Source: Candidatus Woesearchaeota archaeon (lineage in GTDB: Archaea > Nanobdellota > Nanobdellia > Pacearchaeales > GW2011-AR1). Taken from it: a stretch of 42,114 nucleotides of DNA. The notes beneath the pieces are model-generated. The model worked only from the letters and a program-made list of their open reading frames with translations, was not told the origin of the DNA and made no database searches. The position numbers and the translations under genes are program-made. Location: the NCBI GenBank assembly GCA_964354195.1, contig CAYGYN010000076.1:1-42114 (forward strand), given 5' to 3'. Of this stretch, positions 1 to 42,114 are shown one piece after another (positions within the stretch are counted from its first letter, which is position 1; each line of letters begins with the position of its first letter).

Positions 1-2
1 GA

Positions 3-422
3 ATTCTGCGCAAGAGAGGATTGCTCGTGCTATTTACTCCTTATTCCGGAAAGTATGAGGATGTGCCTGTACCTAGAAATATGGAAAAGCAGGCTTTTGG
101 AGTTGGCGGAGACCTTAGAGATTATGGAAGAAACCTCTTGAAGAGACTGGAAATGAAAGGTTTTGTAATAATAAAAGCAAGGTATATAGGAGGGCCACTA
201 AGCACCTTTGTCTGGAAGGCAAAAGAAAAAATATTGGGGAAGGAGAAGAAGAAAGTAGAAGAGCAAATAATGACTGGCACATTCATGAATAAAAATAGGG
301 CCTCAATTCTCCTCAAGAAATTCTTATCAGCTATTCTATTCGGAATTTATATGCTCGATTATTATCTCTTTTCAAATAGAAATAAAAAGGGCATTCTCTT
401 TATTATTGCATTCAAAAAATAA
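3..422 (+). CDS. C-terminal part of a class I SAM-dependent methyltransferase-like protein with a hydrophobic tail (5' end outside the window)
   Basis: The frame is open from nt 3, with no stop upstream of the TTG listed at 21. The ILRKRGLLVLFTP segment resembles the 'LkpGGllvi.tP' strand of class I methyltransferases. The C-terminus is hydrophobic. The stop at 420-422 lies 1 nt before the next start. Confidence 0.4.
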   Translation: MLRKRGLLVLFTPYSGKYEDVPVPRNMEKQAFGVGGDLRDYGRNLLKRLEMKGFVIIKARYIGGPLSTFVWKAKEKILGKEKKKVEEQIMTGTFMNKNRASILLKKFLSAILFGIYMLDYYLFSNRNKKGILFIIAFKK

Positions 423-423
423 G

Positions 424-1158
424 ATGAGAAAAATAGCATTTACAGTGGATGTGGAGAAGGACTTCCATAAAGATAGCTATGCTAATTTGAGAAATCTTAG
501 CAAGCTCTCGAGGATTCTCAAGAAGCGGGGCATCAAGGCGACTTTTTTTGCAACGTCTGACTGCCTTGAGAAATATCCAGGCATTTTCAAGAAACTAAGA
601 AAAGGAGGGCATGAGATTGCTTTGCATGGATATCTGCATGAGAGATGGGATACTCTTAGCCTGAAAGAAAGAGAAGAGAAACTTGGCAAGGCAATTGCTG
701 TTTACAGGGGAGTGTTCAACGAGAATCCAAAAGGTTTCAGAGCTCCGCAGTTCTCTGCTGACTTTGAGCTTGTGAAACTACTGAACAAAATGCATTTTTC
801 ATATGATTCATCGCTTGTTCAGTTTCCGCTGTTCCAAGCAATCTTTTTCCCTTCGCGATTAGGACTTTACCTGAGGCAATGCTTCATCAGACCAAAGATA
901 AGAAGCAGCAAAATGAGAATATGGGAGATATTTGTATCTTCCTTTGTGCTGCCAGTCTCTGCTTTCTCTCTAAGAAAACTGCCAAGATGGCTGTTCTCGA
1001 TATTGCATGAGTTTGCCTACCTATACAGGAAGAAGAATTGGGTTGTTTTCCTCTCTCACTCTTATGAAATGGACAAAGCAGAATTGGAAAGACTTGAAAG
1101 TTATTTTGACAGATATAAGAGGGCAAGTTTTGTGAGGATGGAGGATTTGGCTGCATGA
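424..1158 (+). CDS. polysaccharide deacetylase (NodB/CE4-like)
   Basis: Motifs KIAFTVDVE, ATFFATS and HEIALHGYLHE are typical of the NodB-homology deacetylase family. I prefer the ATG at 424 (MRKIAF) because it directly follows the upstream stop. Confidence 0.75.
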   Translation: MRKIAFTVDVEKDFHKDSYANLRNLSKLSRILKKRGIKATFFATSDCLEKYPGIFKKLRKGGHEIALHGYLHERWDTLSLKEREEKLGKAIAVYRGVFNENPKGFRAPQFSADFELVKLLNKMHFSYDSSLVQFPLFQAIFFPSRLGLYLRQCFIRPKIRSSKMRIWEIFVSSFVLPVSAFSLRKLPRWLFSILHEFAYLYRKKNWVVFLSHSYEMDKAELERLESYFDRYKRASFVRMEDLAA

Positions 1159-2294
1159 AAATACTATACACATGCACATATTCTGCAGGAATTTCTGGAG
1201 TCTGGAACAGAGTTTACAATGTCGCGCAGGAAATGATTAAGAAAGGGCATGAGGTTTTTGTCTTTTCGTCTAATTTGGAAGCAGGGACGATGAAAGAAGC
1301 ACCGGAGTTTGAGCTTGTTGACAGGATTAATTGCTATAGGTTTCCCGCCCGTGTTTTGTTAAGCAAGAATGCGCTTGACTTTGGGAGAAGCGCTGAGAAA
1401 ATGCATGTTAAGCTGAGAGAAATAAATCCCAATATTATTGATTGCCAGACTTACAGGCATAGCGAAGGAAATATTGTTTCAAAGGAAGCTTCAAAACTTG
1501 GAATTCCATGCTTTTTGACAACGCATGCACCATTTGTCTCTGTTGGAGTCAGGGGAATTATATTATCAACTATAACAAGGCTATATGACTTTGTTTATTC
1601 AAGGAATATTCTTAAAAGATTCAAGAAAATTATTGCAATATCAAAGTGGGAATATCCTTATCTGAACAAGCTTGGAGTGAATAACGAGAGAATTGTCTAT
1701 ATTCCAAATGGGATTCCTGTTGAGTTCTTCAAGGGAAAAAGAAAATTAGGCAGCAAAGTTCGCAAAGTCTTGTTCTTCGGAAGAGTTGCCCCGGTAAAAG
1801 ATGTTGAAACCCTGCTTCGTGCCTGGAAATTGACTGAGAAATCCAACAAAGCAACTCTCGAGATTATCGGACCTGCGGAACTTGAATACAGGAAGAAACT
1901 TGACGAGCTGATAAAAGAATTGAGATTAAAAAACGTGAAGTTTGGAGAGGCGGTTTTCGCGCTAAACGAGAAAATAAGGGTTTACAACAATGCAGAGGTG
2001 TTTGTACTCCCTTCGAAGAGGGAGGGCATGCCCCAGTCGCTTATTGAAGCAATGGCTTGCGGGAATATTGCCATTGCTTCTGACATAGATGCATGCAGGG
2101 AGATTGTCAAGAACGGGAAAAATGGCTTTTTATTCAAGCAGGGAGATGAGGAAGACTTGGCTGAAAGGCTTGAGATGGTTATTCTGAATTATCAGAAGCT
2201 TGGCAGGATTGCCAAGAGTGCAAGGGAGTATTCCCACGAGTTCTCATGGAACAAGATTGCAGACAGGCTTGAAAAACTTTATAAGAGCAAGTAA
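1155..2294 (+). CDS. glycosyltransferase family 4 (GT-B fold)
   Basis: The C-terminal motif EGMPQSLIEAMACGNIAIASD...NGKNGFLF is the E-x7-E region of GT4 enzymes. It has an ATGA overlap with the upstream gene. Confidence 0.85.
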   Translation: MKILYTCTYSAGISGVWNRVYNVAQEMIKKGHEVFVFSSNLEAGTMKEAPEFELVDRINCYRFPARVLLSKNALDFGRSAEKMHVKLREINPNIIDCQTYRHSEGNIVSKEASKLGIPCFLTTHAPFVSVGVRGIILSTITRLYDFVYSRNILKRFKKIIAISKWEYPYLNKLGVNNERIVYIPNGIPVEFFKGKRKLGSKVRKVLFFGRVAPVKDVETLLRAWKLTEKSNKATLEIIGPAELEYRKKLDELIKELRLKNVKFGEAVFALNEKIRVYNNAEVFVLPSKREGMPQSLIEAMACGNIAIASDIDACREIVKNGKNGFLFKQGDEEDLAERLEMVILNYQKLGRIAKSAREYSHEFSWNKIADRLEKLYKSK

Positions 2295-2306
2295 TTTTGA
2301 AGGATT

Positions 2307-3638
2307 ATGAAGATATCTATTTTTGGACTGGGCTATGTGGGGGCGGTTAGCGCTGCCTGTTTTGCAAAACTAGGGAATGAAGTTATAGGTGTTGATGTTG
2401 TTGATTACAAGGTTGATGCAATAAATTCAGGAAACGCACCGCTGGAAGAAAAAGGACTCTCGGATTTAATAGCGGAATTTACAAAGAAAAAGAAACTTTA
2501 TGCAACAAAGAACACTGAAGAAGCAATTCTTAATTCAGATGTTTCTTTTATTTGTGTAGGAACTCCACCTACAAAGGAAGGAGATATTGATTTAAACGTC
2601 TTAAAAAAAGTCTGTGAGGAAATTGGCAAGGCTCTCAGGAAGAAAAAATACCACCTCATTGTAATAAGAAGCACAATGTTTCCAGGCTCATTGGATGTCC
2701 TTATAGAGATACTTGAAAAATCATCTGGAAAGAAATGCCACAGGGATTTTGACATTGCGACAAATCCTGAATTTCTGAGGGAGGGAAGCGCAATAAAGGA
2801 TTTCTTTGAGCCTCCTTTTGTGGTTATTGGTGCGGACAAAGAGAGTGCAGGGAAGAAAGCGCTTAATGTTTATCATGACATCAAGGCAAAGAAAATAGTT
2901 GTCAAGCCAGGAGTTGCGCAGATGATAAAATATGCAAGCAACTCGTGGCATGCACTTAAGGTTACTTTCACAAATGAGATTGCAGCTATCTGCAAGAAAG
3001 CAGGAGTTGATTCAAAGGCCTTAATGGCTTTGTTCTGTGAAGACAATCAGCTTAACATCTCACCCTATTATATGAAGCCGGGGTTTGCTTATGGCGGCAG
3101 CTGCCTCTCGAAAGACACAGCAGCATTGAAAAGCAAGGCAAGAAAACTCGAGGTGAACACGCCAATTATTGATTCTATAGCCCAGAGCAACATGGAACAG
3201 ATTTACCGTGCCATAGAGCTGATAAAATCCAAGAAAAAGAAAAAGATTGGAATTTTAGGATTGACATTCAAGCCAGACACAGACGATATAAGAGGAAATC
3301 CTATTCTTTATGTAATAAACAAGCTTTTCAATGATGGTTATGAGATAAAGATATTTGACAGGCTTATTGATGTTGCTGACATAGAGAGCATAAGCGAGAG
3401 TTACAGAAAGGAAGTATTTGATTTGATAATGCGCGAGGATTTGAAAGAGAATATTGGAACAATCTCGAGCTTGTTTGCAGATGTGAATTCTGTTTTGAGC
3501 CAAGAGGTTATTGTGATTGCAAATAGGGATAAGAATTATTCTGAAAGCTTGAAATCTCTCGGAAAAGATAAAATAATCATTGACTTGCAGAGCATAATTG
3601 AGCCAAAAGATATTAAAGCGAGGTATGAGACTTTATAA
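2307..3638 (+). CDS. nucleotide-sugar 6-dehydrogenase, closest by eye to GDP-mannose 6-dehydrogenase (AlgD-like)
   Basis: MKISIFGLGYVGAVSAACFAKLGNEVIGVDV, GTPPTKEGDIDL, NPEFLREGSAIKDF, MIKYASNSWHALKVTFTNEI and YMKPGFAYGGSCLSKD track my recollection of the P. aeruginosa AlgD sequence block for block. Confidence 0.8.
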   Translation: MKISIFGLGYVGAVSAACFAKLGNEVIGVDVVDYKVDAINSGNAPLEEKGLSDLIAEFTKKKKLYATKNTEEAILNSDVSFICVGTPPTKEGDIDLNVLKKVCEEIGKALRKKKYHLIVIRSTMFPGSLDVLIEILEKSSGKKCHRDFDIATNPEFLREGSAIKDFFEPPFVVIGADKESAGKKALNVYHDIKAKKIVVKPGVAQMIKYASNSWHALKVTFTNEIAAICKKAGVDSKALMALFCEDNQLNISPYYMKPGFAYGGSCLSKDTAALKSKARKLEVNTPIIDSIAQSNMEQIYRAIELIKSKKKKKIGILGLTFKPDTDDIRGNPILYVINKLFNDGYEIKIFDRLIDVADIESISESYRKEVFDLIMREDLKENIGTISSLFADVNSVLSQEVIVIANRDKNYSESLKSLGKDKIIIDLQSIIEPKDIKARYETL

Positions 3639-3639
3639 A

Positions 3640-4518
3640 ATGATAACTGTAGGAATACCAACATACAATGAAGAGAAATCAATAGCAGGGGCAATAAACT
3701 CTGCCTTGAGGCAGATTAAGAAAGAGGACGAGGTTATTGTTGTGGCTTCTGGATGCACTGACAATACTGTCCCTGAGATAAAGAAAGTGATAAAGAAGGA
3801 TAAAAGGGTTAAGCTAATTGTTGAAAGCGAGAGAAAAGGCAAGGCATCTGCACTTAATTTGATAATAAAGAATGCCCGCGGCGAGATTATTGTGCAGACA
3901 GATGGAGATGTTACAATTGGCAAGGGGGCGATTCCTGCACTTGTAAAGCATTTTGATAATAAAAAGATAGGAGGGGTTTCTGGAAATCCAATCCCAATAA
4001 TTCCTGAAGATAATATGTTCTATGACTGGACAATAATGAGTTACAGAAAGTCTGGCGAGCTTCGAGAGCAGCAAAGCAAAGCAGGCACATTCTGGCACAT
4101 GTCAGGCTATTTACTTGCATTCAGAAAAAAAGCACTTCCTGAAGTGCCTTTTGCAAAAGGGGCTGTTGATGCATGGATGGGAAAGGTAATTCTTGACAAT
4201 GGCTACAAGATGGTTTATGAGCCCGAGGCAAAAGCTCTTGTTAAAGCTCCTTTGAATGCAAAGGATTTTGTAGCTCAGAAAGCTAGAGTTCGCGCAGGCT
4301 ATTCTTTCCTAATAAAACAGACAGGTAAAGCGCCGAGAACTCTTGGAAAAGAGATATTTTGGTTGCCTCAAGAGTTGTTTAAGGTGCCAATAACAAGATG
4401 GCACAAATTCCTTGCTTCGGGTTTTGTATATTTATATGCCTGGATGAAGGGCAAGTGGCTTGCAAGAAAGAACAAGTCTCTCCAGCAAATCTGGCAGGTT
4501 CCGACTTCTACGAAGTAA
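3640..4518 (+). CDS. glycosyltransferase family 2
   Basis: MITVGIPTYNEEKSI, ASGCTDNT and the QTDGD (DxD) motif. The ATG at 3640 follows the upstream stop at 3636-3638. Confidence 0.8.
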   Translation: MITVGIPTYNEEKSIAGAINSALRQIKKEDEVIVVASGCTDNTVPEIKKVIKKDKRVKLIVESERKGKASALNLIIKNARGEIIVQTDGDVTIGKGAIPALVKHFDNKKIGGVSGNPIPIIPEDNMFYDWTIMSYRKSGELREQQSKAGTFWHMSGYLLAFRKKALPEVPFAKGAVDAWMGKVILDNGYKMVYEPEAKALVKAPLNAKDFVAQKARVRAGYSFLIKQTGKAPRTLGKEIFWLPQELFKVPITRWHKFLASGFVYLYAWMKGKWLARKNKSLQQIWQVPTSTK

Positions 4519-4564
4519 ATTAGAGAATAAAAACAAATAAAAAGCACATTTTTCTGACTAATTC

Positions 4565-6256
4565 ATGGCTGAAGAGATTAAGGCTGAAAAGAAAGAAGAG
4601 AAAAAGGCAGAGAACAAAGAGCTTAATGACAGAGTTGATAGAATAAAGAACTGGCTGAAGAAGCCCGACAATGCAATTCTTGTTGGCATTCTTGTTCTTG
4701 CGATAGCTGTTCGACTATACTTCTTTTTCCAGACATCTGGGCAGACCCTTTGGTATGATGAGGCAGATTACATGTCAACTGCAAAGCACTGGGCTTTTGA
4801 TATACCTTATATGCTCAATGTGCACAGGCCGCCGCTTTTTCAATTGCTTGGCTCATTTGGATTTGATTTCGGATTGGGAGAGATGTGGATAAAATTCCTT
4901 CTTGTCCTGCTGCCTTCAATTATCCTTGTTTATTTTGTTTATCTACTTGGAAAAGAAATGTACAATGAAAAAGTAGGTTTGATTGCTGCTTTCCTTATTG
5001 CTGTCAGCTGGACATTGCTATTCTGGAGCATTAGATTCCAGCCAGATTATCTCTCAATGTGCTTCTCTGTGCTTGCTGTATTGTTCATGTGGAAGTTCTG
5101 GAAAGGGGGCGAGAGTAAAGATATTGTTTGGGCTGGCATTTTTGCGGCATTGGGATTTAACTTCAAGGTTTCGGGACTCTTGGTTCCAATGGCATTCATT
5201 ATTTTCATCCTTATCAAAGATAGATTGACTGCTATTTTCAACAAGAACTATTATTATTTCTCGGCTGCATTTTTGGCAACACTTATGCCTTACTTTATCT
5301 GGAGCTACATGCAATTTGGAACTCCCTTTTCGTTTACCCAAGGGTATTCGAGCGCTGTTGAGGCTGCTTCTCCTTTTGCCTGGCAGGTAATTAGTTTCTT
5401 CTATGCTATGAGTGAAAATGTTATCTTTTTGTTATTCCTATTGGGATTTGTTCTTGGGTTGAAGTTTCTCCTGTACGCGGATGTTATAGCAAAGGACAAG
5501 ACAAAAGCCTTTGACCCTGACTTGTTCAGCATCATAATGCTTGCGCTTACTGCTGCATTTTATATTTTCTATATAAGGGGCGTTGAGGACAGGTGGGTAT
5601 TTCTCTGGCTGCCATTTATGTTCTTCCTTGTTGGGAATGCATTGATGTTTATCTATAATGCCGGCAAGAAATACACAAAGATAATCTCAATAATTATTGT
5701 TTTAATTTTACTTGGAGTGGGAGGATACATGCAGTTGTCGCATGCAAATACACTTATTGATACTAAGAAAGATAGTTATTCCCAAGTAAGAGATGCTGCA
5801 TTGTGGATAAAAGATAATTCTTTGAAGAGCGACAAGATATTATCCCAATCCTACCCTCAAACAGTATATTATTCCGAGAGAAACACAATTTTCTATTCTG
5901 ACATTAACAACTCTGCTGATTTTGAGGCGCTTATTGCAAAGGAGAAGCCAAGATATCTTGAGATTTCTGTATTTGAACCCCATCCTGCATTTGTTTACAC
6001 CTGGCCTAACATAAACAACAGCATCCCTGTACAGGTTTATTATGCTGACAAGACAAACAAGCAGCCTGTGCTGATTGTTTATGAGCTAAATCCTGGAGAG
6101 CAAGCAGATAATATCCTTGATATATTAAATAAACAAAAGCAAGCAGAAACTGAGACAAATGAGACAGCTGAGAACAATGCAATAAACTCGACAGAAAGCG
6201 CTATTGGAACGAATAAGACTACAAACACAAACAATACAGGAAATAATCTTGGATAA
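4565..6256 (+). CDS. GT-C fold membrane glycosyltransferase (PMT_2/ArnT-like, AglS-like Dol-P-sugar dependent transferase)
   Basis: There are about 11-13 hydrophobic segments. The first-loop motif LWYDEADY is the DE/DD motif of GT-C enzymes. A soluble C-terminal domain ends in an N/T-rich tail. Confidence 0.6.
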   Translation: MAEEIKAEKKEEKKAENKELNDRVDRIKNWLKKPDNAILVGILVLAIAVRLYFFFQTSGQTLWYDEADYMSTAKHWAFDIPYMLNVHRPPLFQLLGSFGFDFGLGEMWIKFLLVLLPSIILVYFVYLLGKEMYNEKVGLIAAFLIAVSWTLLFWSIRFQPDYLSMCFSVLAVLFMWKFWKGGESKDIVWAGIFAALGFNFKVSGLLVPMAFIIFILIKDRLTAIFNKNYYYFSAAFLATLMPYFIWSYMQFGTPFSFTQGYSSAVEAASPFAWQVISFFYAMSENVIFLLFLLGFVLGLKFLLYADVIAKDKTKAFDPDLFSIIMLALTAAFYIFYIRGVEDRWVFLWLPFMFFLVGNALMFIYNAGKKYTKIISIIIVLILLGVGGYMQLSHANTLIDTKKDSYSQVRDAALWIKDNSLKSDKILSQSYPQTVYYSERNTIFYSDINNSADFEALIAKEKPRYLEISVFEPHPAFVYTWPNINNSIPVQVYYADKTNKQPVLIVYELNPGEQADNILDILNKQKQAETETNETAENNAINSTESAIGTNKTTNTNNTGNNLG

Positions 6257-6280
6257 AATATTCAATAGGTTTATTGAATT

Positions 6281-7564
6281 TTACTTTCTATTATATTCTG
6301 CCCTTGCAGCAGCGTATACCTTATCTATGCGAGATTGCTCCACATTTTGCGCGCCAAAATAAGGATGGTCAATACCAAGGGCGTCTGCAGCAAAACTTGT
6401 AAGAATTGGGGCATTTGTCCAGCCGCTGTAAACATGGCTTGGACCTCCTTCTTTCTTATCATCCCCACCAGGAACTGGAGAACCCTTAGAAGTGTCATAG
6501 CTTCCCATCCAGGCACCATGTATAAGTGGATGAGATGGAGAGTCTATCTGGCATTGAGCAAGGAATTCCTGTGCTTTCTTGAAGGCATCTTTTATCGGAT
6601 ACATCTGCAGGGCATTAACCGCCCAATTCTGTCCATAAACTAAATCTGCAATGTGCTCTCCCTTGCTTCCTTCCCACCATTCGCCTGCAAAATGCCCGTC
6701 TTGATGTTGACTTCTTACAAGGTAATCTACACAAACACCCAAAGCATCACGAACTTGTTCATTTTTAAGGCTTCGAGCGATACTTACCATCTGGAAAACA
6801 GCATAAGAGGTATTGGAAAGGTCATAAGGCTTTGGAGAATCTCCTCTTTTGAAAGCATCTATTTTCTCAAAGTCTGCTTTCATAGATTTAAGAACTTCAT
6901 CTTTAAATCTCTCGTCTTTTGTTAAGCTATAAACTTGCGCCAGCGCCATGTTTCTCATGCCTCCCCAGTGAGGAACTCCGTCCATGTTGCCTCTGCATGC
7001 TTTGACTAAAAGTTCTCGTTTCCCAAGAAGAGCTTCGGCGCAGACAAGAGCATTTATAGCTACTTCATCTGGATAAGAAGGATTAGTTGCCCATAAATAA
7101 AGCGGGGCGATTACTGCCCAAGAGTTGTCATCGACCCATTTCTTGTTCCAGTATGTTCCTCTTCCTTTCTTCACCCCTGGCGAAGATTTCATGTTTTGAG
7201 GAAGCGCATCCAAGGTTGTCAATCCATGCGCATACAATCCCAATTCCGGATTTTGAGGGTCTTTCTCCTGGAAGTCATATTTTGTAACAAAATCTACCAA
7301 ATTCTTTGCTATCTCAGAGAGTTTAGGATTACTGAGCTGGCGGGAGGCTAATTCAAGTGCAACAGCGGTTTCAAGCGCGCAGTCAACTCTTCGGTATTTG
7401 AATATTCCATCTTGCAAGAGCTTATTGCCCCCCACAATTGGATGAGAAGGATGTAATAACCAGACTCTTTCGTCAACTCCCTCCATGCCCTCGTCCCTGA
7501 GAATTCCGGAATTAAGGAACCAATTTACATTCTTTTCAATAATTAGTTTTGATTCGAGTGCCAT
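6281..7564 (-). CDS. cytoplasmic alpha/alpha-toroid (six-hairpin) protein of unknown specificity
   Basis: There is no signal peptide. YLVRSQHQDGHFAGEWW resembles the Q-x2-DG-x-F/W repeat of toroid folds. WVDDNSWAV resembles the GH76-type DD motif. The ~430 aa size also fits AGE-family epimerases. The function is not resolvable by eye. Confidence 0.35.
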   Translation of the reverse strand: MALESKLIIEKNVNWFLNSGILRDEGMEGVDERVWLLHPSHPIVGGNKLLQDGIFKYRRVDCALETAVALELASRQLSNPKLSEIAKNLVDFVTKYDFQEKDPQNPELGLYAHGLTTLDALPQNMKSSPGVKKGRGTYWNKKWVDDNSWAVIAPLYLWATNPSYPDEVAINALVCAEALLGKRELLVKACRGNMDGVPHWGGMRNMALAQVYSLTKDERFKDEVLKSMKADFEKIDAFKRGDSPKPYDLSNTSYAVFQMVSIARSLKNEQVRDALGVCVDYLVRSQHQDGHFAGEWWEGSKGEHIADLVYGQNWAVNALQMYPIKDAFKKAQEFLAQCQIDSPSHPLIHGAWMGSYDTSKGSPVPGGDDKKEGGPSHVYSGWTNAPILTSFAADALGIDHPYFGAQNVEQSRIDKVYAAARAEYNRK

Positions 7565-7565
7565 G

Positions 7566-8027
7566 TTAAGCTGCTGCTCCCGAAGGATTATCTGATTCTG
7601 GTTTCTTCCAGTTTTTAAGAATATTTTCTAATTTTTGAGGCACTCTTGGTATTTCTGGAGGATCAAAATGAACATCCCATGCAGCGATATATTTTGCAAA
7701 TTCTTCGCGATTCGGAAATTCTTTCTCTTGATGCCCACAATGACCAGAATATTCTGCATCCACAGGTCTGCATTTCCAATCTGTCCAAACTACAACTCGT
7801 CCATCTGGGTGATAGAAAGCGCAGAGGGCACTTATTCTGAACTGAAAATTACCGACTTTATCATCCTCTTTGTATGTCCAATGACCTCCACGACTAAATT
7901 GTACTTCTCTAAATCCTTCAGAAAATCTCTTTTGGAAATCAACATTTTTTCCATACCATCCTAACCAATTTGAGGTATATTCATCAAATTGTGCGGTATT
8001 TGGTTTGGGGGTTTGTTCGTCTGTCAT
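7566..8027 (-). CDS. hypothetical soluble protein (153 aa from the ATG at 8027)
   Basis: Long ORF. Its ATG at 8027 lies in the junction TAACATG with the upstream stop. No family recognised. It is W/H/C-containing (HCGH). Confidence 0.5.
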   Translation of the reverse strand: MTDEQTPKPNTAQFDEYTSNWLGWYGKNVDFQKRFSEGFREVQFSRGGHWTYKEDDKVGNFQFRISALCAFYHPDGRVVVWTDWKCRPVDAEYSGHCGHQEKEFPNREEFAKYIAAWDVHFDPPEIPRVPQKLENILKNWKKPESDNPSGAAA

Positions 8028-8028
8028 G

Positions 8029-8481
8029 TTAATCAACTCCCCTCTCCATTACAAGCCGAGTCTCAACTATAGCCCTGGCAGAAGAGTAATCTCGGTTTGA
8101 AGACCTGTAATGTCTGTATCCAGCTAATCCCGTCATTGCCGAACCCACTATCCCTGCTATAACCGCAGCAGCAAGTTCGGTCTGCCCAAGCGTTTGGGAG
8201 TTTTCTGTTAGTAAATATCCAAAATAGGCAGATGAAGCAAGGAATCCTAACGAGAGAAGAGGCAATATCTCGCCACAAGAGTTCTCCCCTTCATTAGGCT
8301 GATAATTTGGATTTGCCCTGCTTGGGAAATTATCAAGATGATTCTTAAGAGCAGGCAACTTGTCAGAAGAAACTTTCTTAGCAAGACCAGTTAAAGTCGA
8401 TGCTCTCTGCTCGCCAAGGCTAAAAAAAAGCACCCCGTCTTTGAAAGGAAGTTCTTTTTGAGAGATTATTTGTTCTGTCAT
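8029..8481 (-). CDS. hypothetical membrane protein with two predicted TM helices
   Basis: Hydrophobic segments ILPLLSLGFLASSAYFGYLL and AAAVIAGIVGSAMTGLAGY. It is the first gene of the minus-strand three-gene cassette. Confidence 0.5.
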   Translation of the reverse strand: MTEQIISQKELPFKDGVLFFSLGEQRASTLTGLAKKVSSDKLPALKNHLDNFPSRANPNYQPNEGENSCGEILPLLSLGFLASSAYFGYLLTENSQTLGQTELAAAVIAGIVGSAMTGLAGYRHYRSSNRDYSSARAIVETRLVMERGVD

Positions 8482-8617
8482 GTTAATCTATAACTACTAA
8501 AACTTGATGAAGGTTTTTAAATCTGTATTACTGAAATTAACTACCAACTTAGAGTGAAATTAAGATATTTTCTTTGAGCATAGATTATTTTATAAATAGA
8601 TTAAATGACTTATTTTA

Positions 8618-9712
8618 ATGAGATTAGCAATAGTTCTTGGAACACGCCCTGAGATAATCAAGATGAGCCCGATTATCAGGGAGTGCGAAGCCCGCAAGAT
8701 AGATTATTTTATTCTTCATACTGGACAGCATTATTCCAAGGAGCTTGATGAAGATGTCTTCAGGGATTTGGAATTGGCTGTGCCAAAATATAATCTTGGG
8801 GTTGGGGGGCAGCCTTACAGGAAGCAGGTTGGAATTATGGTAAAGGAAATCACTGAGATTCTCAAGCAAGAGAAGCCTGATGTTGTTATAGTCCAGGGAG
8901 ATACAATATCTGTGCTTGCAGGGGCACTTGCAGCAAGCAAGCTTAATATAAAAGTAGCTCATCATGAGGCTGGATTAAGAAGCCATGACACAGGAATGCT
9001 TGAAGAAATCAATAGAGTTATTGTTGACCATATATCCGAACACTTGTTTGTGCCCACGCCTGATTCTTTGAAGAACCTGCACCAAGAAGGCATGCGTCCT
9101 GAAAAGATAATCTTTACAGGCAACACTATTGTTGACGCTGTCCTGCAAAATCTTGAGCTTGCAGATAAGAAAAGTAATATATTACAGAAATTGAATTTGG
9201 GCGAGAAAGGCTATATCTTTGTTACTGCGCACAGGGCAGAGAATGTCGACAAGAAAGAAAGATTAGAGGGAATTCTGCAAGGATTAGTTCTTGTAAGTGC
9301 AGAAACAAAGTTACCGATTATATTTCCACTTCATCCCAGAACTAAAAATAAGATGAATGAATTTGGGATTAAGACTCCAGAGGGAGTAATATTTATTGAG
9401 CCTGTGGGATTCCTGGAATGCCTGCAGCTTGAGAAAAATGCAAGAATTATTATGACTGATTCGGGCGGGATACAGGAAGAGGCATGCATCCTAAATGTGC
9501 CCTGTGTCACATTGAGAGATAGTACTGAGAGACCAGAAACTATTGAGTATGGAATAAATGTTCTTGGAGGAACAGAACCTCAGAAGATTCTTGAATCTGC
9601 GAAGCTTATGCTTGGAAGAAATGTAAAGTTAAATAAGTGGGAAAATCCATTTGGAGATGGCAAGGCTGCAAAGAGAATTGTGGATTATCTCCTGAAATTT
9701 GAAAAAGATTAA
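8618..9712 (+). CDS. wecB: UDP-N-acetylglucosamine 2-epimerase (non-hydrolysing)
   Basis: MRLAIVLGTRPEIIKMSPII, GDTISVLAGALAA, HHEAGLRS and TDSGGIQEEA are hallmark WecB/MnaA blocks. Confidence 0.9.
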   Translation: MRLAIVLGTRPEIIKMSPIIRECEARKIDYFILHTGQHYSKELDEDVFRDLELAVPKYNLGVGGQPYRKQVGIMVKEITEILKQEKPDVVIVQGDTISVLAGALAASKLNIKVAHHEAGLRSHDTGMLEEINRVIVDHISEHLFVPTPDSLKNLHQEGMRPEKIIFTGNTIVDAVLQNLELADKKSNILQKLNLGEKGYIFVTAHRAENVDKKERLEGILQGLVLVSAETKLPIIFPLHPRTKNKMNEFGIKTPEGVIFIEPVGFLECLQLEKNARIIMTDSGGIQEEACILNVPCVTLRDSTERPETIEYGINVLGGTEPQKILESAKLMLGRNVKLNKWENPFGDGKAAKRIVDYLLKFEKD

Positions 9713-9714
9713 AA

Positions 9715-10875
9715 TTAACTCTTCGCGAAATCTTCTATTGAAGATATAAACTGGTTGTATTGCTCTTTTTCAGAGAACTTGTTCATTGAATTTACGATTT
9801 GCTTTGCATTTTTTGTTTTGAACTTCTCACTCATTATCTTTTCCACATAATTCGTGAAATCATCTAGGTCATAGGGCTTGGCAAGATAGCCATTTTCTTT
9901 GGGAATTACATACTCATTTGGCCCGGCATTGTCATTCCAGGCAACTACTGGGGCGCCGCAAGCCATGGCTTCTATCGGAACTAAGCCGAAGGCTTCCTCT
10001 GGAGAGGCAAACATGAAAACCTCACAGGCAGAGTATAATTTTACAAGTTCTTTTTGATCGACAAGCCCGATAAGCTTAATTCTGTCTTGAACTTTGAATT
10101 TTTTGGCTGTTTCAATCAGGGTTTTCTTATATTCATCAGCAATTCCGCCAGCGACGATTAAATCAAGCTTTTTGTCCTTCAGCTTGGCAAAAACTTCTAT
10201 AAGCCATGCTGTTTTCTTGTCAGGGACTATTCTTCCTGCTGTCAAGACAAACTTGCCTTTAAGATTGAACTTTTCTAATGTTTCTTTGACGTCTTTTGTG
10301 GGCTGGAATACGGTGTTTAGTGGAGGATAGGAGATTATTGAATCTGTGTTGTATCTCTGCTTTATTTCTCTTCTCGTAAAGTCACTATTTGCAATTACAA
10401 GCTTGTTTTTAATCCATTTCTTGTCAAGAATCTTCAGAAAAGGAGCAAGGAAGAGGCTTGCAAAGAAAGTAACCTTGCGCTTGCCATCATTTGCCCATTC
10501 CCATCTCTTCTTAATTGGAAAATAGATGAATTCCATTGGAAGATAATAGAATGCTTTCTTGCATTTTAGCTTTCTGGATGTGAAAATTGAAGGGAAAGAG
10601 TAAGCAATTACCAAATCAGGCTTGTAAGATTTAAGATTATTGAAGCCCATTAGGGCGGAAAACATCTTGAAAGATTCGCCTCCACTCTTTATTGTTGCTA
10701 TCTCCTTTATATCTTGTCCTTGGAGGAAGGCATATTCTTTTGCTTTTGGGCTAACAAAATTGAATAACAAGACAACATCGTGCCCGGCTTGCTTTAGCCA
10801 GCGGGCATGGGTGGCTATGACTCTCTCTACACCGCCTATTTCGCTCAGATAGTCATATAACAGGATTATTTTCAT
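9715..10875 (-). CDS. glycosyltransferase family 4
   Basis: MKIILLYDYLSEIGGVERV at the N-terminus and EEAFGLVPIEAMACGAPVVA (E-x7-E) at the C-terminus. Confidence 0.85.
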   Translation of the reverse strand: MKIILLYDYLSEIGGVERVIATHARWLKQAGHDVVLLFNFVSPKAKEYAFLQGQDIKEIATIKSGGESFKMFSALMGFNNLKSYKPDLVIAYSFPSIFTSRKLKCKKAFYYLPMEFIYFPIKKRWEWANDGKRKVTFFASLFLAPFLKILDKKWIKNKLVIANSDFTRREIKQRYNTDSIISYPPLNTVFQPTKDVKETLEKFNLKGKFVLTAGRIVPDKKTAWLIEVFAKLKDKKLDLIVAGGIADEYKKTLIETAKKFKVQDRIKLIGLVDQKELVKLYSACEVFMFASPEEAFGLVPIEAMACGAPVVAWNDNAGPNEYVIPKENGYLAKPYDLDDFTNYVEKIMSEKFKTKNAKQIVNSMNKFSEKEQYNQFISSIEDFAKS

Positions 10876-10877
10876 TT

Positions 10878-11846
10878 TTATCTCTCTGCTCGCATTTTCC
10901 AGCCTTCTTTTGTGCTGGTTTTCTTAAATTTAGACTTGATTTTGCTTATAAAAGTTGCTATTGTTGTTAGGAATATCCAATATGACACCATCAACCCTGC
11001 TTTAATTCCATATTTCCATGAATTCTTGAAAATATAAAATACAGAAGAGAAGTAATAGTTCTTCGGAAGAGGCATTTTTGTCTCCTTTAACTGCTCTCTT
11101 GCTATGCTTGTTCTCATTTTAAGCTTGAATAAATCTTTAATTGAGATTTTATCATAAACAGGAACAAATCTTGGAGCATCCTCGTTTTGTGAGATAACAA
11201 TTTGGTAGCCAGAATCCATTATATCCCGCGTTCTCTCAAAATCATCCCCGAGAGAGAGGTTTGGCTTGTAGAGAGTTCTTCGAAATATATTTGTAAGAAA
11301 CATTGTTGGCTCATTTAGATGGAGGAGATTGCCTTCTTTTCTTGTGAATGTCTTTTTCTGATATTCATACCATAATTGAGAGGAATAGGCAACCATTTTA
11401 AAACCGAGGTTTGATGATTTCATCTTGCTTTTTTCAAATTCAAGAGCATTATTCTCAGATATTCCGCCAATCTTCTTATTTTGGAAGATAGAAATAAACT
11501 CTCTAAGAGATTGTTTGTCTTTCACCTGGAAAATCCAATCAGCGTCGTTAATTATAACTATATCTCCTGTTGCCTGCTCGATTATTGTGTTTATGACTGC
11601 TGGCTTGCCCTGCCTTAGGTTTAGATTGAAGTGCTTGAATCTCTTTGATTTCATTTCAAATGATTTAACTATTTTCTCTGTACCATCTGTGCAGCCGTCC
11701 AAGCCAATTATGACTTCATAATTATCATAAGGCAGATTTGCAAGATTCTCCAATGTCTGGAATATGATTTTTTCTTCATTGTGGGCTGCAATAAGAAAAC
11801 TTATTTTCAATTCTTTATTCCCTGAGGTTTTTGCTTGTCTTTTCAT
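10878..11846 (-). CDS. glycosyltransferase family 2 with C-terminal membrane segments
   Basis: ISFLIAAHNEEKII, GLDGCTDGT and the INDAD (DxD) motif, with a hydrophobic C-terminus. Confidence 0.8.
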   Translation of the reverse strand: MKRQAKTSGNKELKISFLIAAHNEEKIIFQTLENLANLPYDNYEVIIGLDGCTDGTEKIVKSFEMKSKRFKHFNLNLRQGKPAVINTIIEQATGDIVIINDADWIFQVKDKQSLREFISIFQNKKIGGISENNALEFEKSKMKSSNLGFKMVAYSSQLWYEYQKKTFTRKEGNLLHLNEPTMFLTNIFRRTLYKPNLSLGDDFERTRDIMDSGYQIVISQNEDAPRFVPVYDKISIKDLFKLKMRTSIAREQLKETKMPLPKNYYFSSVFYIFKNSWKYGIKAGLMVSYWIFLTTIATFISKIKSKFKKTSTKEGWKMRAER

Positions 11847-11852
11847 TTTGTT

Positions 11853-12641
11853 TTACCTGAATTTATTGTGGATTTTCATCCAAGCAGGCATTTTATCATA
11901 TAATCCAACTACTTTCTTGAATGGAGAATTTAACAATCTTAGTCTCAGCATCGATAGAGCCATGAAAGGGCCTGAACGCAGGAAGTTTATTTTTGAATAC
12001 TCCTTGTCACTCCATCTTGTAGGTATTTCGGTAATCTTAAAATTATGCTTCCTGAGATTGTAAAGCAAATCAACATCAAATGCCCATTTTGTTACAAGAA
12101 GGGAGTCCACAATTTTCTTGAGGGCATATTTCTTGAATATCTTGGCTCCGCATTGCGTATCCCTATAAGGAAAGAGGAATAGAATTCTAATCCAGAGGTT
12201 AAATATCCTTGATGCAATGATTCTCTGCAGTGTTGGTTTCGGCTCGACTGCAGATTTTTTATGATAGCGGCTTGCAATAACCCCATCATAGTGTTTTATC
12301 TGAGAAGCAAGCCTGAAGAATTCTTTTGGCAGGGTGGACATGTCTGCATCTACAAAACCAACCAAATCAGAATTTTCCTTTAATTCATGCTTGAAACCCT
12401 GAATTATTGCATGCCCTTTGCCTCCTTCCTTAAGATTAAGATAGGTTATTCTCTTATTCTTTTTCCTGAAGGATTTGACAATCTTCCCAGTATTATCTGT
12501 TGTGCCATTTATAACCACAAGCAGCCTATAATCCAGCAATTTCTTCTTCCTTAATGCCTCAAACTCTTTTGAGTATTCCTTGAGTGTTTTACCTATGCGC
12601 TTCTCTTCGTTATAGGCAGGGATTATTATTGAGAGTTTCAT
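11853..12641 (-). CDS. GT2 dolichyl-phosphate hexose synthase-like enzyme (Alg5/AglD/Dpm1-like)
   Basis: MKLSIIIPAYNEEKRIGKTL, VVINGTTDNT, FVDADMS and TQCGAKIF are typical of Dol-P-Glc/Man synthases. Confidence 0.65.
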   Translation of the reverse strand: MKLSIIIPAYNEEKRIGKTLKEYSKEFEALRKKKLLDYRLLVVINGTTDNTGKIVKSFRKKNKRITYLNLKEGGKGHAIIQGFKHELKENSDLVGFVDADMSTLPKEFFRLASQIKHYDGVIASRYHKKSAVEPKPTLQRIIASRIFNLWIRILFLFPYRDTQCGAKIFKKYALKKIVDSLLVTKWAFDVDLLYNLRKHNFKITEIPTRWSDKEYSKINFLRSGPFMALSMLRLRLLNSPFKKVVGLYDKMPAWMKIHNKFR

Positions 12642-12682
12642 CTTATTTTTGCTGTTTTATAGTATTTTAATTATTTCTATAG

Positions 12683-13882
12683 TTACCTATCAAGGAGGAA
12701 TATAGAACCCCATAAAAAGATTGCGCTTGCAGTTATAAGGGCTATGGAGTATTCTATCATATTGGATGAAAAGAAGAACAAAAGGAAAATTTCTATTGCA
12801 GGAAATAAGAGGAAGATGAGATAGTTCTTAGTCTTGCCAATAGAGAGCTTATACAATAGGACAAGGTTTGTTATCGAGAGAAGGCTCATTGCTATCCCAA
12901 GATAAATAAGGATGTTCTGGGATTCAATGATTGTTCTTCCGGCATAGATGGTTATTAGCAGATTCGGGAAGAAATAAATCACCAAAAGAGCTATTAAGAT
13001 GCATGCGAGGATTATGCCCATTGCATTAAACAAGAGATGATGCTCGTTTGCCTGCTCTTTTTCTGCCGCTATTGGGAAAAGAGCCTTGCTTATTGGCTGA
13101 GTGCCCATAAATATGACTTTTGAGAGCATTGAAGCAATTGCATAATAGCCTGCTGTTGTTGCATCAAAGACAATTCTTGCAATTATTATGTCAATGCTGA
13201 AAAATACCATAATTGCAAATAAAATAGCAAAAACAGGCCATGAATAACTGTAAAATTCAGGGATTTTCATTGGCTTTTCTTTTAACTTTAGGATATCTCT
13301 CAGAGCCCAGAGAGAAAGCAAGAAAGCAATAACAAAGCCCACAATTGTTGCAAACATAGCGCCATAGACTTTCCAACCAAGGAAGACAAGCAATATTGCA
13401 AGCCCAAGCTTAACTATGGCTTCAATAACAAGATTTGTTCCTAGAGCTCGGAAGAGTTTCTTGCCTTGCAGGACTCCCCGGGTTATTGGGGGAAGGAATG
13501 CTGCAAATGTCATCAAGCCCGCGGATGAGACAAGAAGATAAGGAATTCTAAGCAAGAATGAAAGAGGTATGGCGGCGAAAATATAGACAATGAATATTAA
13601 TGAGGATATTGTCAATGCTTTTCTAAGTGAGAGCTTTAACAAGTCCTTAACTTTTTCTTTGGATTTTTCTGTGGCAGAATATTTTGCAATTATTGTCATC
13701 AAAGACTCGGAGAATATGCCTGAAAGATAAATGAATGAGAACAAAGTCGCTAAAACCCCATAATCTGCAGTAGTCAGCATTCTTGCCATTGCGAACTGGA
13801 AGAGGAAATTTATGACATTGAAGAGATTAAAAGTTATCAATAAAATTAGACTTCCGCCAATCAATGCCTTATTGAATTTCAT
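12683..13882 (-). CDS. oligosaccharide/polysaccharide flippase (Wzx/AglR-like, MOP superfamily)
   Basis: Polytopic membrane protein. The N-terminal FQFAMARMLTTADYGVL matches the 'polysaccharide biosynthesis protein' signature. It sits between AglH and the GT2 genes. Confidence 0.65.
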   Translation of the reverse strand: MKFNKALIGGSLILLITFNLFNVINFLFQFAMARMLTTADYGVLATLFSFIYLSGIFSESLMTIIAKYSATEKSKEKVKDLLKLSLRKALTISSLIFIVYIFAAIPLSFLLRIPYLLVSSAGLMTFAAFLPPITRGVLQGKKLFRALGTNLVIEAIVKLGLAILLVFLGWKVYGAMFATIVGFVIAFLLSLWALRDILKLKEKPMKIPEFYSYSWPVFAILFAIMVFFSIDIIIARIVFDATTAGYYAIASMLSKVIFMGTQPISKALFPIAAEKEQANEHHLLFNAMGIILACILIALLVIYFFPNLLITIYAGRTIIESQNILIYLGIAMSLLSITNLVLLYKLSIGKTKNYLIFLLFPAIEIFLLFFFSSNMIEYSIALITASAIFLWGSIFLLDR

Positions 13883-13883
13883 T

Positions 13884-14897
13884 TTAATGGAAAATTCCTT
13901 CTCTGAATATTATGAAGCCAATTGCAATTATTATTGCCTGAAATGCCCAAATCAGATAGACAACGCGCTTTTCTGTTGGTTTTATGCTGAGTTTCTTGAG
14001 AATTAGAATTGAGAGATGCGTCAAGCCATAAACTTTATCGTATAATAAGCCAAGTGAGCCGTCTTTCTGGGGCTTGCCAAATGAATATTTCACAAGCTTT
14101 CCGCGGGCTTTAAGAAAAACCTCAATAATGAATGGTATAAAAAAGAAAACAGCAATTTTTTCAAAGTTGCCGAGGATTGCTATTATTGCAATCATTGAGC
14201 CTATAGCATATGTCAGGACATCTCCTGGGAAAACTTTTGCGGGGGTGAAATTATAGAACAGGAATGCAAGAAGAGCAACAACCATACATAAGCCAATTAT
14301 TGCCAACCAGGAGTTTCCTGTTAAAAATGCAACTAGAGAGAGTGCGGAGAGAATTATTGCACCCATGCCTGCTTCCAAGCCATTAAAGCCTGCAAGGAAA
14401 TTGAAAGTTGTTGTTGCGCCGACAATGCCTAACGGAATCAATATTAATGGATAGAACAAACCAAAATCAAAACTGCCTATGCCTGGAAGAGACATTGTAT
14501 GCCTTCCTGCATTTATAGCCATGAGAGGTATAGAAGCAATTATCATCATAACAAGCCTTGTTCTTTTTGACACGCCCCCATGCTGCCAGCCAAGCAAATC
14601 ATCAATGAAACCAATGCCTCCTGCCAAGAGAACTACAGAAGAGAGAGAGATTATCTCAATAAGATGCGAGTTATCTTGAAGGACAAATGTTCTATAGGCC
14701 ACAAAGATGAACAAGGAGATGATAAATGCTGTTAGGACAACAATACCTCCTGAGCCTGCCACTTTTTCATTAGTTCGCTTATTCATGTCTTTCCACATTA
14801 AGCCTATCTGTTTTGCCTTCTTTATCCAGAGAGGCATGAAGAGCAAGACTATGAAAAAGCTTGCCAAAACCGGAATTGTTAATGTTAAGTCTGTCAT
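13884..14897 (-). CDS. aglH: UDP-GlcNAc:dolichyl-phosphate GlcNAc-1-phosphate transferase (MraY/WecA/Alg7 superfamily)
   Basis: Polytopic membrane protein with GFIDDLLG (DD motif) and NFLAGFNGLEAGMG (the NxxNxxDGxxGL-type motif). It has an ATGA overlap with aglB. Confidence 0.8.
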   Translation of the reverse strand: MTDLTLTIPVLASFFIVLLFMPLWIKKAKQIGLMWKDMNKRTNEKVAGSGGIVVLTAFIISLFIFVAYRTFVLQDNSHLIEIISLSSVVLLAGGIGFIDDLLGWQHGGVSKRTRLVMMIIASIPLMAINAGRHTMSLPGIGSFDFGLFYPLILIPLGIVGATTTFNFLAGFNGLEAGMGAIILSALSLVAFLTGNSWLAIIGLCMVVALLAFLFYNFTPAKVFPGDVLTYAIGSMIAIIAILGNFEKIAVFFFIPFIIEVFLKARGKLVKYSFGKPQKDGSLGLLYDKVYGLTHLSILILKKLSIKPTEKRVVYLIWAFQAIIIAIGFIIFREGIFH

Positions 14898-17776
14898 TGT
14901 CCTGCTATAGATAACTTGGGATCAGGATAAGGAATCTGAAGGTATTGGGGATTTGCCGTGATATTTTTAGGATAATTTATCTCCCAGATTCTTATCGGAC
15001 CCCTAAAACCACTATAATAAACAAAATCAGATTTTGTGACATTGTTCTCTTTCAGTTGTGCAACTACAAAATCATCCTCACTATGAACAAGCTTGAAATA
15101 ACTGTCATTCTCATTATATAAGTATAATCTTGCAAGCTGGGCTCTAACAGTTCTGTCTGAGAGATACATCAAAACCCCATCTTTATCTATTGAAATGCCG
15201 CCGCTCTGAGTCTGCCCAACATAAGGCATCAAGAATATGCCTACCTCCAAGCCAGAGCCAAAGTCTTTGAATTTCTGAGCCTCTGCATCGTAAGCATACC
15301 TCAAAGGCAGCCTGACTTGCTTGCCCTGATTGATGAAGACACCGATAGGATTTGTTGTCATATCTCCTGATTCATTTCTCTCGATAATTATTCCTATAAT
15401 TCCAGATTGCCCTTCCTTAGGTATGAATACTTTTGTGCCATTATTGTTATAGATAATATCGCCGTCAAGAGGGAATCCTCCTGAATAAACAAAGATAGTT
15501 AAATTCTTTGTTTCCTGTGTTTGCTTTGTGTCTTTCACGAAAGTGTTGAACCAGCTGAACCTGTCATAATTCTCATCAGAACCTATTGAAGAGAATGCAG
15601 AATACTTCCCTATATCTGTTGAATCTATCAGGAAGTGGGTTGTATTGTGCGTATATAAGAACTCAAGAGCCTCTGCATCGTTTGTGCCTGTCAGCGCATA
15701 TCTTCCCATGAGATGGTCCCAATAAGGTATTGAGTTTCCTCCATCAAGAACAGTTGCTCTTTCCCCTATTGATTGCAGCCAATAACCATAATCCCACCAA
15801 TGCCCAAAAACAGCATTTTCTGGAGTCGAGGTTCTTACCCAAGCCATTGCTTTCTGCCATTGCTGATTGTATGCTGAAGGAGCATAGCCTCTGGCTGTTG
15901 ATTCTGCTCCAAGATAGAATTGGTATCCTGCAAAAACCGTTGAGAGCAAAACGAGAATAACCAAACTCCATGCGATTACCTTTATAGTACCATCTTTTAC
16001 CTTCTTGACATCTGATAGTGAGGAAACAACAAAATAACCAATTATAATTGATGCTGGAGGAACTAACATCATTGTCAATCTTACAGCGCCCCTGGCTGCT
16101 ACAATGCATAGGAAGAAGAATGAGAATATCATCAAGAGCCCAAACTCTATCTCATTTAACTTATCAAGTTCGCCTGCTTTATTGTATTTGTGATAATAAT
16201 ATCCGAAACTACCCAATAATGCAATAAATCCAAGCCCGTAAACAAACAAGCTCTGCATATTTGTGCCGTTCATTGCACTATCGGGGGAATACCTGCTAAA
16301 GATTATGCAAATCAGGAAGAGCAGATAACCAAGAGTTACTATTATCCTCTCTTTCTTTTGGAAGACTCTGGACATCTTCCAGAATAGATAGACAGAACCT
16401 ATGAAGAAGAGCCAGAATGTTAGTGGAATGTTCCCGATTGTTGGTCCGAAACTTGATGCCCATTCACTGAAATATGGCTGTTTATTCTCCGCAACAGTAA
16501 CTCCAAGCCTGTCTGTAATTGGCGTGATAAGGTGCCCTTTTATATCCTCAGCTGCTCCCAAGAGAAAATGAGGTCCAAATAACAAAGTGACCGCTATGGT
16601 GCCAAGAAGAATTGCAACAATAATAGAAACAACAGGCTCAGGCAGCTTCTTTATTTTTTCATGCTCAAAATACCTCTTTAGGCTTGTCTTGAAAATCAAG
16701 AGATGGACGATTAATATGCCAAGAACTGCGAAAGAGATTGCTGTTGAAGGAGATTCCATCCAGCCAATCAGGGAATATCTTTGGGTGAAAGGCATAGTGA
16801 AAATAATTGCTGAAGCAAGCCAGAGAGCATATGTATAAACCTTGTTCAAGTCTGTCTGGTTAAGAAGGAATGCTAAGAATACTGCCAAGCCTATTGTTAT
16901 GAATATAAAAATATAACCTCCCCAGACAAGAGCCATGAGCGCTGTTGCAGCGCCTGCCAAAATGCCAAAGATTACTCTTGAATATAATTTCTCAGACTTC
17001 CATGAGCAGAGGAAGAAATAGAATGCAATGAACAAGAAAACAAAGCCAGTTGATTCTTTTTCAGGGATTCCGGCTATTGTTCTTGGAATGAATGCAGGTA
17101 TTACTGAAAGGAAGAACGAAGCGATAAGTGCTGCTATGCTTGCATTCTTATTTCCAAGAGATTCAATAAATATCTTCCTTACAAGAAGGAAGAATGCAAT
17201 GACTGTAAAACCAAACAGCACTGCAGGATAAATTGCTGCTGATTGCTCAACTGATGTGGAACCAAAATGAATCGCGATATTGTGGAACCAGGCAATCATA
17301 TAAGAAAGGAGATTAAGCTCGTGGGAGGTATCAAAGCCAAGAGGAACATATCTCATTGCATCGTGCACTATCAAAGTCCCATGGGCGACTATATATTTAG
17401 CCCAGCGCAGGAACAAGAAAGGATCTAAGTCCGGACCAAGAGTCCAGCCGCCTGTGGTTATATCTCTCAAGCCAGGAAGATTAAGGGTTCTTATGTAAAC
17501 TGCAACCCATGTCACCCAGGCGGCAAGAGGATAGAATGAAAAACTTGATTTGTTAAAATAAACTAAGAGGGCAGATAATGCAGAAAAAATGAATAGCATA
17601 AACCAGATTCCCGGGCTGAAGAAGCTGATTAGAGGGCCAACACCTATCTTTACAAGCCCGCTGAAGACAATAGAAACTATTGAGATTATCAGGAAAGTTG
17701 AGAGCAACTTGTCCTGCTTAAGGAAGCTTAGGAATTTTTCTTTCCTCTCCTCAAGAATTTCGTTCTCGTTTTCCAT
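14894..17776 (-). CDS. aglB: archaeal oligosaccharyltransferase AglB (STT3 family)
   Basis: 960 aa. An N-terminal polytopic domain is followed by a soluble C-terminal domain, and the catalytic WWDYGYW motif is present. Confidence 0.92.
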   Translation of the reverse strand: MENENEILEERKEKFLSFLKQDKLLSTFLIISIVSIVFSGLVKIGVGPLISFFSPGIWFMLFIFSALSALLVYFNKSSFSFYPLAAWVTWVAVYIRTLNLPGLRDITTGGWTLGPDLDPFLFLRWAKYIVAHGTLIVHDAMRYVPLGFDTSHELNLLSYMIAWFHNIAIHFGSTSVEQSAAIYPAVLFGFTVIAFFLLVRKIFIESLGNKNASIAALIASFFLSVIPAFIPRTIAGIPEKESTGFVFLFIAFYFFLCSWKSEKLYSRVIFGILAGAATALMALVWGGYIFIFITIGLAVFLAFLLNQTDLNKVYTYALWLASAIIFTMPFTQRYSLIGWMESPSTAISFAVLGILIVHLLIFKTSLKRYFEHEKIKKLPEPVVSIIVAILLGTIAVTLLFGPHFLLGAAEDIKGHLITPITDRLGVTVAENKQPYFSEWASSFGPTIGNIPLTFWLFFIGSVYLFWKMSRVFQKKERIIVTLGYLLFLICIIFSRYSPDSAMNGTNMQSLFVYGLGFIALLGSFGYYYHKYNKAGELDKLNEIEFGLLMIFSFFFLCIVAARGAVRLTMMLVPPASIIIGYFVVSSLSDVKKVKDGTIKVIAWSLVILVLLSTVFAGYQFYLGAESTARGYAPSAYNQQWQKAMAWVRTSTPENAVFGHWWDYGYWLQSIGERATVLDGGNSIPYWDHLMGRYALTGTNDAEALEFLYTHNTTHFLIDSTDIGKYSAFSSIGSDENYDRFSWFNTFVKDTKQTQETKNLTIFVYSGGFPLDGDIIYNNNGTKVFIPKEGQSGIIGIIIERNESGDMTTNPIGVFINQGKQVRLPLRYAYDAEAQKFKDFGSGLEVGIFLMPYVGQTQSGGISIDKDGVLMYLSDRTVRAQLARLYLYNENDSYFKLVHSEDDFVVAQLKENNVTKSDFVYYSGFRGPIRIWEINYPKNITANPQYLQIPYPDPKLSIAGQ

Positions 17777-17801
17777 AACATTAAGATAAGTTGAGGTATA
17801 C

Positions 17802-17809
17802 TATTTAAA
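17802..17809 (-). promoter_or_regulatory. TATA-like box for the aglB operon
   Basis: TTTAAATA on the minus strand, centred about 29 nt upstream of the aglB ATG at 17776. Confidence 0.45.
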
Positions 17810-17819
17810 GGTTATTTAG

Positions 17820-18680
17820 CTAGAATAAAATTGGCGTAACAAAGACCTCTATAAGAGCCGCTAGGAATAATATGACTACCGCTATGATTATTAGATTAAG
17901 GGAGTCTTGGAGAACTTCCCAAAAGCGCTCTGTGCCAAGCTCATGCTTTATTACTGCTGAAGATATCAGGCCGCCTGCGAGCGCTACAACAAAATAAGCT
18001 GCAATCTCTGGAATGCCGTGAATCATGTACCTTGAGGTGCTGATAGGAAGATGTGAAAGCTCTGCTTTTGTGAATATACCCACTGCAGCTGCTATGACGC
18101 TTGCATTCCATGCAAGGATAAATATCACGCCTGCGCCGAATATTAATGAGAAAACAAGCGTAAAAATAAGCACATAAATATTATTCGAGAAGATTGTGAA
18201 TAACCTGTCACTGGAGGTTGCAAATGCTGTTGCTGCAGCTGTTGTGCCTTTCATGCCATATTGGGCGACGCATTCATTAAATGTTGAAGGGCGGTTTATC
18301 AGGCAGTATGTTTCCACTTGAGCCTTAAAGCTCTGGTTTGATGAAAGAACTACGTACCAGACAGAGAATGCAAGAACAAATCCTAAGAAAAGCCAAAGGA
18401 ATGCATAAATTGCTTTCCTGTGCTCCTTTATCAGGGCAATCATGCCCCTTTCAGGGTTTATTTTCCTTTCCTCAAGCTTGATAGTGTAATAAACAAAAGG
18501 CATAGAGAACATAACAGTAAAGGTTACAACAAGGATGCCTGAATATTTTGAGAGAACAGCATCTTGGGAAAAAATCCAGTTGACAAGGAGTATAGACAGG
18601 CTTGCATAAAACACCCCCACAAAAAACAGCTCCCATGGGTGCCTCTCGGCTTTCCTTGGGTTTAACAGCATTTCTAACAT
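17820..18680 (-). CDS. SpoIIM-like (DUF95) integral membrane protein
   Basis: The N-terminus LNPRKAERHPWELFFVGVFYASLSILL and six hydrophobic segments match my recollection of archaeal 'stage II sporulation protein M' family members. Confidence 0.5.
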   Translation of the reverse strand: MLEMLLNPRKAERHPWELFFVGVFYASLSILLVNWIFSQDAVLSKYSGILVVTFTVMFSMPFVYYTIKLEERKINPERGMIALIKEHRKAIYAFLWLFLGFVLAFSVWYVVLSSNQSFKAQVETYCLINRPSTFNECVAQYGMKGTTAAATAFATSSDRLFTIFSNNIYVLIFTLVFSLIFGAGVIFILAWNASVIAAAVGIFTKAELSHLPISTSRYMIHGIPEIAAYFVVALAGGLISSAVIKHELGTERFWEVLQDSLNLIIIAVVILFLAALIEVFVTPILF

Positions 18681-18759
18681 TTTCAGACCTTTTTGAATTC
18701 CAAGAGATTGGGAATCTTTACTTAAATAGTTTTTTATATGGCAGAATACTAAATAGTTT

Positions 18760-19548
18760 ATGCAGAAACTGGAGAGAATCTACCAGGATATAAAAGAGGT
18801 AAGAATACAGGGCGCGACTAACATAGCAAAGGCAGCTGTGCAAGTTTACTCCATAAAGCCAACCAAGGAAACAAAGAAGAGACTTCTGTCATTGAGGCCA
18901 ACAGAGCCCACTCTATCAAATGCACTTAACTTTTTAGAAGTTCTTGGAAAGAAGAAAGTCATATCTCACTTCTTTGATGCGCAGGAAAAGATAGACAAGT
19001 TTGTCTTTAAACTGATAAAAAATAGGATGATTATCTATACGCACTGCCATTCAACGAACGTTGTCAGGGCTCTTGTGTATGCAAGGAAAAAAGGAAAGAA
19101 GTTTGAGGTTTATAACACGGAGACAAGGCCACTCTTCCAGGGAAGAATAACTGCAAAACAGCTCGCAAAAAATAAAATAAAGGTGACAACTTTTGTTGAT
19201 TCTGCAATGCTGGAGGCGATAAAGTGCTCTGATATAATTTTAGTTGGAGCAGATGCCATTCTGAAGTCTGGAGCAATAAACAAAGTCGGTAGTGCTGCAA
19301 TTGCTGAGCTGGCTAAGGGCCATAGAAAACCAGTCTATGTTGTTGCTGACTCATGGAAATTTTCGCCGAAAAACGTGAAGATTGAGGAGCGCGATTTTCA
19401 TGAAGTCTGGAAAAATGCCCCGAGCAAGATAAGAATAAGAGACCCTGCATTTGAAAAGATTGACAAAAAATACATAAAAGGAATAATATCTGAATATGGG
19501 ATTTTAAGCTTTGAGAAATTTATAGCTAAGATGAGCAAGATTCTTTAA
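18760..19548 (+). CDS. eIF-2B alpha/beta/delta family protein (possible ribose-1,5-bisphosphate isomerase-type)
   Basis: IQGATNIAKAA, RPTEPTLSNAL, THCHSTNV, ETRPLFQGR and VGADAILKSGAINKVGS are IF-2B family blocks. Confidence 0.75.
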   Translation: MQKLERIYQDIKEVRIQGATNIAKAAVQVYSIKPTKETKKRLLSLRPTEPTLSNALNFLEVLGKKKVISHFFDAQEKIDKFVFKLIKNRMIIYTHCHSTNVVRALVYARKKGKKFEVYNTETRPLFQGRITAKQLAKNKIKVTTFVDSAMLEAIKCSDIILVGADAILKSGAINKVGSAAIAELAKGHRKPVYVVADSWKFSPKNVKIEERDFHEVWKNAPSKIRIRDPAFEKIDKKYIKGIISEYGILSFEKFIAKMSKIL

Positions 19549-19553
19549 TTGCG

Positions 19554-19952
19554 TTATTTATTTTGCAACTCAGCGATTGTTTTTTGCAGCAAGTTATCAT
19601 AAAGATCCATCTCTGCCATTAATCTTGCCTTGAGCTCATGGAAGTTTCGCAATTGGGACTCAATTATTTCTTTTGTTTCCTGGACTGATTTCTTGACAAT
19701 AACCCCTGAGCCTGAATTCACAAAAAGCTTGCTGTCTGTAAGGGAAGATTTCATGTAAATGCCCCTTGCGAGGGAAGAGAAGATTTCTTTCTTATCAGAA
19801 TTTTGAAGTGAGCCAAGATTCTTGTTCAATTCCTCAAGCTCTGAAATCTGCTGTGAGAGATATTCTATCTTTTCCCCAATTTCCTGGGCTTGCCTCTCAA
19901 AAATAGAAGCTTTCATCATAAGCTCTTGATTTGCGGGTTTTTCCATAAGCAT
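19554..19952 (-). CDS. pfdA: prefoldin alpha subunit
   Basis: Coiled coil, then beta-hairpin region (IFSSLARGIYMKSSLTDSKLFVNSGSGVIVKKSVQE), then coiled coil. This layout is typical of PfdA/GimC alpha. Confidence 0.7.
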   Translation of the reverse strand: MLMEKPANQELMMKASIFERQAQEIGEKIEYLSQQISELEELNKNLGSLQNSDKKEIFSSLARGIYMKSSLTDSKLFVNSGSGVIVKKSVQETKEIIESQLRNFHELKARLMAEMDLYDNLLQKTIAELQNK

Positions 19953-19975
19953 CTCAGATAAGGATGGTTTAAAAA

Positions 19976-20503
19976 TTATTCTGTAATTTTCCAGACTTCC
20001 AAAGACTCAAAGAAGAACTTCTTTGATGACAATACCCTGTGCTTTAATGACTGTTTTTTTAATAATGTTAATATCTGCTTTCTAGGGGTAAGAGAGGAAA
20101 TAACTAGTAAAATTATTCCCTTGTCGGCCAAATGCTTTTTGACCTCTTTTAGGAACTTTAGAATTATTTCATCGCCTCGCTTTCCTCCTGTTGTTGTTTC
20201 TGCACTTTCTTTGTCTTCTTTCTTATCTTTGGGCAGATAAGGAGGATTAAAGGCAATCAAGTCAAACTTGCCTTTAATTCTTGAGAATAAATTGGATTTT
20301 ATTGCATGAATTCCTTGTTTTTTCAAGGCATTTACTGCTTCTTGGTTTATGTCTGTTGCAAGAACAAGGCTTGCATGAACTGACAGAGCTGCTTTTGATT
20401 GCATGCCACTTCCAGCACCCATGTCAAGAAAAACTCTGTTCTTGGCAACTTTCTTAACTTCTCTTTCAAGCAAAAAAGAATCTTCTCTTGGCGTGTAAAT
20501 CAT
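19976..20503 (-). CDS. HemK/Mtq2-like N5-glutamine (or N6-adenine type) methyltransferase
   Basis: IYTPREDSFLL, LDMGAGSGM (motif I) and FNPPY (the NPPY catalytic motif). The ATG at 20503 follows the upstream stop at 20505. Confidence 0.75.
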   Translation of the reverse strand: MIYTPREDSFLLEREVKKVAKNRVFLDMGAGSGMQSKAALSVHASLVLATDINQEAVNALKKQGIHAIKSNLFSRIKGKFDLIAFNPPYLPKDKKEDKESAETTTGGKRGDEIILKFLKEVKKHLADKGIILLVISSLTPRKQILTLLKKQSLKHRVLSSKKFFFESLEVWKITE

Positions 20504-20504
20504 T

Positions 20505-20846
20505 TCAGGAAGTGAATAGACTAAGAATCTGGTCTTTGAACAAAAGAGTAACAATTGCTCCGGCGATAATCAATAGAATAAGAATAATCGCTATTATAAG
20601 AAGCAATTTCATTTTTGGAGAGGCGGCTGGCTTTGCTGCTTTAACTTCTTGGGGTGCTTCTGAAATTTGTGTTGTCTTAGGAAGGGGCTGTATTAAACTT
20701 GAGGAAACCGGTCTTGAGATTGAGGCAGCTGCTTCATGGACTTCTGCAGGATTGTAGCCTGCATTCAAGAAGCTCTGGACTGCAGAGTCCAATGTAAAAC
20801 CTCTTTCCACTGAGATTTTCAAGCCAGATAAGATTTCTTCATTCAT
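20505..20846 (-). CDS. small tail-anchored membrane protein (helical N-domain, P/S/A linker, C-terminal TM)
   Basis: The C-terminal segment LLLIIAIILILLIIAGAIVTLL is the only hydrophobic helix. It has an ATGA overlap with RNase J. The N-terminal GFTLDSAVQSFLNAGYNPAEV looks vaguely UBA-like. Confidence 0.5.
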   Translation of the reverse strand: MNEEILSGLKISVERGFTLDSAVQSFLNAGYNPAEVHEAAASISRPVSSSLIQPLPKTTQISEAPQEVKAAKPAASPKMKLLLIIAIILILLIIAGAIVTLLFKDQILSLFTS

Positions 20847-22177
20847 TTTAGAGTTATTGACTGCCCGTTCTGCATCAAGTGCGCGGTTTTGTTTAGCTTA
20901 TATCCCATTTCCTGCGCAAGTTCTGCGCCCGCTGTTCGCTTATGCAAATCGCCATGGGAAGGAATTATATGCTCGGGGTTCACCAATCTTATCAAGTCTC
21001 TTAAGTCTTCTCTGCCACCATGCCCCGAGACATGAACATTATCAAAGATTCTTACACCATGCTTCTTCATCTTCTTCTCAAGATTTAGGCGGTTATTCTC
21101 GTTAACTGTTGTGGGAATTGTCTTTGAAGAGAAGATGATCTGGTCATTGGAAGAGAGCCTTATTGGAAGCTGGTTCCTTGCAATTCTATCAAGGACAGAG
21201 CCGGGCTCGCCTTGGTGTCCTGTGCAGACAAGAAGATAATCCCTCTTGTTCTTGTTTATCTTTTGCAAGACGCGGTCTATCTGCTTCCTGAAAGCAAGCA
21301 TCTGAATGCTTCTCCTGAATGGGGCTTTCCCAATATTTTCTGCAGCTGTAACATATTTATTAAGGCTTCTCCCGAGAAAAACAACTTGCCTATGGAGCTT
21401 CTGCCCCAGTTCTGTTATTGTTTTAAGCCTTGCAATGTGGGAGGAGAAAGTTGTAACAATCATTCCTGAATTCCTGTTGTCTGTTGAGAAAAAAACATCC
21501 TCCAAAAGCCCCTTTGCTATTTTCTCAGAAGGGGTTTTCCTGTCATCAGGAGCGTAAAGGCAGTCAACCACAAGGGCTTTTATTCCAATTCTGGATAATT
21601 CCTTAAGGCGCTTGTAGTTTGGCTTGTCGCCATAAATTGGAGAGTTATCAAGCTTGTAATCATTAACATAAAGAACAATGCCTTCGGGTGTGTGCACAGC
21701 AATTGCTGCTGTCTGCAAAGTTGAATGAGTCATGTTCAAGAATTCCACCTTGTAATTCTTCCTGCCCTTGACAATGTAAGAATTGTCAGGCTGTATTGAA
21801 ATTATCCTGTTTCTCAGGTTCTGCCCTGGCTCTTCCAGAAGGAGTTTGAGAACTTCTGTTGTAAAAGGAGTTCCGAGTATGCTTGCATTGTATTTGTTGG
21901 TTATATAGGGCAAAGCTCCGACATGATCAAGATGTGCATGCGAGACAAGAAAAGCACGAACCTTGTTATGCAATCTTCTCTTTTCGAGAAGTATGTCATC
22001 AGGTAATGCCCCCAGGGCGCGCATGCCTTTCTCAGTTGGGATTCTTTCTTTTTCTGTAACCCCTACGACAGCAGGCAGGTAAAGTCCTGCATCAAAAACC
22101 AAGACATCATCACCTGTTTCAAGGGCAGTCATGTTCTTTCCAACCTCATTATAACCGCCAATTGCGTGTATTTGCAT
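20843..22177 (-). CDS. rnj: archaeal RNase J (metallo-beta-lactamase / beta-CASP)
   Basis: MQIHAIGGYNEVGKNMTAL and VSHAHLDHVGALPY (the HxHxDH motif), with length about 445 aa. The TATA-like GCTATTTAAATTG on the minus strand lies about 25-30 nt upstream of the ATG at 22177. Confidence 0.85.
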   Translation of the reverse strand: MQIHAIGGYNEVGKNMTALETGDDVLVFDAGLYLPAVVGVTEKERIPTEKGMRALGALPDDILLEKRRLHNKVRAFLVSHAHLDHVGALPYITNKYNASILGTPFTTEVLKLLLEEPGQNLRNRIISIQPDNSYIVKGRKNYKVEFLNMTHSTLQTAAIAVHTPEGIVLYVNDYKLDNSPIYGDKPNYKRLKELSRIGIKALVVDCLYAPDDRKTPSEKIAKGLLEDVFFSTDNRNSGMIVTTFSSHIARLKTITELGQKLHRQVVFLGRSLNKYVTAAENIGKAPFRRSIQMLAFRKQIDRVLQKINKNKRDYLLVCTGHQGEPGSVLDRIARNQLPIRLSSNDQIIFSSKTIPTTVNENNRLNLEKKMKKHGVRIFDNVHVSGHGGREDLRDLIRLVNPEHIIPSHGDLHKRTAGAELAQEMGYKLNKTAHLMQNGQSITLK

Positions 22178-22264
22178 ATAACTATTAAAATTGAGCAATT
22201 TAAATAGCTTTAGGATTATTCGTGGGAAAGCAAGTTATAAATATCAAAAAAACCATGATGAATA

Positions 22265-22546
22265 ATGAAACTTAATGTCAAACCTTCCCAGAGAATAAAA
22301 AGAAGATATCTTCTTATTGAAGGAAGCAAAGAAAATATTGAGAAAGCTGTTCTTGATTACCTTGGGGCTCTTGGGTGGGCTAAAGCCTCCCCGGTCTTTG
22401 TAAAATCAGAGATGAAAAACAATATAATCCTTGCTGTTTCAAGGAGCGAGGTTGACAGCATAAGGGCTGCTTTTGAGAGTTCAAGTTCGGGAATCCGAGT
22501 TGTTGGAATATCCGGGACTTTAAAAGGGCTAAAAAGATTGCTCTAA
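22265..22546 (+). CDS. rnp2: RNase P protein component 2 (Pop5/Rpp14 family)
   Basis: KPSQRIKRRYLLIE at the N-terminus and VVGISGTLKGLKR at the C-terminus match the conserved ends of archaeal Pop5. Confidence 0.7.
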   Translation: MKLNVKPSQRIKRRYLLIEGSKENIEKAVLDYLGALGWAKASPVFVKSEMKNNIILAVSRSEVDSIRAAFESSSSGIRVVGISGTLKGLKRLL

Positions 22547-22593
22547 GCAATCTTTAATCCTAGCTTCTGAAGAAGCTTCGGATAAAGAAAAGG

Positions 22594-22601
22594 TTTAATT
22601 A
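22594..22601 (+). promoter_or_regulatory. TATA-like box for the pilin-like operon
   Basis: TTTAATTA centred about 26 nt upstream of the ATG at 22623. Confidence 0.4.
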
Positions 22602-22622
22602 GATATTTTTTCTTTATTGGAT

Positions 22623-23117
22623 ATGCTAAAAGAGGGAAAGAAGGCGCAGATACAGATATCATTCGGGATGATTTTCTCCATAATAATCATAATTGCCACG
22701 GTTGCTGTGGCTTTTTATGTAATAAACTACTTCCTGAAAATGAATGATTGCACCAAAGCGGGCTCGTTTTATGAATCGCTAAAAAACGAGGTTGAGAAGG
22801 CATATAATGGGGACATAACACAAAAAATATTCTCAAAGGCTGTTCCTTCTGGGGTAAAGAGTGTCTGCTTCGGCAATATGACCCAAGATTATACGAAGAC
22901 AGATGTAGAACAGCACGATTATATAACAAAATATGACATTAAGAACAATGTCCTGCTCTATCCTCCGGGAAAGGCATGCAATAATGAGCTTGCGTCATTC
23001 AATCTTGTGCATGCGACAACAAGCGGGTTCTTCTGCGTTCCTGTAAAATCAGGCGCGATAAGCGTGAAGCTAACAAAGGGCAGCTTTGATATTTTGGTAA
23101 AATTAAGCAAGCCATAG
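22623..23117 (+). CDS. type IV pilin-like protein with class III signal peptide (P1)
   Basis: N-terminus MLKEGKKA|QIQISFGMIFSIIIIIATVAVAF: a basic stretch, small residue, Q at +1, then a ~20 aa hydrophobic helix. The globular part has 4 Cys. Confidence 0.6.
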   Translation: MLKEGKKAQIQISFGMIFSIIIIIATVAVAFYVINYFLKMNDCTKAGSFYESLKNEVEKAYNGDITQKIFSKAVPSGVKSVCFGNMTQDYTKTDVEQHDYITKYDIKNNVLLYPPGKACNNELASFNLVHATTSGFFCVPVKSGAISVKLTKGSFDILVKLSKP

Positions 23118-23124
23118 GAACAAT

Positions 23125-24081
23125 ATGAATAGAAAAGGAATTGAGTTCAGTTTTGGTTGGATATTTGCGCTGATTATAGGGGCAGCAATAATCTTTCTTG
23201 CAGTATATGCTGCTGTGAAACTTGTTGGCACAGAAAGAACAGTGCAGTCGGCGGAACTCTCAAAGCAGCTTGATGTGATTTTGACACCAATTGAGACAGG
23301 TTATGAGAGCGGTAAGTCTGTCACACCACTTGAGTTCCCGAGCGAGACTCGAATTTATAACTATTGCACTCTCGAAGGCAATTTTGGGGCGCAGAAGATA
23401 ATTGTTGATGCAAGCTCAGGAATTGGCGGCAAATGGCAGAATGTGAATCTTTTAACTCCGTCTGTATCTTACAACAAATATGTCTTTTCAGCTTCTATAG
23501 TCCAAGGTAGAAAAGTTATGGTTTTCTCAAAACCATTTAACATGCCTTTCAAGGTGGCTAATCTTCTTTTTCTTTATGCAGACAAATACTGCTTTGTACA
23601 CACCCCGAGCGAGATAGAAAAAGAAGTAACCTCGCAAAGGATGCAGAACATAAACATCACAGATGATACTCCAGGAAGCTGCCCGAAGCAAAGCATAAGG
23701 GTTTGTTTTGCGGAAGATGTGGGCTGCAATATAACTGTGAATACAAACGAGAAAAGTGTTGAGAAAGGAAACAGTGTTGTCTATTATGAGGGCGGGCTTG
23801 TCTATGGAGCCATTTTTTCTTCACCTGACTTGTATGAATGCCAGGTTGCCAGATTAATGAAAAGGGCGTCTGAACTTGCGATGTTATATAACGCAAAGAG
23901 CGAGAACATTGCTGCTTCAACAGGGGGCTGCAGCTCGGAACTGCAGGGCTATCTGCAGAGTTTCGCAACTTTAACTGGGGGAACAAACAGCTCCATGGCG
24001 CTAAGGGAAATATTCTTCATGGCTGAGGAGATAAAAGCAAAGAATAGCGGGATAACTAAATGCAAGCTATGGGAGGAATGA
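23125..24081 (+). CDS. type IV pilin-like protein with class III signal peptide, large member (P2)
   Basis: MNRKG|IEFSFGWIFALIIGAAIIFLAVYAA, followed by a ~290 aa Cys-containing domain. Confidence 0.6.
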   Translation: MNRKGIEFSFGWIFALIIGAAIIFLAVYAAVKLVGTERTVQSAELSKQLDVILTPIETGYESGKSVTPLEFPSETRIYNYCTLEGNFGAQKIIVDASSGIGGKWQNVNLLTPSVSYNKYVFSASIVQGRKVMVFSKPFNMPFKVANLLFLYADKYCFVHTPSEIEKEVTSQRMQNINITDDTPGSCPKQSIRVCFAEDVGCNITVNTNEKSVEKGNSVVYYEGGLVYGAIFSSPDLYECQVARLMKRASELAMLYNAKSENIAASTGGCSSELQGYLQSFATLTGGTNSSMALREIFFMAEEIKAKNSGITKCKLWEE

Positions 24082-24581
24082 TGGCAAGAAAAGCGCAGAT
24101 GAAGGTGCAGGAAATGGCTTTTGTTCTAGTGGCTATAGTGATATTCTTCATCATGGTAACATTGGTTTATCTTGCCATAAGGATGTCTACCTTAAAGGAA
24201 GATGTGACAAGCCAAAGGGAAGAAGCTGCAAAAGAGCTTGCGCGGAAACTCGCAGACATACCTGAGTTCTCATGGGCTGCTTCTGGCTGCTCAGGCTGCC
24301 TTGACATGGATAAATTGCTTGTGCTGAAAGACAGGGCTGCCTACAAGAATTTCTGGGATATTGATTATCTAATGATAGAAAATGTCTACCCTAACAAAAC
24401 AGACGTGGAGTGCACAAAAGCCAATTACCCTGATTGCAGAACAATAACCATTGTCAATAACACTAATTATTTCGGGAGCCCTGCAAGCGCATTTGTTGCG
24501 CTTTGCAGGCTTGAATCGAGTGAAGGAGGGTATGCCAAATGCGAGCTTGGAAAAATACACGCAGGGAGCAAGGCAATATGA
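24078..24581 (+). CDS. type IV pilin-like protein with class III signal peptide (P3)
   Basis: MMARKA|QMKVQEMAFVLVAIVIFFIMVTLVYLAI. It has an ATGA overlap with P2. The longer ORF start at 24060 lies inside P2. Confidence 0.6.
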   Translation: MMARKAQMKVQEMAFVLVAIVIFFIMVTLVYLAIRMSTLKEDVTSQREEAAKELARKLADIPEFSWAASGCSGCLDMDKLLVLKDRAAYKNFWDIDYLMIENVYPNKTDVECTKANYPDCRTITIVNNTNYFGSPASAFVALCRLESSEGGYAKCELGKIHAGSKAI

Positions 24582-25084
24582 TAAGAAGGGCAAGGAGAGG
24601 GCAGGAAGAAATAGTGGGTTTTGTGCTTATAGTTGTGCTTGTGGCTGTTATTTTCCTTGTTTTCTTAGGACTAGCAATAAGAAGGGAAGCACCTGCAACA
24701 ACAAAAGACAGCAGGGATGTTTTCCAGTTCCTTGAGAGCTTGTCCGAGTATACTACGGACTGCGCAATAAGCTCTGTGCCTGCATATTCCAACATTAGGG
24801 GATTGATAAAAGAATGCTACGACAAGGCACAATGCACTTCAGGGAAGAGTGCATGCCAAGCATTAAACCGAACTCTAAGAGAGGCTATTGATGCAAGCTG
24901 GAAAGTTGGCAAAGACCGTCCTGTAAAAGGATATTCACTTAATTCCACTTATTACTCAGAAGCAAGAACAGAGCAGGTTATGCTAATTAATGCGGGAAAT
25001 TGCACAGGAACAATTATAGGCTCAGAAAAAGCATTTAGCGTGACTCCGGGAACAATTTCAACAACATTAAAGATATGCTACTAA
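24578..25084 (+). CDS. type IV pilin-like protein with class III signal peptide (P4)
   Basis: MIRRARRG|QEEIVGFVLIVVLVAVIFLVFLGLAI. It has an ATGA overlap with P3. The domain is Cys-containing. Confidence 0.6.
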   Translation: MIRRARRGQEEIVGFVLIVVLVAVIFLVFLGLAIRREAPATTKDSRDVFQFLESLSEYTTDCAISSVPAYSNIRGLIKECYDKAQCTSGKSACQALNRTLREAIDASWKVGKDRPVKGYSLNSTYYSEARTEQVMLINAGNCTGTIIGSEKAFSVTPGTISTTLKICY

Positions 25085-25440
25085 ATCTTGATGTTGATGT
25101 GGATAGAATTAACAACAAGGACAGGCCTTAACCTTTCCCTTTTACCTGTTTTCTCAGCAATAAGGTCAATAAAGCCAAATCTCTCAAGCAGTTTTATATC
25201 GTCATTGACTGACTTGAAATCTCTTTTCAGAATCTTTGCCAATTCATAGATTGAGGAAGGTTTTTTTATCTTTAAGGTGTGCAAAATCTTGGCTTTTTCA
25301 TTGCTTAGCAATTTTCTAAGAGCAATTATGCCTTCAAAATCATAGCTTGCCTGCTCGCCAGTCATTCTCCTGAAGAAAGTTGAGAAAGCTCCACTTTCAT
25401 CGACGATATCTATATCCCTTGTTTTTTCCTGTTTGGCCAT
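25081..25440 (-). CDS. winged-helix DNA-binding protein (COG4190-like predicted transcriptional regulator)
   Basis: KILHTLKIKKPSSIYELAKILKRDFKSVNDDIKLLERFGFIDL is a helix-turn-helix plus wing pattern. It is transcribed divergently from the S-layer gene. Confidence 0.5.
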   Translation of the reverse strand: MAKQEKTRDIDIVDESGAFSTFFRRMTGEQASYDFEGIIALRKLLSNEKAKILHTLKIKKPSSIYELAKILKRDFKSVNDDIKLLERFGFIDLIAEKTGKRERLRPVLVVNSIHINIKI

Positions 25441-25593
25441 GTATAAATATGGGGTAATATTTACCTTATATATTTTAATGATATAGAGTATATATATGTT
25501 TTGGATTAATATATATTGTTAAAAATCCCATATATAGGAAAATTTGAATATATTTAAGAGCTTGGAAGTGCAGTTCTAAACTTTAGTGATAAC

Positions 25594-25620
25594 AAAAGCT
25601 TTATAAAGGAACTTTAGTAT
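25594..25620 (+). promoter_or_regulatory. promoter-like element 1 (BRE/TATA) upstream of the S-layer gene
   Basis: AAAAGCTTTATAAAGGAACTTTAGTAT is a near-duplicate of the element at 25658-25687. Confidence 0.5.
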
Positions 25621-25657
25621 GCAGGCATCACTACCTCGATTAAGCGAAAAATGAGGG

Positions 25658-25687
25658 GAAAGCTTTTTAAAGGAAGTTTGATTTAGA
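25658..25687 (+). promoter_or_regulatory. promoter-like element 2 (BRE/TATA) upstream of the S-layer gene
   Basis: GAAAGCTTTTTAAAGGAAGTTTGATTTAG shares the core AAAGCTTT(A/T)TAAAGGAA(C/G)TTT with element 1, about 64 nt downstream of it. Confidence 0.5.
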
Positions 25688-25713
25688 CAATTACTCTGAT
25701 AAGCTCAGGGTGT

Positions 25714-25752
25714 ATATCAAGGGTTACATTCTAAACGAATTGCCTTTGATAT
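25714..25752 (+). other. predicted 10-bp stem-loop in the S-layer mRNA leader
   Basis: ATATCAAGGG (25714-25723) pairs with CCTTTGATAT (25743-25752), with one G-U pair and a 19-nt loop. Confidence 0.35.
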
Positions 25753-25838
25753 GTTCGGCAGGTTGCCTACAAAACAACCTCCTCTATGAGGGGCGAAAGC
25801 TGCCAATCACACAGAGCTGAAAGGGGGTTTAATAAAAA

Positions 25839-28241
25839 GTGAAATTTAATTTCAAAAAGATTGCATCTGTAATAGCAAGCACAGTTATGCTCAGCTCAAC
25901 AGTGGCACTCGCCGCTGCAGCCAACTACCCATCACCATTCGTACAGAACGGTGTTGCTGATGTTGCTGTGGTCTATGGCGCAAATGCGGCTCAAACCGAC
26001 TTGGTCGCTGCAACTGACATAACAGCTAGCTTAAATTCAGGAATATTAACACAGGTTACAACAGGTGGAGTATCACAAGCCACAGGTGGAGACGCGGTCA
26101 AACTTGCAAGAACAAGTGACTTAGTCGACCTTGGAAATGATGTAAACGTAGTATTTAGTAAGTCAGTCACTAAAGATGACTTAAAGACCTTACTTGCTGA
26201 CGGAACATACTTGAACGACGCAAACAGCGAGTACAAGTATGAACAAAAAATCAACCTTGGTAGCCTTAACATGAGCTTCTTCGCAGATAGTGATTATAAG
26301 AATAAAGAGCCCACAGTCGGCTTCAAGTTAGCTGACGGTGTTAGAGTAATGAACTATACCCTTGACTTTACTACTAATGCTGAATCATCAGTTTCCACAG
26401 CAGGAGACTTGACAGACTTAGAAACCACTGACATATCAATATTAGGAAAGGACTATTATATCTTAGACGCAAAGAATGCAACAGCAGCAGGTACATACCT
26501 TGGAACATTCACATTGCTTGATTCTGCAAACTCAGTTGTTGTCACAGAAGGCGAGAGCCAGACAGTAACTGTAGGAGGCAAGCCATACACAATATCAGTC
26601 GCTTATATCGCTGACAATAAAGTCAAGCTTGATGTAAACGGCGAGATGACAAACGTATTGACAGCTACTACAACTACAACATTCAAGTTGGAGGATGGCA
26701 CATATGTAGGCATCAAAGAGATATTGTACAACTCCAAAGAGAGTGGAGTAAGCAAGGTAGAGATGAGCATAGGTTCTGGAAAATTGGAAATTTCCTCAGG
26801 AAATGACGTTGAACTCAACGACGACTCTATATCTGGCCTTAAGGGCTATATATTCAGAGGAAGCCTATCGGGAGGAAAGGAGACAATGGACAAGATAGTC
26901 CTTACATGGGATACTGACGACACAATGTTCGTAAGTCCGACTTCAGACTTAGTAATGCCAGGATTTAATGCAGTCAAGCTTTCAATGGGAGACTTTATAG
27001 TCCCTAAGAAGGAATTGGCTGAAGTGAATTATGATGGCGACGACAGTATATCATTAGTAGTGCCTATCAAAGATGGGACTGCTGATTTCAATATATTGTA
27101 TGCTAACTCTAACGGCGCGTTCATAGGACTTGGAAAATCTGTTGATGAACAATTGACTACAGGAGCTACATCATTGCTCGTGAACCTGACTTCAGGCGAC
27201 CGAGACAAGTGGTTTGTTGCTTCATGGAACTCAACCAAAGATGCTGAGTCCTACTTGTTATCTGCAAGCATAGAAGAGAAAGATGGCAAGAATAGAACAA
27301 CAATCAAGAATGAAGTGACTGGAAATAATGTTTGCGAGGATAAAGCTAATGGCGATGTCTGTCAGTTTGGCAGCGTAAGCCTTAACATTATCGGCGTCAA
27401 CAAAACAGGAAGCAACAAGTGGGTTACAATGACAGGAGGTTCGGGAGTATCCTTTGATAAAGTATACACCACGGACGGCTTGAAGATTGCATTGCCACTA
27501 ATGTCAACTATTAATGATACTGTTGTTGATGGAGAAATCTTCCTCAACAGCACCGCCGGAGGTATTGGAGGTGCTCCTGGACACAATAATAATACATATT
27601 ATTTGTTCATGACAGAAATGGATAAGGATGACAATGTTGCAAAGGGAATAAAGTTCAATGCTACATTAGGACACGATAGCGATGGAAATGTACATGTCAC
27701 AACATTTGACACTGGACAAACCAAGCTTGATGTACCTGGTTCAAGTGATGACCAAGTAAGCATGGTCGTATCAGACTTAGCTACAAAGGTCACAAGAACA
27801 GTCAGCTCAGACAAAGGAAAACTTCAGGTTGAATACCATGGAGGAGAATCCTATGCTGACGTATTCCTTACTTCATTGGAGGCGCAAGTCTCAACAAGCG
27901 GAAGCACTGCTAAAGTATTGCCTATAAAAGACTCAGAAGCAGCATCAGTAACAGCTAATAACTTGGTTGTTGTTGGTGGAAGCTGTATTAACAGCGTTGC
28001 TGCTGATTTACTTGGAGGCGCTCTTTGCGGAGCTGACTTTGAGGCTAAGACAGGTGTTGGAGCTGGAGCATTCCTTATCGAGACATTCTCTCGCACAGGA
28101 GGCGGAGTTGCAACACTAGTTGCTGGTTACAATGCAGAGGACACAACAAGTGCAGCCAAGTATTTGACTACCAAAGTTGTTGACACATCTGTCGGCAGCG
28201 TGGTAACAAAGAAGTCTGTTACTTTTGAAGCCCTAGCTTAA
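25839..28241 (+). CDS. S-layer protein (Methanococcales-type S_layer_N / S_layer_C architecture)
   Basis: GTG start 10 nt after the Shine-Dalgarno-like AGGGGGT (25822-25828), with an in-frame TAA 2 codons upstream. Signal peptide MKFNFKKIASVIASTVMLSSTVALAAAA. N-domain NYPSPFVQNGVADVAVVYGANAAQTDLVAATDI. C-terminal NLVVVGGSCINSVAADLLGG. About 10 N-x-S/T sequons. Confidence 0.8.
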   Translation: MKFNFKKIASVIASTVMLSSTVALAAAANYPSPFVQNGVADVAVVYGANAAQTDLVAATDITASLNSGILTQVTTGGVSQATGGDAVKLARTSDLVDLGNDVNVVFSKSVTKDDLKTLLADGTYLNDANSEYKYEQKINLGSLNMSFFADSDYKNKEPTVGFKLADGVRVMNYTLDFTTNAESSVSTAGDLTDLETTDISILGKDYYILDAKNATAAGTYLGTFTLLDSANSVVVTEGESQTVTVGGKPYTISVAYIADNKVKLDVNGEMTNVLTATTTTTFKLEDGTYVGIKEILYNSKESGVSKVEMSIGSGKLEISSGNDVELNDDSISGLKGYIFRGSLSGGKETMDKIVLTWDTDDTMFVSPTSDLVMPGFNAVKLSMGDFIVPKKELAEVNYDGDDSISLVVPIKDGTADFNILYANSNGAFIGLGKSVDEQLTTGATSLLVNLTSGDRDKWFVASWNSTKDAESYLLSASIEEKDGKNRTTIKNEVTGNNVCEDKANGDVCQFGSVSLNIIGVNKTGSNKWVTMTGGSGVSFDKVYTTDGLKIALPLMSTINDTVVDGEIFLNSTAGGIGGAPGHNNNTYYLFMTEMDKDDNVAKGIKFNATLGHDSDGNVHVTTFDTGQTKLDVPGSSDDQVSMVVSDLATKVTRTVSSDKGKLQVEYHGGESYADVFLTSLEAQVSTSGSTAKVLPIKDSEAASVTANNLVVVGGSCINSVAADLLGGALCGADFEAKTGVGAGAFLIETFSRTGGGVATLVAGYNAEDTTSAAKYLTTKVVDTSVGSVVTKKSVTFEALA

Positions 28242-28242
28242 A

Positions 28243-28308
28243 CCGAGATTTTTTAATTTATCTTTTTCTTTTTTTTCTTTTTTTATCTTCTGGCGAGAGC
28301 CAGATTTT
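28243..28308 (+). terminator. oligo-T tracts plus hairpin-T4 terminator region after the S-layer gene
   Basis: Runs of T6, T5, T8 and T7 between 28249 and 28285. The hairpin TCTGGC-GAGA-GCCAGA (28289-28304) is followed by TTTT. Confidence 0.6.
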
Positions 28309-28363
28309 GGATACTTAACTGGACTTCCATATAATTTTTAAAGCATAATTTCCAAGAGAATTT

Positions 28364-28918
28364 ATGAATAACCTTAGAAAGATAGAAAGCAGAGAGGAAA
28401 TGGAAAGAAAGAGAAAAAGGAATACTCTATTCTTGAGCATTATCATGATATCAATACTTGTGTTCAGCACAGCAGGCTATTTTGCATTTAAGGACGATAG
28501 TGACACGCAGAGCAATACAGAGGGAGTGCAGAACATGGGAGGAGACTCATGGGTCTTCAAATATGGCGAGCAGACAGTAAAACTTAGCAATTCCCCGGAA
28601 AGCGTGAAGAACATAACTGTCTTCGTCAACGAGGACATTTCTTCATATTCAGGCAAGATAGTTTATGTTGCCTCTGAGAATGATGCGGGCTTGTATGAAA
28701 TTTATTCTGCGCTGTCAGGATATGCTGGGCGCGTCCAGCCGGCATGCTATGGAAAGTGCACTAAGGACTTGCCAGAGAAAGAGTGCAATGAAACCATGAT
28801 TGTGGTAAAGCCTGCAAATGCAACAGATATGGTTTATCAAAAAGACAGCTGTGTGTTCATAGAAGGGGATTTAAAGGCTGTTGATGCTTTCCTCTATAAG
28901 ATATATGGGATAATATAA
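28364..28918 (+). CDS. N-terminally membrane-anchored extracytoplasmic protein, 4 Cys, unknown function
   Basis: A basic N-terminus and a single TM (LFLSIIMISILVFSTAGYFAF). A TATA-like ATTTTTAAAG lies about 25 nt upstream. Confidence 0.55.
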   Translation: MNNLRKIESREEMERKRKRNTLFLSIIMISILVFSTAGYFAFKDDSDTQSNTEGVQNMGGDSWVFKYGEQTVKLSNSPESVKNITVFVNEDISSYSGKIVYVASENDAGLYEIYSALSGYAGRVQPACYGKCTKDLPEKECNETMIVVKPANATDMVYQKDSCVFIEGDLKAVDAFLYKIYGII

Positions 28919-28919
28919 A

Positions 28920-29588
28920 ATGGCTAAAAGAATAAAACGAGACAAAGAAACACATATTGATAAGGGAATAAAGAGATATCTCCCCCTTATTATCTCTCTT
29001 GCTGCCTTGGCAGTTATTTTCCTCGTTCTCTATTACTTCTTCCAGGGAATGGGCAAGGTTGAATACCAAGGATTAACCTTTATCAAGCAGAAGTTTGGAA
29101 GCATACAGGTTTACACTTACAGTTACCTTGTGAAGAGCCCTGATGGGAAAATTCTTCAGAATACACTTTACCTCAGACTAGACCCAAGCAAGAACAAGGT
29201 GCCTGTTGAGGGAGAGATAATTTACAGAGAAGGCATGCTAACTTACATCAGCATTAATGCCACGGAACTAAGTAAATGCAATGACAGCATGATTTCTGTT
29301 GCAAATCTGGTTAATTTCCTTTCGAATAACAATATCAAAGTAAAGGGAGGAACTCCTGACAAGCAGGAAGCGCAGAATAACAACCAGACATATGTCAACT
29401 GCAATAATTATCCCCTGAATACAGTCATACTTCTAACTGAGGGAGATGAGACAAAGATAACAAAGCAGAATAATTGCTACATTGTAAGCGCAAACAACTG
29501 CGAGATTCTGCCGGCTGTGGAGAAGCTTATAGTCCAGTCAATTCTTGATGCAAGAGTATACAACTCAGGAAAAGAGGCGAAAGCCTGA
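28920..29588 (+). CDS. N-terminally membrane-anchored extracytoplasmic protein, 4 Cys, possible paralogue of the preceding gene
   Basis: A single TM (LPLIISLAALAVIFLVLYYFF). The start is 1 nt after the upstream stop. The C-terminal C-N..T-[VM]-I-[LV]...C-[YV]-[IF]...AV-[ED] pattern is shared with the 184-aa neighbour. Confidence 0.55.
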   Translation: MAKRIKRDKETHIDKGIKRYLPLIISLAALAVIFLVLYYFFQGMGKVEYQGLTFIKQKFGSIQVYTYSYLVKSPDGKILQNTLYLRLDPSKNKVPVEGEIIYREGMLTYISINATELSKCNDSMISVANLVNFLSNNNIKVKGGTPDKQEAQNNNQTYVNCNNYPLNTVILLTEGDETKITKQNNCYIVSANNCEILPAVEKLIVQSILDARVYNSGKEAKA

Positions 29589-30020
29589 GTAAGTTATCAG
29601 AGTTACGATTATTCCTGCAAGAACTGCCCCGAGGGCAATATAAGCAAATGATTTCTTCTTATCCATACCAAGGGCCCAGGAGCCCAGGGCAGCTGTATAA
29701 ACCCCTGTGAATGGCAGAGGTATTGCAACAAATATCATCAAGCCGATGTAGCCATATTTCTCAATTTGTCTGTGAATCTTGTGCCTTGCTCTTTCCAAGA
29801 CCTTATGGAATAATTTGTTGTACCATTGCATGTGGAGGAACAGATTGTTCAAATATTCCAGAAAAATAAATATTAACGGGACAATGAGTATATTTGCCAG
29901 AGTGCAAATCAAGAAAGCAGTTAAAGGATTTAATCCATAGGCAATTGCAAGAGGAATTCCCCCCCTTAGCTCAGAGATTGGCAGCATGCTAAGCAAAATT
30001 ATCTCAAGAAGATTATTCAT
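29565..30020 (-). CDS. small membrane protein of the COG2426 / 'putative small multi-drug export' family
   Basis: MLPISELRGGIPLAIAYGLNP is the signature N-terminus of that family as I recall it. It has 4 TM segments and an ATGA overlap with the sortase-like gene. Confidence 0.55.
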   Translation of the reverse strand: MNNLLEIILLSMLPISELRGGIPLAIAYGLNPLTAFLICTLANILIVPLIFIFLEYLNNLFLHMQWYNKLFHKVLERARHKIHRQIEKYGYIGLMIFVAIPLPFTGVYTAALGSWALGMDKKKSFAYIALGAVLAGIIVTLITYSGFRLFS

Positions 30021-30547
30021 TGTTTGCCTCTCTTTATGCTATGAAAGATATTTTTTAAATCTGTGTATCCGGGAATTGCCTTTATCTCGAAGAGATAAAC
30101 ATTTGCGAACCAGATAGCTACAACAAGAACAGTTGAACCGAAATTCCAGACAAGCTTATGGGTGAAATCAAAATATTGGTCTCCTGTTATGAACAATGCT
30201 GCAAAAACAACAATGCGCAGGATGTTAAGAACTAAGAGGGAGAGAATAGTGAAACCAAGGCTTTTTGCCCTTATTTTTGGCTTCAAGGGGGTTGCAAGGT
30301 TCAAGATTAAGAGCAGATAATATGCAGAGCCTGCAATGCAGGCAGGAATAAGCTGGATTGAATAGCTGTTGAATATAAGGCATTCATTGGATAAGGTTAT
30401 TCCATGATAGAAAATGCTGAGAATCCAGTAAACAGGATAAACTGTAAGTGGTGTGAAGATAAAGTAAAAGATAAGCATGCCAGGCAGGGCTATCAGGACA
30501 AGAAATAGGTAACGCAGGAATAATTTCAACGTATCTTCAAGGTTCAT
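30017..30547 (-). CDS. minimal exosortase/archaeosortase family protein (176 aa)
   Basis: Polytopic membrane protein with the Cys...Arg...His catalytic pattern at family-typical spacing: IPACIAGSAYY, then ~43 aa, then LNILRIVVF, then ~22 aa, then FTHKLVWNFGS. Confidence 0.65.
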   Translation of the reverse strand: MNLEDTLKLFLRYLFLVLIALPGMLIFYFIFTPLTVYPVYWILSIFYHGITLSNECLIFNSYSIQLIPACIAGSAYYLLLILNLATPLKPKIRAKSLGFTILSLLVLNILRIVVFAALFITGDQYFDFTHKLVWNFGSTVLVVAIWFANVYLFEIKAIPGYTDLKNIFHSIKRGKQ

Positions 30548-30587
30548 AAAGAATCAAAGCAAAAGAGATTTATAAGCTATCCCAAAA

Positions 30588-32540
30588 CTATCTCTTCAGA
30601 ATTCTGACAGCAAGAACAATTATCAGGATAATCAAGATTAAGTTTATGCCGCCGATTATCCAAAGCAAGGTCTTGTTTCCAGTGAACAGGCCTGAAAGTG
30701 AAGATGTCCAGCTTGAGCCTTCTTCTATAGTTACTGCAACTGACTTTGAGTCTATCTTGTCGCCTGCTTTTGTCTCGATTGTGAAGGTTTTCTCTCCTGA
30801 AACGCCAGCATCAACTGCGAATGTGAATTGGACTTCTCTGCTCTCGCTTCCATTCAACGTCAATATCCTGTCTGAAATTGACTTCAATGTTGCCCATGAT
30901 TCAAAGTCTTTTGCATCAACAACAAAGGTATTCTTCCCTATGGCAAGGTTCTTTATCAAAGCTGTAATGACAAGTTCCTGTCCTGCTTTTGCTTCACTAT
31001 CCAATGAGGCAGTTATTTCTGTAAGGGGCTTGCTTGTAGCATTGGTTGTTCCGCCTATTCCGCCAGCAACTGTTATCCTTGCTTCCCATGTTGTGTCTGA
31101 ATGGTCTGTGTACAAGTCAGATGATTTCTTGTAATCAAAGTATGTGTCTAATTTCAGGGTATAAACTCCATTTTCTGCAGTGTAAGGCACAACAAATGAG
31201 AAGTCAACAGGCTCTGAATCTCCGCTGTCAAGAGAGAAGGATGAAGACTCGATATTCAAGCCAAGCTTTGAATTGTAGAGTGTTACTTTTACCTTTGTCT
31301 GGTCCTCTGTTCCTATGTTGTAGGCTCTTGTGCTGACATGAACAGTATCGCCTGTCTGCACAACAAGCTCTGGAGAGACAACTATCTCATCTTCATTCAA
31401 AACAATGTCCTTTGATTTCTTTGTTATGGAAATTGAGTCTACCGAACTATCTGGAACATCTGTGGCTTCATAGGAATTGCAATATGAGCTTTCTTTGCCG
31501 CTTACATATGCCTTGACATAAAGAGAGTATCTTCCATCTGAGTCTTCAACATCTACAGGCACTTGGAATTCGAACTTGACTGTCTCTGAATCTCCATCGT
31601 CTATTGAAACTTCCTGCTCAAGATAATTATCACCATCTAATTCTATGAAATCCTTATCTTCTGTATCATAGAGTGCAAGCCTGACAACAAAATCCTTGTC
31701 CTTGCCAATATCATTTCCGACATCCACTTCGATTTCAACATTGTCAAGAGGCTTCCATTCCCATTCATTATCTGTATCAGAAGAAACATCTGATATATCT
31801 TCTATAGTGACTTTTGTGGCATTGATATTCCCATTCTTGCAATAAACGCCCATGATTGTAAATCCCTGTGTGTCATTTGCAATAGGATAGTCCAAATCTT
31901 TTGCAAGCACAGTTATGCTGTGGTCGCCCAACTCCAAATCATTGATATTCTCAAGAGAATTTATATTGACAGTTGTTGAGCTGCCGGCGCTAAGCGCAAA
32001 GTTATTCTTTGAGAATGAGACGTTAATTCCTCCTGAATATGTAAGGTTTATGTGGTTGAGAGCAGTATTTCCTGTATTTGTGACTGTCATGGTGGCATTC
32101 TGTTGTGAATTCAAATCTGTTGGGTCCGAGATATCAAGTGAATAGGTATTATTTATTGGAACAGAGAATGATATTACCTCGTTTGAGCCTGTGCCACTTG
32201 GGTCAGCAGTTATTGTGAATGTAAGTGTGCCTGACTGATGGGCAGTGAAAGAAACTGTTTCGGTAAATGTCTTTGTTTCATTTGCAACAAGAGAAGTATC
32301 TGTTGGCAGGGTTATTGTTGCGCTTCCTGATGTCACAGAAGAGGTCCATGTGATTGGAGAAGCGTCAAGTCCTGTGTTTGTAATATTGAACACGACTGAG
32401 AATGAACCTGCATCATGCAAAACGCTTGCTGGCTCAGAAACTACTGCTGAAGAAAGACTTGCAGCGCTTGCAAAGCCTGCTATAAGAAATACTGACAGAA
32501 TTGCAACCAAAAATAATGGGAAATGTTTTGATGTTTTCAT
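30588..32540 (-). CDS. secreted surface glycoprotein with repeated CARDB/Ig-like beta-sandwich modules and a C-terminal TM sorting signal
   Basis: Signal peptide MKTSKHFPLFLVAILSVFLIAGFASA. Recurrent '..V.V.N.G...' modules (FSVVFNITNTG, MTVTNTGNTAL, RAYNIGTED, LIKNLAIGKNT). Many N-x-S/T sequons. The C-terminus is SSLSGLFTGNKT-LLWIIGGINLILIILIIVLAV-RILKR. Confidence 0.65.
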   Translation of the reverse strand: MKTSKHFPLFLVAILSVFLIAGFASAASLSSAVVSEPASVLHDAGSFSVVFNITNTGLDASPITWTSSVTSGSATITLPTDTSLVANETKTFTETVSFTAHQSGTLTFTITADPSGTGSNEVISFSVPINNTYSLDISDPTDLNSQQNATMTVTNTGNTALNHINLTYSGGINVSFSKNNFALSAGSSTTVNINSLENINDLELGDHSITVLAKDLDYPIANDTQGFTIMGVYCKNGNINATKVTIEDISDVSSDTDNEWEWKPLDNVEIEVDVGNDIGKDKDFVVRLALYDTEDKDFIELDGDNYLEQEVSIDDGDSETVKFEFQVPVDVEDSDGRYSLYVKAYVSGKESSYCNSYEATDVPDSSVDSISITKKSKDIVLNEDEIVVSPELVVQTGDTVHVSTRAYNIGTEDQTKVKVTLYNSKLGLNIESSSFSLDSGDSEPVDFSFVVPYTAENGVYTLKLDTYFDYKKSSDLYTDHSDTTWEARITVAGGIGGTTNATSKPLTEITASLDSEAKAGQELVITALIKNLAIGKNTFVVDAKDFESWATLKSISDRILTLNGSESREVQFTFAVDAGVSGEKTFTIETKAGDKIDSKSVAVTIEEGSSWTSSLSGLFTGNKTLLWIIGGINLILIILIIVLAVRILKR

Positions 32541-32615
32541 TTTATGTTGTAACTCGATAATTACACTGGTTTATAAATATTTCTATTTGTAAGAATATAG
32601 TTGCATTTAAGACAT

Positions 32616-32665
32616 CAAGATTTGCTGTTTGCGTAACCCCTCAACTTTAACAAACGCAAATCTTG
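32616..32665. repeat. inverted repeat / hairpin 1 in a divergent intergenic region
   Basis: CAAGATTTGC(T)GTTTG (32616-32631) is complementary to CAAACGCAAATCTTG (32651-32665), giving 15 bp with one bulged T and a 19-nt loop. Confidence 0.6.
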
Positions 32666-32671
32666 GGTGCT

Positions 32672-32714
32672 CAAGAACCCAAACACGCCCCAGACTTCAG
32701 CCAGAGGGTTCTTG
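32672..32714. repeat. inverted repeat / hairpin 2 in a divergent intergenic region
   Basis: CAAGAACCC (32672-32680) is complementary to GGGTTCTTG (32706-32714), with a 25-nt C-rich loop. Confidence 0.55.
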
Positions 32715-32720
32715 ACAAAC

Positions 32721-32728
32721 TTTAAATA
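32721..32728 (+). promoter_or_regulatory. TATA box for the 127-aa membrane protein gene
   Basis: TTTAAATA lies about 30 nt upstream of the ATG at 32758. Confidence 0.5.
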
Positions 32729-32757
32729 AAAGAGCATATTAGAAATCTTGAGGGAAA

Positions 32758-33141
32758 ATGGCAATAAGGGCGAGAGAAAATGTCGTGGGTGCATGGGCGT
32801 TCCTTGCGGGAGTTGTGCTTGCGATATTAGTAGGGGTTTTTGCAGGCGACAAAATCAATCCTCTTATTCTATGGGTTCTTGTTGGCTTGGGACTTGTCGT
32901 GGGCTATTTTGTGCCTGAGAAAAGCATCCAGACTTTCTTGATAGCCTCTGTTTCCTTAGTTATAGTAAGTTATATAGGGATGTCAGGCATGGTGCTAAAT
33001 GCAGCAATAAGCGGAGTGCAGATAGGGAAGATGATATCCTCGATTCTTGGCACACTCTTAATGTTATTTGTTCCCGCAACAATCCTTGTAGCCCTTAAGA
33101 CAGTATTCTCAATTTCTGCGATACGCGCCGAGAAGGAATAG
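32758..33141 (+). CDS. hypothetical membrane protein (about 4 TM)
   Basis: The ORF is hydrophobic throughout. No family recognised. Confidence 0.5.
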   Translation: MAIRARENVVGAWAFLAGVVLAILVGVFAGDKINPLILWVLVGLGLVVGYFVPEKSIQTFLIASVSLVIVSYIGMSGMVLNAAISGVQIGKMISSILGTLLMLFVPATILVALKTVFSISAIRAEKE

Positions 33142-33271
33142 GGCATATAATATAGTGCCCTGTTATTTGTGAAAGATTGTTATCTGAATACCTAGAAAGT
33201 CATTGAGCAGTATAACGATTTTACAATTAACTCTGTTTAAAGAATATATTTATTGTGGCAAAAATGATTAG

Positions 33272-33655
33272 TTATCCGCCTAGAAAGTCTGTTCTCTTTT
33301 CCTTTGCTGGAGCTGCAGGCGCCTTGTGGATGTCTGCAAACTGAGGGGTTGCGATTATTACGCTCTCTCCAAAACCGGCAATCTTGCCTTCAATTGCATC
33401 GATTGTCTTTTTTATCTTTGCCACTGCTCTCTTGAACTCAATTATGTCCTTGCTCTTTAAAGGCTTGGTGTCAATGACTGCAATTGTATATCCTTCCCTC
33501 AAAGCATTAAGAATTGGGTTGATATCGTCGAACTCGCGAAGCATAAAAGGCTTCACAATTACCTTATTATCGTTTGCCTGTGCAGCGTTAAGGTCGATTT
33601 CAACATATTCATCAGACTCATCTTTGCCAAACAACTTTTTTAAGCTAAACGCCAT
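33272..33655 (-). CDS. sepF: cell division protein SepF (archaeal FtsZ anchor)
   Basis: N-terminal amphipathic MAFSLKKLFGK, then YVEIDL...VKPFMLREFDDINPILNALREGYTIAVIDTKPL...GKIAGFGESVIIATP. This matches the DUF552/SepF core. Confidence 0.7.
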   Translation of the reverse strand: MAFSLKKLFGKDESDEYVEIDLNAAQANDNKVIVKPFMLREFDDINPILNALREGYTIAVIDTKPLKSKDIIEFKRAVAKIKKTIDAIEGKIAGFGESVIIATPQFADIHKAPAAPAKEKRTDFLGG

Positions 33656-33718
33656 GCCTAATAATTAAATTTGGTACTATATAAATATTACTGTAACAAT
33701 TAACTATAATTCAAAAAA

Positions 33719-34060
33719 CTAGCTTTTCTTTTTTGTAAGAATTTCTGTAAGCTCTTTTCTTAATTTTCCAGTTTTTTCCTCAAGGATTTTCTCCTGTTTC
33801 TCGACGCTGGAAATGCGAAGCTCAAGAATTTTTTGTTTTTCTAAGAGCTCTTTTAATAAATCTGCCTTGTTTGAGCGAATCATCACTCCGCCAATGACTT
33901 TATAGACTTCATCCTCTGTTTTTTTCAAGTCATTCAAGGCGCTAACAACTTCGTTTAGTTCAATCTGAACTGTTTGCTTCTGCATAAGCTGGTTTTGCAA
34001 GTTCTGCTCTAAAATTTGGAGTTCTTGTATCTTGCTTCCTGTTGCTTCATCTATATCCAT
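33719..34060 (-). CDS. pfdB: prefoldin beta subunit
   Basis: QELQILEQNLQNQLMQKQTVQIELNE...EVYKVIGGVMIRSNK...LELRISSVEKQEKIL is the canonical PfdB coiled-coil/hairpin layout. Confidence 0.8.
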   Translation of the reverse strand: MDIDEATGSKIQELQILEQNLQNQLMQKQTVQIELNEVVSALNDLKKTEDEVYKVIGGVMIRSNKADLLKELLEKQKILELRISSVEKQEKILEEKTGKLRKELTEILTKKKS

Positions 34061-34065
34061 TAGAA

Positions 34066-34203
34066 TTACACTGCCTTAAGCTTCACAATCTGTGACCTTG
34101 GCTTATAGAATATCTTTGAATTGCAGTGAGGGCAGACAAATCTCTTCTCAAGAATCTTGTTTGTGATGGGCTTGCCGCATTTGAAGCATTTATATTGTGC
34201 CAT
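34066..34203 (-). CDS. rpoP: DNA-directed RNA polymerase subunit P (Rpo12/RPABC4), 45 aa; absent from the ORF track
   Basis: Manual translation gives MAQYKCFKCGKPITNKILEKRFVCPHCNSKIFYKPRSQIVKLKAV. It has a CxxC...CxxC zinc ribbon and lies between eL43 and pfdB, as in the conserved archaeal gene order. Confidence 0.75.
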   Translation of the reverse strand: MAQYKCFKCGKPITNKILEKRFVCPHCNSKIFYKPRSQIVKLKAV

Positions 34204-34245
34204 GGTTTTGGGTGTTAAATTTTGTTTTTAAACTTATTTATTTTA

Positions 34246-34470
34246 TTATTTTTTCTCGGTAAGCGAGTAAGCTGGGCCAGCGAATATCTTGCCTGTTTTC
34301 TTGCATTTCCAGATTCCTGCAGCGATTGTCTTTGCCTTTCCATTGCAGAATGGAGAGGGCTGGCTTTTTCTCTGCAATTCTTCTATTGCATTGAAGTTCT
34401 TTCTAACATTAGTGCCGTATCCGGCGCCAAATTTGCCCATTGCTTTTATTTTCTTTGTTTTGCTTCCCAT
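34246..34470 (-). CDS. rpl37ae: ribosomal protein eL43 (L37Ae), 74 aa
   Basis: MGSKTKKIKAMGKFGAGYGTNVRKNFNAIEE...AAGIWKCKKTGKIFAGPAY matches L37Ae. The 151-aa ORF in the track is an artefactual N-terminal extension that reads through the tRNA. Confidence 0.8.
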   Translation of the reverse strand: MGSKTKKIKAMGKFGAGYGTNVRKNFNAIEELQRKSQPSPFCNGKAKTIAAGIWKCKKTGKIFAGPAYSLTEKK

Positions 34471-34524
34471 GTTTTGTTTTTGTTGAAATTGATTTATTTT
34501 AACCATTCCGACAGAATGGCGGAA

Positions 34525-34598
34525 TGGGGATGCCCGGATTTGAACCGGGGTTGCGAAGTCCCAAACCTCGAGTGTTAACCAGGCTGCACTACATCCCC
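34525..34598 (-). tRNA. tRNA-Pro (anticodon UGG), no intron, CCA not encoded
   Basis: The minus-strand sequence GGGGATGTAGTGCAGCCTGGTTAACACTCGAGGTTTGGGACTTCGCAACCCCGGTTCAAATCCGGGCATCCCCA folds by hand into a cloverleaf. It has a 7-bp acceptor stem, a 5-bp anticodon stem with loop UUUGGGA, and a CCCGG/CCGGG T-stem with a TTCAAAT loop. Confidence 0.88.
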
Positions 34599-34642
34599 TT
34601 AATAGAGGGATTAATTTTGGGTATTTAAGTTTACTTCTTGGT

Positions 34643-35401
34643 TTACTTCTTTGCTGGCTTTTTCTCTTCAGGTTTTGCCCCTGCTCCAGCTCCGCTGGCA
34701 ACTTGGGCTCCTGCTGCTGGCGCTCCTGCTGGCGCTCCGGCTACTGGTGCTGCTCCAGGCGCTGCTCCTGCTGCTGGTGCCCCGGCTGCTGCGGCTGCTG
34801 CTGCCTTAGCTGCTTCCTCTGCTGCTTTTGCTTCCTCAAGAGCTTTCTTCTCTTTCTCTTGGCGGGCCTTTACAATCGCGAAATGCTCTTCCAGTTTCTT
34901 TTTCTTCTCTTCAGATGCTTCTGTAATCTCATTCTTTATTTCATTATCATAAACTCCTGCGTCTATTTCTTTCTCAACTTCCTTTGCTTCCTTGTTGTCC
35001 ACTAAAACGCCTAAAGAAACACAACTTCCAATAATTAGCTTGACTGCTTTTTTCATATCCTTTGCAAGAAGATTTGGCATCTTTGTTTTTGCAATTGAGA
35101 TTATGCGCTCAAGGGAAATGTTTCCTACCTTGAATTTCTTTGGCTCTCCCGAGCCTTTTTCTGCAGAAATTTCTTTTTTTATTAACTCGGCTACGGGAGG
35201 CGAGAAAACTTTCACCTTGAATGTTTTTGATTTTGGGTCAACATCAAGCTCAACAGGAACTTTCATTCCTGCAAAGCCTTTTGTTGCTTCATTAACATCA
35301 GAGATTACTTTGCCCATATTTATTCCAAGAGGACCGAGCTGCTGTGCTACTGCTGGGCCTGGCGCCATTTTCCCACCATCAACAATTAATTTAACTTGCA
35401 T
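34643..35401 (-). CDS. rpl11: ribosomal protein uL11 with a ~95-aa C-terminal extension
   Basis: The first ~155 aa (MQVKLIVDGGKMAPGPAVAQQLGPLGINMGKV...GSCVSLGVLVDNKEAKEVEKEIDAGVYD) are canonical archaeal L11. They are followed by an E/K-rich segment and an A/P/G low-complexity tail ending in KPEEKKPAKK. Confidence 0.85.
   Translation of the reverse strand: MQVKLIVDGGKMAPGPAVAQQLGPLGINMGKVISDVNEATKGFAGMKVPVELDVDPKSKTFKVKVFSPPVAELIKKEISAEKGSGEPKKFKVGNISLERIISIAKTKMPNLLAKDMKKAVKLIIGSCVSLGVLVDNKEAKEVEKEIDAGVYDNEIKNEITEASEEKKKKLEEHFAIVKARQEKEKKALEEAKAAEEAAKAAAAAAAGAPAAGAAPGAAPVAGAPAGAPAAGAQVASGAGAGAKPEEKKPAKK
34676..34831 (-). repeat. GC-rich low-complexity (GCN/CCN) tract encoding the Ala/Pro/Gly tail of uL11
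   Basis: Degenerate repeats of gctgctcctgctgctgg-type units on the plus strand stand out from the AT-rich background. Confidence 0.7.
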
Positions 35402-35403
35402 TT

Positions 35404-35898
35404 TTATTCTCCTGCTTTCTTCGCGCCTTCTTCAGACTCGGGTTCAGCTTCTCCTCCTTCTTTTTCACGCCTTATAACCTTTATGTTGTCCATCTTTATT
35501 GTGACTGGAATAGGGACTGATGCTCCAAGAAGAGAAACTACGACTTCCCCCTTTGTCTTGTCTACACGAGTTACTTTTGCTTTCTCTCCCTTGAATGTTG
35601 AGCCAATCATTTCCACTATGTCTCCAACTTGTATGTTAATATCCTCAACTTTTGGCTCAAGCATGTTTTTAATTTCTTCGTAGGTAAGTGTCTTGCCAAT
35701 TATTCCTTTTATATAAGGGAGATTGAAAACAGCTTCTTCAGCGCTCTCCCTATCGGCTGCTTCAAGAATTATGTAGCCTCTTAAGCCATGCGGACGTATG
35801 ACTGAAAAAACACTGAGCTGTTTCTTCTCAGAACGGTCTGCAACCATTTCGAGAGCGCGCTCTTCCTTATTTGTCGTTACTTTTATTATAAATATCAT
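35404..35898 (-). CDS. spt5: transcription elongation factor Spt5 (archaeal NusG)
   Basis: NGN domain MIFIIKVTTNKEERAL...GYIILEA and KOW motif GDIVEMIGSTFKGEKAKVTRVD, immediately upstream of rpl11. The acidic C-terminal tail is slightly unusual. Confidence 0.8.
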   Translation of the reverse strand: MIFIIKVTTNKEERALEMVADRSEKKQLSVFSVIRPHGLRGYIILEAADRESAEEAVFNLPYIKGIIGKTLTYEEIKNMLEPKVEDINIQVGDIVEMIGSTFKGEKAKVTRVDKTKGEVVVSLLGASVPIPVTIKMDNIKVIRREKEGGEAEPESEEGAKKAGE

Positions 35899-36034
35899 TT
35901 TTATTGAATCTCCTGCTCGCAAACCCACTCGAGATATTTACTGATTATTTCACTCGTGAATTTGCTCGTTACTCCCTCACGTCTGAAAACTGAAGAAGTA
36001 GTTAATAATATAGTAAATTGATGGTTTAAAAATC

Positions 36035-36406
36035 TTACTTTTTAGGAGGATTATATTTATCAAGAGAGGCTTTGAACTTTCTTACATTATCTATAAATCT
36101 TACAACAGAGATTCCTGCCGACGCTGCAAGTTCAACAACTCGAGGATTGCTTTCTGAAAGAGAGCCGTATGGTGAGATTTCCCTTATTTCCTTTCTGTGC
36201 TTAGAATAAAAGTCCTCTATTCTTCTTGCTCCGGGGGCGGTTGGAGGAACATTCACCCTTGGGGGTTCTGTGCTTTTCAGGGGATAGAAAAGAGTATAAC
36301 AATTCTCCTGCTCTTTTGTTGTTTCGTCCTTGCTCGGCTGCTCGCCCCGCCTTAGCCTTTCTATTGCCCTTGCCTGAATTTGCCTGAATGATTCTTTTTC
36401 TGCCAT
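36035..36406 (-). CDS. hypothetical protein (123 aa from the ATG at 36406)
   Basis: ORF 7 nt downstream of the wHTH gene stop. No family recognised. Confidence 0.45.
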   Translation of the reverse strand: MAEKESFRQIQARAIERLRRGEQPSKDETTKEQENCYTLFYPLKSTEPPRVNVPPTAPGARRIEDFYSKHRKEIREISPYGSLSESNPRVVELAASAGISVVRFIDNVRKFKASLDKYNPPKK

Positions 36407-36413
36407 CTTAGAA

Positions 36414-36866
36414 TTATTGGGTTGTATCCAGCTTGACAAGATATTCCTTGATTCTTTCCACTATCTGGGGAACAAGGAATTTCTCTATTTTTGTCGTGAA
36501 AATCTCTGTCAAAGAGGAAAATTCTGACATCCTGTATTTGTTTTCCAATTTTTCGACGAGCATTGCATCTCTTAATCTTTTAAGCTGCCTTCTTATATTA
36601 CTCTCTGCAAGCCCTTTTGCTTCAAGTGAATTTTGCTTCCTGAGGGCATCAACTTTATCTCTTATTTCAACGGAAGATAACATTACTTTCTGTTTTCTTG
36701 CATCTTCGAGAATAAGAAGAATATCTACAATAATATCACGGGAATCTCCTGGCTGCAGCAATCCCAGAGATAAGCAAACTTTCCTGACAAGCTCGCGCTT
36801 TGGGGCATCATAAGGTTTCTCATATTTTCTCAATGTTATCTCGCCCAAAGGCACATCTTTTACCAT
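36414..36866 (-). CDS. predicted winged-helix transcriptional regulator (COG1318-like)
   Basis: GEITLRKYEKP...RELVRKVCLSLGLLQPGDSRDIIVDILL resembles a conserved archaeal HTH family as I recall it. I prefer the ATG at 36866 over the TTG at 36872. Confidence 0.4.
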   Translation of the reverse strand: MVKDVPLGEITLRKYEKPYDAPKRELVRKVCLSLGLLQPGDSRDIIVDILLILEDARKQKVMLSSVEIRDKVDALRKQNSLEAKGLAESNIRRQLKRLRDAMLVEKLENKYRMSEFSSLTEIFTTKIEKFLVPQIVERIKEYLVKLDTTQ

Positions 36867-36917
36867 ATACAACCAAATACAATAATGGTTATAAAGCTAA
36901 CTTCTGAATGGAAGAGT

Positions 36918-37178
36918 ATGGCAATTGTATGCCCTAATACTCAAGACTGCCCTTTCTATGAAGCATTGCTTAAGAAGAGAGGTACACACCTAAGAAATGT
37001 TATAGCATATGATCCTGGAGCCAAACAATACAGGTGTGATGCATTATTTCATTTGGGAGCTGAAGAACTTGCTGCCTTAGGTTTGGTTGGAAGTGAAAGA
37101 AATTGTTCTCATCTTGAGATAATCAATAAGCTAGAGAAAATAGCAGATAAAGTAGAGGGTTTGGGGGCAAAGAAATAA
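36918..37178 (+). CDS. hypothetical small Cys-containing protein (86 aa)
   Basis: The TATA-like GTTATAAAG lies about 25 nt upstream of the ATG at 36918, which favours this start over 36885. It has 4 Cys (CPNTQDC...C...C). Confidence 0.4.
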   Translation: MAIVCPNTQDCPFYEALLKKRGTHLRNVIAYDPGAKQYRCDALFHLGAEELAALGLVGSERNCSHLEIINKLEKIADKVEGLGAKK

Positions 37179-37179
37179 A

Positions 37180-37533
37180 ATGGAATTAGTCGCATTCTTG
37201 GGAAAAGACAGGGAAACCTGGGGGCAGATAACTGCACTCATCAACAGGCAGGATTGGGACAGGATTATTCTCGTGAAGAACAAAGATGCTGATGAGTTTT
37301 CTTCCGGGAAAAAGTGCGAGATTGTGAATATAAATTCCGAGAAGCCGATGCTTGAGCTGAAGGAGGATATAATGGGAAAACTAAGGGGAAAATTAAGCGC
37401 GTTTGAGGTTGCGCTTTCGCTTGCTTCCGGGAATGGTAAGGAGCATATGGCAATGATTTCTGCATTGCTCAGCATCCCTGTCGGAGTAAGGCTTGTTGTG
37501 TTCACAAAAGAAGGCGTTGAGTTTATTAACTGA
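37180..37533 (+). CDS. hypothetical small alpha/beta (Rossmann-like) protein
   Basis: Alternating beta/alpha pattern (ELVAFLG / RIILVKN / EIVNIN / EVALSLASGNGKEHMAMISALL / VRLVVFT). The start is 1 nt after the upstream stop. Confidence 0.4.
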   Translation: MELVAFLGKDRETWGQITALINRQDWDRIILVKNKDADEFSSGKKCEIVNINSEKPMLELKEDIMGKLRGKLSAFEVALSLASGNGKEHMAMISALLSIPVGVRLVVFTKEGVEFIN

Positions 37534-37540
37534 GAAAAAA

Positions 37541-37894
37541 ATGAAATTGAAAAAATATCTTGAAAGGCAGATTAGAGAAAGAATGGTCGGGTGGGCATTA
37601 AGAGTTAATGAAGCTGAAATAATATTGCGCGCGCTTCCGGGAAAGGATATAGAGAGCTTGGGAAATTTTGAGGTTTGTCTTAACCCTCTTTTGGCTGGCG
37701 AGGGTGAAAAAATAGTAACATTAGAATACCATGGCTCTTTGGAAGAGGCTATAAAGCAAGCTGAGAAGAGATTTAAGGCTGTAAACAATAGAGAAGATGT
37801 TCAGGCAGGCTATAGTGTTTTTGTTAGACTGGGCAGACTTGAGGACAGATATGAAATTCCGCCAAAATATTGGAAGAAGTTCAAGGGAAAATAA
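37541..37894 (+). CDS. hypothetical protein (117 aa)
   Basis: The ATG at 37541 lies 7 nt after the upstream stop. The longer start at 37493 overlaps the previous gene. No family recognised. Confidence 0.4.
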   Translation: MKLKKYLERQIRERMVGWALRVNEAEIILRALPGKDIESLGNFEVCLNPLLAGEGEKIVTLEYHGSLEEAIKQAEKRFKAVNNREDVQAGYSVFVRLGRLEDRYEIPPKYWKKFKGK

Positions 37895-37910
37895 TTCTTA
37901 TAGTTTAATC

Positions 37911-39287
37911 TTACAAGATTGCGAAAAGCCACTTCACCAACATTAATGCAATTAGGGCAAGGAAGAACCATGTTGAGAACTTGAAAGCCCATTTTGCAAC
38001 TTTTTCTTTTCTTGTGACGCCCCAGATTGTGAGATAGAAGAACCTTCCGCCGTCAAATATGCCAAGTGGAAGCATGTTGACTAAAGCAACGCTGATATTA
38101 ATCACAACAAGCCACCATAGCATATCAAGAATGAAAGTCCCAAGGTCCCCTATCTTAGATTCATAATAAATGAAGGGGTCCCTGATTTTTGAAATAAATG
38201 TGTAAAAGAAAGAGAATAATCCTTTTGGTTTGGAATAAGAGAGCCCAATGCCGAGGAAAGGCTTTCCGCCCCTTGATGCGAGATTTATATTATACTCGTG
38301 TATTTGCTTGTCTGATGTTATTGTCCTTATTATTACATTATCTCCCGGGTTGAATGATGAAAGACTTGCATTCAGTTGCTGATAGTTTGTTATTTTCTGC
38401 CCGTTTATCTCGAATATTGCTCCTGCGAGCCCTGCGTTTATTGCTGGCGCATCATCAAATACAATAACTGAAGATTTTCCGCTTGCAAACGAGTCATTCA
38501 GCACCAGGATATCTGCAATATAACTCTTATTCTCAGATATTATCTTTATCAGGGTTGTATTTTCTATGAAGTTTGGACTTATATATGAAATTGAAGAGAG
38601 ATTAATCTGCTCAACAGAATACATATTGAAATTAACCCCTGATGGCGCAAATGCGCAGATAAAGAAGAGCCAGAGAATTGCTCCAAACAAGATTGTGACT
38701 ATGGCATTTGCAAAAGTTCCTGCCGCAAGAACAGATAATTGAGCAAACTTTGGGGATTTCTGCATTTGCTTGTCATCCTGCTCGACAAACGCGGCAAGGA
38801 AAGGACCAAGAAAACCAAATCCTGTTGAAAGAATTTTTATCTTATTAAGCCTTGCAAAGATTCCATGTGCAAATTCATGAACTATCGCAACTACTGCAAT
38901 TATTATAATCCAATAGGTGAAATAGAAAGGAGGAAGATAATCTATCTTGAAGAGTTCGGGCAGGTAAGGTATCAGAGGCATTATGACAGGGACTTTCAGA
39001 ACCTGGGCAAGATTAGGCGAAGCGATATAGATATAGGCTACTCTTACAATGAACCAAATTGCAGAAATCATCAAGATATAACCGGAAGCCAGGACAAGGT
39101 ATTGCGTTGGCTTGAGAAGTTTCTTGTAATGAGAGGTTGCCCAATCTATGAATTTTATTCCGACTTTGGTTCGATAGAGATAGAGCAAGCCGTCGCGCCT
39201 CAAGTTTTTTCTTCGCTTGTAGAGAAATAGCACAACAAACAATGTGAACAAAACTAGGAAGATTAAATCGTATGTGACAAAGCTCAT
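37911..39287 (-). CDS. site-2 protease family (M50) membrane metalloprotease with PDZ domain
   Basis: HEFAHGIFAR (HExxH), a PDZ-like AGLAGAIFEINGQKITNYQQL...PGDNVIIR, and the second motif NMLPLGIFDGG. Confidence 0.85.
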   Translation of the reverse strand: MSFVTYDLIFLVLFTLFVVLFLYKRRKNLRRDGLLYLYRTKVGIKFIDWATSHYKKLLKPTQYLVLASGYILMISAIWFIVRVAYIYIASPNLAQVLKVPVIMPLIPYLPELFKIDYLPPFYFTYWIIIIAVVAIVHEFAHGIFARLNKIKILSTGFGFLGPFLAAFVEQDDKQMQKSPKFAQLSVLAAGTFANAIVTILFGAILWLFFICAFAPSGVNFNMYSVEQINLSSISYISPNFIENTTLIKIISENKSYIADILVLNDSFASGKSSVIVFDDAPAINAGLAGAIFEINGQKITNYQQLNASLSSFNPGDNVIIRTITSDKQIHEYNINLASRGGKPFLGIGLSYSKPKGLFSFFYTFISKIRDPFIYYESKIGDLGTFILDMLWWLVVINISVALVNMLPLGIFDGGRFFYLTIWGVTRKEKVAKWAFKFSTWFFLALIALMLVKWLFAIL

Positions 39288-39298
39288 TATTTATTTAC

Positions 39299-39463
39299 CT
39301 ACTTTTTCTTGATTGGCCTGAATGCATGGCCAGAGCATCTTGGACACTTAATTTTTCCGGCAAGCACCCGCACCATTTGTGTCCTGATTTTCTTGTTGCA
39401 GTCCCTGCAGATAAAAACATTCTGAAACATCCTTGTCTGGGCAATTGGAATTTTTGTTGCCAT
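39299..39463 (-). CDS. rpl40e: ribosomal protein eL40 (L40e), 54 aa; absent from the ORF track
   Basis: Manual translation gives MATKIPIAQTRMFQNVFICRDCNKKIRTQMVRVLAGKIKCPRCSGHAFRPIKKK. It has a CxxC-x17-CxxC zinc ribbon with a basic tail, 1 nt downstream of the aIF5A stop. Confidence 0.75.
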   Translation of the reverse strand: MATKIPIAQTRMFQNVFICRDCNKKIRTQMVRVLAGKIKCPRCSGHAFRPIKKK

Positions 39464-39464
39464 C

Positions 39465-39854
39465 TTACAAAACCCTCATTATGACTTTCTTGCCTTCAAT
39501 GTCCCAATATTCCACTTGCTTCTCAGCAACTAAACTCTCTTTTAATTCTGGAATATAAGGAATTTCTATTGTTTCATAAGACTCGAGGTCCATTATTGAA
39601 GCTGTTGACTCAGAGACAGATAGAACCTGTGCGCGCTTCTTTTCAATCATTGGAACCTCGAAGCGCTCTGCGCCCGGGCAGGCCATAACTTTCTTGTTGC
39701 CTGTTATGACATTGATTGCTTCAATTCTGCACTTTGATGCGCCATGCTTTCCTGACTTGCTTATGTCGTTGCTTCGGACATTATATGCTTCACCATCAAT
39801 AAGCACTGTTGTGCCTGCTTTGGCATCATGCGCAGTAATTATTTTTAAAACCAT
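39465..39854 (-). CDS. eif5a: translation initiation factor 5A (aIF5A)
   Basis: The hypusine-loop motif SKSGKHGASKCR and an OB-fold C-terminal domain; 129 aa. Confidence 0.9.
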   Translation of the reverse strand: MVLKIITAHDAKAGTTVLIDGEAYNVRSNDISKSGKHGASKCRIEAINVITGNKKVMACPGAERFEVPMIEKKRAQVLSVSESTASIMDLESYETIEIPYIPELKESLVAEKQVEYWDIEGKKVIMRVL

Positions 39855-39880
39855 AACCTTCAGATAAAAAGTAGATTTAT

Positions 39881-39904
39881 AAAGATTTGCTCAAACAAAT
39901 CTTT
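39881..39904. promoter_or_regulatory. perfect 9-bp palindrome abutting the aIF5A TATA box
   Basis: AAAGATTTG-ctcaaa-CAAATCTTT. On the minus strand it lies immediately upstream of, and overlaps, the TTTATAAA box that sits about 25 nt from the eif5a ATG. Confidence 0.45.
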
Positions 39905-39990
39905 AATGCTCGGTTGGTAAACCTTCGCATATAAAGATTGCCTTTCAGTTTCATGCCAATATTTTTAAACTAACCTAATCAAAGAAAAAC

Positions 39991-40701
39991 ATGGAAATAG
40001 CAAACAAGAAGGACTTTGTGGAAATCAAGTTCACAGGATATGTAAATGGCAATGTGTTTGACTCAAACATAGAGGAAGACTTGAAGAAGTTGGACTCGCA
40101 GGGAAAGCCTCGGGAAACAATAGTTATTGTTGGTGAGGGCATGCTTGTTCCTGGATTTGACAAGGCTATCGAAGGAAAAGAAATAGGAAAAGAATATGAG
40201 GTTAATGTTTCTGCAAAGGAAGGATTTGGGGACAGAAAGAGAGAGCTTGTAAAAACAATTCCCTTGAAAATTTTTACAGAGAAGAAGATAAATCCTTATC
40301 CTGGAATGGTGCTTGCAATGGATGATAATTTGGCGAGAGTGATTACTGTCTCGGGAGCAAGAGTCCTGACTGATTTTAACAATCCGCTCGCAGGGAAAGA
40401 CTTGGTTTACAAATTTAAAATTGTAAGAAAAGTAATTGATGAAAAGGAGAAGGCAAAAGCCCTGCTGGAATTCATGTTCAAATTTGTTCCTGAGTTTGAA
40501 GTTGGCGAGAATGTCGTAATAAAAGGGCCCAAGTTTATTGAATCTTATGTAACTGCTTTCAATCCGAAGTTCAAGGAATTGATGGGCAAGGAGCTAAAGC
40601 TTGAAGAAGTCAAGAATGAGAAGAAAGGTGAAGAGAAAAAAGAGGTTGTGATTGAAAAGAGCGAAGAGAAAAAAGAAAATTCTAAAGTTAAAAAAGATTA
40701 A
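39991..40701 (+). CDS. FKBP-type peptidyl-prolyl cis-trans isomerase (long archaeal SlyD-like type) with a K/E-rich tail
   Basis: FVEIKFTGYVNGNVFDSN, GEGMLVPGFDKAIEGKEIGKEYEV, and an IF-insert-like segment. Confidence 0.85.
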   Translation: MEIANKKDFVEIKFTGYVNGNVFDSNIEEDLKKLDSQGKPRETIVIVGEGMLVPGFDKAIEGKEIGKEYEVNVSAKEGFGDRKRELVKTIPLKIFTEKKINPYPGMVLAMDDNLARVITVSGARVLTDFNNPLAGKDLVYKFKIVRKVIDEKEKAKALLEFMFKFVPEFEVGENVVIKGPKFIESYVTAFNPKFKELMGKELKLEEVKNEKKGEEKKEVVIEKSEEKKENSKVKKD

Positions 40702-40712
40702 TTAACTAATTT

Positions 40713-41168
40713 TTATGGGAGACACTTACGGAGTCTTTTCAAATCTTCTTCCTGCTCCTTGTGGAGTCTTTCAAAGGTTTTTTTGCTTGTCTCTTGATGT
40801 CTTTTGTAAATGCTGTGAACATAGTGGGCTGCTGCGTCAATTGCATTTGTTGCAGCAAGTAGACCTAAACATTTGAGACGGTCTGATGGTGATAGGGGAC
40901 CAAGCACCATGCTTCCAATGACAGGGATTCCCAATCCAATGGCAGATATATATGAGGCAATTACTGAGTACTGCTCATCCATTTCTGATAGTACGCTCTG
41001 GCCCTGCTTTGTATCTCTAGAATGATGAAGCATCCCTCTCACTCCTGAAAATGCCGCAAAAGGAGTGAGGGCACCATAAAATGCTCCTTTTGCCAATCCT
41101 CTCACGACAGGCATTGTTCCATTGTAAACCTTAGAAATATCACCCTTAACAATTTCTGTTAGCATCAT
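40713..41168 (-). CDS. hypothetical membrane-associated protein
   Basis: The ATG at 41168 (MMLTEIV) is preferred over the TTG at 41180. The TATA-like TTTTTATA lies about 25-30 nt upstream on the minus strand. It has Gly/Ala-rich hydrophobic segments. Confidence 0.45.
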   Translation of the reverse strand: MMLTEIVKGDISKVYNGTMPVVRGLAKGAFYGALTPFAAFSGVRGMLHHSRDTKQGQSVLSEMDEQYSVIASYISAIGLGIPVIGSMVLGPLSPSDRLKCLGLLAATNAIDAAAHYVHSIYKRHQETSKKTFERLHKEQEEDLKRLRKCLP

Positions 41169-41285
41169 GAAAGAAAGCAATTTTGGGAGTATAAAAAGTT
41201 AATTTGGGATTTTTGTCTTGAGCAGTAACAATTTTTTGTTTAATTGAGTTTATTACAAAGAACATTGTTTTCTGTACAACAATAC

Positions 41286-41293
41286 TTATAAAT
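41286..41293 (+). promoter_or_regulatory. TATA box for ftsZ
   Basis: TTATAAAT lies 22-29 nt upstream of the ATG at 41315. Confidence 0.5.
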
Positions 41294-41314
41294 GGTTTAA
41301 ACTTATTCTGAGGA

Positions 41315-42114
41315 ATGGCTGAATTATTCGAAAAAACAGGTGCGGCTGAAACAGATATTGACAAAGAGCTTGAGACAATTATCCAGAAGCATGCTGCCCG
41401 TGTCAAGGTTGTTGGATGCGGCGGAGGAGGAGGAAATTCTGTATCTCGCATGAAAGAAATTGGAATAAAAGGATGCGAGATTATTGCGATAAACACTGAT
41501 GCGCAGGATTTGCTGTACACAAATGCAGACCATAAGATTCTTATTGGAAGAGAGTTAACTCACGGGCTTGGAGCTGGCAGCAATCCAAAAGTGGGAGAAC
41601 AGGCTGCCCGAGAAAGCGAGCAGGAAATAAAGAAAAAATTGGGAGAGGTTGACATGGTTTTCATCACATGCGGGCTTGGAGGGGGAACAGGAACAGGCTC
41701 TGCGCCTGTTGTGGCTGATTTGGCAAAAAAACAGGGCGCTTTGACAATAGGTGTAGTAACTTTGCCATTTACAGTTGAGGGGCAAAAGAGATTGGAGAAT
41801 GCGCAGTATGGCTTGGAGAGATTAGCTTCATGCACAGACACATTGATTGTTATTCCAAATGATAAATTGCTTGAGATAGCCCCGGAGCTGCCGATTCACA
41901 CTGCTTTTAAGGTTGCTGATGAGATTTTGACTAATTCTGTAAAAGGAATTACAGAGCTTATCACAAAAGCAGGGCTTGTTAATCTGGATTTTGCAGATGT
42001 AAAGGCAGTAATGTCAAATGGCGGAGTCTCCCTTATTGGAATTGGAGAGTCTGACTCGAATGAAAGAGCAAGAGATGCTATTGATAAAGCAATAAAGAAT
42101 CCGCTTCTTGATGT
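41315..42114 (+). CDS. ftsZ: cell division GTPase FtsZ (3' end outside the window); absent from the ORF track
   Basis: Manual translation gives MAELFEKTG...[17 protein letters not shown]...INTDAQDL...GLGAGSNP...[15 protein letters not shown]...NDKLLEI. It includes the tubulin signature GGGTGTG, and the frame stays open to the window end. Confidence 0.92.

Follow-up and report, generated by a model that had tools for sequence, protein, structure and literature searches.

Our analysis identifies a tetrad of genes, G1 to G4, whose products share a prepilin-type N-terminus and which stay together beside an S-layer gene in Woese- and Pacearchaeota. We propose, with a probability of roughly 45%, that these genes encode four distinct type IV pilin-like (class III signal) proteins, expressed from one coupled operon and forming an S-layer-associated pilus- or pseudopilus-like module. 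The genes lie in a stretch of 42,114 nucleotides (hereafter the window), whose DPANN affiliation, suspected in the initial annotation, proved to be Pacearchaeota-like.

The ORF list and the raw sequence confirmed the layout described previously, with four collinear ORFs of 164, 318, 167 and 168 aa at positions 22623–25084, all on the forward strand, the last three chained by ATGA. G1 (22623..23117) encodes 164 aa from its ATG, with an alternative TTG start at 22617, and is separated by a gap of 7 nt from G2 (23125..24081; 318 aa). True ATGA overlaps join G2 to G3 (24078..24581; 167 aa), which has a GGAGG directly 5′ of its ATG, and G3 to G4 (24578..25084; 168 aa). Gene junctions are also tight or overlapping across related loci. 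An AT-rich, TATA-like element read from the sequence (TTTAATTAGATATTTTTT, 22594..22611, forward strand) is found about 25 nt 5′ of the G1 ATG and is a possible candidate for the promoter of a leaderless G1–G4 transcript. Several Cys had been reported in each globular part, and we count 4, 8, 6 and 6 in the window proteins; the number is even in 86–96% of family members. C82 and C138 are invariant among the 4 Cys of G1, G2 has 8 conserved Cys, 5 of the 6 Cys of G3 are invariant in the family, and G4 has 6 conserved Cys.

In all four proteins, a short basic leader and K/R-G/A precede a hydrophobic helix. In the window, these N-termini read MLKEGKKA↓QIQISFGMIF in G1, with the predicted cut (arrow) before Q9, MNRKG↓IEFSFGWIF in G2, where I occupies +1, MMARKA↓QMKVQEMAFVLV in G3, with the cut predicted before Q7, and MIRRARRG↓QEEIVGFVLIV in G4, with the cut predicted before Q9. 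Among 75–82 orthologues per family, we found only G, A or S at −1, and K or R at −2/−3. Gln occupies +1 in 63/72 G1 orthologues and in all those of G3 (80/80) and G4 (78/78). The G2 family lacks this Gln and has F, L or I in its place, with E or Q at +2. K/R-K/R-G/A is near-invariant in all four families and Gln +1 in three of them, as summarized by the consensus sequences K[RK][GA]Q..[LI]SFGMIFSII (G1), K[KR][GA][FLI][EQ][FI]SF.W.FAIIVG (G2), K[KR][AG]Q[ML]KIQQMAF (G3) and K[KR][GA]QEE[IM]VGF (G4).

We then searched 85 related loci with a strict pattern, which required [KR][GA]Q among residues 1–40 and, after it, a hydrophobic window of 17 residues. It matched 217 of 2120 ORFs, of which 186 belong to the G1–G4 families and 29 to a further pilin-like family, G0; only 2 matches fell among the about 1900 other ORFs. 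In the window, a looser pattern retrieved the four genes and two false positives among 84 ORFs. D1 and D2, two anchored neighbours in the same gene island, have long variable tails and no G/A-Q motif; judged by their sequences, they are ordinary signal anchors and provide an internal contrast to G1–G4. The archaeal prepilin architecture first attributed to these N-termini is thus upheld by a motif that is near-invariant in orthologues and absent from D1 and D2, and the comparison supports the prediction that the G1–G4 N-termini behave as class III (prepilin) signals rather than as ordinary anchors. The polar residues straight after the predicted cut (QEE, QMKIQQ) are unusual compared with characterised archaeal pilins and count against this reading. 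With such polar residues at +2 to +4, G1–G4 might not pass the FlaFind rule.

No Pfam or NCBIfam family was matched above threshold by any of G1–G4, either with the window proteins or with family members. The pilin families checked were Class_IIIsignal/DUF361, Pilin_N (PF07790), N_methyl, TIGR04205 and ComG*. With the window proteins, no pilin or class III signal family was found at E ≤ 1 except TIGR04205 with G1 (E 0.079). Among family members, 9/63 of G1 match TIGR04205 weakly (best E 4.7e-4, all far under the 65-bit cut-off), 6/116 of G4 match Pilin_N (best E 0.032, under the cut-off) and only 2/116 of G4 match the NCBIfam ComGD model, far under its cut-off. Some G4 homologues carry the JGI labels ComGC or PilX. 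Profile–profile comparison aligned the four families only over their first 37–54 residues, with the cleavage site in register, at probabilities of 54–97% (G1/G3 being the weak pair, at 54%), and showed that the globular parts are unrelated to each other. A conserved N-terminus joined to unrelated heads is the pattern found in pilins.

The AlphaFold model of G2 (pLDDT 94.2) has a 48-residue N-terminal helix (10–57), a beta-rich domain and a C-terminal helical bundle; that of G4 (pLDDT 91.4) has a helix at 7–35 and a small alpha/beta part, with a four-stranded sheet at the C-terminus. The position of the long G2 helix, just before the beta domain, would fit the pilin-like reading. Foldseek comparison of both models with the PDB returned no pilin, pseudopilin or archaellin: G2 gave only noise (best E 0.07, TM ≤ 0.19), and a match of G4 to ribosomal uS3 (TM about 0.3) was rejected as not meaningful. 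Profile searches of PDB sequences with G2 and G4 gave no relevant match either. With no family above threshold and no PDB match for the G2 and G4 models, the globular parts do lack recognisable similarity, as had been remarked; these heads are small and Cys-rich, and the two models have no known fold. A profile search of 1.84 billion representatives showed that the G2 family comprises 1903 representatives at 50% identity. Members of this family are also present in 347 GTDB species genomes, whereas the exact G2 sequence of the window was absent from public contigs. Named homologues are all archaeal.

The four-gene order, which the initial annotation had suggested comparing among relatives, was collinear in 75/75 related Woese-/Pacearchaeota loci. 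G2 is accompanied by G1 in 77/80 loci, by G3 in 80/80 and by G4 in 77/77. The prepilin-like reading and the co-conservation of the tetrad are therefore both sustained.

In the window, RNase P Pop5 and RNase J border one side of the tetrad; its neighbours on the opposite side are a regulator and the S-layer gene. The regulator is an HVO_A0114-family winged-helix protein (25081..25440, reverse strand; PF25212, 59 bits), convergent with G4 and divergent from the S-layer gene, and keeps this place and strand in 73/85 loci. The S-layer gene (25839..28241, forward strand) encodes a Methanococcales-type S-layer protein of 800 aa (PF05124 S_layer_C, E 6e-13; 24.7 bits against TIGR01564, just below the 25-bit cut-off), with a Sec signal and no C-terminal membrane anchor. 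It is present in 68/85 loci, and the adjacency of the operon to this gene, noted earlier, was borne out in the window and in every locus with enough sequence. D1 (28364–28918; 184 aa) and D2 (28920–29588; 222 aa) follow on the forward strand; both are anchored N-terminally, have a charged variable tail and match no family, and they occur in 50/85 and 48/85 loci, respectively. The reverse strand then carries a pacearchaeosortase (30017–30547; NF033505, 207 bits, cut-off 80) and a PACE-CTERM putative S-layer protein, its presumed substrate (30588–32540; NF033506, 467 bits, cut-off 110). G1–G4 have no C-terminal sorting signal and are therefore neighbours, not substrates, of the pacearchaeosortase system. 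The term "orphan", originally given to the operon, calls for a qualification: the tetrad belongs, as a fixed element, to a conserved S-layer/archaeosortase island that includes the regulator, the S-layer protein, the two anchored proteins, the pacearchaeosortase and the PACE-CTERM protein. In roughly 30–45 of 85 relatives, the tetrad is preceded by the fifth, canonical pilin-like gene G0 (K[RK]GQVTIFIII); large secreted proteins with weak, sub-threshold Big_13 (Ig-like) matches also precede it there.

To search for type IV pilus machinery, we ran Pfam/NCBIfam scans on the tetrad, on most neighbouring genes and on the large ORFs of the window that span the membrane several times; the remaining ORFs were judged by their N-termini and by synteny with a related locus (L001). 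The 42-kb window contains no prepilin peptidase, T2SSE ATPase or T2SSF platform, and the Walker-A motif is absent from every open frame, so that family scans and motif search agree with the absence reported previously. There is also no ABC transporter near G1–G4. The 'novel secretion system' arCOG01314 (Makarova 2015) was considered and rejected, as the components that mark it, namely a MoxR ATPase, a vWA protein and DUF4350, did not turn up in the window.

In relatives, 88 loci were searched for Walker-A and GxGD motifs and for clusters of multi-pass membrane ORFs. The only machinery gene within ±10 kb of the tetrad in 85 relatives is one PilB-like T2SSE ATPase, in locus L031, directly upstream of G1; no T2SSF-like or peptidase-A24-like multi-pass membrane protein was detected in these flanks. 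This ATPase is closest to CPR/bacterial PilB/GspE (42–48% identity), and its best 120 matches are mostly bacterial/CPR PilB. PilB-like ATPases occur on other genuine DPANN contigs, where they stand alone with no platform gene beside them. In another locus (L086), the ATPase is placed between FKBP and IF5A, a slot that is empty in the window. An alignment of DPANN ATPases was used to collect 80 ATPase-centred metagenome loci, mostly bacterial, and none of them contains G1–G4. Our literature search found nothing specific on pilus machinery in Pace-/Woesearchaeota. A groundwater metagenome study reports type IV pilus components as missing in DPANN genomes (bioRxiv 10.1101/2020.05.14.094862), and another study reports archaeal TFF system 1 from some DPANN (bioRxiv 10.64898/2026.04.22.720090).

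The closest counterparts of the tetrad N-termini are the Epd pilins of Methanococcus maripaludis, together with archaeal TFF system 1 or clade 1. The cleavage sites of EpdA–E read RAQI, KGQV, KGQL or KGQI, and their peptidase EppA requires Gln at +1 (PMC4371748). The sites of G1, G3 and G4 are identical in form (K/R-G/A-Q, with a basic leader and a hydrophobic helix), and in both cases a genome holds several pilin-like genes, some in stand-alone loci. G1–G4 differ in having no detectable sequence relationship with Epd pilins beyond the motif, no significant Pfam match and no QxSxExxxL, in their polar residues after Gln, and in the lack of Gln +1 in G2; moreover, the tetrad locus, without ATPase, platform or peptidase, is fixed beside an S-layer gene. 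The initial statement that no archaeal equivalent had been described was too strong, given the M. maripaludis minor pilins EpdA–D, with their KGQ/RAQ sites and stand-alone loci (PMC4371748; bioRxiv 10.64898/2026.04.22.720090), and the at least 5 minor pilins inferred per clade-1 locus by Makarova et al. (2016; PMC4858521).

The comparison of G1–G4 with bacterial minor-pilin or pseudopilin tetrads is a tentative lead. GspH-I-J-K and FimU-PilV-W-X likewise comprise four different pilin-like subunits encoded consecutively, one of them about 320 aa long, and their tight gene coupling would point to a defined complex. However, they show no similarity to the tetrad in fold (G2 and G4 models) or in sequence, the tetrad lies outside any machinery operon, and its motif is the archaeal K-G/A-Q and not G↓F...E5. 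The analogy drawn in the initial annotation rests on gene number and sizes, and is not supported by the G2 and G4 models, which match no pilin or pseudopilin in the PDB. TIGR04205 (archaeosortase D/PIP-CTERM) also associates a pilin-like N-terminus with an archaeosortase and its C-terminal-sorting substrate encoded nearby, but the sortase here is a pacearchaeosortase, and four families are present rather than one. ArlF binds the S-layer. The ArlF/ArlG (FlaF/FlaG) archaellum stator, with a membrane-retained pilin-like helix and an extracellular domain acting at the S-layer, offers a precedent for pilin-like proteins other than filament subunits; in contrast to this system, no archaellum gene and no Pfam archaellin-family match is found here, and S-layer binding by G1–G4 is putative. 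Class III signals also occur on other proteins that are no classical pilus subunits and whose genes lie apart from those for assembly; G1–G4 differ from these in their small, Cys-rich heads and in having no ABC transporter close by.

In the reading we favour, each protein would be inserted in the membrane, its short basic leader lying on the cytoplasmic side, in line with the observed motif and topology features. A prepilin peptidase encoded elsewhere would cut after G/A, as suggested by motif identity with the Methanococcus EppA/Epd system, leaving a mature +1 Gln in G1, G3 and G4 and a hydrophobic residue in G2. From the translational coupling, together with an N-terminus common to all four proteins, heads that are not related and strict co-conservation, we infer that the N-terminal helices pack into one defined hetero-oligomer, probably 1:1:1:1, from which four disulfide-bonded, glycosylatable globular domains would face outwards. 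The module would be a short structure, pilus-like or pseudopilus-like, that works at the S-layer or through it; it may prime or cap a filament, or may be a stub reaching from the membrane to the S-layer. Any part that it plays in contact with surfaces or hosts is speculative.

Such a module has a serious competitor in a static complex associated with the S-layer. G1–G4 would then stay in the membrane, with the leader cut or not, as a pillar or anchor that tethers or spaces the anchorless S-layer protein, and would need neither ATPase nor filament; we consider this possible, if doubtful. They might in that case resemble SlaB for SlaA, or the S-layer-binding ArlF/ArlG, an analogy that is equally tentative. 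Wherever enough sequence is available, the tetrad is tied genomically to the S-layer gene and not to pilus machinery; the window and the flanks of nearly all relatives lack such machinery. The Sec signal and missing C-terminal anchor of the S-layer protein, the sortase and PACE-CTERM substrate of the same island and the report of missing type IV pilus genes in DPANN (bioRxiv 10.1101/2020.05.14.094862) also favour a static support, and the spread of the family (347 GTDB species, 1903 clusters at 50% identity) is better suited to a core component of the envelope than to an accessory appendage. However, a plain anchor needs no invariant K/R-G/A-Q before its helix, as D1 and D2 illustrate, and the prepilin N-terminus of G0 is fully canonical. 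Lying next to the S-layer gene is, besides, weak functional evidence because reduced DPANN genomes conserve gene order in general. In a further reading, which we hold to be unlikely, G1–G4 would be a pilin-derived heterotetramer cut loose from the type IV motor, a core and near-universal stub or pillar of the Woese-/Pacearchaeota envelope that would anchor or perforate the S-layer and mediate host contact.

The tetrad could also be, as first suggested, a true minor-pilin set, the priming or tip complex of a host-attachment type IV pilus, with other parts of the genome encoding the major pilin, ATPase, platform and peptidase. We judge this quite improbable, in spite of the prepilin-type N-termini, the four unequal subunits with one large member and the example of M. 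maripaludis, where stand-alone pilin loci exist and minor pilins are needed for piliation (PMC4371748; bioRxiv 10.64898/2026.04.22.720090). Reports of archaeal TFF system 1, Aap-like systems and subsystem 4A in some DPANN, and PilB-like ATPases on genuine DPANN contigs, once right beside G1, point the same way. However, the G2 and G4 models resemble neither GspH/I/J/K nor FimU/PilVWX nor any pilin in fold, the window holds no candidate major pilin, the ATPase is adjacent in only 1/85 loci, the FKBP–IF5A slot of L086 is empty in the window, and the DPANN ATPases that were found stand alone without a platform gene. The kinship of the L031 ATPase with CPR/bacterial PilB/GspE (42–48% identity), the ComGC/PilX labels on some G4 homologues and the F/L/I-E/Q of G2 at +1 and +2 could suggest a competence or pseudopilus module acquired from CPR bacteria, in which G1–G4 would be pseudopilins working with a bacterial-type PilB/GspE in DNA or substrate uptake. 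Such an origin is very improbable: the K-G/A-Q sites are of the archaeal EppA type without Glu at +5, named homologues are all archaeal, the ATPase is not co-conserved with the tetrad, and ComGD is matched by only 2/116 G4 members, far under its cut-off. The absence of family or fold matches would finally agree with four unrelated single-pass membrane proteins lying together, their N-terminal likeness arising by chance from the positive-inside rule. This explanation, hardly credible, is already contradicted by synteny and motif statistics: 75/75 loci are collinear, gene junctions overlap, and a motif near-invariant in four families yields 2 off-family matches among about 1900 other ORFs.

Woese- and Pacearchaeota, abundant archaea with tiny cells, have not been cultivated. 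Our analysis defines four large unannotated families with prepilin-type N-termini, travelling together beside an S-layer gene, and shows that combining motif and synteny finds pilin-like genes missed by family models. The tetrad provides concrete candidates for a surface structure of these archaea. If the proteins do act without a pilus motor, this would extend the known uses of prepilin-like proteins; a motor-free heterotetramer would put prepilin-type proteins to a new structural use, with predicted folds that so far have no counterpart in the PDB.

The four pilin-like genes, here called G1 to G4, follow one another on the + strand: G1 at 22623–23117 (164 aa, with an alternative TTG start at 22617), G2 at 23125–24081 (318 aa), G3 at 24078–24581 (167 aa) and G4 at 24578–25084 (168 aa). 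These limits were taken from the ORF list and the raw sequence, and bear out the collinear arrangement proposed in the initial annotation. As it had also stated, the last three genes are chained by true ATGA overlaps (G2/G3 and G3/G4), while 7 nt separate G1 from G2. A TATA-like AT-rich element lies about 25 nt 5' of the G1 ATG, and GGAGG/GGGAG-like sequences are found upstream of G3 and of G4. From this layout, we infer a single operon whose first gene would be leaderless. The G+C content is about 0.40 and uniform over the whole window. The leaders of 5–8 residues end in KKA (G1), RKG (G2), RKA (G3) and RRG (G4), followed by a hydrophobic stretch; the N-termini quoted earlier read identically in the raw sequence. 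Several cysteines per protein had been reported, and we counted 4, 8, 6 and 6 in G1, G2, G3 and G4, respectively, together with 1–3 N-glycosylation sequons in each.

A G2 relative is encoded in 347 species. We aligned each family across 85 related loci from species-representative genomes, and obtained the N-terminal consensus K[RK][GA]Q..[LI]SFGMIFSII for G1, K[KR][GA][FLI][EQ][FI]SF.W.FAIIVG for G2, K[KR][AG]Q[ML]KIQQMAF for G3 and K[KR][GA]QEE[IM]VGF for G4. All aligned sequences have G, A or, in few cases, S just before the predicted cut, which is followed by Gln in 63/72 G1, 80/80 G3 and 78/78 G4 proteins. N-terminal of the K/R pair, neither length nor sequence is conserved. These sites have the same form as those of Methanococcus maripaludis EpdA-E (RAQI/KGQV/KGQL/KGQI), whose peptidase EppA needs Gln at +1 (PMC4371748). 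D1 and D2, two N-anchored proteins encoded after the S-layer gene, have the same topology as G1–G4 but carry long variable charged tails and lack the G/A-Q motif; they illustrate the appearance of a plain signal anchor within the same island. When the 2120 ORFs of the related loci were searched with a strict pattern ([KR][GA]Q followed by a hydrophobic window), 217 matched, of which 186 belong to G1–G4, 29 to G0 (a fifth pilin-like family, seen in relatives only) and 2 to other genes. The prepilin-type assignment made in the initial annotation is upheld by this near-invariance across families, by the lack of the motif in D1 and D2 and by the two off-family matches. At the motif level, the predicted class III signals of G1–G4 are well supported.

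None of the four proteins attains threshold against Pfam or NCBIfam. Scans of the whole G4 family gave sub-threshold matches to Pilin_N (6/116) and ComGD (2/116), and a few G4 homologues bear a ComGC or PilX label from the JGI pipeline. In profile-profile comparison, the families align mutually over their first 37–54 residues only, with the cleavage site in register (probability 54–97%, the weakest pair being G1/G3), and their globular parts are mutually unrelated. The AlphaFold model of G2 is confident (pLDDT 94.2, pTM 0.89) and presents a 48-residue helix (10–57), a beta-rich domain and a C-terminal helical bundle; that of G4 (pLDDT 91.4) has a helix at 7–35, a small alpha/beta part and a four-stranded C-terminal sheet. 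Foldseek returned no meaningful match in the PDB for either model, and profile searches of PDB sequences found nothing, in line with the earlier remark that the heads resemble nothing recognisable. The G2 family counts 1903 representatives at 50% identity (E<=0.001), the best 150 of which are all about 290–370 aa long. G1–G4 therefore share a prepilin-type N-terminus and carry disulfide-rich heads, and since their similarity is limited to the N-terminus and no family matches, nor any fold for G2 and G4, they have a pilin-like layout yet stand outside every described pilin family.

We then counted neighbours in those loci whose contigs leave room. Next to G2, we found G1 in 77/80 loci, G3 in 80/80 and G4 in 77/77, and the four genes are collinear on a single strand in 75/75, which answers the question of gene-order conservation raised by the initial annotation. 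The junctions between them are short or overlapping in all loci. G1–G4 are four distinct, co-conserved and translationally coupled surface proteins. The downstream block is equally fixed, with an opposite-strand regulator, the S-layer gene, D1, D2, the sortase and the PACE-CTERM protein, so that the tetrad holds a constant position in an S-layer/sortase island. The upstream flank varies across relatives. One genome set, including the window, has Pop5 and RNase J there; in 30–45 other related loci an extra module precedes the tetrad (e.g., L003:4607–9521 and L005:1465–9444). It encodes G0 (about 255 aa, canonical prepilin-type N-terminus K[RK]GQVTIFIII), a Sec-secreted, Cys-rich protein of about 600–690 aa and one or two proteins of about 800–900 aa with weak Big_13 Ig-like matches. 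The module is absent from the window and may represent a set of adhesins.

The window is archaeal and of DPANN origin, as previously suggested: it carries the pacearchaeosortase/PACE-CTERM pair, and all named homologues of G2 and G4 come from Pacearchaeota, Woesearchaeota or Nanoarchaeota MAGs. Upstream of the tetrad are RNase J, RNase P Pop5 and an N-glycosylation island that includes AglB. Positions 1–17776 form a large N-glycosylation and envelope-sugar island (AglB/STT3 at 14894–17776) that also encodes a GT4-family transferase, a flippase, a PMT_2-family protein, a UDP-sugar dehydrogenase and a 2-epimerase, and is compatible with the surface proteins encoded farther downstream being heavily glycosylated. 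A 113-aa protein with one C-terminal hydrophobic segment, hence a tail-anchored layout, and no family match (20505–20846, −) is conserved beside RNase J in 20 related loci.

Downstream, a convergent HVO_A0114-family regulator (PF25212) is followed by a Methanococcales-type S-layer protein (PF05124), D1, D2, the sortase and the PACE-CTERM protein; the S-layer gene said to adjoin the operon is thus present, beyond the regulator. The 398-bp divergent intergenic region between the regulator and the S-layer gene (25441–25838) is very AT-rich, with recurrent TATATA-like runs, and probably acts as a strong promoter and operator. D1 (184 aa) and D2 (222 aa), at 28364–29588 (+), have 4 Cys and 3 sequons each, no family annotation and an invariable place directly 3' of the S-layer gene; they are conserved and are further candidate S-layer partners. 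A gene of the small multidrug-export family (29565–30020, −; PF06695, E 1.5e-39), located after D2 and before the sortase, looks like a lineage-specific insertion into the island, since a homologue was detected in only 7/85 related loci. The pacearchaeosortase (30017–30547, −; NF033505, 207 bits, cut-off 80) adjoins its presumed substrate, a PACE-CTERM putative S-layer protein (30588–32540, −; NF033506, 467 bits), and therefore two different S-layer-type proteins are encoded within 7 kb. Farther along are a tRNA-Pro (TGG) at 34525–34598 (−) and an FtsZ gene at 41200–42114 (+) that continues past the right end of the window; as FtsZ occupies this region, the short minus-strand ORFs listed over it are spurious.

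In agreement with the initial annotation, the window holds no prepilin peptidase, T2SSE ATPase or T2SSF platform gene, and no open frame contains a Walker-A motif. Within 10 kb on either side of the tetrad in 85 genomes, the sole machinery gene is one T2SSE ATPase (PF00437, 366 bits) in locus L031 (7489–9318, −), divergent from and adjoining G1; its closest relatives are bacterial/CPR PilB/GspE proteins, along with a small number of DPANN proteins about 600 aa long. None of the multi-pass membrane proteins near the tetrad resembles T2SSF or an A24 peptidase. Other stand-alone PilB/GspE-like ATPases (about 600–636 aa, that of L031 included) occur at L086:10001–11821, L087:5101–6954 and L089:10001–11911. 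In L086 the gene sits between FKBP and IF5A, which are adjacent in the window with no ATPase between them. The nearest relatives of these DPANN proteins are CPR/bacterial PilB (42–48% identity), and on genuine archaeal contigs no platform or peptidase gene accompanies them; they may reflect bacterial-to-DPANN transfer. When metagenomes were scanned for the ATPase, most loci obtained were bacterial and none carried G1–G4. The literature on type IV pilus components in DPANN is split: according to a 2026 survey, some DPANN carry TFF system 1, Aap-like systems and subsystem 4A (bioRxiv 10.64898/2026.04.22.720090), a groundwater study states that the components are missing (bioRxiv 10.1101/2020.05.14.094862), and Makarova et al. 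(2016; PMC4858521) described nanoarchaeal ATPases whose pilins defied identification.

We tentatively favour, with a probability of about 0.45, a pilin module in which a prepilin peptidase encoded elsewhere would cleave G1–G4 at the predicted site, the N-terminal helices would bundle into one hetero-oligomer, and the proteins would form a short pilus-like structure acting at the S-layer or across it. A static, motor-free complex supporting or anchoring the S-layer seems a less likely explanation; its constant association with an S-layer protein that lacks an anchor argues for it, as does the missing machinery, but the invariant cleavage motif speaks against a plain anchor. The initial annotation had instead proposed a possible tip structure, in which the four proteins would prime or cap a true pilus with its major pilin encoded elsewhere. 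Its analogy with bacterial minor-pilin tetrads does not hold beyond gene number and sizes, and since nothing connects G1–G4 to GspH/I/J/K or PilV/W/X, we consider this version improbable. A bacterial-type competence-like module is very improbable, and a chance grouping or resemblance is the least credible explanation.

The closest known system to the tetrad is the EppA/Epd pilin set of Methanococcus, which has the same motif at the cleavage site, comprises several minor pilins and includes pilin loci that stand alone. The tetrad differs from it by the polar residues after the Gln, by its S-layer linkage and by the lack of any sequence or fold relationship. Among G1 members, 9/63 matched TIGR04205 below threshold (best E 4.7e-4). 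This family of class III signal proteins is tied to archaeosortase D/PIP-CTERM and is a precedent for such proteins beside an archaeosortase system. ArlF and ArlG offer a precedent of another kind, as pilin-like proteins that work at the S-layer and are not filament subunits. No description of the G1–G4 tetrad was found in the literature; what has been reported on 'S-layer-like proteins' (PMC6393860) may overlap with its island. While orphan pilin-like genes are common in archaea, and the mechanism given above is a proposed one, G1–G4 are a solid and widespread set of uncharacterised pilin-like families in an important uncultivated group.

Follow-up and report, generated by a model that had tools for sequence, protein, structure and literature searches.

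Haloferax volcanii ArtA is a polytopic Cys/Arg enzyme of the exosortase/archaeosortase superfamily that acts on surface glycoproteins carrying a tripartite C-terminal signal, in which the PGF signature lies ahead of the transmembrane (TM) helix. ArtA has many substrates. It is modelled as working through a thioester and archaetidylethanolamine, it depends on its partners PssA and PssD, and it has Arg253 rather than a His as the third of its critical residues. Several members of the superfamily, XrtH, XrtR, XrtX, XrtY and ArtE, are much smaller, with models of 153-168 positions, and have other cognate signals in other taxa. Closest to the locus described here is a pair of curated NCBIfam models, NF033505 for an enzyme, pacearchaeosortase, and NF033506 for its substrate, PACE-CTERM-PROT. 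Our literature searches on pacearchaeosortase and PACE-CTERM turned up neither a paper nor an experiment.

Proteins of the DedA family act as lipid flippases; lipid transport has been demonstrated only in bacteria, for UptA, PetA and PA4029. PetA, a PE flippase which clusters with UptA, was identified through its operon linkage with pssA/psd. No sortase has been linked to the bacterial UptA/PetA systems in the literature searched, which likewise gave no functional link from any exosortase or archaeosortase to DedA and no such archaeal lipid-carrier factor.

The window we analysed is the whole of a 42,114-nucleotide stretch from a Candidatus Woesearchaeota archaeon (contig CAYGYN010000076.1, GCA_964354195.1, positions 1 to 42,114, forward strand). 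An earlier note had found in it three co-directional minus-strand genes, all of which we recovered, and proposed that they form a new sorting system. The genes are real; the novelty fails, because NF033505 and NF033506 already cover the enzyme and this very substrate. Both window proteins match their models over the full length, far above the cutoffs, with the same adjacency, lineage and tail, and nothing essential differs, although the sequences themselves are new. The pair is thus another member of the catalogued pacearchaeosortase/PACE-CTERM system of Pacearchaeota-type DPANN archaea, and the name pacearchaeosortase, which the note had mentioned, is correct. Our analysis adds one fresh point, namely that the sortase gene is almost always followed by a gene for a putative lipid transporter.

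The sortase and its dedicated substrate

The sortase (176 aa; 30017..30547, minus strand) scores 207.3 bits against NF033505 (cutoff 80), with residues 7-171 aligned to model positions 2-166 of 167, and 28.4 bits against TIGR04178, the exosortase/archaeosortase signature (cutoff 23; residues 66-148). The expected Cys/Arg/His pattern is present in the motifs PACIAG (68-73), NILRI (108-112) and FTHK (128-131). Cys70 (codon 30340-30338), Arg111 (30217-30215) and His130 (30160-30158), together with N83 and N108, do not vary across 25 homologues that are 48-64% identical. The Cys-to-Arg spacing of 41 equals that between the critical C173 and R214 of ArtA, and Cys70 is the candidate nucleophile. The protein is polytopic by hydropathy and its AF2 model is all-helical (pLDDT 79); neither sequence profiles nor Foldseek found a relative in the PDB (best E = 0.87). 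Membership of the exosortase/archaeosortase superfamily is supported by the model matches and conserved residues.

The enzyme is indeed much smaller than ArtA, which is roughly twice its size, but this is not remarkable given the similarly minimal models noted above. Nor is it a truncated or degenerate sortase, since the whole family is 171-200 aa long and the model has 167 positions. XrtH, XrtR, XrtX, XrtY and ArtE match the same core weakly, at 17-20 bits against cutoffs of 86-170. ArtE, at 18 bits against a cutoff of 95, is the only archaeosortase model touched; with no match to the ArtA model and no PGF in the tail, the locus does not belong with ArtA/PGF-CTERM. Sortase homologues fall into more than 1,290 database clusters, and NCBI already applies the name pacearchaeosortase to some of them; their loci lie in Pacearchaeota, Woesearchaeota or Nanoarchaeota MAGs. 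The closest is 91% identical and the closest species representative 60%. Homologues of each of the three proteins occur on dozens of independent contigs.

The gene upstream of the sortase (30588..32540, minus strand) encodes a 650-aa substrate precursor that scores 467.1 bits against NF033506 (cutoff 110), residues 5-650 covering model positions 2-627 of 627. Hydropathy gives an N-terminal signal segment at residues 9-27 and a C-terminal TM segment at 625-643 followed by RILKR, in line with the earlier reading of a secreted protein with a TM helix and basic tail, and the proposed CARDB/Ig-like modules are borne out by a CARDB domain at 35 bits (Pfam threshold 22.7). We describe it as a PACE-CTERM-PROT, putatively an S-layer-type surface protein, in which about residues 1-27 form a Sec-type signal peptide. 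It is without the second conserved Cys pair. The statistical claim that it is a sequon-rich glycoprotein was dropped, as composition alone predicts 8.7 +/- 2.5 N-x-S/T sites and the protein has 11 (p = 0.23).

Residues 616-650 (30591..30695, minus strand) make up the sorting signal at the C-terminus, with a juxtamembrane G-x-x-x-G stretch, a TM helix that carries W627-x-x-G630-x-x-N633-x-x-L636-x-x-x-I640, and the basic tail R646...K649-R650. Among 61 homologues, all encoded next to sortase genes, the column counts are W 56, G 49 (plus 9 A), N 53, L 56, I 60 and R/K 60. No other 21-aa window in the target is as conserved as the helix (0.55 against a protein average of 0.32). The recognition motif had been placed at the juxtamembrane SGLFTGNKT, whose conservation does not exceed that average; the conserved signature sits within the helix instead. 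The conserved parts of the signal are the TM segment and basic tail rather than the G-L-F-like motif. As had been claimed, the tail differs from the PGF-, PEF-, VPXXXP- and PIP-CTERM signals.

The target is upstream of the sortase and co-directional with it in 73 of 80 loci, or 73 of the 74 informative genome loci; the seven that do not conform comprise five without room, one scaffold gap and one single-cell genome. All 61 full-length upstream neighbours match NF033506. A tail-first metagenome scan with a narrow tail alignment gave the same picture, as all 65 tail-bearing ORFs belonged to the target family and a sortase came next in all 55 with room for one. Each locus has exactly one such ORF, and in the window a tail regex picks the target only. 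A tail-only profile search of a 5.8-billion-protein database returned just 12 short contig-edge fragments, and is uninformative on the number of substrates per genome. These counts support the proposal of one enzyme for one substrate: in genetic terms the sortase is dedicated to the 650-aa protein encoded beside it, in contrast to ArtA with its many substrates.

A membrane-protein gene beside the sortase

The third gene (29565..30020, minus strand) encodes a 151-aa membrane protein that scores 135.8 bits against PF06695 ('Sm_multidrug_ex'; gathering score 30.7), a family matched by all 20 neighbours of this type. The protein reaches 22.5 bits against VTT_dom (E = 1.7e-4), under the GA of 33.9, and three of the 20 touch that model. 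Local hhalign of PF06695 against DedA profiles was not significant (probability 0.9%), no better than negative controls, and no PDB relatives of the DedA and PF06695 proteins were found by sequence profile or Foldseek. PF06695 has been placed in the DedA superfamily by a published remote-homology analysis (bioRxiv 10.1101/2020.12.18.423352).

The sortase stop overlaps the start of the PF06695 gene as an ATGA, seen in the sequence as AAACAATGAATAAT. The 40-nt spacer between target and sortase (30548..30587, minus strand) holds a TATA-like TTATAAAT at 30575..30568, about 25 nt ahead of the sortase ATG, which may be a separate archaeal promoter for a leaderless sortase-PF06695 transcript. Of the operon that had been proposed, the overlap of the last two genes thus stands, while a single operon for all three is uncertain because of this element.

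A gene assigned to the DedA superfamily, either UptA-like DedA or PF06695, lies at the 3' end of the sortase gene in 100 of 121 loci, of which 60 come from the 76 genome loci and 40 from the 45 metagenome loci. The remaining 21 (17%) have none beside the sortase, so the gene is not required in cis. No locus carries both types (P = 6e-16 under independence), and a bootstrapped tree, over which they are scattered, implies 6-8 switches between them. The DedA-type gene is co-directional with the sortase; for 39 of the 41 genome loci the gap is -11 to +38 nt, and most DedA-type loci have 4-8-nt overlaps or 1-nt gaps.

In most PF06695 loci, by contrast, the gene is convergent with the sortase and therefore not co-transcribed with it. 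The co-directional, overlapping arrangement of the window is confined to its own clade (loci L001 and L150-L153), which rules out PF06695 as a family-wide operon partner. The coupling of the third gene to the sortase is real and conserved within this clade, and start/stop overlaps are kept down to about 60% sortase identity. Across the family the usual occupant of the slot is a classical DedA gene, or else a PF06695 gene that runs on the opposite strand.

Synteny extends over the whole region, with L11, L37Ae, prefoldin beta, SepF and the S-layer gene around the locus, so adjacency to the sortase is by itself weak functional evidence. The third gene may be a housekeeping membrane gene with no functional tie to the sortase, held nearby by regional synteny. 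The unrelated L11, L37Ae, prefoldin beta and SepF are kept at similar frequencies, the third gene varies in orientation and it is missing from the 21 loci above. Synteny would hardly explain why two distantly related putative transporters repeatedly swap at one exact slot, or why start/stop overlaps last over such sequence distances, and we regard this account as possible, though somewhat unlikely.

The DedA-type neighbour has UptA as its best match, over the full length, and a PAP2 phosphatase gene, with an undecaprenyl-diphosphatase as best match, often accompanies the sortase and transporter. The neighbours therefore resemble those of the bacterial UptA/PetA and PAP2 undecaprenyl-diphosphatase systems, but the UptA and SepP matches are under the curated equivalog cutoffs and the lipids here would be archaeal (dolichol or archaeol). 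Where ArtA has PssA and PssD as partners, these loci have DedA/PF06695 and PAP2. These neighbours suggest that the surface-protein cluster is linked to a step in which a lipid or lipid carrier is transported.

A proposed pathway

The window probably represents the catalogued pacearchaeosortase/PACE-CTERM system acting as follows, with a part for the third gene. The target would leave the cell through Sec and lose its signal peptide, and its Ig-like ectodomain would probably be N-glycosylated by AglB, encoded in an agl cluster 12 kb from the locus. The C-terminal helix would at first keep the protein in the membrane, where the sortase would recognise it in the outer leaflet through the W-x-x-G-x-x-N face and basic tail; the genetic linkage of the two proteins is itself observed. 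By homology with ArtA, Cys70 would then attack near the start of the helix to form a thioester, freeing helix and tail, and the new C-terminus would be transferred onto a lipid of the membrane, with an amine-bearing archaeal phospholipid as the likeliest acceptor, leaving the target lipid-anchored. Cleavage, its site and lipid attachment are all carried over from ArtA, only a distant relative. The PF06695 protein would be a DedA-superfamily lipid transporter in the slot where most relatives have an UptA-like DedA protein, most likely a flippase for polyprenyl (dolichyl) phosphate or phospholipid serving target maturation. Carrier recycling is the leading reading of the third gene because the undecaprenyl-diphosphatase-like PAP2 gene is often nearby.

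A more specific role for the third gene seems quite unlikely to us. Here the DedA-superfamily partner would flip a lipid co-substrate, for example archaetidylethanolamine from the host, outward to resolve the Cys70 thioester, making sortase and flippase one module. This would fit the translational coupling, by ATGA in the window and by short overlaps or gaps in most DedA-type loci, as well as the mutually exclusive, repeatedly exchanged transporters and the locus (L052) in which sortase and DedA are kept though the upstream target is absent. It would also fit the precedents of PetA and of ArtA, whose processing needs archaetidylethanolamine-synthesis genes, in Methanosarcina syntenic with artA. 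The best matches of the PAP2 and DedA-type neighbours, however, favour polyprenyl-phosphate carriers over phospholipids, convergent PF06695 genes would not be co-transcribed with the sortase, a minority of loci have no transporter gene, and the literature searched offers no functional link between such sortases and DedA.

It is very improbable that the sortase is a protease only, clipping the TM anchor for release or non-covalent S-layer attachment with no lipid added: no PssA or PssD lipid-synthesis genes were found within the window, DPANN archaea are generally considered to lack lipid synthesis and to take their lipids from hosts, and a second, anchor-less S-layer-type protein (800 aa, S_layer_MJ/S_layer_C-type) is encoded next door, but cleavage and lipidation are coupled in ArtA and this family keeps the Cys and Arg of transpeptidase-type sortases.

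We return to carrier or lipid transport as the preferred role of the third gene. That pacearchaeosortases in general work with a dedicated lipid transporter, UptA-like DedA or PF06695, mutually exclusive and repeatedly exchanged at one position, is a wider proposal that we make tentatively and consider rather doubtful. If true, it would be the first genetic link of an exosortase/archaeosortase with a flippase, PF06695, a family of unassigned function, would be isofunctional with the DedA flippases, and there would be named candidates for the archaeal step that puts the lipid used for anchoring, or dolichyl phosphate that is being recycled, into the correct leaflet. The helix-internal core W..G..N..L...I, unlike PGF-type signals, supplies precise residues for mutagenesis. 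The recurrent DedA/PF06695 and PAP2 neighbours give a testable function for PF06695, and provide candidates for lipid or dolichol-carrier handling in the surface-protein maturation of DPANN archaea.

The pacearchaeosortase and its substrate

The three minus-strand genes lie exactly where the earlier note had placed them: a 650-aa surface protein, the target (30588..32540), a 176-aa sortase (30017..30547) and a 151-aa third protein (29565..30020), whose start overlaps the sortase stop as ATGA. The quoted sortase motifs PACIAG, NILRI and FTHK and the quoted target tail, SGLFTGNKT-LLWIIGGINLILIILIIVLAV-RILKR, are likewise all present. Hydropathy gives the target an N-terminal signal segment (residues 9-27) and a C-terminal transmembrane (TM) segment (625-643), and the sortase and third protein several TM segments each. 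A TATA-like TTATAAAT in the 40-nt target-sortase spacer (30568-30575, minus strand), ~25 nt ahead of the ATG of the sortase, hints that the sortase and third gene may have a transcript of their own, possibly leaderless, so the abundant substrate may be transcribed apart from this pair.

The sortase matched the NCBIfam model NF033505 'pacearchaeosortase' over its full length (207 bits, cutoff 80) and passed the superfamily signature TIGR04178 (28.4, cutoff 23), as expected of the exosortase-type enzyme that had been proposed. The family has more than 1,290 clusters at E <= 1e-3, and NCBI records already call some members pacearchaeosortase. The proposed Cys/Arg/His pattern is sound: C70, R111 and H130, and also N83 and N108, were invariant in 25 homologues of 48-64% identity. 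Experiment has shown C173, R214 and R253 to be critical in ArtA, the Haloferax volcanii archaeosortase (PMC9263693), and the Cys-to-Arg spacing of 41 residues is the same in both enzymes. The description of the sortase as minimal is right as to length, ~170 aa, yet this is usual for several curated exosortase/archaeosortase subfamilies, whose models span 153-168 positions. The AlphaFold2 model is helical and of moderate confidence (pLDDT 79, pTM 0.69), and searches of solved structures, both by sequence and by fold, gave no counterpart. Hydropathy, the positive-inside rule and this model together would place C70 (at a helix start), R111 (helical) and H130 (on an outer loop) in the outer leaflet region.

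The target matched NF033506, 'PACE-CTERM-PROT, putative S-layer protein', from residue 5 to its last residue (467 bits, cutoff 110). CARDB was above the Pfam threshold and the Ig-like matches were weak. The target had been called sequon-rich, but its 11 sequons compare with 8.7 +/- 2.5 expected by composition (p = 0.23), so there is no enrichment. Cysteines occupy both columns corresponding to window residues 396 and 495 in 59 of 61 target homologues, likely a second disulphide pair; the window target (30591-32540, minus strand) has Thr and Ile there, and C234 and C354, the first pair, are all that it retains.

Linkage between enzyme and substrate was followed through 80 species-representative genome loci fetched through the sortase, which derive from MAGs of Pacearchaeota, Woesearchaeota or Nanoarchaeota. 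In 73 of them a co-directional target homologue preceded the sortase. Five of the seven exceptions had less than 360 nt of upstream sequence and one an N-filled scaffold gap at the sortase, leaving a single true absence, in a single-cell genome. All 61 full-length upstream neighbours matched NF033506, and a regular expression for the tail found exactly one ORF per locus, always the target, and one ORF only in the 42-kb window. When metagenome contigs were searched starting from the tail alone, 65/65 tail-bearing ORFs belonged to the target family and the sortase followed in all 55 cases with enough downstream sequence. Because of this upstream linkage, the single tail ORF per locus and the reciprocal result, the earlier note was right, to the extent that local context can tell, in reading this as a one-enzyme/one-substrate system of archaeosortase type whose substrate is dedicated to it.

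The single-cell genome, SCGC AAA011-D5, carries a sortase ORF (5587-6480 of its locus, plus strand) with a ~110-aa N-terminal extension, no target gene within 5.5 kb upstream and a DedA gene still directly after the sortase. Either the locus has been rearranged or the sequence is a chimera formed during amplification.

The sorting signal and its proposed processing

The tail had been described as a non-PGF signal with its signature in the juxtamembrane stretch. The first part is correct: in PGF-CTERM, the PGF motif is joined by a hydrophobic TM fragment and a run of basic residues (PMC9263693), whereas the target tail has no PGF. The placement is not. Measured as mean pairwise column identity over 61 targets, conservation of juxtamembrane residues 601-624 (0.32) equals that of the whole protein (0.32), while that of the TM helix, 625-645, reaches 0.54, and the most conserved 21-aa stretch of the entire target starts at residue 626. 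The near-invariant positions are W627 (56/61), G630 (49, with Ala in 9 more), N633 (53), L636 (56), I640 (60) and R/K646 (60), together with two terminal basic residues; a looser G-[ILF]-[ST]-G element lies ~10 residues upstream. The Trp and the polar Asn on one helix face suggest recognition within the outer leaflet.

For the pacearchaeosortase family we borrow a mechanism from ArtA. There, the C-terminal signal is cleaved off in a step coupled to lipidation, and processing needs Cys173 as well as pssA and pssD, the genes for archaetidylethanolamine synthesis; the proposed intermediate is a thioester that the amine of ethanolamine resolves (PMC7157517; PMC12186497). By analogy, the 650-aa target would be exported and briefly anchored through its C-terminal helix, Cys70 of the sortase would cleave it, and the cleaved protein would be transferred onto lipid.

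The gene beside the sortase and its possible role in lipid handling

The third protein of the window is PF06695 'Sm_multidrug_ex' (135.8 bits). Unbiased clustering of neighbour genes showed the region to be syntenic throughout, in the order L11, L37Ae, prefoldin beta, SepF, a 127-aa membrane protein, target, sometimes PAP2, sortase and sometimes one further gene, followed convergently by a pair of conserved membrane-anchored proteins and then an S-layer-type protein of 800 aa. The position after the sortase is held by a classical DedA/VTT gene (PF09335, 80.6 bits) in 42 genome and 24 metagenome loci, always co-directional and closely spaced (the gap lies between -11 and +38 nt for 39/41 measured genome loci and between -7 and +31 nt for 23/24 metagenome loci). 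PF06695 holds it in 18 genome and 16 metagenome loci, mostly convergent and with a 9-45-nt overlap at the 3' ends, and neither gene is present in 16 and 5. No locus of either kind has both, against ~18.5 predicted for independent occurrence of the two genes (P = 6e-16, treating loci as phylogenetically independent). On a concatenated NJ tree (1,075 columns, 9 PF06695 taxa) the two types switch 7 times (6-8 in 100 bootstraps) against 8.2 for a random distribution, and are thus scattered rather than clade-bound. The co-directional PF06695 gene with start/stop overlap recurs in four relatives, down to ~62% sortase identity, and is a conserved clade-specific variant.

PF06695 has been assigned to the DedA superfamily by remote homology (bioRxiv 10.1101/2020.12.18.423352). 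That link is weakly visible here: the window protein matches VTT_dom at E = 1.7e-4, only 3/20 PF06695 members match it, and a local hhalign of PF06695 against DedA profiles gave no significant match. Members of the DedA family act as lipid flippases: undecaprenyl phosphate is moved by UptA and by PA4029, and phosphatidylethanolamine by PetA, which was recognised via its operon with pssA/psd.

We tentatively favour recycling of the polyprenyl-phosphate (dolichol) carrier for surface-protein glycosylation as the role of the third gene, at somewhat less than an even chance. UptA is the best curated match of the DedA-type neighbour (131 bits, full length, under the equivalog cutoff), and a PAP2-family phosphatase gene, whose best NCBIfam match is the undecaprenyl-diphosphatase SepP (below cutoff), lies on the opposite strand between target and sortase in 30 genome and 24 metagenome loci, for example as a ~205-aa protein at L005:5335-5952 (-) in one relative (PF01569, 77 bits). 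PAP2 is somewhat commoner with a DedA-superfamily gene (45/100 vs 4/21, p = 0.03, loci phylogenetically uncorrected). In the window we found neither PAP2 nor classical DedA. Its N-glycosylation/polysaccharide cluster (4565-17776) encodes a PMT_2-type glycosyltransferase (4565-6256) and, 12-17 kb away, a Wzx-like flippase (12683-13882), a GT4 phosphosugar transferase (13884-14897) and the 960-aa AglB/STT3 (14894-17776); several further glycosyltransferase-like ORFs lie in the cluster.

The third gene may instead sit there through synteny alone, with no functional tie to the sortase. We think this somewhat less likely; the general synteny of the region, the absence of the gene from 17% of loci and the convergent orientation of most PF06695 loci speak for it. 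That it brings a lipid co-substrate to the sortase, as the tight coupling and the ArtA-PssA/PssD precedent would allow, seems the least probable. PetA groups with UptA in sequence comparisons, so resemblance to UptA does not by itself identify the lipid moved.

Neighbouring envelope genes and what appears undescribed

The 800-aa S_layer_MJ/S_layer_C-type protein (25839-28241, plus strand) has a signal peptide and no C-terminal anchor. It and two membrane-anchored proteins without assigned family, of 184 and 222 aa (28364-28918 and 28920-29588, both plus strand), converge on the sortase cluster, and 53-73 of the 80 loci keep them. The envelope could thus have two components, one a canopy that lacks an anchor and the other a protein anchored by the sortase. 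Four small proteins in a row (166, 318, 173 and 181 aa; 22617-25084, plus strand), each with a single hydrophobic segment after a basic N-terminus, had no Pfam or NCBIfam matches; they could be pilin-like, with class III signal peptides, or envelope proteins, and the cluster of the last is conserved in 30 loci. On the other side, a divergent 127-aa multi-TM protein without assigned family (32758-33141, plus strand), conserved in 48 loci, and a SepF homologue (33272-33655, minus strand; PF04472, 35.6 bits) flank the target, so that genes for cell division and for the envelope stay side by side. Ribosomal protein L11 (34643-35401, minus strand; 189 bits on residues 3-158) is extended at its C-terminus by ~90 residues in which Ala, Pro, Gly, Glu and Lys abound, and its homologues in related loci are likewise long (median 228 aa).

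The sorting system is not new, although novelty had been suggested: enzyme and substrate family, tail included, are the curated NCBIfam models NF033505 and NF033506, which would name the window genes automatically. Our literature searches found no paper on the pacearchaeosortase system and none on a functional exosortase/archaeosortase-DedA link, and so three points, drawn from comparative genomics only, appear undescribed: where the conserved core of the signal lies, the alternation of DedA and PF06695 as partner, and the presence of PAP2 as a neighbour. Overall the system is an ordinary, already catalogued one, in which a single side observation is of moderate interest and open to testing.

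Follow-up and report, generated by a model that had tools for sequence, protein, structure and literature searches.

Architecture of the uL11 locus

The window analysed here is a stretch of 42,114 nucleotides from a Candidatus Woesearchaeota archaeon (contig CAYGYN010000076.1, assembly GCA_964354195.1). On its minus strand, an open frame of 252 codons at 34643-35401, uninterrupted by any stop, encodes the ribosomal protein uL11. The features of this gene and its immediate neighbours are as follows.

34525-34598, (-): tRNA-Pro(UGG), 44 nt downstream of uL11, given as context
34643-35401, (-): uL11 (rpl11) coding sequence, 252 aa plus stop; Pfam PF03946 and PF00298, NF002232
34646-34675, (-): residues 243-252 (extension part 3), KPEEKKPAKK as a Lys-rich tip; tail composition pooled from relatives
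34676-34783, (-): residues 207-242 (extension part 2), low-complexity linker of Ala/Pro/Gly with predicted disorder (pLDDT <50)
34784-34927, (-): extension part 1, residues 159-206, conserved start and long predicted helix, from AF2, alignment and dN/dS
34928-34999, (-): archaeal/eukaryotic-type C-terminal helices, residues 135-158, up to the end of M. jannaschii L11; AF2 helices 139-147 and 152-156
35000-35203, (-): uL11 C-terminal rRNA-binding domain, residues 67-134 (PF00298, E 4.3e-21)
35222-35395, (-): uL11 N-terminal, factor-facing domain, residues 3-60 (PF03946, E 6.7e-19)
35404-35928, (-): Spt5/NusG (Spt5-NGN, KOW), directly upstream of uL11 and tightly packed with it

Both canonical domains of uL11 are recognized above their cut-offs: Ribosomal_L11_N (PF03946) scores 67.8 bits against a cut-off of 32.9 over residues 3-60, and Ribosomal_L11 (PF00298) scores 75.6 bits against a cut-off of 21.4 over residues 67-134. 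In addition, the NCBIfam archaeal L11 equivalog NF002232 spans residues 3-158 with 189.1 bits (cut-off 162), positions 6-161 of its 164 being matched. The product is a bona fide archaeal uL11 encoded by the genome's one uL11 gene, the single match in the source genome, a MAG that is 83% complete. In the PDB comparison, the last residue of M. jannaschii L11 (5col_A, 161 aa) aligns to residue 158, and archaeal uL11 chains with solved structures measure 161-164 aa. Canonical uL11 thus stops at residue 158, and the following 94 residues (159-252, 34646-34927) are extra.

The slot downstream of uL11, which in many archaea holds L1-aP0-aP1, is taken here by the tRNA gene and, further downstream, by eL43, RpoP and prefoldin. 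On the upstream side, Spt5 carries a tail of ~20 residues past its KOW domain that is rich in acidic residues. Elsewhere in the window, a SepF homologue (33272-33655, (-)) has a short C-terminal stretch of Ala, Pro and Lys followed by DFLGG.

The extension is predicted to consist of a helix, a disordered linker and a charged tip. The AF2 model, built from an 83-sequence alignment, contains a single unbroken helix of 42 residues (164-205), rich in Glu, Lys and Ala and ~6 nm long if straight, along which the pLDDT drops from ~80 to ~60; from residue 207 on, disorder is predicted with pLDDT below 50. In the alignment, T160, S163, K166, L170, K178 and Q181 make the opening of the extension nearly invariant, and L170, F174 and V177 lie on one helix face as a hydrophobic stripe of the first turns. 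The last five turns bear a nearly invariant all-Ala stripe formed by A187, A191, A194, A198 and A201 (A191 is invariant); these positions are heptad-like, and Glu and Lys occupy the opposite face. Because close helix packing needs just such a stripe of small residues, we infer that it has a partner, and the single-chain AF2 model offers none within the chain. The Ala/Pro/Gly tract itself covers residues 200-242 (34676-34804), or 36-43 residues depending on where its boundary is drawn.

Coding status and conservation of the arm

The tract coincides with a sharp change in base composition, with GC of 0.62-0.71 across 34650-34850 compared with ~0.38 in the surroundings and 0.40 genome-wide. In its codons, GC reaches 0.95 at positions 1-2 and is 0.26 at the third position, with GCA, GGA and CCA preferred; since the excess is confined to positions 1-2, the GC-richness is imposed by the amino acids. 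A foreign origin of this GC island was rejected on the same figure, a GC3 of only 0.26. TRF found a degenerate periodicity of 3, 12, 24 or 27 nt only. Among the 2799 ORFs of at least 60 aa in the genome, one has a 30-residue window that is at least 90% Ala, Pro or Gly, and the runner-up reaches 70%, so that a genome-wide habit of Ala/Pro tails was likewise rejected. These results agree with the earlier note, which from the window's sequence had described a uL11 with a C-terminal extension of ~95 aa, laid out as a charged helix, an Ala/Pro/Gly tract and a KPEEKKPAKK end, the tract being encoded by degenerate repeats whose GC content contrasts with the AT-rich genome.

The best 120 relatives in a collection of 5.8 billion proteins are all 213-274 aa long. 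In an alignment of 119 relatives, the mean top-residue frequency of segment 181-206 is 0.87, compared with 0.83-0.84 in the two core domains. By comparison, linker length ranges between 16 and 65 residues, with a pooled composition of 58% Ala, 13% Pro, 10% Gly and 8% Thr. The pooled tip is 47% Lys, 19% Ala, 19% Glu and 8% Pro, and a KK end is found in 116 of the 119 relatives, whereas 3.3% of ORFs of at least 150 aa in the source genome end in this way. In comparisons with relatives at 69-83% identity, residues 159-206 and the core have similar dN; dN/dS (ω) lies at ~0.04-0.3 where it can be computed, with dS >1 and synonymous sites saturated. Low ω with saturated synonymous sites indicates that it is the protein, not the DNA, that is constrained, and the arm is therefore coding, with purifying selection acting on its amino-acid sequence. 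For three flagged relatives (G357, G216 and G376), an internal stop or a read-through junction was considered and rejected: there is no stop at the core/extension junction of any of them, and one proved to be an ordinary short form and the other two variants that are intact.

Distribution and variants across the class

A related-locus search, which returned close relatives only and thus covered the range within the phylum, yielded 80 loci that encode a close uL11 relative, from named MAGs of Pacearchaeota, Woesearchaeota and Nanoarchaeota; all 52 extension sequences that could be extracted complete from them carry the tail in the same layout. When 400 high-quality genomes of the phylum were sampled, the 150 best uL11 matches were almost all open frames of 212-335 aa. 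The tallies of this survey and of the gene-order survey below include six unpublished genomes (G243, G244, G322, G333, G360 and G396), on which none of the individual statements made here depends. The arm is common to hundreds of species of Pacearchaeota/Woesearchaeota type. In a family-spread sample of 140 genomes, uL11 length is bimodal: ~63 of 137 matches are extended, and the remaining proteins measure 145-190 aa and fill whole families (e.g. f86, f19, f53, f92, f103, f121 and f122). We read 23 borderline cases directly; four frames of ~201 aa in f86 are canonical uL11 with upstream read-in (G248 was checked).

The other borderline cases are genuine variants. Helix-only variants occur in G449, G438 and G216, acidic tails in G183 and G461, and Glu/Lys-rich tails in some families of the class, while uL11 of G440 has an Ala/Pro/Gly/Lys tract. 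In the Woesearchaeal-type G376 (L187:822-1067), a small helical 'knob' of ~35 residues separates the long helix from the Lys tip, in the place of the Ala/Pro/Gly tract of the source genome; a Pfam search with this form gave no match, only sub-threshold coiled-coil noise. With the opening motif T-E-x-[ST]-x-E common to most variants, the arm looks old within the class, and repeatedly remodelled and lost.

A profile built from the extension alone matched 28 of 1.84 billion representative proteins, all of them uL11 or uL11 fragments, and the nearest clusters in the ESM Atlas are Nanobdellota uL11 fragments. As judged from sequence, the arm is a module exclusive to uL11. Three entries (P0122, P0126 and P0127) join a uL11 fragment with its tail to unrelated sequence and probably arose on short contigs through frameshifts or chimeric gene calling. 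The suspicion that the extension is clade-specific and variable in length is borne out by its presence in relatives with linkers of different lengths. By comparison, the proviso that extended uL11 proteins might already be common and characterised in archaea holds in its first part, as they are common in uncultured DPANN archaea, and not in its second, since full-text searches of the literature found no description of extended uL11 in DPANN archaea.

Gene order and rRNA context

The usual gene row is secE-spt5-L11-L1-L10-L12. In the source genome, the Spt5-uL11 pair (Spt5 at 35404-35928, (-)) stands apart from SecE-L1-aP0-aP1 (L003 2569-2757, (-)), as if excised from this row. Across the genomes sampled, long uL11 is adjacent to L1-aP0-aP1 in ~1 of 35 cases, whereas short uL11 keeps the canonical order in 6 of 9. 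Where long uL11 is detached, a gap of typically 6-10 kb separates it from L1-aP0-aP1, in divergent orientation; G250 has kept both arm and linkage. The sampled genomes are kin, so the break in linkage may reflect one ancestral event. The pattern is compatible with an origin of the arm at a rearrangement breakpoint.

No 23S rRNA was found in the source MAG. In three long-uL11 (Pacearchaeal) relatives, H43/H44 and the sarcin-ricin loop are canonical, and where their 23S is deleted in comparison with two short-uL11 genomes, the deletions fall outside H43, H44 and the sarcin-ricin loop. A role of the arm in compensating for rRNA loss at the GTPase-associated centre was therefore rejected, no local loss being seen in this comparison of only five rRNAs.

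Two GC-rich rRNAs from genomes with short uL11 (L180 of G059 and L181 of G370) have GAAA in the sarcin-ricin loop where the universal tetraloop is GAGA (E. coli G2661 position); their H43/H44 sequence is also non-canonical. In G241, the 23S gene (L184) spans 3487 nt compared with ~2830-2850 nt in two family members, which suggests an insertion or intron of ~640 nt.

Stalk proteins of the source genome and of the class

The earlier note had proposed a search for the stalk genes aP0 and aP1, and both are present in the source genome. They lie with L1 on contig C54, with a SecE-like gene ahead of them.

L003 (contig C54) 988-1839, (-): aP0, 283 aa
L003 (contig C54) 686-964, (-): aP1, 92 aa

aP1 is normal and ends in GLASLFG. 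By comparison, aP0 is reduced: its matches to aP0 models of 336-339 positions run out at ~252-258, that to the P. horikoshii construct 3A1Y (284 residues) runs out at residue 251, and its two predicted spine helices are followed by a Pro-rich stub of 17 residues that contains neither a hinge nor a GLxxLFG end. In other archaea, three aP1 dimers sit on three aP0 helices (PMC7768734). The stalk of the source organism is, to judge from its genes, reduced at aP0.

This state of aP0 is widespread. The terminal peptide is absent from aP0 in 27 of 30 family members and kept in three (L010, L016 and L018), all belonging to the long-uL11 family. In the aP0 proteins sampled across the class, the factor-binding tail is absent from nearly all and three helices are kept in most. 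Long Glu/Lys-rich tails take the place of the factor-binding end in G200 (397 aa), G226 (400 aa) and G356 (369 aa).

The length of uL11 does not follow the state of aP0. Short canonical uL11 occurs together with aP0 lacking hinge and peptide in G374, G059, G370, G413, G331 and G277, and long uL11 occurs with such an aP0 in G047, G002, G019, G093 and G207. Since hinge- and peptide-less aP0 is found on both sides, aP0 reduction and the uL11 tail do not co-vary. Furthermore, the same five long-uL11 genomes and others have a three-helix aP0, and long uL11 coexists with two-helix aP0 too. Relocation of a third aP1 dimer from aP0 to uL11 was rejected on these combinations, namely long uL11 with three-helix aP0 and short uL11 with tail-less aP0.

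A probable tethered arm at the base of the P-stalk

uL11 binds helices 43 and 44 of 23S rRNA at the base of the P-stalk, and uL11 and the P-stalk together form the landing site of every translational GTPase. On balance, we consider it probable that the extension is a lineage-specific C-terminal tethered arm at the stalk base and part of the mature ribosomal protein. Because uL11 is seated on helices 43/44 at this point, helix 164-205 would serve as a fixed strut whose Ala face docks on a ribosomal neighbour. The linker and basic tip would then act as a tether, making electrostatic contacts with rRNA, tRNA, mRNA or acidic surfaces of the stalk or of factors. Via such contacts, the arm may tune the traffic of GTPase factors at the GTPase-associated centre, and it would not recruit factors in the manner of aP1. 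Against this reading, both the partner for docking and whatever the tip binds are conjecture, and the tail chemistry, which varies across families (G183, G461, G449 and G216), weakens the case for one fixed electrostatic ligand. In addition, the arm is absent from about half of the family-balanced sample of the class and is therefore dispensable for a working archaeal ribosome.

This absence from many lineages would also suit a largely neutral appendage, created by an ancestral stop loss or rearrangement, in which only a stable, soluble helix is maintained while the low-complexity string drifts by replication slippage. The free variation of the linker in length and composition, together with the degenerate periodicity of its DNA, points the same way, and the detachment of long uL11 from L1-aP0-aP1 fits an origin at a breakpoint. 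However, drift does not readily account for a helix as conserved as the core, for a KK end retained in 97% of relatives, or for an arm that persists in genomes of 0.5-1 Mb under strong reduction. We regard a neutral appendage as unlikely.

A more specific functional model would start from the tail-less aP0 and make the arm a novel functional part of the archaeal GTPase-associated centre. The Ala-striped helix would dock on the spine of aP0 or on an aP1 dimer, while aEF1A-tRNA, aEF2 or aIF5B would be captured or positioned with the help of the Lys tip, and recruitment would in part have moved from uL10 to uL11. We hold such a re-wiring of the stalk to be rather improbable.

The earlier note had also likened the tract to the flexible hinge of aP1 and had suggested that it compensates for a reduced stalk. 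In its fullest form, this would make the tail a degenerate P-stalk arm that descends from the hinge of aP0 or aP1 and replaces the lost aP0 tail and third spine helix. The tail does leave uL11 at the stalk base, the order of its composition, an Ala/Pro tract with a Lys/Glu patch behind it, is paralleled by the aP1 hinge of the source genome, and aP0 of this organism is indeed reduced to two spine helices with neither hinge nor GLxxLFG end. By the yardstick of an Ala/Pro-rich flexible hinge as found in P-stalk proteins, the tail is alike in composition and predicted disorder only, which is not evidence of descent. The profile comparisons argue against such descent, which we reject: hhalign gives the extension profile a probability of 0.5% against aP1 and 1.5% against aP0, leaving the arm with no detectable homology to stalk proteins, and Pfam, NCBIfam and PDB sequence searches with the extension alone returned nothing meaningful. 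As the note had itself recognized, the tail contains neither the P1 dimerisation domain, PF00428 (Ribosomal_60s) matching neither the whole uL11 nor its tail, nor the factor-binding end, GLxxLFG being absent from the tails of all 119 relatives. The likeness to the hinge thus stands for composition and falls for homology. Compensation fares similarly: aP0 is reduced, but the co-variation with the uL11 tail fails, and three members of the long-uL11 family retain the aP0 peptide. Mimicry of or compensation for the stalk appears quite improbable to us.

A role away from the ribosome would direct the arm to assembly, hibernation, ribosome pairing, tethering of ribosomes to another structure, or regulation by free uL11. 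The all-Ala stripe would suit tight helix-helix pairing, even between two copies of the protein, and Ala/Pro linkers with charged tips are typical of tethers. However, no partner gene is linked, the neighbours (Spt5 on one side; tRNA-Pro, eL43, RpoP and prefoldin on the other) being ordinary, and we give this idea very little credence. Lastly, an assembly error or frameshift, with the real uL11 ending near residue 160, can be dismissed in practice, as can a non-coding tail. The unusual base composition and nothing else speaks for such an artefact, whereas the same open frame recurs across many studies, in >200 independent assemblies, and the extension is conserved at the protein level with low dN/dS.

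At the GTPase landing site, much of the most abundant DPANN lineages thus has a 94-residue arm conserved to the level of the core. The translation apparatus of these lineages therefore departs from that of textbook archaea at a point central to its function. The arm and an aP0 without its factor-binding tail, found in the same clade, make a concrete target for structures of DPANN ribosomes. If the arm should be inert, it would still be a clean case of extremely reduced genomes keeping a large appendage. The test of stalk co-variation, the exclusivity of the module, the selection figures and the variant map are new here.

Comparison with known systems

The nearest functional precedent is eukaryotic uL11's N-terminal MPPKFDP motif, which contacts the P-complex (the extended domain of uL10) and raises translation activity (PMC9122527). 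Both are lineage-specific flexible appendages of uL11. The motif is distinct in that it comprises seven residues at the opposite terminus, bears no sequence relation to the arm and has a function tested by assay, whereas the DPANN arm is known from sequence.

The hinges of aP1 and aP0, and of eukaryotic P1, P2 and P0, likewise place a flexible Ala/Pro tract before a Lys/Glu patch in the same corner of the ribosome. The uL11 arm differs from them in having no dimerisation domain, no GLxxLFG and no profile similarity, and its tip is basic rather than acidic and hydrophobic.

Physical analogues by composition and predicted behaviour, with a stiff charged helix leading into a semi-flexible Ala/Pro string, include the Ala/Pro-rich hinge of bacterial bL12, the lipoyl-domain linkers of 2-oxo-acid dehydrogenase E2, and monomeric (EAAAK)n or single-alpha-helix segments of Glu, Lys and Ala. 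These generic analogues are not relatives, and the near-invariance of residues 181-206 exceeds what a mere spacer needs. A catalogued L11 with extra C-terminal sequence is NF011111 (PRK14539, '50S ribosomal protein L11/unknown domain fusion protein'). The source uL11 is not a member of this family, as it scores 68.2 bits against a cut-off of 310 over residues 4-180, which is essentially the L11 core.

Canonical archaeal uL11 (4V6U of P. furiosus; 5COL and 5D8H of M. jannaschii; 1S72 of H. marismortui) resembles residues 1-158 from end to end, with E values of 4.5e-46 to 1e-32. Both domains and the C-terminal helices are shared, and the source protein is 94 residues longer than these solved proteins of 161-164 aa. 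All the matched uL11 chains with solved structures end with the core C-terminal domain or a little beyond it, at lengths of ~134-147 aa in bacteria and 161-166 aa in archaea and the eukaryotic cytosol, those of organelles being longer (175-224 aa).
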